Assembly: GCA_002269645.1 (NCBI GenBank) | Contig: NIVC01002973.1 | Location: 1 to 46,061 of the forward strand | From: Macrostomum lignano | Taxonomy: Eukaryota | Direction: 5' to 3' | Length of the DNA stretch: 46,061 bases | Part shown: positions 1 through 46,061 of the stretch, one piece after another | Layout of the letters: each line of letters starts with the position of its first letter | How positions within the stretch are numbered: position 1 is the stretch's first letter | Notes under the pieces: generated by a model | Databases searched by the model: none | The model's input: the letters and a program-made list of their open reading frames with translations, nothing else | Told to the model about the DNA's origin: nothing | Position numbers and translations under genes: made by a program

Positions 1-1369
1 CAACAGCAGCAGCAGCAGCTGGCCGCTCTGGCCCAGTCTATGCAGCACAAGCACCCTCACGCTGCATGGCCAGCTCAAGCCGCATCACTCTCATCAGCAC
101 AGTCAGTCACAGCAGCAGCAGCAGCAGCAAGTTCAACAACAAATCAATTTTGTTGCTGATATACACGCTAAATTGCTACAGCACCAGCAGCAGCAGGCAG
201 CCAGCAGCAGCAACAGCAGCCGCATCATCATCATCATCATCATCATCATCACCGTCAGCAGACTCAGCGGCATCTTATCAAACGAATACAACAGCTACTG
301 TTGCGTCAGCCAGCATCAGCAGCAGTGGGCAACGCGGGTTTGTCTCTAGCGACTCAGCTGGGTATTCATCGGCGCAGCTCCAGTTTGGTAGCTCGTCAGC
401 TATTGCGGCTGAACGGCACCCATTGTTAACAGAGCAGCAGCAGCAGCAGAAACCACAGCAGCCACAGCAGCAGCAGCAACAGATATCAGCCGCAAGCAGA
501 GGCTCAGCTTTGCTGGCAGCAGCCGCTACGCCTGAGAAAACTGTCACCGCTGCCAAATTAATAGACGTTATTATTCACAACCAGATTGTTAGCAATCTGC
601 ATTCGCCTCCGCAGCAGGCAGCAACAGCAGCAGAAGCGCAACAATCTCAGCAGCAGCATCAACAGCCACACCGTCCCAGAGCAAACAGCAGTGCAGCTAC
701 GGTTGGCAATCTCGTCAGCAGGCACCGCCGGCAGCCTAAGCGTGCTCACATTTGGCGATCATATTGAGAAAATAATTTGCGACGATTTTAAATTAGATAA
801 ACAACAGCAAACAGCAGAAGAAGAAAGAAGAGCAGCAACAGGCTGCTGCTGAGAAGGCCGATTCGGATTCGCGGCTCGACTGCGGCAGCCGCGCCACGCA
901 GCCAGTCGGGCACGCCAACAGGCAAGCACTGGTCAGACGTTGCTAAAACTTTTGCACAAAAGTATCGAACAGCAAATCTTACAGACCAGCAGGCTTCTTC
1001 TAGTAGCAGCAATAATGCTTCAGGCGATGCTAGCAGGCCAATAAAAAACGATTCATGTTCGGCTCGTCCGTGTCGGCTCCGACTGTCGACGAGGCGACGC
1101 CCGCTAGACAGGCAACTCCGCCGAGTGCTCCAGCTGTGCAGCAAAGCTCCGCTGCAGATGCTGCTGCTGCCTGCTGCCTGCCCAGTCAAAAGCAGGAGGA
1201 GCAGCCGGAAGCCCAGCCTACCAATGCTACAGCTGCGTCTGATCGAACAGCTCAAGAATCTCTAAACTCCGATACAGTCAGTCAAGAAGCAGAGGGAAAA
1301 CAGGAGCAGCAACAACAGCAGCAGTCCTCTTCTGCCGCCACCAGTCGGGAGACTTGCAGATCGATTTAG
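1..1369 (+). CDS. NCOR: 3' part of an NCoR/SMRT(SMRTER)-like nuclear receptor corepressor gene; polyQ/polyS/polyA-rich; 5'-truncated by the window and broken by frameshifts (assembly errors or pseudogene)
   Basis: Frame 3, 537-587: KTVTAAKLIDVIIHNQI, resembling NCoR CoRNR box TITAANFIDVIITRQI. Frame 1, 742-789: VLTFGDHIEKIICDDF, resembling NCoR ITLADHICQIITQDF and SMRT VTLAQHISEVITQDY. The boxes are in the same order as in NCoR. Likely stop is TAG at 1367-1369, with AATAAA at about 1436. Confidence 0.72.
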
Positions 1370-1541
1370 AAGCCAAAGTGTCTGATACCTAATCTATTAG
1401 ATTGCGTTATTAAAACAAAAGAGAGAAGAATATTTAATAAAAAAATGCGTTGTCAGTCATTCCATGTCGTCATGTTAGCCATGCTTTTGTGCAGCTTTCT
1501 GTAGAACCTGTCTCAGCCTGCCGCCCAAAGAGACAGTTGTT

Positions 1542-2030
1542 TTTAAATTAAAACTTCCTTTTTAACTCACTGTCTGTCTGCTTGCTTTATAGACGTTTCT
1601 CCCGGTCAAGTTGCGAAATAACCGAAGCAAGACTTGGCACCCCTGGGTTAGAGTGCTCGGTCCTCCGTCTCTCCTGGGTTAGAGTGCTCGGTCCTTCGTC
1701 TCTCCTGGGTTAGAGTGCTCGGTCCTCCGTCACTCCTGGGTTAGAGTGCTCGGCACTCGGTCACTCCTGGGTTAGAGTGAATTAAAACTCGGTTTAAATT
1801 AAAACTTCTTTTTTTAACTCACTGTCTGTCTGCTTGCTTTATAGACGTTTCTCCCGGTCAAGTTGCGAAATAACCGAAGCAAGACTTGGCACCCCTGGGT
1901 TAGAGTGCTCGGTCCTCCGTCTCTCCTGGGTTAGAGTGCTCGGTCCTTCGTCTCTCCTGGGTTAGAGTGCTCGGTCCTCCGTCACTCCTGGGTTAGAGTG
2001 CTCGGCACTCGGTCACTCCTGGGTTAGAGT
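1542..2030. repeat. About 240-bp direct duplication, offset 251-252 bp (1542-1779 and 1793-2030)
   Basis: TTTAAATTAAAACTTC...GACTTGGCACCCCTGGG and the first repeat units occur twice in tandem. Confidence 0.9.
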
Positions 2031-3654
2031 GCTCGGTCCTCCGTCTCTCCTGGGTTAGAGTGCTCGGTCCTCCGTCTCTCCTGGGTTAGAGTGCTCGGTC
2101 CTCCGTCTCTCCTGGTTTAGAGTGCTCGGTCCTCCGTCTCTCCTGGGTTAGAGTGCTCGGTCCTCCGTCTCTCCTGGGTTAGAGTGCTCGGTCCTCCGTC
2201 TCTCCTGGGTTAGGGTGCTCGGTCCTCCGTCTCTCCTGGGTTAGGGTGCTCGGTCCTCCGTCTCTCCTGGGTTAGGGTGCTCGGTCCTCCGTCTCTCCTG
2301 GGTTAGAGTGCTCGGTCCTCCGTCTCTCCTGGGTTAGAGTGCTCGGTCCTCCGTCTCTCCTGGGTTAGAGTGCTCGGTCTTCCGTCTCTCCTGGGTTAGA
2401 GTGCTCGGTCCTCCGTCTCTCCTGGGTTAGAGTGCTCGGTCCTCCGTCTCTCCTGGGTTAGAGTGCTCGGTCCTCCGTCTCTCCTGGGTTAGAGTGCTCG
2501 GTGCTCCGTCTCTCCTGGGTTAGAGTGCTCGTCCTCCGTCTCTCCTGGGTTAGAGTGCTCGGTCCTCCGTCTCTCCTGGGTTAGAGTGCTCGGTCCTCCG
2601 TCTCTCCTGGTTTAGAGTGCTCGGTCCTCCGTCTCTCCTGGGTTAGAGTGCTCGGTCCTCCGTCTCTCCTGGGTTAGAGTGCTCGGTCCTCCGTCTCTCC
2701 TGGGTTAGAGTGCTCGGTCCTCCGTCTCTCCTGGGTTAGAGTGCTCGGTCTTCCGTCTCTCCTGGGTTAGAGTGCTCGGTCCTCCGTCTCTCCTGGGTTA
2801 GAGTGCTCGGTCCTCCGTCTCTCCTGGGTTAGAGTGCTCGGTCCTCCGTCTCTCCTGGGTTAGAGTGCTCGGTCTTCCGTCTCTCCTGGGTTAGAGTGCT
2901 CGGTCCTCCGTCTCTCCTGGGTTAGAGTGCTCGGTCCTCCGTCTCTCCTGGGTTAGAGTGCTCGGTCCTCCGTCTCTCCTGGGTTAGAGTGCTCGGTCCT
3001 CCGTCTCTCCTGGGTTAGAGTGCTCGGTCCTCCGTCTCTCCTGGGTTAGAGTGCTCGGTCCTCCGTCTCTCCTTGGTTAGAGTGCTCGGTCCTCCGTCTC
3101 TCCTGGGTTAGAGTGCTCGGTCCTCCGTCTCTCCTGGGTTAGAGTGCTCGGTCCTCCGTCTCTCCTGGGTTAGAGTTCTCGGTCCTCCGTCTCTCCTGGG
3201 TTAGAGTGCTCGGTCTTCCGTCTCTCCTGGGTTAGAGTGCTCGGTCCTCCGTCTCTCCTGGGTTAGAGTGCTCGGTCCTCCGTCTCTCCTGGGTTAGAGT
3301 GCTCGGTCCTCCGTCTCTCCTGGGTTAGAGTGCTCGGTCTTCCGTCTCTCCTGGGTTAGAGTGCTCGGTCCTCCGTCTCTCCTGGGTTAGAGTGCTCGGT
3401 CCTCCGTCTCTCCTGGGTTAGAGTGCTCGGTCCTCCGTCTCTTCTGGGTTAGAGTGCTCGGTCCTCCGTCTCTCCTGGGTTAGAGTGCTCGGTCCTCCGT
3501 CTCTCCTGGGTTAGAGTGCTCGGTCCTCCGTCTCTCCTTGGTTAGACTTCTCGGTACTCGCTCACTCCTGGGTTAGAGTGCTCGGTACTCGCTCACTCGG
3601 AAGTGAGTAAACCAATATTTGCATTTGACCTGGCTTCTTGACCGGAAAAACCTA
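1590..3654. mobile_element. Putative non-autonomous DNA transposon (MITE-like) with imperfect TIRs, TA-flanked, carrying a 31-bp tandem array
   Basis: Left end TA|TAGACGTTTCTCCCGGTCAAG (1590-1610, duplicated at 1842-1862). Right end CTTGACCGGAAAAACCTA|TA (3637-3654) is an imperfect reverse complement of it. No transposase ORF. Confidence 0.45.
1642..3590. repeat. 31-bp minisatellite (CTCCTGGGTTAGAGTGCTCGGTCCTCCGTCT)n, about 55 copies in the main array plus a short array in the upstream duplicate
   Basis: Period of 31 read directly (GGGTTAGAG at 1645 and 1676). Centre is homogeneous and terminal units are divergent. Confidence 0.97.
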
Positions 3655-3726
3655 TATATGCATGCGTGTGTCTATTTTGTTCTCACTAAACTATCATTTT
3701 GCCAAATGATAATAAATGTAAAATGA

Positions 3727-3731
<5 letters not shown>

Positions 3732-3758
<27 letters not shown>
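3732..3758. repeat. (TA)n microsatellite
   Basis: Direct reading. Confidence 0.95.
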
Positions 3759-3765
<7 letters not shown>

Positions 3766-4875
3766 ATAGCAAACTTGAAAATTCTGCGTTTGTAGTGTAA
3801 TCAATAATCAACTTTATGCACTTGTACGTTTGTATTTTTGATCAATAATTTTTCTTTGTCACTAATAAATGACCGTCCGTATTTAATAATAATTATTATT
3901 ATTGTGGCTGTCTGCCGTGGCTTAAATCGTTTTGTTATGTCATATTTTAAATGATGTAATGTGCATCACTTTATAAATGGTATATTTATAAAGTATTAGT
4001 TACTGGTATTGTGATTTTTATTCAATATTGTAATCCATCTGTTTTAACAAATATTAAAGTTCCAAGACTATTGCTACTCACAGTTATAGTTGCAAGAAGA
4101 CCGCGATTCCTTTCTCGGAATGGTTAATTAGAAATATGTGCATACTGAAACTATAAAATATAGATATGTTTGTTTGTTTTATTAAACTGAGGCTGTCACT
4201 ATTTAGTTACTGTTGGTGCACTTGTGCTAAAATACGCGTATATCTAAATGTGTACCGAGTGTAAACATTGTGCTAAACCTATTTTTTAACAAAAGTAGGA
4301 AAAATACCTAGTGTTACATGCCCTTAGAGTTCAATGTCTCGTACCTTGTGTTCCTTTGCATCTTTTCATGCGTTTTCAAGATTTTTTCTAGAAAAAATAA
4401 TGAAAATAATTTTTTAAACTCTACTCTGTGTGTGCATCCATTGGTTAGTACGTTTGTTGCATTGTTGTAGATTAATATATATTGTGTGTGCTCTGCTGCG
4501 CACGGTTACTATCGGTAACTACTCGTAATATTGTTAACGATCAAAAACTATATATTTAACATAATAAGATCATGTACGAATCAATGTTGAATATCGCGCT
4601 GGATAATACAGCGGTGACAAATTATTAAAAAAAAGACTTTTTATGAGGCTATATATGTGGCTATGGATTTTCGAGAGGTTTGTCTTTTATTTATTTAATT
4701 GGTAATTACGGCGCTCTTGTAGAAGCAGCACCTCTGTCAGTTAGTATGGAAGCGACAGTTGAGAAAATACTGCTGCAAGTTGATAATATTAATTATGATT
4801 ATAATTAACTGGGTAGTTAGTTAGATTTCACTGACGAGCTAAATACATTTTCTCTGTAGATAACCATAATTTTCT

Positions 4876-6205
4876 GGGTAGCTAATTAAAATTTGTTCGG
4901 TAGCTAATTAGAATTTGTTCGGTAGCTAATTAGAGTTTGTTCGTTAGCTAATTAGAATATGTTCGGTAGCTAATTAGAATTTGTTCGGTTGGTAATTAGA
5001 ATTTGTTCGGTAGCTAATTAGAAATTGTTCGGTAGCTAATTAGAATTTGTTCGGTAACTAATTAGAAATTGTTCGGTAGCTAATTAGAATTTGTTCGGTA
5101 ACTAATTAGCATTTGTTCGGTAGCTAATTAGAATTTGTTCGGTAACTAATTAGCATTTGTTCGGTAGCTAATTAGAATTTTTTCGGTAGCTAGTTAGAAT
5201 TTGTTCGGTAGATTGTTAGAATTTGTTCGGTAGCTAATTAGAATTTGTTCGGTAGCTAATTAGAATTTGTTGGGTAGCTAATTAGAAATTGTTCGGTAGC
5301 TAATTAGCATTTGTTCGGTAGCTAATTAGAATTTGTTCGGTAACTAATTAGCATTTGTTCGGTAGCTAATTAGAATTTGTTCGGTAGCTAGTTAGAATTT
5401 GTTCGGTAGATTGTTAGAATTTGTTCGGTAGCTAATTAGAATTTGTTCGGTAGCTAATTAGAATTTGTTCGGTAGATTGTTAGAATTTGTTCGGTAGCTA
5501 ATTAGAATTTGTTCGGTAGCTAGTTAGAATTTGTTCGGTAGCTAATTAGAATTTGTTCAGTAGATTGTTAGAATTTTTCGGTAGCTAATTAGAATTTGTT
5601 TGGTAGCTAGTTAGAATTTGTTCGGTAGCTAATTAGAAATTGTTCAGTAGGTAATTAGAATTTTTTCGGTAGCTGATTAGAATTTGTTCGGTAGCTAATT
5701 AGAATTTGTTCAGTAGCTAATTAGAAATTGTTCGGTAGCTGATTAGAATTTGTTCGGTAGCTAATTAGAATTTGTTCGGTAGATTGTTAGAATTTGTTCG
5801 GTAGCTAATTAGAATTTGTTCGGTAGCTAGTTAGAATTTGTTCGGTAGCTAATTAGAATTTGTTCAGTAGATTGTTAGAATTTTTCGGTAGCTAATTAGA
5901 ATTTGTTTGGTAGCTAGTTAGAATTTGTTCGGTAGCTAATTAGAAATTGTTCAGTAGGTAATTAGAATTTTTTCGGTAGCTGATTAGAATTTGTTCGGTA
6001 GCTAATTAGAATTTGTTCAGTAGCTAATTAGAAATTGTTCGGTAGCTGATTAGAATTTGTTCGATAGCTAATTAGAATTTGTTCGGTAGCTAATTAGAAT
6101 TTGTTCGGTTGGTAATTAGAATTTGTTCGGTAGCTAATTAGAATTTGTTCAGTAGGTAATTAGAATTTGTTCGTTAACTGATTAGAATTTGTTGGGTAGC
6201 TAATC
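4876..6205. repeat. 22-bp minisatellite (GGTAGCTAATTAGAATTTGTTC)n, about 60 copies
   Basis: Direct reading. Includes a higher-order duplicated block (5521 versus 5828, offset 307). Confidence 0.97.
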
Positions 6206-6400
6206 AAAGTTCGCTGGTAGTGGCAACGTAGTATCTAAATGGTTGTTAACTGGTTCAGTGTAGTAATAAAAGTTAATTAGCTGAATAATATGATAGTCAA
6301 GGATTGACAGTTGTAAATATTGGCATAAATGAGCTGTCTAATTAAATACAAATACGGATGCAATGTCTTTATATGCCTTGTTTGCATGCGAAATCTTCAA

Positions 6401-9400
6401 ATGGGAGAAGTTCGCGATGCAGCCATCACCCTTAGCAACAGCATTATCGGTGTGGCAATTCTCGCTATGCCCTACTGCTTTGCCCAGGTGTGTGTGTTGC
6501 CAATGATGCTTTTGCATATGAAAATCACTTTGCGTTGTATTTAATAACTAGCATTAGTTGACGGGTTTCAGCTGGTTCTGTTCGAGCTTGATGATGGATT
6601 CTGTCAATAATTCACGTCTATTCATAAATCCGTGTTTTAGATCTTATTCAGTAGATCTTTTATTTATAGATCTTATTCAGTAGATCTTGTAGTTCTAGAT
6701 CTATTCAGTAGATCTTGTAGTTCTAGATCTATTAGTTCTAGATGTATTCAGTAGATCTTGTAGTTCTAGATGTATTCAGTAGATCTTGTAGTTCTAGATG
6801 TATTCAGTAGATCTTGTAGTTCTAGATGTATTCAGTAGATCTTGTAGTTCTAGATCTATTCAGTAGATCTTGTAGTTCTAGATCTATTCAGTAGATCTTG
6901 TAGTTCTAGATGTATTCAGTAGATCTTGTAGTTCTAGATGTATTCAGTAGATCTTTTAGTTCTAGATGTATTCAGTAGATCTTGTAGTTCTAGATCTATT
7001 CAGTAGATCTTGTAGTTCTAGATCTATTCAGTAGATCTTGTAGTTCTAGATCTATTCAGTAGATCTTGTAGTTCTAGATCTATTCAGTAGATCTTGTAGT
7101 TCTAGATCTATTCAGTAGATCTTGTAGTTCTAGATCTATTCAGTAGATCTTGTAGTTCTAGATCTATTCAGTAGATCTTGTAGTTCTAGATCTATTCAGT
7201 AGATCTTGTAGTTCTAGATCTATTCAGTAGATCTTGTAGTTCTAGATCTATTCAGTAGATCTTGTAGTTATAGATCTTGTAGTTATAGATCTATTCAATA
7301 GATCTTGTAGTTCTAGATGTATTCAGTAGATCTTGTAGTTCTAGATCTATTCAGTAGATCTTGTAGTTCTAGATGTATTCAGTAGATCTTGTAGTTCTAG
7401 ATGTATTCAGTAGATCTTGTAGTTCTAGATCTATTCAGTAGATCTTGTAGTTCTAGATCTATTCAGTAGATCTTGTAGTTCTAGATCTTGTAGTTATAGA
7501 TCTTGTAGTTATAGATCTATTCAATAGATCTTGTAGTTCTAGATCTTGTAGTTATAGATCTTGTAGTTATAGATCTATTCAATAGATCTTGTAGTTCTAG
7601 ATGTATTCAGTAGATCTTGTAGTTCTAGATGTATTCAGTAGATCTTGTAGTTCTAGATCTTGTAGTTCTAGATCTTGTAGTTCTAGATGTATTCAGTAGA
7701 TCTTGTAGTTCTAGATCTTGTAGTTATAGATCTTGTAGTTATAGATCTATTCAATAGATCTTGTAGTTCTAGATGTATTCAGTAGATCTTGTAGTTCTAG
7801 ATGTATTCAGTAGATCTTGTAGTTCTAGATCTATTCAGTAGATCTTGTAGTTCTAGATCTATTCAGTAGATCTTGTAGTTATAGATCTTGTAGTTATAGA
7901 TCTTGTAGTTATAGATCTATTCAATAGATCTTGTAGTTCTAGATGTATTCAGTAGATCTTGTAGTTCTAGATGTATTCAGTAGATCTTGTAGTTCTAGAT
8001 CTTGTAGTTCTAGATCTTGTAGTTCTAGATGTATTCAGTAGATCTTGTAGTTCTAGATCTATTCAGTAGATCTTGTAGTTATAGATCTATTCAGTAGATC
8101 TTGTAGTTCTAGATGTATTCAGTAGATCTTGTAGTTCTAGATCTATTCAGTAGATCTTGTAGTTCTAGATCTATTCAGTAGATCTTGTAGTTCTAGATCT
8201 ATTCAGTAGATCTTGTAGTTATAGATCTATTCAATAGATCTTGTAGTTCTAGATGTATTCAGTAGATCTTGTAGTTCTAGATCTATTCAGTAGATCTTGT
8301 AGTTCTAGATCTATTCAGTAGATCTTGTAGTTATAGATCTATTCAGTAGATCTTGTAGTTCTAGATCTATTCAGTAGATCTTGTAGTTCTAGATCTATTC
8401 AGTAGATCTTGTAGTTATAGATCTTGTAGTTATAGATCTATTCAGTAGATCTTGTAGTTCTAGATCTATTCAGTAGATCTTGTAGTTATAGATCTATTCA
8501 GTAGATCTTGTAGTTCTAGATCTATTCAGTAGATCTTGTAGTTCTAGATCTATTCAGTAGATCTTGTAGTTCTAGATCTATCAGTAGATCTTGTAGTTCT
8601 AGATCTATCAGTAGATCTTGTAGTTCTAGATCTATTCAGTAGATCTTGTAGTTCTAGATCTATTCAGTAGATCTTGTAGTTCTATATCTATTCAGTAGAT
8701 CTTGTACTTCTAGATCTATTCAATAGATCTTGTAGTTCTAGATGTATTCAGTAGATCTTGTAGTTCTAGATGTATTCAGTAGATCTTGTAGTTCTAGATC
8801 TATTCAGTAGATCTTGTAGTTCTATATCTATTCAGTAGATCTTGTACTTCTAGATCTATTCAATAGATCTTGTAGTTCTAGATCTATTCAGTAGATCTTG
8901 TAGTTCTAGATGTATTCAGTAGATCTTGTAGTTCTAGATCTATTCAGTAGATCTTGTAGTTCTAGATCTATTCAGTAGATCTTGTAGTTCTAGATCTATT
9001 CAGTAGATCTTGTAGTTCTAGATCTATTCAGTAGATCTTGTAGTTCTAGATCTTGTAGTTCTAGATCTTGTAGTTCTAGATCTATTCAGTAGATCTTGTA
9101 GTTCTAGATCTATTCAGTAGATCTTGTAGTTCTAGATCTATTCAGTAGATCTTGTAGTTCTAGATCTATTCAGTAGATCTTGTAGATCTATTCCGTAGAT
9201 CAAAGTGCAAAGTCATATTCAAAATACTATTTTCATAACCTGAATCAACACCTACATAAACAAAAGCTGTTTACTGGGATTGAAGATGCAGGGATTGCAG
9301 AAGTATAGGATTCACTGAGTAATTAGACTCGTATCACTATGGGATGCTGCAGAGGCAGACTATTCCCATATGACCATTGCGCAGCAGATGATTTTCTAGC

Positions 9401-9765
9401 CTGCCGGGATGCACAATTTCCTTTCGTAAATTAGAACAAGAATTAAGTTGTTTTTAAGCATAAAAATGTTGAATTACTCAATAAATTAATATATTGAATA
9501 TGCAGCACTAGAAATGCTTAATTTATTAGCTCGTATTGCGAGTTTTGTCACGATCTAGCTGGGACACTTTTTTAAGTTCCGAAGGTTTATCTTATTTCTG
9601 CGAAATTATGTATAGTTCTCTATACTTCTCTACTACTAACGATGATACTTTAAGAGGGGTCGCCAAGCTGTGTGCTAACCAGTTTTTAGTATTGTAGTTA
9701 GCTAGTTCTAGTGCCTATCGTTTCCATGGTTTAAGCTGGCTGAATCCTCTGTTTCTTATGCTAAA

Positions 9766-9796
<31 letters not shown>

Positions 9797-9798
9797 GC

Positions 9799-9849
<51 letters not shown>

Positions 9850-12800
9850 CCTGCCTGTCTGTCTGTCTGTCTGCCTGTCTGTCTGTCTGTCTGTCTATGT
9901 GTCTGTATTTATATCTGTCTGTCTAAGTGTCTGTCTGTCTGCCTGTCTATCTGTTTTTTCTTCTGTCTTCCGTCTGCCTGCGTATCTGTCTGTCTACCTC
10001 TCAGTCCTGGTCAATAGTCAATCATTATAACTATGCACCAGTTATCCAGTAAGCAATCACGTTATGAACGCACTAGAAATGTTAATTAAAAGTTACGACC
10101 TAAAAAGTTACAGATTTTGGTTTCACTCGCAGTGCTCTGCATCTTTAACATAATGTCTAGCATTGATTTGTCAAGTTATTGCGCAGTTAGCAATCTTCAT
10201 TTTGCACTTTTAGTTTTCCGACTGTAAGCAGCTTGGTGCCTCTGAGTTGAAAAATTATGAAACTCGAAATTCGAGCTCAGTCTGCTGATGAAGGTGGAGG
10301 GTGAACAGGGGAAGGAGGGCTTAACAGGGTTTCCCCAGCCTCTCTCGTTTTTATCCCCGAGAAGCTTTAAAGCTGATTAACGTTGCAACTGCCTTTGTGT
10401 CCCGGGAGAGTGGGCCTTCTCTAGTGTCTCTCAAATGATAAATTCTTTATAATCTGCTTCATAAAACCTAAGCAGGTGCCAGTGCAAGCCCTGTTTTAAT
10501 CTTTTCGATTAATTCGGTGATAGGAACGTGTAAATGCATTTAGAATCATGGGGAGAGTTTTAGGGAGAGACGTATGTTGAGATTAGAGAGAGTCAATGAG
10601 AGATCTAGATGTTGAGATTAGAGAGAGTCAATGAGAGATCTAGATGTTGAGATTAGCGAGAGAGTCAATGAGAGATCTAGATGTTGAGATTAGAGAGAGT
10701 CAATGAGAGATCTAGATGTTGAGATTAGAGAGAGTCAATGAGAGATCTAGATGTTGAGATTAGATAAGAGTCAATGAGAGATCTAGATGTTGAGATTAGA
10801 GAGAGTCAATGAGAGATCTAGATGTTGAGATTAGAGAGAGTCAATGAGAGATCTAGATGTTGAGATTAGAGAGAGTCAATGAGAGATCTAGATGTTGAGA
10901 TTAGAGAGAGTCAATGAGAGATCTAGATGTTGAGATTAGAGAGAGTCAATGAGAGATCTAGATGTTGAGATTAGAGAGAGTCAATGAGAGATCTAGATGT
11001 TGAGATTAGAGAGAGTCAATGAGAGATCTAGATGTTGAGATTAGAGAGAGTCAATGAGAGATCTAGATGTTGAGATTAGAGAGAGTCAATGAGAGATCTA
11101 GATGTTGAGATTAGAGAGAGTCAATGAGAGATCTAGATGTTGAGATTAGAGAGATTCCATGAGAGATAGATGTATAAATTAGAGAGTCAAGATAGATGTT
11201 TGGATTAGAGAGAGTCAGTGAGAGATGTTGAGTTTAGAGTGTCAAGGAGAGATAGATGTATTTATTAGAGGGAGTCAATGAGAGATAGATGTTGAAATTG
11301 AAGAGAGTCAATAAGAGATAGATGTATAGATTAGAGAATAGAGAGTCAAGATGGATGTTTGGATTAGAGAGAGTCAATGAGAGATGTTGAGTTTAGAGTG
11401 TCAGGGAGAGATAGATGTTGAGATTAGAGAGAATCAAGGAGATTGATTTTGAGTTTAGATTGTCAAGGAAAGATAAATATATGGATTAGAGAGGGAGTCA
11501 ACGAGAGATATATGTTGAGATTAGAGGGAGTCAATGAGAGATAGATGTTGAGATTAGAGTTGGCGTCAAGGAGCGGTGTTCCATCGCTAAACGAATATAT
11601 GATTAATGTCTATAAAATAACGTCGGCTGACTTCTTTTTTCTTCGATATGTTTCGCTGTGAAAGAAAGCTGTTGTTTTTTCTTTTTAATTTAGGGCAAAA
11701 CCAGTGCCGGGGCAGCAGGTCAATGGCTTCTTCTGTTGGCCGCATGTTTTCGTCTTACGATGGCTTTTCTAGCTTTGTTTACGTTCGAGTTGATCACGGT
11801 TAACTGGCTACTCAGCTTGAGTAAGGGCTAAGAACTAATTCTAATTATGAAAACTAGTCTCAGTGTTGATGAAATACGGTTCGAATTCACTGTGAATGGT
11901 GCTCATAACTCAACTCAAAGCTGGTCTGAAAGACACTCATAAGCTAACCTAAGAAGTGACTCATAATCTACCCTACGAAGTGACTCATAAGCTACTCTAA
12001 AAAGTGACTCATAATCTACCCTATGAAGTGACTCATAAGCTACTCTAAAAAGTGACTTTCTAAAAAGCGACTCATAAGCTACTCTAAAAATGACTCATAA
12101 GCTACTCTAAAAATGACTCATAAGCTACTCTAAAAATGACTCATAAGCTACTCTAAAAATGACTCATAAGCTACTCTAAAAATGACTCATAAGCTACTCT
12201 AAAAATGACTCATAAGCTACTCTAAAAATGACTCATAAGCTACTCTAAAAATGACTCATAAGCTACTCTAAAAATGACTCATAAGCTACTCTAAAAAGTG
12301 ACTCAAAAGCTAGCCTAAGAAGTGACTCATAAGCTAGCCTAAAAAGTGACTGATAAGCTACTCTAAGAAGGGCCTCATTCGTATTCCCGCCCACAGTGCG
12401 GCTTCATTCTAGCCACAATTTTGCTGGTCCTGTCCGGCCTAGCAACTGTGCACTCCTGCAGCATGCTGCTGAAATCAGCCCTAGCAACTAAACGTAGAAG
12501 CTACGAGTTTCTGGCTCACCACGTGTACGGTCCGCTTGGTAAAGTTGCTGTCGAGTTCAGCTTGATTGGACTGTCAATCGGAAGTCTGGTAGCATTTTTC
12601 GTCATCATTGGCGACCTGTGTCCTCAAGTGTTGGCGTCCTTATTAAATTTGTCGCCTAATATTGTTCAGACGCCAACTGGGCGAGCCGTTGTCATGGCAA
12701 CCATTGCTCTGTGCGTTATTATGCCTCTGTCGATGATGCGAGATCCGTCTGTGTTGTCTAAGATTAGCGCGGCTTCGCTTGCGTTCTACGCGATCTTCAT

Positions 12801-15800
12801 GCTGCACGTGAGTTGGGGGGGGGGGGGCTACATGCAGGCCTTCAGCTGACTGGATGGGGTAGGGAGGGAGGTAGGGAGAGGTAGACTGCTCGATTGGGAG
12901 AGGTAGACTAGTAGTGTTAAATCGACTAAGTCTTCGAAACCGAAAAATAACTAAGTAGGCAAAATCGGATGCTTGTAGGCTTCAATACCTCTGCGTTCTC
13001 GCGCAGGCAAACAAAACAACCAAGTTAGCAAAAAACACGCTGACCAAAAATCACGCCCTTTTTAATTATTATTTAACGTGGGGTGGGGTTAGCAAATCGA
13101 GGGGGGTTGGCTCATGTACATTAAATAAAGAGCAAATACATGTACAATTAAATAAGTAAAACCCCAAAAATATGACAAAAAATGAACCTCCAGAACATTC
13201 CCCCCTTCCTGATTGGGGCCAATCAGCAAAAAAGCAGAAAAAAAAATTGCCTCCTTGAAACTTACGTGCAATTAATTGAAACGGTTGCAAGCATAATTCG
13301 AAAAAACAGTAAACTCCTGTAAACAAAAAAATAAATCGCGCGAAATCAGAAATTAACATTAAGAACGCATGCAATGTGAAGTGTCAATTGGGATCAAAAG
13401 ATAGTGTGCCAAATATAAACCTTTGCAATCGCTAGCCAACACAAAAAATCTCTGCTAAGAAACGAACACAAACGAACTCAAAGATGCTCAAACGATAATT
13501 AGTGAAATAACACGGGATGAAAAATGTCTTGAAAACTTAAATAATCCCTACTGTAAACATATGAAAAATATCAAAGCACAAAAACTGCCAAAAGAACTCG
13601 CATTCAAGCAAGCAACAGGTCTTTTTACTCAGAATAAAAAAACACAAAATACGCAAAAATAAGCAATCCATCACCACTTCAGCTATTAGGAGCAAAAAAC
13701 GGCAAATAATGACACGAAAAAGATAAATAATTCCAAACACCATAAACTAGCCGTCAAAAAACTACATATTTGAAAAGTTTTGTTTAGCAATAAGTCAACA
13801 GTCACTATTCACCTCGCTGCAGCACACACAACTTCGTCACGGGTCGCAGCACTGTCCCACCGCCAGTCCGCACCTTGGCCACGCGCACATGGCCGTCTCG
13901 TCCAGGAAATACCTCGAGAACTCGCCCGAGCGGCCAGTGTCCTCGAGGCGCATCCGCTCGTAGCGCCAAGACGATGTCGCCGACGGCGAGATCCGGCTGC
14001 TCCTTGACCCACTTGGATCTGGCGTTGAGTCTTGGCACCCACTCACGCAGCCATCGGTGCCAGAAGTGCCGCACCAGCTCTTGGACACGTCGCCACCGCC
14101 GGCGCGGGTCGCGGCTGACCTCGGTCGAGACTTCCGTAGCAAAGTCACCACCCAGCTGTCCATGCAAGAAATGGTTTGGCGTCAACGGCGTGTCGTCCTT
14201 TGGGCTTGCGGTTTGGTATGTCAGCGGCCTGGAATTGATGAGCGCTTCCGCACCTGTGAAGGCGGAATGCAGCTCTTCGTCGGTGATGTCAGCGTTGCTA
14301 AGGATGGCGCGCACAGCTCGCTTAGCGGCGCGAACCATAACTTCGTGGGCGCCGCCGAAATGGGGCGCCGACGGAGGCTGGAAGCGCCACTTGATGCCGC
14401 GCTCAGCTGCCGCTCTCTGGATTTTGTTCTGCTGCTCGTTTTCGAATTCTCGTAGTTCTCGCTCGCCTTTGACAAAGTTGCCGCCGTTGTCCGAGTAAAC
14501 TTCGAGTGGCCGGCCTCTACGGTTGATCATGCGCGCGAAAGCATTCAGAAACGAGTCAGAATCCAAGCTATACGCCATCTCTAGGTGCACGGCTCTCGTC
14601 TCCAAACAGGTGAACAGGGCCAAATACCTCTTCGTTCGCCGTCTTCCGCGTCCTTGTACCGTTTCAAACGGACCACCGAAGTCGACTGCCACAAAGCTGA
14701 ACGCTCGGAGAGAGTTCTTCAGCCTGGCCTCTGGCAGCGGCGCCATCTGCTGCACCTCCGGTCCTGCTTTTTGCCTTCTGCATCGCGCGCACTCCTTCTC
14801 CCATTCTCGAATGGCTTCGCGCCCACCGATCACCCAAAACTTCGTCGACATCGCTGCCAGCGTCTGGTTTGTTCCGCCATGTCCTTGATCTTCGTGATAG
14901 TGCTTCACCAACAACTTCGTGACCCAACTTCGCCTCGGCAGAATGACCGGATGCTTGGACTGATATGACAGATTCTGGTCGAACTTCAGTCTTCCGTCCA
15001 CTCGCAGCAGTCCGTCTTCATCAAGAAATGGTTGGAGACAGCGAAGCTGACTGCTGGAGAAGACTGGCTTTCCCCTACGCACCTGCTGAACTTCTGCTTT
15101 GAAAGCTTCTTCCTGAGCCACGCGTAGGATTCGATCCTCAGCTTCTTGCAGCTCCTCGACCTCGAGGTCACCAAGTCGTCTCTCATCTCGTGGAAGTCGG
15201 CAATTACTGATGAAGCGCTGAACCCATGCTGTCACGCTACGCAGCCTGCGGTAGCTCGAAAATCGCTCTGGATTCAAACGACAATCGTTGTCTGTGGTGT
15301 CGTTCGACAACAGAGTTACGGCCGCCGATTTACTACTCTTGCTCGCCTCTCGCCGAACTTCTTGATCTCCGTCAACCGATGTCGGAACTAGCCTTGCCGG
15401 CCAGCCATCCTCATCTAGCAGCAGAAACTCTGGTCCCGCGCTCCAGACCGCTGATTGGCAAAGGTCTTTGGCGCTACAGCCTCGCGATACGGCATCAGCG
15501 GGGTTCAGATCGGTCGGCACGTGACGCCACTGACAAGTCTTCACCGCCTCCTGAATGAACGCAACACGATTTGCTACGAACGGCTTGAAAATTCTACTGC
15601 GACCTCGAAGCCACCAGAGCACATTTGCACTGTCACTCCAGAACACCGACTCTCTCAGGTCTAAATCGAGCGCATCTGCCACCGTCTGGGCGAGTCGCAC
15701 GCCAAGCACCGCCGCCATGAGCTCGAGTCTGGGGATGCTGCATGCTGCCAATGGAGCTACACGTGCTTTTGCGGCTACAAGACGAACACAGATTTCGTCC

Positions 15801-18800
15801 AGGCTTGTGGCGCTCCTGAGATAGATTACCGCGCCGTAAGCCACCTGAGATGCATCCACAAAGACGTGTAGCACTGCCTTTTTGGTAGGATCAGGCCATA
15901 GACATCGTGGAATTTTCAGCATGCTCAACTCTTCAATCTCCGCTGCCCATTGCGTAGCCTTCGCGGCAACTTGCTGGTCCAAGGGCTCATCCCAATCCGC
16001 TCCATTCTGCCAAATCTCCTGCAGAAGAATTCGCCCGCGAATTGTAAATGGACTCAGAAACCCGCATGGGTCGAACACCATCGCAACGCGCTTGAGCAGC
16101 TGTCGTTTCGACTCAACGGACACTTCCTTCGCACCTGCATTTCCCGTGATCGCGAGCATATCATCATTGGCTGTCCAAGTCACTCCCAACGCCTTCGACG
16201 TCGCCATTTCTCCACGAAGCACGTGCTGCGCTTTCACCGCTCGATCCTCCGGAGCTACTGTCTCCAACACCTCAGACGCGTTCGACATCCATTTTCTCGC
16301 ACGCATGCCGGCTTTTTCCCACAGAGCTGTCAGTTCGCGGCGCAACTGGATAGCTTCATGGACGCTGTTCACTGAGTCCAAACTGTCGTCCATGTAGGTC
16401 GACTTCAGAATGGTTTCTGACGCTCTTGGAAAAGTTTCCTGATGACTCCTAGCATGCTCCTGCGACACGAACTGAGCAAGAAACGGCGAACAATTAACTC
16501 CAAAAACGACACTCTGAAACTCGAATACCTCAAGTTTGCCCGTTTCGGTCCTGTCTCGCCACAAAAATCGAAAGTAGCACCGATCTTCTGGCTTGAGGCG
16601 AATTCTGAGGTACATCTCTTCAATGTCGCAAACGATTGCCACTGGACCGCGACGGAATCGAAGGAGCACTTGAAATAGGTCGTTCTGAAGCTTCGGTCCT
16701 GGAAGGATGACGTCATTGAGACTCACTCCTTGGCAGCGCGCGGAAGCGTCAAACACGATACGGACCTTGGTGGTGTCCTTGTCTTCTCTGATTACCGGAA
16801 AATGCGGCAGGTACCATTCGGTGTTTTGAAGCTCACTGCTGTCTTCGACCTTCTTGAGATAACCTTTTTCCAACTGGCCTTCCAACACCTCCTGATACAC
16901 TTTTGGCAATCCTTCACTCCTCTGCAGTCGCTTCTCCGTGCTGATCAGTCTGCGTTCCGCAGCTTCACGATTGCTCGGCAGAGCACGATTTTGAGACTTC
17001 CATGGAATGGCTACCTGATATCTTCCTTCCACCACCGACATCGACTCCTTGACTACCGCCACAGCACGCTGCTCATCCGCAGTTAACGTCCCTCTTTCGC
17101 GGTTCAGCTCAGCTACATCAGGAACTTCCTCGATCGCCCACAACCTTCGAACCTGACTGTCGACCTGATCTTGACACTCGTGGCAGAGGAACGATTCCCC
17201 GCTCTTGCTGCTTCCCTCATCCGAACCTAACTGCCCGATGCAGGTCCATCCAATAGGAGTCAGTCGAGCTATTGGTTCCCCTGGCATTCCACAGACTTCT
17301 TTGCAAGCCAGATGCATCTCGGCATTGTCGACACCGATAAGCATGTCAACCGTCTTCCGGCTTGATGTTGACTCAAACGGAATGCCTCTCAGATGCGCCC
17401 AGTGCTCCGCCAGTTGACTCCAATCAACTGCCTTCATTCCGCCGGTTACTTTCTCCGCTGTGAAAGCAACAATTTTTGTCTCAAACGCTGCATCGACACT
17501 CCGGACTGTCACCTCTACAGGCGCTGTTTCAAACGACTCGACTCCTCCGTTGAGCACCTTAACGTTTATGCGCTGAAGTTTACCTTCGAGTCCCAGCTCT
17601 GCTGCTACGTCCGCATTGAGGTACGTGCGCGTACTCGCATCATCAAGCAACGCGTTGATCCGAACTTGGCACTCACCAGCCACCAATATCACCGGCACCG
17701 TCCTCAACGCAGTTTCCTTTACGACTTCAGCCAGCATAGTGCGCTCCTTCTTCGTCGCCGCTGATATGTCCTCCGCGGGTTTTCGTGCCTCTCCTTCGCC
17801 GCCTCTCGTCACTGCAGCTGCTGGTTTCGGCTCCCGCTTCTGGTGAAGCATTCGATGGTGTTTTCCTTGGCAACCATCTACGCCACAGGTTCTAGACCGC
17901 CGACAAGCTAAACCAGAGTGATTGACGCCGAGACAATGAAAGCACAGCTTCTTCTCACGAGCAACGGCCCATCGCTTCACTACATCCATCTCCACAAACT
18001 TCGGGCACTCCCAGGCGCCATGGCTTCCTTCACAGACACGGCAGTTTTTCTTGCGCTGCTCATCGGCTCTCGTTGACTCCGCGACAGCGCCAAAATGCGT
18101 TCGAGCTGTTTCCGTGCGCTGCATCCCGCTGAATTTCTTACTTTGCTCCATCTTCCCTGCTCCTGGCCCATTCTGTGCCGCAACTCCATGCACTGCCTCC
18201 ATAGCAACCGTCTGATACTCAGCCTCCCGCAGCAGCCATTGATGAAGAGCGCTGAGCGTGTCATTTCTGCCATTCTCCCCGACCCATCGGTGGTACCGTG
18301 CCAAGGTGTCAGTCGGCAATTTCTTTTGCACGCGAAGATGAAGCAATCCATTGCTGTCTAGTTCAGCTTCACGACCCGCCTCCATCAGATTGATAACCGC
18401 TACATCCACCAGATCAGCCAGCTTCTTCAACTGAGGCGCGCTCTCCGTCACAATGGGCCGAAAACGGTCCAAGTCCTCCAACACTAGCACCAGCCGGCGC
18501 CGCTCTCCTCCATATTCTCTCTCCAACCTATCCAGAGCCGCCTTGTACGCAAATTCAGAATGCCCTAGGTTGGCTATTAGCTTTAGCGCATCGCCCTGCA
18601 GACACTGCCTCAGTTGCAACAGCTTGTACACACGAGAGGAGGGTGCAGCATCTACACACGCGTAAAAGGCCGCCTTCCACCCCTCGTATTGACGCTTATC
18701 ACCTGAGAAACTGGGAATCGCCACCCGCTGCAATTGCCGCCACATGTCCTGACTGACCTGCCTCTCCGCTTCTTCTCTCACCCTCTGTGTACACTCTTGC

Positions 18801-21800
18801 TGAACGATTGGCTCTCTAAGTTGCCACTGTACACTGGCTGACTGTGAGGTGGCTGGCCTGGGTGCAGGGTTTTGTTTTATCGATCGCTCGCCTGACCCCC
18901 CTTCGTGGGCAGTCCAATCAGCTTTTTCACTCCTGTCTGGCGCAGCGCTTACACCCACCTCAGCCCCAATCGACTGTTCAGCCAAACCTGAACCTGGGCT
19001 AGCCCTTTCACACGGGCTCTCTGCCTTAGTGCTGCCAGTAACAATTTTCAATCGCCTCAGCTCCTCTGCCAACTGCTCATGCCGTTGTTGATAGTCTCTC
19101 TCTAGCTCTCTCTGCACCTCTTCCAACTCCAGCGCTCTGTGCTCTGCGGCTTGCACTTTTCGCTGCTCTTCCTCACGCCTCTGCTGTCCTTCAGACTCCG
19201 CCAAGCGATCCTGTTCCTCCCTCTCAGCTGCTTCACTTCTGCTACGATCTTTCCAGAACTCGGTCATCAGACCCACAGTCTCACCGTAGTCCTTTTCAGC
19301 ATTCTCCAGCTCCTTGATCGTTTGGCGACGCAGTGGCAGGTCGTTTCCGGCGAGCTCCAACAGCTTCTCCAGCTCAGTTGTCACCGCCTCGAATAGCTTC
19401 TCCATGAGAGTCGCTTGCTGTTGTACTTCGGCGCCGTCTTGACCACCAGCAGCGAGTTGTTGCACCAGCCGGTTTCTTCCTTTGGTGAATGCGGCCTTGG
19501 CCCTCGTCTTGGCGGCCTTCGCGTCCATCAGCTTGCGTTCTTCCTCGTCCGCCGGCGGGTAGTTCGACTCGAATTCTTCTCCGTCCTTTTGCATTTTTCA
19601 ACCACGCTCTGCTACCAGTTGTTAAATCGACTAAGTCTTCGAAACCGAAAAATAACTAAGTAGGCAAAAATCGGATGCTTGTAGGCTTCAATACCTCTGC
19701 GTTCTCGCGCAGGCAAAACAAAACAACCAAGTTAGCAAAAAACACGCTGACCAAAAATCACGCCCTTTTTAATTATTATTTAACGTGGGGTGGGGTTAGA
19801 AAATTGAGGGGGGTTGGCTCATGTACATTAAATAAAGAGCAAATACATGTACAATTAAATAAGTAAAACCCCAAAAATATGACAAAAAATGAACCTCCAG
19901 AACAAGTAGATTGAGGTAGACTAGTAGATTGGAAGAGGTAAACTAGTAGACAAAGAGAGGTAGATTGGGAGAGGTAGAGTAATAGGTTGGGATAGGTGCT
20001 AGTAGATTGGGAGGGGTGGACTAAGCAGACAGGGAGAGTTAGACTAAGTAGGCAGGAAGAGATAGACTAAAGTGGATTTGGAGAGGTAGACTGGTAAATT
20101 GGAAAAGGTGAACTAGTAGATAAGGAGAGGTAGATTGGGAGAGTTAGACTAAGTAGACAGGGAGAGGGGGAGAGGTAGACTAGCATATTGGGAGAGGTAG
20201 ACTAAGTAGACAGGGAGAGGGGGAGAGGTAAACTAATATATTGGGAGAGGTAGACTAATATATTGGGAGAGGTAGACTAATATATTGGGAGAGGTAGACT
20301 AATATATTGGGAGAGGTAGACTAATATATTGGGAGAGGTAGACTAATATATTGGGAGAGGTAGACTAGCAGATAAAGAGAGATTAGACAGTTAGACTGCT
20401 AGATAGACCAACTCCCTGTCATTAGTGCCATGATGAGTCATCCCAATCGTGTAAAGCGCATTTATGCGCGCCCTGCCTCTTTTGAGTTATGTATTTAGAA
20501 ATGATGCTGATTAATCCAGCATTTTTGAGTCTCTGCCACCTGCTGGCTGCGAGGGCGGTTGGCTTTGACCCTGTTGCATTCCCCTTTCTTTTTTATCTCA
20601 AAAGAGATTAATGATGAGAGAGCTGTTATAGCTCAAAGTAGGCCTAATTGTATGATAATGAGACGTTTGCGAGTATTTTCGAGTACCTTAGCGTTGAGTA
20701 TTACTTTCGAGTTTGTGAGAATTTACAATTATAACAATAGTATATATTAGTAAATTATCAGAGACAGCATGTGAGATTATCAGAGACAGCATGTGAGATT
20801 ATCAGAGACACCATATGAGATTATCAGAGACACCATATGAGATTATCAGAGACACCATATGAGATTATCAGAGACACCATATGAGATTATCAGAGACAGC
20901 ATGTGAGATTATCATAGACAACATGTGACACTATCAGAACACTGTGAGATTTGTAATATCTTTTCTTGAATGTTCCAGTTAATCTGCCTGACTGTTTTTG
21001 GTGTCGATGACAGCCCAGCTGTAGAACCGCCAGCCCCAACTTACCAGCTGGTTCGCTTTGATGGACTGATCACCTGTCTGCCAATTTTTAGCTTGGCATT
21101 CACCTGCCAGACGTGAGCAGCGAATTTCTGTTGGGGTTGGGTGCTAGACTTTTAGTGACTCAGTAACATTTGGTGAATGCAGGTTTAGTAAAATGCATAT
21201 TCAGGTGAATCAAACAGATTTGATGAATGCAGGTTTAGTAAAATGCATATTCAGGTGAATCAAACAGATTTGATGAATGCAGGTTTAGTAAAATGCATAT
21301 TCAGGTGAATCAAACAGATTTGGTGAATGCAGGTTTAGTAAAATGCATATTCAGGTGAATCAAACAGATTTGGTGAATGCAGGTTTAGTAAAATGCATAT
21401 TCAGGTGAATCAAACAGATTTGGTGAATGCAGGTTTAGTAAAATGCATATTCAGGTGAATCAAACAGATTTGATGAATGCAGGTTTAGTAAAATGCATAT
21501 TCAGGTGAATCAAACAGATTTGGTGAATGCAGGTTTAGTAAAATGCATATTCAGGAGAATCAAACAGATTTGGGGAATGCAGGTTTATTGTCTTTGTCGA
21601 TGAGCACCCCGAATTGGGAACCTGTGTTTCCGTATGAATTATGCAACAGATTCGAAATTAAAGCGGTCAAATTAGTAGAGTGCAGATGTGCAGTGACATG
21701 CGATAGAATAATTACGTACTTTAATTTGTAAAATTTCTAGTCATACGCGTGCAAGACTGCGAGTACCCTTAGGCAAATTGGCTTGCTAATTTTAGCGGAA

Positions 21801-23992
21801 CCGTTTGCCCCCGGTAAACTTCTGGTAATTGTACTATTGATTTTTTAATTGCCATATCTAGGCAGCTGTTTCTGCTGTGCGACTCGCTGAGGGATCCCAG
21901 CATCAAAGTGATGAGCCGAATTCTCAACTTGTCAGTGCTTGGCTGCTGCACTTTCTACATCCTGGTGAGACTTCGCTTCCGTCACTGTGAATGCGATATT
22001 GAGGGAATAGGGAGTATTGGGTGAACGGGGATAGGATTGGGTGAATGGGGACAGGATTGGGTGAATGAGGATAGGATTGGGTGAATGAGGATAGGATTGG
22101 GTGAATGGGGATAGGATTGGGTTGAATGGATATAGGATTGGGTGAATGGGGATGTGATTAGGTGAATGGGGATGTGATTGGGTGAATGGGGATGTGATTG
22201 GGTGATTTGGGATAGGATTGGGTGAATGAACATGTGATTGTTTGAATAGGGATAGGATTGGGTGAATGGGGATGTGATTGGGTGACTGGGGATGTGATTG
22301 GGTGAATTTGGATAGGATTGGATGAATTTGGATAGGATTAGGTGACTGGGGATGTGATTGGGTGAATGGATACGGGATTGGGTGTATGGGGATAGAATTG
22401 GGTGAATGGGAATATGATTGGGTGAATGAGGATATATGATTGGGCGAATGGGGATGTGATTGAGTGAATGGGGATGTGATTGGGTGAATGGGGATATGAT
22501 TGGGTGAATGGGGATAGAATTGAGTCAATGGGATGGGATTAAGTGACCCGTATAAAAGTTGGAGATCATATTTCGACCATGTGACCGTTTTGTGACCCTC
22601 AAACGACGGTATCGCATGTGAACCTTCCTTTGTCACCCTTCAACCTGACCGTTGAATAAACGGACAACCATGTTACCGTCAAATACGACACTGCAATGCG
22701 ATCGTCAACAAATAGTCACAATGTGACCTTCCAATTTGACCGTAAACTATACGGTCACTCATGTGACCTTTAATGTTACAATCTAATGTGACCTTTAATG
22801 TTACAATCTAATGTGACCGTCGACTAAAGCCGTCTTTCCAGTTTTGGAATTCCTTTTAAATTTGTGTAATCATTTTTTTGCTATATTTTCGTTCATGCTT
22901 CATGCACACAAATAATTACCGTTCCGTGCCTCTCACATTTGGAGATCATATTAACGGTCACATTTGAGGGTCACATTGACGGTTATTCAAGTGAAAATTT
23001 ATTGACGGTCACATTGCAGGGTCAAATTATTAGCTGACGGTCACACTTGACAATCACAGTTGTGATAGTGTCACATTTTTGACAGTCACCAAATAATTTG
23101 TGACCGTCACACTTTTATTGGGTGAATTGGGAAAGAATTAAGTGAATAGGGATACAATTAGATGATGAAAATAGGATTGGGTGAATCGGGATAAGATATA
23201 GTGAATGGGGATGGGAATGGGTGAATGGGGATGGGAATGGGTGAATGGGGATGGGAATGGGTGAATGGGGATGGGAATGGGTGAATGGGGATGGGAATGG
23301 GTGAATGGGAATAAGATTTAGTGAATGGGGATGGGAAAGGGTGAATATCGACATGGTTGGGTAAACGGGGACATGACGGGGACATTGGGAGTGGGGAGAG
23401 GAGGCAGCAGCTGCTGCATTTTGCTAACCTTTCCGCCGCTATGCCATCTATTTGAATTCCATTCTGTATTTCTAAAAGTTCTAATTATACTAGAGCATGA
23501 ACTTTTGTGTAGTACACTCTCTGGTTTGCTCCTAGGCCGTTGCCCCCTTGTCTCCCCGATCTCTCTCTTCCCCTTAGTGGATTTTTCCAAGAGATCCGAG
23601 GCCCGTTCTCTATGCCTGACCCGTCTGCATTGCGTGCCCACGAGGTTTAGAACTGTGCTGAAGAAAAGTACACTGTGCAGCATAGCGATACTGTCTATCT
23701 ATTCTATATCTAGGCAGTGCGTGAAAGTCTTGATAGTGGCATTTGTATTACAGATGCCAGATTTTCCTAGTGCTATAACTTATTTCTCTCCGCCTGTCTG
23801 CCCTGCCGCGTGTTTGACATATTTCTGCAAATCATGCAGTTTGCTATTTTCTTGCAGCGTGCACTTTTAACTTAGCAATCTGCCTGTCTGTCTGTATGCC
23901 TGTCTTTCTGTCTGTATGTCGGTCTGTCTGTCTGTCTGTTTGTCCGTCTATCAATCTTTATGTTTGTCTGTCTGTCTGCCTGCCTGCCTGCC

Positions 23993-24035
<43 letters not shown>

Positions 24036-24074
24036 ATGCCTGCCTGTCTGTGTGTGTGTTTGTGTGTCTGTCTA

Positions 24075-24107
<33 letters not shown>

Positions 24108-24166
24108 CTATCTGTCTGTGTGTGTGTTTGTCTGTCTGCCTGTCTGTCTGTCTGTCTGTCTATCTC

Positions 24167-24201
<35 letters not shown>

Positions 24202-24228
24202 GTCTGTGTGTGTGTTTGTCTGTCTGCC

Positions 24229-24260
<32 letters not shown>

Positions 24261-24262
24261 CA

Positions 24263-24357
<95 letters not shown>

Positions 24358-27300
24358 CCTCTCCTTCATTCATTCCCCCTCCCCTCCTTCATGTCCCTGT
24401 CCCCTCCTTCATTGCCCCTCTTCCCTTCATTCCCCCCTCGCCGCTCCCATCGCAAACCAGTTTCATCCAAGCGACGCCCCTTTCACCCTCGCCCCTCCTA
24501 CCGCGCAGATCGGATCCCTAGGCTACATCGCCTTCGTCAACAGCCCGACGATTCACGGCGACCTCTTGGCGATGTACCCGACCTCGGGTGCCAGCGATTT
24601 CATCAAACTAGGCTTCGTCATGTCAGTCGCTGTCAGCTTTCCTATCATTGCCTTTCCTTGCCGGGTCAGCATCTACAGCTTCATCTATTTACAGGTGGGT
24701 TGTCCGAGCGCTGCTGCTTTGTGCATTTTTAGCCCAAAATTGGCGCTATTTTCTACTCTGAATATTGGCGCTATTTTCTACTCTGAATATTGGCGCCATT
24801 TTCTACTCTGAATATTGGCGCCATTTTCTACTCTGAATATTGGCGCAATTTTCTACTCTGAATATTGGCGCTATTTTCTACTCTGAATATTGGCGCCATT
24901 TTCTACTCTGAATATTGGCGCAATTTTCTACTCTGAATATTGGCGCTATTTTCTACTCTGAATATTGGCGCCATTTTCTACTCTGAATATTGGCGCCATT
25001 TTCTACTCTGAATATTGGCGCCATTTTCTACCCTGAATATTGGCGCCATTTTCTACTCTGAATATTGGCGCCATATTCTAACCTGAATATTGGCGCCATT
25101 TTCTAATTTGAAGATTAGCGCCATTTTCTACTCTGAATATTGGCGCCATTTTCTACCCTGAATATTATTGGCGCCATTTTCTACCCTGAATATTGGCGCC
25201 ATTTTCTACTCTGAATATTGGCGCCATATTCTAACCTGAATATTGGCGCCATTTTCTAATTTGAAGATTAGCGCCATTTTCTACTCTGAATATTGGCGCC
25301 ATTTTCTACCCTGAATATTATTGGCGCCATTTTCTACCCTGAATATTGGCGCCATTTTCTAATTTGAAGATTAGCGCCATTTTGCCATATTCAATCTTTC
25401 TATATACGCGCTGTCTTGCATTAGCTGGAAAATTTTGCGGTTTAATTTCGCATACTCGAGCTATCTATGCACTCATTCTCTGGCTTTGAAAATAGGGTTC
25501 ACGTGGCTAGATATTATACAGCATATAATCTGCTTTAAAGTGTAGGGTCTGAGTTAAATGGGTTGAGTATTGGCCTCTGCTACATACTATAGAGACTATA
25601 TAGAATAAAAAACTGGCCGACCCTAGCAACCACCCCCTGTTTTATCCAGTTTTTGCGCTCAAGCAGGTGGTTTATTGTTCTGTAATACCCCCACGCCTAC
25701 CCACCACTGGCTTATGAGTAGAACTAGATTTAATTTATTAATATATAACTGCTGCTCACTTCTGAGTTGTCAGGGTTTGGCATTTGCTGTAATATCTACA
25801 AGAAACTTTTTGAGTAGCTTTTTTGAGTCAACTCACGATTATGCACTCTATATGACCCCGTGTGTCACCTTACTTATCTGTCTACCATATAAACTACTTA
25901 CTTACTCAGTTGTCTACTCTCGGACCTACTCAGTTGTCTACTCTCGGATCTACTCAGTTGTCTACTCTCTCATCTACTCAGTTGTCTACTCTCTCATCTA
26001 CTCAGTTGTCTACTCTCTCATCTACTCAGTTGCCTACTAGCTGATCTACTCAGTTTTTGTCTCTCTGATCTACTCAGTTGTCTACTCTTTGATCTAGTCA
26101 ATTGTCTACTCTCTGATCTACTCAATTGTCTACTCTCTCATCTACTCAGTTGTCTACTCTCGGACCTACTCAGTTGTCTACTCTCTCATCTACTCAGTTG
26201 TCTACTCTCTGATCTACTCCGTTGTCTACTCTCTGATCTACTCAGTTGTCTACTCTCTGATCTACTCAGTTGTCTACTCTCTGATCTACTCCGTTGTCTA
26301 CTCTCTGATCTACTCAGTTGTCTACTCTCTGATCTACTCAGTTGTCTACTCACTGGTCTAATTTTTACCTACAATTTCTACTTATCTACTATATCATCTA
26401 CTCGCCTATCTACTTTTTTGGCTACTTTACGGTTCAGTCTCCAATTTAAGGTTAACTACTGTACTTTACACCCTAGTGACCCGCGAAGCTATTTAATCAG
26501 CTGACCTAGTCACTGTTGTGCGACTTAGTTTTCTCAGCCAGTCTGACTGATCTGCACTTTTATTTTTCTGCTTGCTCATTTCTCTAGCATGACTAATATC
26601 GAGGTTTTGGGGCGATTCTTACTAAGGTTTGGAGGCAATTCTTACTGAGGTTTGGGGCGATTCTTACTGAGGCTTGGGAGATTCTTACTGAGGTTTGGGG
26701 GCGGTTTATTACTGAGGTTTGGGGGCGGATTATTACTGAGGTTTGGGGCGATTCTTGCTGAGGATTAGGGCGATTCTTGCTGAGGATTAGGGCGATTCTT
26801 GCTGAGGATTAGGGCGATTCTTGCTGAGGATTGGGAGCGATTCTTACTGAGGTTTGGGGGCGATTCTTACTGAGGTTTGTGGGCGATTCTTACTGAGGTT
26901 TGTGGGCGATTCTTACTGAGGTTTGGGGCGATTCTTACTGAGGCTTGGGAGATTCTTACTGAGGTTTGGGAGCGATTCTTACTAAGGCTTGGGAGATTCT
27001 TACTGAGGTTTGGGGGCGATTCTTACTGAGGTTTGGGGAGCGATTCTTACTGAGGTTTGTGGGCGATTCTTACTGAGGTTTGTGGGCGATTCTTACTGAG
27101 GTTTGGGGCGATTCTTACTGAGGCTTGGGAGATTCTTACTGAGGTTTGGGGGCGATTCTTACTGAGGTTTGGGGCGATTCTTGCTGAGGATTAGGGCGAT
27201 TCTTGCTGAGGATTAGGGCGATTCTTGCTGAGGATTAGGGCGATTCTTGCTGAGGTTTGGAGGCGATTCTTACTGAGGTTTGGGGGGGGGCGATTCTTAT

Positions 27301-30300
27301 TGAGGTTTGGGGGCGATTCTTACTGAGGTTTGGGGGCGATTCTTACTGAGGTTTGGGGGCGATTCTTACTGAGGTTTGGGGGCGATTCTTACTGAGATTT
27401 GGGGGCGATTTTTACTGAGGTTTGGGGGCGATTCTTACTGAGGTTTGGGGGCGATTCTTACTGAGGTTTTGGGGCGATTCTTACTGAGGTTTGGGGGCGA
27501 TTCTTACTGAGATTTGGGGGCGATTTTTACTGAGGTTTGGGGGCGATTCTTACTGAGGTTTAGGGGCGATTCTTACTGAGGTTTGGGGGCGATTCTTACT
27601 GAGGTTTGGGGGCGATTCTTACTGAGGTTTGGGGGCGATTCTTACTGAGGTTTGGGGGCGATTCTTACTGAGGTTTGGGCGATTCTTACTGAGGTTTGGG
27701 GGCCGATTCTTACTGAGGTTAGGGGCGATTCTTACTGAGGTTATGGGCGATTCTTACTGAGGTTTGGGGGCGATTCTTACTGAGGTTTGGGGGCGATGTT
27801 GGAGTTAAGTATTGTAGCGAGTTACTCGTACATTTAACTGTTTTCTTTTCTTTGATGCTATTTATAGCAGCTGGTCCCACCCTCTAAAGCTGGTATCTCC
27901 GCCGCTGGTCTGTTATTGCACTGTACCCGCCTTTACGGCAGACTTGTGTTATTGCATTTAAATTAATATATCTTCTGCTTCAGGCTTTTTAAAAAAAGTA
28001 AAAAAAATATCGGAACATTTTTATCTGTTGTCCTTTCTTCTCTGGAATATCTTTGCGACCCTGGATACTGCACTTTTTATCTATATTCGTTAATTAATAT
28101 TATGGTTGATTATATTGTACGTTCGTTTATCTTTAGATCGGAGCCGCTGCAGACTGTGAACTGCAATGCTAAAAAATTTGTGCACTATACAATTTAAGTG
28201 TTTACTTCTGTTAACCCCCCTCTGTTATCCTCAAGTAGTGTCTGCTTTCGGTGACTTCCACTCAGAGTGGTTCCAGTTAATCTGCACCTGATTAACCTGT
28301 TTGTCTGCTCCCTGTTGGCCTACTTTTGACCTCTATTTGTCTCTGGCCACTACCTCTACCCGCCTATCTACCTCTCTTATCTACTCTGCCCTCTCATCCT
28401 ACCCGCCTATCTACCTCTCCTATCTACCCTGCCCTCTCATCCTACCCGCCTATCTACCTCTCCTATCTACCCTGCCCTCTCATCCTACCCGCCTATCTAC
28501 CTCTCCTATCTACCCTGCCCTCTCATCCTACCCGCCTATCTACCTCTCCTGTCTACCCTGCCCTCTCATCCTACCCGCCTATCTACCTCTCCTATCTACC
28601 CTGCCTTCTCATCCTACCCGCCTATCTACCTCTCCTATCTACCCTGCCCTCTCATCCTACCCGCCTATCTACCTCTCCTATCTACCCTGCCCTCTCATCC
28701 TACCCGCCTATCTACCTCTCCTATCTACCCTGCCCTCTCATCCTACCCGCCTATCTACCTCTCCTATCTACTCTGCCCTCTCATCCTGCCCGCCTATCTA
28801 CCTCTCCTATCTACCCTGCCCTCTCATCCTACCCGCCTATCTACCTCTCCTATCTACGTCCTGTCTGCTTTTTCTATCTACCCCTCTCCTGCCTACTTCT
28901 TATTCATTCACCCTTATCTTATTTGCCCTTGTTCTATCTACATTTCTTCTGCCTCTCTTTTTCTCTACCCTTCTCGCATCTACCTCACTACTATATACCT
29001 TCTCTTTCCTATCTGTTTACTCCAGTTCTAAACATTTTTTCATTTCAGCTACATGTACTCTACCGTGTGCGATCCATTTCTGCTTTCTGTTTCTACTTCC
29101 GGCATGTTGGTCCGCGTAAGCCCGACCACAAAATACTGAGGTCGTGTCCTCAGTCATTAAGCTCTCTTTAAAGCCCACAATGCTAGCTACCTGTAAAACC
29201 AATCTCTGGGTTGTGAATGCATTGTTTAGAACTGCTTCTTGTATTGCACTGGGATGACCTCTCTGTTGAGGCCGCTGTGTCAAAAGTGTGCGGAAACTGT
29301 AGACAATGCGATGCATTTACGACTTACGTAATGAATAGCTTTTCAACTATTCTATACACTGTTAAAATCTACTCTCCTTAATCTACTGTCTACTCTACTC
29401 TCCTTTATCTGCTGTCTACTCTAATCTCCTTTATCTACTGTCTACTCTACTCCCCTTTATCTACTGTCTACTCCAATCTCATTTATCTACTGTCTACTCT
29501 AATCTCCTTTATCTACTGTCTACTCTAATCTCATTTATCTACTGTCTACTCTACTCTCATTTATCTACTGTCTACTCTAATCTCATTTATCTACTGTCTA
29601 CTCTAATCTCATTTATCTACTGTCTACTCTAATCTCATTTATCTACTGTCTACTCTACTCCCCTTTATCTACTGTCTACTCCAATCTCATTTATCTACTG
29701 TCTACTCTAATCTCCTTTATCTACTGTCTACTCTAATCTCATTTATCTACTGTCTACTCTACTCTCATTTATCTACTGTCTACTCTAATCTCCTTTATCT
29801 ACTGTCTACTCTACTCCCCTTTATCTACTGTCTACTCCAATCTCATTTATCTACTGTCTACTCTAATCTCATTTATCTACTGTCTACTCTAATCTCCTTT
29901 ATCTACTGTCTACTCTACTCTCATTTATCTACTGTCTACTCTAATCTCATTTATCTACTGTCTACTCTAATCTCCTTTATCTACTGTCTATCTACTCTTC
30001 CTTATCTACTGTCTACTCCATTCTCCTTTATCTACTGTCTACTCTACTACCCTTTGTCTACTGTCTACTCTACTCCCCTTTATCTACTGTCTAATCTACT
30101 CTCCTTAATCTACTGTCTACTCTACTCTTCCTTATCTAGTGTCTTCTCTACTCTCCTTTATCTACTGTCTACTCTACTCACCATTCCTGCATCAGTTTCA
30201 AAACTCACTGTTAACATCCAGCTCTCATTTGTGCAACAAATTTGAGCAGCAAGGTTTATTAAATACAGATGTGATTCAGCATCACGCCTGCTCGCACCCT

Positions 30301-33300
30301 TCCCTCATCTGGTTCGAGCAGAAAAACTCACTAGCAGTTTCCCCCTCTCTGTCTTGGCCTCAAATCTTTTTTTCCGCGAAAGAAAATTTTAGGCGAAGAA
30401 ACACTCGGACATAAAAAACGGCTCACGATTACCTGTGCTCAGGTGTTCTGAGCACCTTCAAATTGCTTCAGTCTGGGATTAATCCCGCCTTTACCGTCTT
30501 TTATTCTTCTTTTGCTTCGATTCGACATCAAAGAGTTGCTTAGTGCCAGCCTCAGCGCTTTTCATCCCGTTTGCGTGCGTCTGATGCTCCAATCATTAAC
30601 AATGTTCGTTCTTGCTAATTTTGGTCTGCTGACAAGCAACGTTTTGCTGAATTGGCTTTCTTGCAATTTTTCGTATTCTAAAAATTACTTTTGTGTACTT
30701 TTGTCTTCATTTTTGTCTTTGCAAAGGTGATTGACGTTGCATGTTCTTTAGTTTGATTGACCTTGATTGACATCTCAGGTGTTTTGTAGTTTGATTGACT
30801 TAGATTGACATCTCAGGTGTTTTGTAGTTTGATTGACTTGATCGACATCTCAGGTGTTTTGTAGTTTGATTGACTTAGATTGACATCTCAGGTGTTTTGT
30901 AGTTTGATTGACTTGATCGACATCTCAGGTGTTTTGTAGCTTGATTGACTTGATCGACATCTCAGGTGTTTTGTAGTTTGATTGACTTGATCGACATCTC
31001 AGGTGTTTTGTAGTTTGATTGACTTGATCGACATCTCAGGTGTTTTGTAGTTTGATTGACTTGATCGACATCTCAGGTGTTTTGTAGTTTGATTGACTTA
31101 GATTGACATCTCAGGTGTTTTGTAGTTTGATTGACTTGATCGACATCTCAGGTGTTTTGTAGTTTGATTGACTTAGATTGACATCTCAGGTGTTTTGTAG
31201 TTTGATTCATTTGATCGACATCTCAGGTGTTTTGTAGCTTGATTGACTTGATCGACATCTCAGGTGTTTTGTAGTTTGATTGACTTAGATTGACATCTCA
31301 GGTGTTTTGTAGTTTGATTGACTTGATCGACATCTCAGGTGTTTTGTAGTTTGATTGACTTGATCGACATCTCAGGTGTTTTGTAGTTTGATTGACTTAG
31401 ATTGACATCTCAGGTGTTTTGTAGTTTGATTGACTTGATCGACATCTCAGGTGTTTTGTAGATTGATTGACTTAGATTGACATCTCAGGTGTTTTGTAGT
31501 TTGATTGACTTGATCGACATCTCAGGTGTTTTGTAGTTTGATTGACTTAGATTGACATCTCAGGTGTTTTGTAGTTTGATTGACTTGATCGACATCTCAG
31601 GTGTTTTGTAGTTTGATTGATTTGATCGACATCTCAGGTGTTTTGTAGTTTGATTGACTTGATCGACATCTCAGGTGTTTTGTAGTTTGATTGACTTGAT
31701 CGACATCTCAGGTGTTTTGTAGTTTGATTGACTTGATCGACATCTCAGGTGTTTTGTAGTTTGATTGACTTGATCGACATCTCAGGTGTTTTGTAGTTTG
31801 ATTGACTTGATCGACATCTCAGGTGTTTTGTAGTTTGATTGACTTGATCGACATCTCAGGTGTTTTGTAGTTTGATTGACTTAGATTGACATCTCAGGTG
31901 TTTTGTAGTTTGATTGACTTGATCGACATCTCAGGTGTTTTGTAGTTTGATTGACTTGATCGACATCTCAGGTGTTTTGTAGTTTGATTGACTTAGATTG
32001 ACATCTCATGTATTTTAGACTGATTGAACTTGATTGACATCTCAGGGGATTTATAGACTGATTTATCTAGATTGACTGTTGACCTTTTTAAAAATTTGAG
32101 TTTAACGCGCACTTCGCATACTACTGAGTTGCTTCATTAATATCCGTTTCCATAGCAACATCGGACTGGCGGTAGCGGCGGAGGCGGCGACCTCACCACA
32201 GGCCGGGTGTTCATTCCCGATGGGAAATTTCGCGGCATAACTTTGGCCATTGTGCTGGGCACGCTTGTTGGAGGTCTGCTAATTCCAAATGGTGTGTTTT
32301 TTGTTTTCTGCTGTGCAACGGGTCTGCGGTAGTGCCGAACTTGGTCTAGGAGGGGTAGACAGTGTCTGGGAGGGGTTAGACAGGATCTGGGAGGAGTAGA
32401 CAGGGTCTGGGAGGTGTTGAACAGGGAGGGTCTTGGAAGGGTTAGATAGGGTCTGGGAGGGGTTAGATAGTGTCTGAGAGGTGTTAGACAGGATCTTGGA
32501 AGGGTTAGATAGGGTCTTGGAGGAGTTAGATAGTGTCTGGGAGGGGTAGACAGGCTCTGGGTGGGGTAGACACGGTCTGGGAGGGGTAGACAGGATCTGG
32601 GTGGGGTAGACAAGACAGGGTCTGGGTGGGGGTAGACAGGGTCTGGATGGTGGTAGACAGGGTCTTGGTGGGGGTAGACAGGGTCTTGGTGGGGGTAGAC
32701 AGGGTCTTGGTGGGGTGGGGGTAGACAGGGTCTGGGAGGGGTAGACAGGGTCTGGGAGGGGTAGACAGGGTCTGGGAGGGGTAGACAGGGTCTTGGTGGG
32801 GGTAGACAGGGTCTTGGTGGGGGTAGACAGGGTCTTGGAGGGGTAGACAGGGTCTGGGTGGGGGTAGACAGGGTCTTGGTGGGGTGGGGGTAGACAGGGT
32901 CTGGGAGGGGTAGACAGGGTCTGGGAGGGGTAGACAGGGTCTGGGAGGGGTAGACAGGGTCTGGGAGGGGTAGACAGGGTCTGGGAGGGGTAGACGGTGT
33001 CTGTGACTCCTGATTGGCCAGGACAAGCTCTGCAACTCTGATTGGTCAATCCTTGACCCGCCTACTCCAGTTGAGTTTATTTTAAGCCTGACTGGCTCAG
33101 TGACAGGCTCGGTGATCTGCTATATCCTGCCAGCTGGCATCTACTTGAACACATTCAGTGGAGTCAGGGCGCGCTGCTGCTCAATTGGCTGCGTGATTAA
33201 ATGGCTTGGTGTGGCCACGCTGTGCATTGGCACAGTGGCTACTCTGTTTGGACCTGGCGGAGGCGGCGAGAGCCACGCGCCAGTTCAAAACCAGCCGCCC

Positions 33301-34110
33301 CCGCAGCTGCCCCATCGCGACAGCTATCCAGCTTCCATCGGATCGACTGTTGCCCGCCTGTCTCACCCCGACTACACTCCCGCTTCTCCGACTGTACTAA
33401 TCAAACAGGATCGTAAACTTAGCGGTAAATAAACATTTTACACTGAAGCGGATTACACTACTTACACTATTCTATTCAGTAGGCTAGTTAAGCATTTTAT
33501 CAATATTTTCTATCGTTATTCGTTGTATCGCAATCCGGCAGACTCCGAAAGTCGTCAGGAGCCTCCGCTGCCTGTTTTGGCTCGGGAAGTTGTTGGAATC
33601 AAGGGACGAAATCCAATGAAGGAAAAACTGCAAAAGAAACTGCTATTCACTAAAACTACTACACTTGAACCAACAACTCCTAGTGTGACTTTGAAAACGA
33701 CAGAAATAGCACCGTCAAAATTGGCACCGACGCAAAAATCTTCGACAGTAAAACCGACTGCAAAATTGGAATTTAAGACGGCTACGAACTCGACAGGTTC
33801 CATGAAACATCAGGCCAGAAAAAGTTCGAATAAGAGCGACCTGGAAGTGCTGGCAAGCCTGCTTCGCGAGCAGCGTGAGCAGGGTCGCCGAATCGAAGAG
33901 CAGCTCAAACGGTTGGAAGCCGCCAATGCTGTTGACCGACATCGGGAGCGTCGGAACTCCGACAAAACCGCCGCTGGCAACGATACTCAAGCAAGACCAC
34001 TCGATGCTGTGGTTAGTTCCACGACTACTACTAATAGTAGTACTACTACTAAAACAGTACTGAATGGAACTGCTACCAAAGTTGCTAAAACTAATCAAAC
34101 CAAATTATAG
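6401..34110 (+). CDS. SLC38A10: SLC38A10-like sodium-coupled neutral amino acid transporter (Aa_trans domain plus low-complexity/coiled-coil tail), 8 coding exons, 659 aa
   Basis: Exons 6401-6487, 12397-12807, 20979-21112, 21862-21964, 24509-24694, 32156-32291, 33071-33424, 33542-34110. All introns are GT-AG, phases are consistent, total 1980 nt with no stop. Motifs NSIIGVAILAMPYCFAQ|CG, KRRSYEFLA, FYAIFM, LPIFSLAFTCQ, GFVMSVAVSFP..FPCR, LIPNVEFILSLTGSVTGSVICYILPA match SLC38A10. The tail motif LASLLREQREQGRRIEEQ resembles the SLC38A10-specific LLQVIKEQQVQQKRLLDQQ coil. Confidence 0.92.
6639..9201. repeat. 28-bp minisatellite (TATTCAGTAGATCTTGTAGTTCTAGATC)n, about 90 units, in SLC38A10 intron 1
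   Basis: Direct reading. Built from 13-bp and 15-bp subunits. Confidence 0.97.
9766..9995. repeat. (CTGT)n microsatellite
   Basis: Direct reading. Confidence 0.95.
10574..11560. repeat. 35-bp minisatellite (GATGTTGAGATTAGAGAGAGTCAATGAGAGATCTA)n, near-perfect to about 11155 and then degenerate
   Basis: Period of 35 (10608 and 10643). Confidence 0.95.
11932..12368. repeat. 23-bp minisatellite (GACTCATAAGCTACTCTAAAAAT)n
   Basis: Period of 23 (12069 and 12092). Ends about 28 nt before the exon 2 acceptor. Confidence 0.95.
12915..13197 (-). repeat. 3' LTR (283 bp)
   Basis: TGTTAAATCG...CCAGAACA. Differs from the other LTR by 2 substitutions and 2 single-A indels by manual comparison. Confidence 0.95.
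13198..13210 (-). promoter_or_regulatory. Polypurine tract AGGAAGGGGGGAA
   Basis: Immediately adjacent to the 3' LTR on the element strand. Confidence 0.9.
13805..19594 (-). CDS. BEL/Pao Gag-Pol polyprotein, 1929 aa, uninterrupted
   Basis: Gag (IPSFSGD..YEGWKAAF). Three BEL-type Zn knuckles (CRVCEGSHGAWEC, CFHCLGVNHSGLAC, CGVDGCQGKHHRMLH). Protease ALLDDASTRTY. RT RIVFDAS...YMDD. RNase H LHVFVDASQVAYGAV. Integrase HHCC plus VDFGGP...SDNGGNF...E. C-terminal RWRRVQELVRHFW region. Confidence 0.97.
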   Translation of the reverse strand: MQKDGEEFESNYPPADEEERKLMDAKAAKTRAKAAFTKGRNRLVQQLAAGGQDGAEVQQQATLMEKLFEAVTTELEKLLELAGNDLPLRRQTIKELENAEKDYGETVGLMTEFWKDRSRSEAAEREEQDRLAESEGQQRREEEQRKVQAAEHRALELEEVQRELERDYQQRHEQLAEELRRLKIVTGSTKAESPCERASPGSGLAEQSIGAEVGVSAAPDRSEKADWTAHEGGSGERSIKQNPAPRPATSQSASVQWQLREPIVQQECTQRVREEAERQVSQDMWRQLQRVAIPSFSGDKRQYEGWKAAFYACVDAAPSSRVYKLLQLRQCLQGDALKLIANLGHSEFAYKAALDRLEREYGGERRRLVLVLEDLDRFRPIVTESAPQLKKLADLVDVAVINLMEAGREAELDSNGLLHLRVQKKLPTDTLARYHRWVGENGRNDTLSALHQWLLREAEYQTVAMEAVHGVAAQNGPGAGKMEQSKKFSGMQRTETARTHFGAVAESTRADEQRKKNCRVCEGSHGAWECPKFVEMDVVKRWAVAREKKLCFHCLGVNHSGLACRRSRTCGVDGCQGKHHRMLHQKREPKPAAAVTRGGEGEARKPAEDISAATKKERTMLAEVVKETALRTVPVILVAGECQVRINALLDDASTRTYLNADVAAELGLEGKLQRINVKVLNGGVESFETAPVEVTVRSVDAAFETKIVAFTAEKVTGGMKAVDWSQLAEHWAHLRGIPFESTSSRKTVDMLIGVDNAEMHLACKEVCGMPGEPIARLTPIGWTCIGQLGSDEGSSKSGESFLCHECQDQVDSQVRRLWAIEEVPDVAELNRERGTLTADEQRAVAVVKESMSVVEGRYQVAIPWKSQNRALPSNREAAERRLISTEKRLQRSEGLPKVYQEVLEGQLEKGYLKKVEDSSELQNTEWYLPHFPVIREDKDTTKVRIVFDASARCQGVSLNDVILPGPKLQNDLFQVLLRFRRGPVAIVCDIEEMYLRIRLKPEDRCYFRFLWRDRTETGKLEVFEFQSVVFGVNCSPFLAQFVSQEHARSHQETFPRASETILKSTYMDDSLDSVNSVHEAIQLRRELTALWEKAGMRARKWMSNASEVLETVAPEDRAVKAQHVLRGEMATSKALGVTWTANDDMLAITGNAGAKEVSVESKRQLLKRVAMVFDPCGFLSPFTIRGRILLQEIWQNGADWDEPLDQQVAAKATQWAAEIEELSMLKIPRCLWPDPTKKAVLHVFVDASQVAYGAVIYLRSATSLDEICVRLVAAKARVAPLAACSIPRLELMAAVLGVRLAQTVADALDLDLRESVFWSDSANVLWWLRGRSRIFKPFVANRVAFIQEAVKTCQWRHVPTDLNPADAVSRGCSAKDLCQSAVWSAGPEFLLLDEDGWPARLVPTSVDGDQEVRREASKSSKSAAVTLLSNDTTDNDCRLNPERFSSYRRLRSVTAWVQRFISNCRLPRDERRLGDLEVEELQEAEDRILRVAQEEAFKAEVQQVRRGKPVFSSSQLRCLQPFLDEDGLLRVDGRLKFDQNLSYQSKHPVILPRRSWVTKLLVKHYHEDQGHGGTNQTLAAMSTKFWVIGGREAIREWEKECARCRRQKAGPEVQQMAPLPEARLKNSLRAFSFVAVDFGGPFETVQGRGRRRTKRYLALFTCLETRAVHLEMAYSLDSDSFLNAFARMINRRGRPLEVYSDNGGNFVKGERELREFENEQQNKIQRAAAERGIKWRFQPPSAPHFGGAHEVMVRAAKRAVRAILSNADITDEELHSAFTGAEALINSRPLTYQTASPKDDTPLTPNHFLHGQLGGDFATEVSTEVSRDPRRRWRRVQELVRHFWHRWLREWVPRLNARSKWVKEQPDLAVGDIVLALRADAPRGHWPLGRVLEVFPGRDGHVRVAKVRTGGGTVLRPVTKLCVLQRGE
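19600..19617 (-). promoter_or_regulatory. Primer-binding site TGGTAGCAGAGCGTGGTT, complementary to the initiator tRNA-Met 3' end
   Basis: Lies 2 nt inside the 5' LTR boundary. Plus strand AACCACGCTCTGCTACCA resembles the animal tRNAiMet 3' end (human AACCATCCTCTGCTACCA). Confidence 0.82.
19620..19904 (-). repeat. 5' LTR (285 bp)
   Basis: Near-identical to 12915-13197. Confidence 0.95.
19905..20390. repeat. Purine-rich degenerate repeat with 22-bp core (GGGAGAGGTAGACTAATATATT)n; continues left of the retrotransposon at about 12850-12914
   Basis: GGGAGAGGTAGACT units lie on both sides of the TSD. Confidence 0.85.
20752..20935. repeat. 22-bp minisatellite (GAGATTATCAGAGACACCATAT)n
   Basis: Direct reading, about 8 copies. 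Confidence 0.9.
21168..21587. repeat. 50-bp tandem repeat (TTTGGTGAATGCAGGTTTAGTAAAATGCATATTCAGGTGAATCAAACAGA)n, about 8 copies, intron 3
   Basis: Period of 50 (AGGTTTAGTA at 21181 and 21231). Confidence 0.95.
22017..23345. repeat. 20-bp G-rich minisatellite (GGGTGAATGGGGATAGGATT)n in two blocks (22017-22540, 23117-23345) split by a roughly 575-bp insert
   Basis: Direct reading. Confidence 0.93.
23880..24355. repeat. (CTGT)n microsatellite
   Basis: Direct reading. Confidence 0.96.
24738..25382. repeat. 25-bp minisatellite (AATATTGGCGCCATTTTCTACTCTG)n
   Basis: Period of 25 (24761 and 24786). Confidence 0.95.
25902..26352. repeat. 24-bp minisatellite (TCTACTCAGTTGTCTACTCTCTGA)n
   Basis: Period of 24 (25926 and 25950). 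Confidence 0.95.
26602..27796. repeat. 22-23-bp G-rich minisatellite (GAGGTTTGGGGGCGATTCTTACT)n
   Basis: Direct reading. G-run length varies between units. Confidence 0.95.
28352..28858. repeat. 43-bp pyrimidine-rich minisatellite (CTACCCGCCTATCTACCTCTCCTATCTACCCTGCCCTCTCATC)n
   Basis: Period of 43 (28399 and 28442). Confidence 0.95.
29365..30170. repeat. 26-bp minisatellite (TATCTACTGTCTACTCTAATCTCATT)n
   Basis: Period of 26 (29536 and 29562). Confidence 0.95.
30750..32050. repeat. 37/38-bp minisatellite (GACATCTCAGGTGTTTTGTAGTTTGATTGACTTGATC)n
   Basis: Direct reading. Two alternating variants (...CTTGATC and ...CTTAGATT). Confidence 0.96.
32345..33000. repeat. 20-21-bp G-rich minisatellite (GGGGTAGACAGGGTCTGGGA)n filling intron 6
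   Basis: Direct reading. Confidence 0.94.
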
Positions 34111-34703
34111 AGGCTGTTGTTAATATACACTTTTTCCACTGGTGATTTTTGTTGCAATTTATTGTTTCCCAATTCGATGTATTATGTGTGTTGGCGTTGC
34201 TATTTTGCACGGATGCACGGATCTACTTTACTGGTAGAGCAATTTATATATTAACTCATTATTTCATTAAATGAATTACAAAAATGAGCGCACATAGTGT
34301 AGTTGTTCATGGCTTTTGTGGTGCTTGTTAAACTGTGAACATTGAAAACTATTTGAACATTTATTTTTATATAGTTAGTTACTAACTAAGCTGGATTTCA
34401 TTCCATTGTACTAACACATTTTGAGTTTAAAAAAGGGTGGATGATTGATCTTACTAAGTACTTTTAATGAAACCTTTAGGGTAACAAAAACAAACAAGAT
34501 CAAGCTGTTTTGATGGCTAGCAGGTAAAAAATAGTCACACTGAAACCGCAAAATCAACTGTAGTAACAATTTGTAATCATTTTTAGCGGAAAAAACATAC
34601 GAATCAAAACGTACCTTAAGTACCATTTTTGACAGTAAATTCAACACACAAAAACGCCTTTCCCGTTGAAATAATCTACTGGCTCGTAGCTCAGAGCCTA
34701 TGG

Positions 34704-37700
34704 TTAAAAGTTTTTCTGAAACTGAGACTCGGTCTCTCGTTGGCTTTTCCATTTAATTGTCTGCTCGGGGCCTTCGGTTTGGCCCACCGACTCGCTGAAG
34801 TCTCCGCTGGCGATGCAGATTTTCACTATCACCTCGCGCTTGTTCACCTGTTCGCCGGTTTTCTCAGTTGTGATCAGCTTTCTTGTTACAATTCGCTTCT
34901 TGTTCACGAACTTCTTCGTGCTAGACGTTGTCTGGCTGGTGCTTGACTGGTTGGATGAATCCTGCCTTTGAACCTGCTGCTCAGCTTGCTGTTGCACCTG
35001 CAGCTGTTGCTGCATTTTCTGTTGCTTCTTTTGACGCCGCCGAGCGCTTTTGCTGGATGTTGAAGAGCCTGCAGCAGCGCTTGTAGTGCTCTCACTAGCG
35101 GTGGTCGCCGATATTGTCTCCTCCACCTCCGCCTCCGAGTCCTCCTCGTTAGCATTGTTAGCCTCCTGAACAGCTTGCTCAGAGGACATTTCAGCAGATG
35201 CTTCCACCGTTGACTGCTCAACCGAAGATTTTTCTACCGTTGACTGCTCAACCGAAGATGCTTCTACCGTTGACTGCTCAACCGAAGATGCTTCTACCGT
35301 TGACTGCTCAACCGAAGATGCTTCTACCGTTGACTGCTCAACCGAAGATGCTACTACCGTTGACTGCTCAACCGAAGATGCTTCTACCGTTGACTGCTCA
35401 ACCGAAGATGCTTCTACCGTTGACTGCTCAACCGAAGATGCTTCTACCGTTGACTGCTCAACCGAAGATGCTTCTACCGTTGACTGCTCAACCGAAGATG
35501 CTTCTTGCTTCTGATCGTCCGCCAGTTGCTGCTCGAACGGAACACCTGTGTCGGGGCCAAGCGGCTCTATGTGAACGGCTGTCACCTCCTCCTCGATTGG
35601 CTGTTGCTCTGCAGTGGCTGCCGCTCCCTCCATCAAACTGAAATTATGGTGTCATTTATTGCTGACGATGAATCAATGCATGTTTGTAGCGTGATTACAC
35701 TGTTTGGAGCGTGGGGAGATGTTGACTTCAAGTCACTTTGCTCATGGGTCTAAGTGGCGTTTTTTTGCTTATTATACATATCGCAAAGGCTTGAAAATTC
35801 TTCAAAGAGTGACTAGCCACTTGGTATTGGTTGGCCCATCGACTTTATCGGATTGGATCTTGAGTTCTATCCCAGGAAAAATCAAGTAGTCGAAGCGAAA
35901 TCAATAAAAATTCAAACCTTTCGTCTGCCTTTTCCTCCTCTCGTTTCTGATCGTCTAGCATTTGCTGTTCAAATGAGACGCCCGTGCCGGGACCTAACGG
36001 TCGCACGTAAGTGGCTGTCACCACTTCCTCAACTGGCAGTTCAACAGGAGTCTCCGAGGCTTCTGCTGTCTTTCCTTCCATTGAGCTGTAGAAATTTTGC
36101 AATTGGTGAGATCCTTGTAAGCTAAGTGTGGTCCTGACTCCTTTTGTTTATGGTAGGTTTCACTGAATTTTTACTGCTGTTCCTATCGAAGGGCAGAATA
36201 TGTACATCTGTGCATGTACGAGCGTATATCACAGAAGAATAGTGCTTTACCTGGCGGTCACCTCTTCTCGTTTCTGATCTTCAAGCAGCTGTTGTTCGAA
36301 AGACACACCAGTGTCAGGACCTAGCGGCCGCACGTTGACTGCCGTCACCTCCTCCTCGACGTCTCCGAGCTGCTCCGGCAGTTCTGCTCCCGACTGTGCC
36401 AGCTTCTCCCAATCGGCCAGGTTAGCATCTTCCTCCATCATGGCCAGAAAAGTGGCTTCTTGACCGCTTGTCGGTTCTTCGGCAGTGCCTTTCGGCTGTT
36501 CTTGCAGTTGCTTCTCCAGCGACACCTCGGTGCCGGGACCCTCTGGATCCGTGTGCTGCGCCACAATCGGAAGCTCTAGGCCAGCTGCTGGCTCGGCTTC
36601 GTCCATCAGCGACGCCCAGGCTGACACGGAATTCTCATCAATGGCGATGCTAAATCAGTAATAAAACATTTTAAGATTCAGCGGTTAATCTAGGCAACTT
36701 TCAATGCAATTTTTACGGTCTAACCTTGCTACGCCGGCTGTCTCAACGCCTTCCGCTCTGTCTGTCTTGGAGTCCAGCGTGCGCGATGATGCTACTGCCT
36801 GTTTCTCGGCTTGTGTGTGGCTTCGACTGAAATTGTCGGTACACTTTTTACCTCAATAGTAATGAAAAATAACTGAGTAGCACGTTATCTGCGTGTACGC
36901 TTACGTAAATGAAGCCTCTTCAACCTCGAATTGCTGCGGCAAACTCTCTTGCTGCGACTCCCAGCTCCAATCTTGCTGTTGCTGTTGTGCAAAATCGTTC
37001 TGTGGCACCAGCAGTTCCTGCTCCATGCGCTGCTGCTCCAGCAGTTCCTGCTCCATGCGCTGTTGCTCCAGCAGTTCCTGCTCCATGCGCTGTTGCTCCA
37101 GCAGTTCCTGCTCCTTGCGCTGCTGCTCCAGCAGTTCCTGCTCCATGCGCTGCTGCTCCAGCAGTTCCTGCTCCATGCGCTGTTGCTCCAGCAGTTCCTG
37201 CTCCATGCGCTGTTGCTCCAGCAGTTCCTGCTCCTTGCGCTGCTGCTCCAGCAGTTCCTGCTCCATGCGCTGCTGCTCCAGCAGTTCCTGCTCCTTGCGC
37301 TGCTGCTCCAGCAGTTCCTGCTCCTTGCGCTGCTGCTCCAGCAGTTCCTGCTCCTTGCGCTGCTGCTCCAGCAGTTCCTGCTCCTTGCGCTGCTGCTCCA
37401 GCAGTTCCTGCTCCTTGCGCTGCTGCTCCAGCAGTTCCTGCTCCTTGCGCTGCTGCTCCAGCAGTTCCTGTTGATTGCGCTGTTGCTCCAGCAGTTCCTG
37501 CTCCTTGCGCTGCTGCTCCAGCAGTTCCTGCTCCTTGCGCTGCTGCTCCAGCAGTTCCTGCTCCTTGCGCTGCTGCTCCAGCAGTTCCTGTTGATTGCGC
37601 TGTTGCTCCAGCAGTTCCTGCTCCTTGCGCTGCTGCTCCAGCAGTTCCTGCTCCTTGCGCTGCTGCTCCAGCAGTTCCTGCTCTTTGAGTTGTTGCTCCA

Positions 37701-37840
37701 GCAGTTCCTGCTCCTTGCGCTGCTGCTCCACTAGTCCCTGCTCCTGCGTCTGATTTATTTCATGCTGCTGTGTCTGCTGCCACTCTTGCTGCCAGCTTTG
37801 CTGCACAACCTCTTGCTGCCAGCTTTGCTGCGCACCCTCT

Positions 37841-37872
<32 letters not shown>

Positions 37873-39427
37873 TTGTTGTTGCTGCTGTGACTGCTGCCAG
37901 TTTTGCTGCACGATCTCTTGCTGCTGCTGTGACTGCTCGAGCAGCAGCAGATGCCGCACGTACTGCACGGTAGTCTGGCTTTCGCTTGCGCTAGCCAGTT
38001 CCACCAAGCCGCGCCCATCTGCGCACCTGTGCAGTCGGTTGGCCGAAAATTCAATCAGCAGTCGGAGTAGATCTAAGTGGCCTTTCAGAGCGGCCAAAGT
38101 TGCGGCTGAATGGCCATTGTCCTGACAGACGGCGTTCGGATCGGCTCCTGTGTGATGGTTTGCGTAGGATTTAAAAACGTAGAGCTAAATTCAACTATTA
38201 AAGAGAGTACGCTCGTATGTTTTCGCCATCAAGCTCAGTAGCTCGTAGCTATCGTTAAAAACTCACCGGCTTCGAGTAGGAGCTGGGCCACCCTGTAGCT
38301 GGCATTCTCGATGCACAATATCAAAGCCGTCTTGCCGTCCCTATTGGTGGCCGCTTTGTTCGCGCCGTGACGCAGAAGCAGCTGCGCCACCTCGAGGCTG
38401 TCAACCATGCCGCAGATCATCAGGGCGGTGAACTGGCCATTGCCGGCGGCGTTCGGGTCGGCTCCGTTGTCTAGCAGCAGAGCGGCAACGGAGTAGGCGT
38501 TGTTCTTGGCAGTGATCATTAGCGGCGTGACGGTGTCTCGGCGTTGCATCGACACGTTGGCCCCTCGCGTCAGCAGGAGGCTGGCCATCTCGGCGTGGTC
38601 GTACTGGCAGCACCACATCAGGGCAGTTTGGCCGTGCTGCTCGTTGCCGACGTCCGGGTTTGCCCTGGCCTCAAGGAGCACCTGTAGATTGGTATTGAAA
38701 CCTTATTGGATTTTTCTACGAGTGTAAGATTCTTCGTATATTTTATAGCGATTATTTCTGCGTCCATTAATTCATACGGCCTTCGCCTCTTTTTTATTGG
38801 AGGCAGGGGTCTGTGTGCACTTGGGCGCACTTAAAGCGACATTGTTACACAACCGGCGAGAGGCATTGCTGCCCATTCCACCGACTCATTCCGCGGATAC
38901 GTACGCAGTCATACGCACAGGCACACACCCACGCAGGAGTGTACAGCGGCCCTAACCGTATTTATCGTTAGTCCTCAAGGGCGTTAATTGCACGAGAAGA
39001 GCCAAGCCGAGATTCCAATTTAGCCCCAAGTTAATGCGACTGCGCTTGGAATCGAGCCTGGGTCGCTGGCACGTAAGAACGCCGCGCTATAGCACACAAG
39101 GCTACGGCTCCCATCTCCCCCTCTTACCTGAGCCACTCCAATCGAGTTGTACTGCGCCGCAATCATCAGGGCCGTACAGCCGAGAGAATCTTCTCGCGCC
39201 TCAACTTGAGCGCCCTTCTCCAGCAGCAGCAGCGCCGCCTCCCAGCGATCCTTGAACGCCGTGGCTATCAGCGGCGTCCTACGGAATTCGCTCTCGCGCT
39301 CGTTGACATCCGCGCCAGCCGCCAGCATCTGTCGAAGTTCTTCTAGCCGGCCGAAATAGGCCGCCCAGTAGAGGACGTCGGATGTGCTCTCGCCTGGCGT
39401 CTGCTCTCTGCTGCCGCCAAGTCCCAT
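34704..39427 (-). CDS. Ankyrin-repeat protein (8-9 ANK repeats) with predicted N-myristoylation motif, polyQ, 24x EQQRKEQELL, acidic repeat modules and 10x EASSVEQSTV; 7 coding exons, about 1186 aa
   Basis: Exons (minus strand) 39427-39128, 38681-38267, 38147-36905, 36826-36725, 36649-36251, 36085-35918, 35637-34704. All GT-AG, phases 0,1,2,2,2,2, total 3561 nt open. ANK consensus repeats such as GCTALMIAAQYN, GQTALMWCC, TVTPLMITAKNN, GKTALILC...GADPN. N-terminus MGLGGS. Confidence 0.85.
35205..35504 (-). repeat. Coding 30-bp repeat, 10x EASSVEQSTV
   Basis: Direct reading within the last exon. Confidence 0.95.
37009..37728 (-). repeat. Coding 30-bp repeat, 24x EQQR(K/M)EQELL
   Basis: Direct reading: 720 nt within exon 3. 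Confidence 0.95.
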
Positions 39428-41252
39428 GACGGATGCGCGCTGTTGGACTGCGATAGGCGCTGAAATGCGTGAACACTGCTCATTACGTTATGACTCTTCT
39501 TGTGGTTTTTGAAGACTTACCAACGATCTGTGCAAGGTTGTTAACCTTGAAGTATTGAACTATAATTTTCCGCTCATAGCAGTGGCTTAAACTACGCTCG
39601 TAACTTACGATTTGTTATGTGATAGACATCTTTATCCAAAGATTATGTTCATGCACATAAGCCACTTACATTAAGCTTCAATGTTGCCGGTAGTTCAAGC
39701 AGTTTCCTTCAAGCCTTAGAATTAAGCATTCGGAACTCAATGCTTCTCCGACGCAGTCTCTCCCTCCCTGCCCTGAGGCTTGTTTTAAATGCTATTTTTT
39801 CGCTTCTTTCTTTTGCAGCCGCCTTCTATGACTGAGCAATACTTAATGCTCAGGCTCAGCGAACCAACCCCCCCCCCTCGGGCACGCACCAGACTCGTGT
39901 GCGCAATGCCATCGCAATGCGTGCCACAAGCAGCCTAAAAACTTAGTCAACGACGAGATTGACGATGCATTTTAAAGGCAGAGAGAGAGAGGGGGACGAC
40001 AGGGTATATACAATTGTGAACATTTCAGCTAGGTAAAGAGGTTCGGTTTGAGCATGCATAAGAGAGCAGTTCAGCTCAAATCAAATGGTATAAGCAAGAG
40101 CTGACTGACTGCCAGCCTGCCGGGGGCAACCAGAGAATAAAACACAAGGAAACAATGCTGCGAAATTATTGCCAAAAGATTTAACCAGCAGAGGGGGTAT
40201 ATGCGCAAGAGAGAGAGAGAGAGACCACAGGCAATACAAGCGGCTAGACTGGCAAAGTAAAATATGCATGAAAAAAGAGTCTCGTTTTTCTGACAACAAA
40301 ACCACTTCCAGTGCGGCAAGTTTGTTTCTTAGTACGTTTTATTTAAGGTACGACGCGAATATTGAAATGAAAAATACGTTGAATAAGCCACCTTACTCAC
40401 CTTACTCTTAAGGCTTTATCTTCCTATAGTACTATGAGTAGACATGATTTTCCCTTAAAATTCTAGAAATCCTTTCAAAAAAAAGAGTAAAATTGCCGGC
40501 ATTTCAACAAAAATAACAGCTGCTAGTATCTGAAGCTCGCTGGAATTCGAGTATAATAAATACGACGAGGATGAATATTTACTTCGATGCTACTACTACC
40601 ACGATAATAAGTAGCTACATTCGGAATTTAGGTGATTTCTAAAATCTTTAAATTAAATTACAACATGCATTAAGACAAAAATGAAATGTACATCAATCTC
40701 AATTGACTTTAGCGTACTATTTCGCTTCCGTAATAAAAATACGTAATCTTTACCAAAAGCGTGTAGCAATAAATATTAGCGCAAAAAATGTGTTCTCTAA
40801 AAATATGACAGAAGACGCACTTTACCGTCGCTTGCAGAAAATAAATAAACCACAGGTATAATAATAACTTTAAAAAGCAGATAAAATTACAGCAGAAAAC
40901 ATGATTTTAATGTTTAATTCACACTGAAAAGTGTGAGCTCACAAAAATGGGGAGTGATGATTTGGCTCACCGCAGAGTGAACTGGTTAATGAACCAGTAT
41001 CTTAATCCAAAAAGACAGGGCTTGGCATACCCCGTCAGCTTTTACTGGCGGAGGGGAATGCCCCTGTCTCCCGCAAAAATCAAAATATACAAATATGCAT
41101 CTGTAGGATTTGATAAAGATAAAGCGTGAAATTCTCGATGAGATACGGTTATTAGCGATTATTTACAAGTTACATGTAAGTCGGTCTCAGAGCTTTGAGT
41201 AACCGCGCAGAATCTGTGGTCATCCAATAACCAACAGTCGCTGGCTCTGAAC

Positions 41253-43080
41253 TTAATTTTTCCCGACGAAAAAAGGAATAAACCGCACAATCAAGTGGAG
41301 CGGAGCAGACTTCTTTAACTCGTACTGTATCAGACTGTCGCAGTTCACGCACTGCTTCTTGGCCCTCTCCTGGCACTGCTGATTCGAACTGCTGTCCAAC
41401 GCCAGTTCCTCGTCCGAGTCGCAGCTGTATTGCCGGTCTGGAACGTCGCTGAACCGGCACAGGCAGCTGTCGCTCCAGTTCAGCAAACTTGGCAGCGGCG
41501 TCAGCTTGATATCAGTCGACAGCTGCTCAAAGTAGCTGCTCAGCCTGGCTACAGTCAGGTCGGTGATTCGTTCTCCCGACTCGGCGAAGTTTTCCAAGTA
41601 GGTCGATATGGCCGCTCTGTTCACCTGCTTGGACGAGATTGTCTCGCGAAGAATGTTCTCGCTCGGCATGAAGTAGTTCGGAATGAAGCCGTTGGCTGCG
41701 CATGTCATGAGCAGCTCGATGGTTGATTCGACAAGCTGCAGCAGTGACAGCTGCTCGTGTTCCGATTGCAACAGAAGCCACAGGTAGCAGGTCTTGGCAT
41801 GGTAGGACTTGAAACCCGCCGGCTTTAGGTAGCGATGGCAGACCTTCTTCAGCAGAGCGTAGCCGGCTCCGAGCTTTGGCGAGAGCTCTTCAATTAGTCG
41901 GCACTCGATTTCGTTGTATGAGTAGCGCCAGGTATGCGAGTACTGCTTGCTTCGGCCTTTGTACGCACCAATGGGAACTATGTGGATCGGAGCGCTTCCC
42001 ACTCGCTTGCTGATGCCAAGAGGGCTGGTGGTCTGTCGGATGACCCACTCTTTCAGCAGCCACGGCCGGTTCCTGCAAACGTATTCATATTTTATGTTTG
42101 ATGGCTGACAAGCGAGGTACCAAGATTACCAAGAGGCTCCAATCCTCGTACATGTATATTTGAATATGGTCAAATCAAGAAATCACTCACTTCAGCGCTA
42201 TGGTGCAGACAAAGTCAACCTCTCGGTGTTCCTCGCGTCCACCCACGATGAAGCAGTAGTCATGCGTCACGGCCGGCCCGTGCTCGTGAATTCGCGACCG
42301 GGTCCCGGGCTCGAGCTTGCCCTGCGACAACAGCGCGTTACTATTCGCCAATCGCCAATCGCTAAATTTCTTGCGAAACTTGCCCGGACTGAGTACTTTA
42401 GAAGTGGCGCTCGCGTCGGTGAAGCGACGTCCACGACGGAACAGTTCGGACTTGCCTTTCCGCCTGTAGATTTTGGCTACCATGGATGGCCGCGTCAGCT
42501 GACAGAAACCGGGCACAATATTTATGACTTCCAGTCCGGCTGGACGCTTCTTAGTCAGCACCAAGTCGATGTCGGACGTGTCCTGGAAGCCCCAAACCTC
42601 GCGGACGCTGCCTTGAAAGCGATAGCCAGAGGGCAACTGGTTGGACCGCATTATCTCGCGACACTCTTCAATAGCCAGCATCTCGTGGTCAACCCGCTCC
42701 TCGATGAGTCTGCTGAGTCGATTCAGCTCGTTTGCATTCGTTCTGGACTTAACTGTGTAGATTGACTGTTTAGCCGCATCGTTCATCGCTTCAGCTCGCG
42801 TGAAGTGCACTACAAACAGCTCCCGTCCATTTGCCGGCATGCATTCCCAATTTTTCAGGCACTCCGGTTCTTTCGGGGATCTTTCGCCGCTTAATTTGTT
42901 AGTGGCATCGCTTTGCTGAGTTGGTTTGCTGCCGCTGGCTGCATTCTGCTTGCCTCTTCGCCTTCTTCCAGAGGGAGCTTTCTCGAGGCTCTTCTGCTGC
43001 TGCCAGACCTTTTGCAGGTGCTGACGCTGTGGACTGGCCAGATCGGCCAAAAATCCCATTACGGGGCCGAACGCCTGCAT
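41253..43080 (-). CDS. Mab-21-fold nucleotidyltransferase / cGAS-like receptor (cGLR), 2 coding exons, about 569 aa
   Basis: Exons 43080-42191 and 42072-41253, joined by a 118-nt GT-AG phase-2 intron in frame. Motifs QGSVRE...DID (42615-42565), VDFV (D at 42216-42214), WRYSYNEIE, FKSYHAKT, NGFIPNYFMPSENIL. The listed ORF start at 43104 is TTG; the first in-frame ATG is at 43080. The true start and the C-terminal end are uncertain. Confidence 0.85.
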
Positions 43081-43121
43081 CTCAGAAATCTCTTTAGCCG
43101 TCAATGGTGGGTAAGATCATG

Positions 43122-43152
<31 letters not shown>
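43122..43152. repeat. (TC)n/(GA)n microsatellite just upstream of the cGLR start
   Basis: Direct reading. Confidence 0.85.
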
Positions 43153-43153
<1 letters not shown>

Positions 43154-43532
43154 GACTTTCCTAAGTTTGTTACTAAATTTATCGCGTTGAGGCGCTTTGT
43201 AGAAATCTATTGACCAATCACCGCTTTACAGCGCTGGTTTTTACTTTTCAAACGAAGCACACATCAGCACGATAAAGTTTGGTAATATCAATTCATTGGG
43301 CGCAGCACGAGCTAATACCAGGCACTCCAGGCCATAGGATGACTAATGGTGTACGAGCTATTTTTAGTAACAGGTATGGGCTACGGGGTACGAGTTTGCT
43401 GGAGTTGGCTCTGGTTCCACTGTCCACCTAGCGTACTATTGACTCCACTGCTCTGCAAGAACGGACCGCTATGCACGCTGCGCTTTTACTTGGAAACTCC
43501 GAGTTAAAAATGAGACGGCTGAGGCACAGGCG

Positions 43533-43542
43533 CTAAAAATAG
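43533..43542. promoter_or_regulatory. MEF2 consensus site CTAAAAATAG upstream of the paramyosin gene
   Basis: Exact match to CTA(A/T)4TAG. E-boxes CAGCTG lie at about 43706 and 44933. Function is inferred only from the muscle-gene context. Confidence 0.3.
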
Positions 43543-45838
43543 AATCAGACTTGAAGGAGCGAAAGTACTGCATAAACTAGTATAGGCTGAAAATGTAACT
43601 GTCCTATTTTGGTCTCTTTATAAGCTCTACATTATGTAGCTTAATGTTGACTTACTTGACCTAACTGCAGGGGTCCAGGCATCCTAATACAGCGGGGAGG
43701 CGTCGCAGCTGGTGCTGCGGTGTCGCGCAGGGAGATCCGGTGGTCCAGAAGGTGTTAGCTTTATGTTGTTAGCACATCATTAAGTGTTTTCAAGTCTAGA
43801 ATATACTGTAGTTTAAGCAAGTAAACTTAGTATTAAGCTAAAAAAATTGCAAAAATGTTAATACAATATTAACAAACCGTATTGATAGTATTATAGCCTA
43901 CCTAAACCATAAAAACATAAAATAGCTACATATATAAAGTGTCTATATGGCAAAGCAAACAAGGCCAAGAATTCACAGAATTCCTGCAGTTTTACCCTAG
44001 TGTAATATAGGGTAGCAGCCTTGAGCTTTGATAGAAATACAGAATGTGATTTGCGACATCCTGCACCTTAAGAACTACAAAATCTTTGAACTTGCCAAAC
44101 CTAGCTATAGTATTTTAACTTTTTCTTGTTGCTTATAATGTTGTAGTTCTCAAAAATCAGAACCAAAGTTGATCACTAAGTGTTAAAATAAAATATAGTA
44201 TAGAAAATTATATTTTCGATATTTGAACTTCTTCATGCGTCATTCAGAATCACGGCAGTTTGAATAGGGAATTTAATGGTGCAGTGAAATTATATACAGC
44301 CCAACATTCTATCTGGAGGCGATAGAAAGATTTAATACCCCTAGGACAGGGACGTGTACAGGCGGCTTTAAAATTTCTGCGCTCCATCATGTAAGCTGCA
44401 GCCGACGCTGCCACCAACCCCTTTACCGGGGGCTTGGAAAATCATGCTAGCACTGAAACGCGTCGTCTAAAAGAACGGAACGAATTTTTTGGGAGAGATT
44501 TGCAGCGGTAGAAAGTGAAGTAGACGGACAGAGAGGCACAGAAGCGGAGAGGAAGGGAGCGGCACACGCACTGACCTTTTGCGTCAATGGATGATTCGGC
44601 AAAACTCCTTCGGGCAAAATGTGTGCCTGCACAGCCCCTCATAGCACCGCTGGTGATTCGGTGTACAATGGTAAAGGTGTATAAATGGATTGATCGCAGC
44701 TGCGGCCCCTCGACTCCCCTACGCATAGATTCGGTGCCCTTAGAGCCTGCAGCTCCATCTGATCCTCTGAACCGCGTTCAATTGCTGACTGGATCCATCT
44801 CTGGAGCTTTTGTCTGAGTTTTTCCGGTATAAACCACAGCATAAAGAAAGTTAACGATACTCAATAGTTTAAGTGGAATCACCTTTTTCTTCCTTTCTAA
44901 GAAAGAATTGCAATCGTATTTTTATCGGAAAACAGCTGACGTGCCAATTAAAGTTCAGCCTCAATTAGTTTTCCCCAATTTCGTCTCGACACAAAGAGAA
45001 CAAAAGAGAGCATCCGATAGGAAAGGACTGTCATGAGTCGGTCAAAAGTTGAAAAGTGAGTCGATATCGTGCTGCATGCGTGAAAAAAAGTATTTTAAAG
45101 TTTCTTGGTTTTAAATCAGTTAATCTAGAAAAGTTTCCTTAGCTTTATAAGGCCTATCATTAAATTGCGTGTATTTGTACTTTTATATCCGCCACCAAGT
45201 TTCCGTCATAACTAGCGCGGAAGCTCATAATGAGATATGCAGGTGAAACCAATTGACAAAGCCAGGGCAGTGCACTATGCTGTACAGAGGAAGCCTACAG
45301 GGCAGCAAAAATCAATGCCGAACCTTCCCTACGCCTACCGCGACCCGCTCCGACTCGGCCGAAAGTGAAGGAAGTTAGGGGGGGGGAGTGAGGGAAGGAG
45401 GAGAATTGGGCAGTAAGACCGAGTACACTGGCTAATGGAATGGAACAGCTCGCAGGTAAGGCAGGCGGAACCGATGTAGCAGTGGTTCGGTTGTTGGAAC
45501 ATTTGAATTTTTCGCCTGGCCTTCTGCTGCACGGCTCGGTTGGCTCGCGCGGAAGGTTAGAAAGTATAGAACGAAAGAAATATGGGTTGGAATCCGATGG
45601 CTTCAGCTCCCCTAAGTCTGAGGGAAGAGTGAGGGGCCAGATGGCGTGGCTAGTTAACTGCGGACACGGTCTGGTGGCTAAAAACGAAGAACGTCCAGCG
45701 CAGGTTTTTTTAAGGCTAGCAGTTTTTTCGCAACCATTTTTTGTTTCGTCTCTTTTCTGCAGATCCTTTTCGTTTTTCTGATACTCTTTTTTAAAAATTA
45801 ATTGTGCTCTACCCGACCGTAGAACTACTGAGATCACG

Positions 45839-45946
45839 ATGAGTTCCGGAGGCGGCAGTAGGAGCTCCAGGATGGAGTCCAGCACCACAACACTGTCTCG
45901 ACAGGTGTACAGGGGACTGTCGCCCAACAGCCAGTCGAGACTGGAG
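45839..45946 (+). CDS. Prm: Paramyosin, first coding exon (gene continues beyond the window)
   Basis: MSSGGGSRSSRMESSTTTLSRQVYRGLSPNSQSRLE|GTAATT resembles the Schistosoma/mollusc paramyosin N-terminus ([25 protein letters not shown]). Acceptor CCGTAG at 45822. A possible upstream non-coding exon ends at 45455 (CAG|GTAAGG). This exon is not in the supplied ORF track. Confidence 0.75.
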
Positions 45947-46061
45947 GTAATTCGTACATTTCCTAACTGTAAAATGCAATAATGGTTTTAATGCGTGGGT
46001 GACGAATAACTGCGAATGAGTAACTAATAGATTTGACGAATAGAGTAACTAGTAGAGTGAC

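What the first reader, a model, noticed from the sequence alone, without database searches (positions are those of the whole stretch)
41253..43080. Apparently catalytically intact cGAS-like receptor (cGLR) in a probable flatworm
Seen: GS-VREVWGFQDTS-DID has the same 11-residue spacing as human cGAS GS-YYEHVKISAPN-EFD, including the Glu three residues after GS. A third Asp lies in VDFV, and the Mab-21 C-lobe motifs WRYSYNEIE, SYHAKT and IPNYFMPSENIL are present. There is no vertebrate Zn-ribbon after WRxS, and the N-terminal ~100 aa are basic and low-complexity (RRRRGK) like the cGAS N-tail. Known: cGLRs are nucleic-acid sensors that make cyclic dinucleotides, whereas developmental MAB21L proteins have degenerate active sites. 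My recollection, to be verified, is that cGAS-STING is described as lost in nematodes and flatworms. Inference: a second-messenger immune pathway with unknown ligand, product and possibly a non-STING effector.
Basis: partly seen in the sequence, partly recalled or inferred. Interest (0 to 1): 0.8.

Follow-up and report, generated by a model that had tools for sequence, protein, structure and literature searches.

The report
Divergent orphan cGLR gene in Macrostomum
The region is a real two-exon gene of the flatworm Macrostomum lignano that encodes a very divergent cGAS-like receptor with its catalytic residues in place, but cGAS-like receptors of this species were already catalogued and tested in 2023, so it is a new member of a known family.

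Summary
Window 43080..41253 (minus strand) is a two-exon gene with a 118-nt GT-AG intron. It encodes 569 aa, identical to GenBank 'hypothetical protein BOX15_Mlig007181g1 [Macrostomum lignano]'.

It passes both Pfam Mab-21 thresholds. It aligns to a profile of lophotrochozoan cGLRs at E 1.4e-30. Its AlphaFold2 model matches cGAS structures (Foldseek E 5e-14, target TM 0.63-0.67).

They map to human cGAS G212/S213, E225, D227, D319, R376, S378, E383, K414 and Y436. The vertebrate Zn-ribbon is absent.

One MAFFT alignment shifted the Gly-Ser loop to G152-Y153.

The protein is a long-branch orphan. No orthologue was found outside M. lignano among 1.8 billion cluster representatives, and it is not an MB21D2 orthologue.

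The novelty claim is weaker. 'Lost in flatworms' rests on Schistosoma (2014). Li et al. 2023 say 'most platyhelminthes', list at least seven M. lignano cGLRs and expressed five, none flagged active.

Activity, ligand, product and the presence of STING in M. lignano were not tested. Interest is modest.

The parts
42191..43080 (-). Exon 1, aa 1-297 (first two bases of codon 297). It holds the N-terminal helix plus a basic disordered tail, the spine helix (aa 116-145) and the nucleotidyltransferase N-lobe with all three metal-binding Asp.
   Evidence: ORF and sequence; identical to the NCBI model; AF2 secondary structure.
42073..42190 (-). Intron, 118 nt, GTGAGT...TTTGCAG.
   Evidence: Joining the two ORFs keeps the frame and reproduces the 569-aa database protein exactly.
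41253..42072 (-). Exon 2, aa 297-569 plus the TAA stop. It holds the end of the NTase core, the Mab-21 C-lobe (HhH/H2TH-like) and a 120-aa extension specific to this protein.
   Evidence: Pfam Mab-21_C covers aa 380-451.
42781..43080 (-). N-terminal ~100 aa: a predicted helix at 5-33, then a basic low-complexity disordered stretch that includes RRRRGK (aa 38-43).
   Evidence: pI 10.0, net charge +7; pLDDT <50 for aa 38-99.
42565..42618 (-). F155-Q-G157-S158 activation-loop motif, an 11-residue spacer, then D170-I-D172. These correspond to human cGAS G212/S213, E225 and D227.
   Evidence: hhalign against a profile without the query; hmmalign; MAFFT A2; AF2 model 2 has beta1 at 153-156, a helix at 158-161 and beta2 at 171-177. 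MAFFT A1 instead puts G152-Y153 in the GS columns.
42361..42495 (-). Very basic segment of the N-lobe, aa 196-240 (pI 12, net +13). It includes an insert specific to this protein, roughly aa 197-212.
   Evidence: pLDDT 51-63.
42214..42216 (-). D289 in VDFV, the third metal-binding Asp (human cGAS D319).
   Evidence: This column is Asp in 78 of 80 family members. It maps to cGAS D319 in both alignments.
41904..41930 (-). WRYSYNEIE (aa 345-353). R346, S348 and E353 correspond to human cGAS R376, S378 and E383.
   Evidence: E353 is invariant and W345/R346 are at least 90% conserved in the family.
41790..41807 (-). SYHAKT (aa 386-391). S386 and Y387 correspond to human cGAS S435 and Y436. K390 is invariant in the family.
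41649..41684 (-). IPNYFMPSENIL (aa 427-438), the C-lobe 'PNYFIP..NL' motif.
   Evidence: P428, Y430 and N436 are at least 90% conserved; aligned to MB21D2 CPNYFIPQCNML.
41256..41615 (-). C-terminal extension, aa 450-569: acidic, with six Cys (CxC..C..C..CxxC) and a hydrophobic last 17 residues. No homologue outside M. lignano.
   Evidence: pLDDT mostly below 50.

Best explanation
The gene encodes a highly divergent, lineage-restricted member of the cGAS-like receptor (cGLR) branch of the Mab-21 nucleotidyltransferase superfamily in the free-living flatworm Macrostomum lignano.

Shown here:
- a bilobed cGAS-type fold;
- a Gly-Ser loop (G157-S158) followed by the acidic triad D170, D172 and D289;
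- conservation of the residues that in human cGAS hold the nucleotides (R346, S348, E353, K372, S386, Y387);
- no Zn-ribbon;
- a basic disordered N-tail and a very basic N-lobe segment.

Inferred. Like other cGLRs, it is probably held inactive until a ligand binds the surface behind the active site. An anionic polymer such as RNA or DNA is a reasonable guess given the basic segments. Binding would order the Gly-Ser loop, and the enzyme would then join two NTPs into a cyclic or linear oligonucleotide second messenger that a downstream receptor reads.

Ligand, product, receptor and any immune role are unknown.

The confidence of 0.55 is for the whole statement, including catalytic competence. 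Membership of the cGLR/Mab-21 fold family alone I put at about 0.95.
For: - Pfam Mab-21 and Mab-21_C are both above their gathering scores.
- The best solved relatives by sequence are MB21D2 (1.3e-8), cGAS and cGLR1.
- Among 1.84 billion representatives there are 263 relatives at E<=1e-3. The named top hits are bivalve and annelid Mab-21 proteins.
- The profile of those relatives matches 8gjy cGLR1 at 6.7e-48, MB21D2 at 7e-33 and cGAS at ~1e-29. It matches MAB21L1 at only 3e-18 and MiD51 at 5e-8.
- hhalign of the query alone against that family gives E 1.4e-30 and places FQGS...DID on the GS...DxD columns without gaps.
- AF2 models have a core pLDDT of about 90 for aa 231-450. The Foldseek top 50 are all cGAS, at E 5e-14 and target TM 0.63-0.67.
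- The 1.7-kb reading frame is intact, has a canonical intron and has GC3 of 0.69.
- M. lignano keeps other antiviral genes that many invertebrates have lost: RLRs (PMC8476169) and at least six Mx genes (PMC11789081).
Against: - There is no biochemical or expression evidence.
- The N-lobe is modelled with modest confidence (pLDDT 50-80). One alignment (A1) and the AF2 model built on it put G152-Y153 in the Gly-Ser position, which would mean the Ser is lost. A simple PSSM could not separate the two registers.
- cGAS K362 corresponds to I331.
- No orthologue exists in the databases searched, so purifying selection could not be measured. P0002 is the same or a near-identical locus with frame-shifted stretches.
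- The five other M. lignano cGLRs expressed by Li et al. carry no 'active' note in their screen table. Human MB21D2, which has a complete active site, has no known product. An intact motif therefore does not guarantee detectable activity.
Confidence: 0.55

Rival explanations
1. It is a pseudo-enzyme. It is a Mab-21-fold protein that has lost the Gly-Ser loop (register G152-Y153, with Glu changed to Gln156). It would act as a scaffold or binding protein, as proposed for MiD49/51 or MAB21L1, and make no second messenger.
For: MAFFT on the full 80-sequence set puts G152-Y153 in the GS columns. 'QLPSGYRFQG' resembles 'QLPSGSRVEG' of P0028. AF2 model 1 places beta1 at 148-151. The PSSM slightly prefers this register, 0.05 against -2.35 bits, though both are within noise.
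Against: hhalign and hmmalign against profiles that exclude the query choose G157-S158 without gaps, and so does MAFFT on the 10-12-spacer subset. That register reproduces the published h[QT]GS motif (FQGS) and the modal 11-residue spacer, seen in 28 of 72 relatives. AF2 model 2 in this register has pLDDT 80 for aa 151-160, against 59 in model 1. All three Asp and the nucleotide-contacting residues are kept, which would be unexpected in a long-standing pseudo-enzyme.
Confidence: 0.2
2. It is the flatworm orthologue of MB21D2, the orphan vertebrate cGLR, and shares that protein's still unknown and possibly non-immune role.
For: Human MB21D2 (7lt1) is the best solved-structure hit by sequence, at 37 bits against 18.6 for cGAS. 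Both proteins have G[SG]-V-R-E after beta1.
Against: When human MB21D2 is searched against the query together with its 149 listed relatives, the query ranks 99th (38.7 bits). Lophotrochozoan proteins reach 90-180 bits. In the NJ tree the query joins MB21D2 in only 8% of bootstraps. MB21D2 has a GG loop and a longer spacer.
Confidence: 0.07
3. It is a decaying or unexpressed lineage-specific duplicate. Its long branch would then reflect relaxed constraint, and it would have no present function.
For: It sits on an extreme long branch, with at most 28-30% identity to anything outside the species. The scaffold is repeat-rich and carries a young retrotransposon. The second database copy, P0002, has frame-shifted stretches.
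Against: The 569-codon frame is uninterrupted, the splice sites are canonical and GC3 is high. The divergence spares exactly the fold-defining and catalytic residues. Outside its frame-shifted stretches, P0002 differs by only about five substitutions, so those stretches are more likely assembly or gene-model errors than decay.
Confidence: 0.1

Closest known systems
Lophotrochozoan cGLR radiation (bivalve and annelid Mab-21 proteins; the solved example is 8gjy 'cGAS-like receptor 1' from Li et al. 2023)
   Same: Same fold. Same GSxxE...SDxD...D motif with a 10-11-residue spacer. Same WRxS..E, SYHxKT and PNYFIP..NL motifs. No Zn-ribbon. The DxD-to-Asp distance of 116 compares with a family median of 113.
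   Different: Only 20-30% identity, on a long branch with no stable sister (best bootstrap 0.2). The Gly of 'EG' is Val162. It has its own basic insert at about aa 197-212 and a unique 120-aa C-terminal extension.
Human MB21D2 (PDB 7lt1), orphan cGLR
   Same: It is the best solved-structure match by sequence. The two share G[SG]VRE, the Asp of the third strand, WRLS/WRYS, and PNYFIP/PNYFMP.
   Different: It is not a reciprocal best match (rank 99 of 149). MB21D2 has Gly-Gly and a longer loop before the acidic pair.
Vertebrate cGAS
   Same: Foldseek E 5e-14. The GS-x11-[DE]x[DE] spacing is identical. Equivalents of E225, D227, D319, R376, S378, E383, K414 and Y436 are present, and both have a basic disordered N-tail.
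   Different: 15-19% identity. It has no Zn-ribbon (H390, C396, C397, C404). K362 corresponds to Ile. Nothing is known about DNA binding.
The M. lignano cGLRs already catalogued by Li et al. 2023 (PAA86972.1, PAA45980.1, PAA57558.1, PAA93208.1, PAA68676.1, PAA67649.1, PAA58690.1)
   Same: Same species, same superfamily, and a GSxxE/DGWG-type loop.
   Different: Only 22-28% identity over the C-lobe. Those proteins form their own clade away from the query. At least four of them carry N-terminal ankyrin repeats, whereas this protein has none. An ankyrin-repeat gene does lie next to it.

Membership tests
cGLR (cGAS-like receptor; Slavik 2021, Li 2023) | Bilobed Mab-21/cGAS nucleotidyltransferase fold | tested here: met
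   Pfam PF03281 and PF20266 are above their cut-offs. hhalign E 1.4e-30. AF2 plus Foldseek: the top 50 hits are cGAS, E 5e-14, target TM 0.63-0.67.
cGLR (cGAS-like receptor; Slavik 2021, Li 2023) | h[QT]GS activation loop, 8-20 residues before [DE]h[DE]h | tested here: met
   F155-Q-G-S158, then 11 residues, then D170-I-D172-L. Supported by hhalign, hmmalign, MAFFT A2 and AF2 model 2. One alignment (A1) prefers G152-Y153, so some doubt remains.
cGLR (cGAS-like receptor; Slavik 2021, Li 2023) | Third acidic residue h[DE]h, 50-90 residues further on | tested here: inconclusive
   V288-D289-F290 is present and aligns to cGAS D319. The spacer is 114 residues, outside the 50-90 quoted in the methods of Li et al.. 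It is typical of the lophotrochozoan relatives, whose median is 113.
cGLR (cGAS-like receptor; Slavik 2021, Li 2023) | Ligand-stimulated synthesis of a nucleotide second messenger | not testable with these tools
   Needs recombinant protein and NTP assays.
cGLR (cGAS-like receptor; Slavik 2021, Li 2023) | A cognate receptor (STING or other) in the same genome | not tested
   No tool here can search the M. lignano genome. M. lignano is absent from Li et al.'s per-species cGLR/STING table, where six parasitic flatworms score 0,0. The planarian S. mediterranea lacks both cGAS and STING.
Vertebrate cGAS orthologue | Zn-ribbon (H390, C396, C397, C404) used for DNA binding | tested here: not met
   These positions fall on gaps or on Leu/Pro in the query.
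MB21D2 orthologue | Reciprocal closest similarity or clade membership | tested here: not met
   The query ranks 99th of 149 against human MB21D2. It is sister to MB21D2 in 8% of NJ bootstraps.
MAB21L1/2 (developmental Mab-21) | Close similarity to the highly conserved MAB21L proteins | tested here: not met
   No phmmer hit to 5eog at E<=10. The family profile scores 5eog at 2.8e-18, against 6.7e-48 for cGLR1.
MiD49/MiD51 | Similarity across the fold to the MiD proteins | tested here: not met
   No phmmer hit at E<=10. The family profile matches only the C-lobe, at 5e-8 and 2e-4. ITPRIP and TMEM102 have no solved structures in the hit list and were not tested separately.

The most novel reading that the evidence does not exclude
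M. lignano may have kept several catalytically competent cGLR lineages, including this long-branch one with its own basic insert and Cys-containing C-terminal extension, in a phylum where STING has been reported lost. If so, its product would be read by a receptor that is not STING, or the enzyme would sense a ligand class not yet known for cGLRs.
Probability: 0.1. Interest if true: 0.6.

Novelty: new member of a known kind. Interest (0 to 1): 0.3.

Why it matters
The gene adds one more lineage, a very divergent one, to the cGLR repertoire of the only flatworm group known to have kept such genes. That could help date when cGLR signalling was lost in planarians and parasitic flatworms.

M. lignano is transgenic-tractable, so it is a workable system for asking what an orphan cGLR senses and what reads its product.

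The finding does not overturn the current picture. Li et al. 2023 already state that only 'most' platyhelminths lack cGLRs, and they expressed M. lignano enzymes.

Tried and rejected
- **Word-indexed protein search.** It found only the protein itself and P0002, so it was useless for distant relatives. For the same reason I ran no further search on STING: a negative result would mean nothing.
- **P0002 as a paralogue for a selection test.** It is the same or a near-identical locus with frame-shifted stretches, and its DNA is not on record. No dN/dS could be computed.
- **N-lobe alone against PDB sequences.** Only chance hits.
- **Local HMMs and a gapless PSSM of the GS region.** They could not discriminate the two registers; both scores lie within the shuffle noise.
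- **MAFFT A1 register G152-Y153 and the AF2 model built on it.** Rejected in favour of G157-S158 after hhalign, hmmalign, MAFFT A2 and AF2 model 2. AF2 follows the alignment it is given, so the two models are not independent evidence. Only the difference in local confidence counts.
- **NJ phylogeny.** No supported sister group. It is used only to reject MB21D2 orthology and membership of the Ank-cGLR clade of M. lignano.
- **Whether this exact protein is in Li et al.'s Table S1.** The stored copies of that table are truncated, so this could not be settled.
- **Model coordinates.** They are not exposed, so I could not measure distances in the active site.

Full report
**1. What is in the sequence**

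Two minus-strand ORFs, 43104..42187 and 42002..41253, are separated by a 118-nt stretch that begins GTGAGT and ends TTTGCAG. Splicing 42191|42072 keeps the frame. It gives a 1710-nt CDS from the ATG at 43080 to the TAA at 41255-41253, encoding 569 aa.

This protein is 100% identical over its full length to NCBI 'hypothetical protein BOX15_Mlig007181g1 [Macrostomum lignano]'. The record's contig length of 46,061 equals the window length, so the window is a whole scaffold of that flatworm.

The CDS is 55% GC with GC3 of 0.69, and the intron is 38% GC. No second copy lies in the window.

**2. Is it a cGAS/Mab-21 protein?**

Yes.

- Pfam Mab-21 (32.2 bits) and Mab-21_C (28.1 bits) both exceed the 24.1-bit gathering score. 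They cover only aa 226-451.
- By sequence, the best solved structures are human MB21D2 (1.3e-8), pig cGAS (0.0056) and a cGLR1 (0.011). MAB21L1 and MiD49/51 give no hit at E<=10.
- A filter-free phmmer scan of 1.84 billion cluster representatives found 263 relatives at E<=1e-3. Only one is closer than 1e-13: P0002, from M. lignano itself.
- The named top hits come from a bivalve (Sinanodonta) and an annelid (Lamellibrachia).
- A profile of these relatives matches 8gjy cGLR1 at 6.7e-48, MB21D2 at 7e-33, cGAS at about 1e-29, MAB21L1 at 3e-18 and MiD51 at 5e-8.
- The query alone, aligned by hhalign to a family profile built without it, gives probability 99.85 and E 1.4e-30 over aa 152-463.
- Two AlphaFold2 models (mean pLDDT 67 and 65, pTM 0.62) have a confident core, with pLDDT about 90 for aa 231-450. 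They show a long spine helix at 116-145 and disordered segments at 38-99 and about 487-524.
- Foldseek of model 1 against the PDB returns only cGAS entries in the top 50, at E 5e-14 to 5e-12 and target-normalised TM 0.55-0.67.

**3. Is the active site intact?**

D170, D172 and D289 sit in columns that are Asp in at least 90% of 80 family members. They align to human cGAS E225, D227 and D319 in both alignments I made.

The same mapping gives these further equivalences:

| Human cGAS | Query |
|---|---|
| R376 | R346 |
| S378 | S348 |
| E383 | E353 |
| K414 | K372 |
| S435 | S386 |
| Y436 | Y387 |
| K362 | I331 (not conserved) |

The four Zn-ribbon ligands have no counterpart.

The one real uncertainty is the Gly-Ser loop.

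- MAFFT on all 80 sequences put the family GS on G152-Y153. That would mean the Ser is lost. The AF2 model built on that alignment has beta1 at 148-151 and low confidence around the loop: pLDDT 59 for aa 151-160 and below 50 for 158-165.
- The spacer between GS and DxD varies from 10 to 48 residues in the family, with 11 the most common value (28 of 72). Both registers are therefore formally possible, and a simple PSSM could not separate them.
  - hhalign against a profile that excludes the query aligns FQGSVREVWGFQDTSDIDL gaplessly to tGS~~EGl~~~~~SD~D~M.
  - hmmalign does the same.
  - MAFFT on the 10-12-spacer subset makes G157 invariant and S158 at least 90% conserved.
  - The AF2 model on that alignment shows the canonical beta1 (153-156), Gly-Ser, helix (158-161) and beta2 (171-177), with pLDDT 80 for aa 151-160.
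- This register also reproduces the published h[QT]GS-X8-20-[DE]h[DE]h pattern as FQGS-X11-DIDL.

I put about 75-80% on this register. The AF2 models follow their input alignments and are not independent of them.

The distance from DxD to the third Asp is 114-116 residues. That exceeds the 50-90 quoted by Li et al. but equals the median of the relatives.

**4. Where it sits in the family**

It is a long-branch orphan.

- P0002 differs by a handful of substitutions plus two stretches that read like another frame of the same DNA. It is the same or a duplicated locus from another assembly, not an orthologue. Its DNA is not on record.
- Searched with human MB21D2, the query ranks 99th of 149. Lophotrochozoan proteins score 90-180 bits against its 38.7.
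- A bootstrap NJ tree on 270 profile columns places the query inside the lophotrochozoan radiation without a stable sister. The best support is 0.2, and support for MB21D2 as sister is 0.08. The query is apart from the five M. lignano cGLRs of Li et al., which cluster together. It shares only 22-28% identity with those over the C-lobe.

Features peculiar to this protein:

- a basic N-tail (pI 10);
- a very basic N-lobe segment, aa 196-240 (pI 12, net +13), which contains an insert absent from relatives;
- an acidic, Cys-containing C-terminal extension of 120 aa with no homologue.

**5. What is already known**

Wu et al. [quoted passage not shown]

Li et al. [quoted passage not shown]

- Their screen table contains five M. 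lignano proteins, samples 89-93.
- Their domain table lists further M. lignano accessions, several with N-terminal ankyrin repeats.
- Their per-species cGLR/STING table scores six parasitic flatworms 0,0 and does not include M. lignano.
- The same group describes MB21D2 as an orphan cGLR with a complete putative active site and no known ligand.

A 2026 study found neither cGAS nor STING in the planarian Schmidtea (PMC13563047). M. lignano also retains RLRs and at least six Mx genes.

I could not determine whether BOX15_Mlig007181g1 itself is in Li et al.'s full list, because the stored tables are truncated.

**6. Verdict**

'Apparently catalytically intact' is the better-supported reading.

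The most likely mechanism is that of a ligand-gated cGLR that makes a nucleotide second messenger. That part is inference. No activity, ligand, product, receptor or expression was tested here, and intact motifs do not guarantee measurable activity, as MB21D2 and the other M. lignano enzymes show.

cGLRs of this species are already in the literature, so this is a new and unusually divergent member of a known kind. The only route to higher interest is absence of STING from M. lignano, which remains to be checked.

Noticed in passing
window 13009-19904: A full-length, apparently young BEL/Pao LTR retrotransposon. Its 189-nt LTRs at 13009-13197 and 19716-19904 are 99% identical. They flank an uninterrupted 1929-aa gag-pol ORF at 13805-19594 (minus strand) with Peptidase_A17, RVT_1, Integrase_H2C2, DUF1759 and DUF5641 domains.
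   Followed up: partly
window 36901-39427 (minus strand): An ankyrin-repeat gene lies directly downstream of the cGLR gene on the same strand. Its ORFs are 39427-39020, 38681-38235 and 38097-36901. The last ORF is a Gln/Glu-rich repeat with a 30-nt period. Li et al.'s domain table lists N-terminal ankyrin repeats fused to several other M. lignano cGLRs. The adjacency may be chance.
   Followed up: partly
window 12421-12849 (+): An exon-like ORF matches the amino-acid transporter family Aa_trans (PF01490, 7e-13). It lies just upstream of the retrotransposon, so the element may sit in an intron of that gene or next to it.
   Followed up: no
window ~1540-33000 and 35196-37745: About 30 minisatellite arrays with periods of 15-112 nt fill much of the scaffold. 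Examples: 1894-3590 (31 nt x 55), 4877-6204 (22 nt x 60), 6724-9190 (28 nt), 26601-27797 (23 nt x 53) and 30742-32046 (37 nt x 35). Several produce long spurious ORFs in the mechanical ORF list.
   Followed up: no
window 41256-41615 (aa 450-569 of the cGLR): The C-terminal extension has six Cys arranged as CxC..C..C..CxxC (C500, C502, C514, C530, C538, C541). It ends in a hydrophobic stretch, LHLIVRFIPFFVG. It has no homologue outside M. lignano and low model confidence. A metal site or a membrane-association element is conceivable but untested.
   Followed up: no
proteins P0003 and P0006 (relatives, not in the window): The closest non-flatworm relatives include proteins of 1139 and 1466 aa that each contain two Mab-21 domains in tandem. 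These are either true tandem-domain cGLRs or fused gene models.
   Followed up: no
window 43121-43165: A (GAGAGAGAGATA)-like microsatellite lies about 40-85 nt upstream of the cGLR start codon.
   Followed up: no
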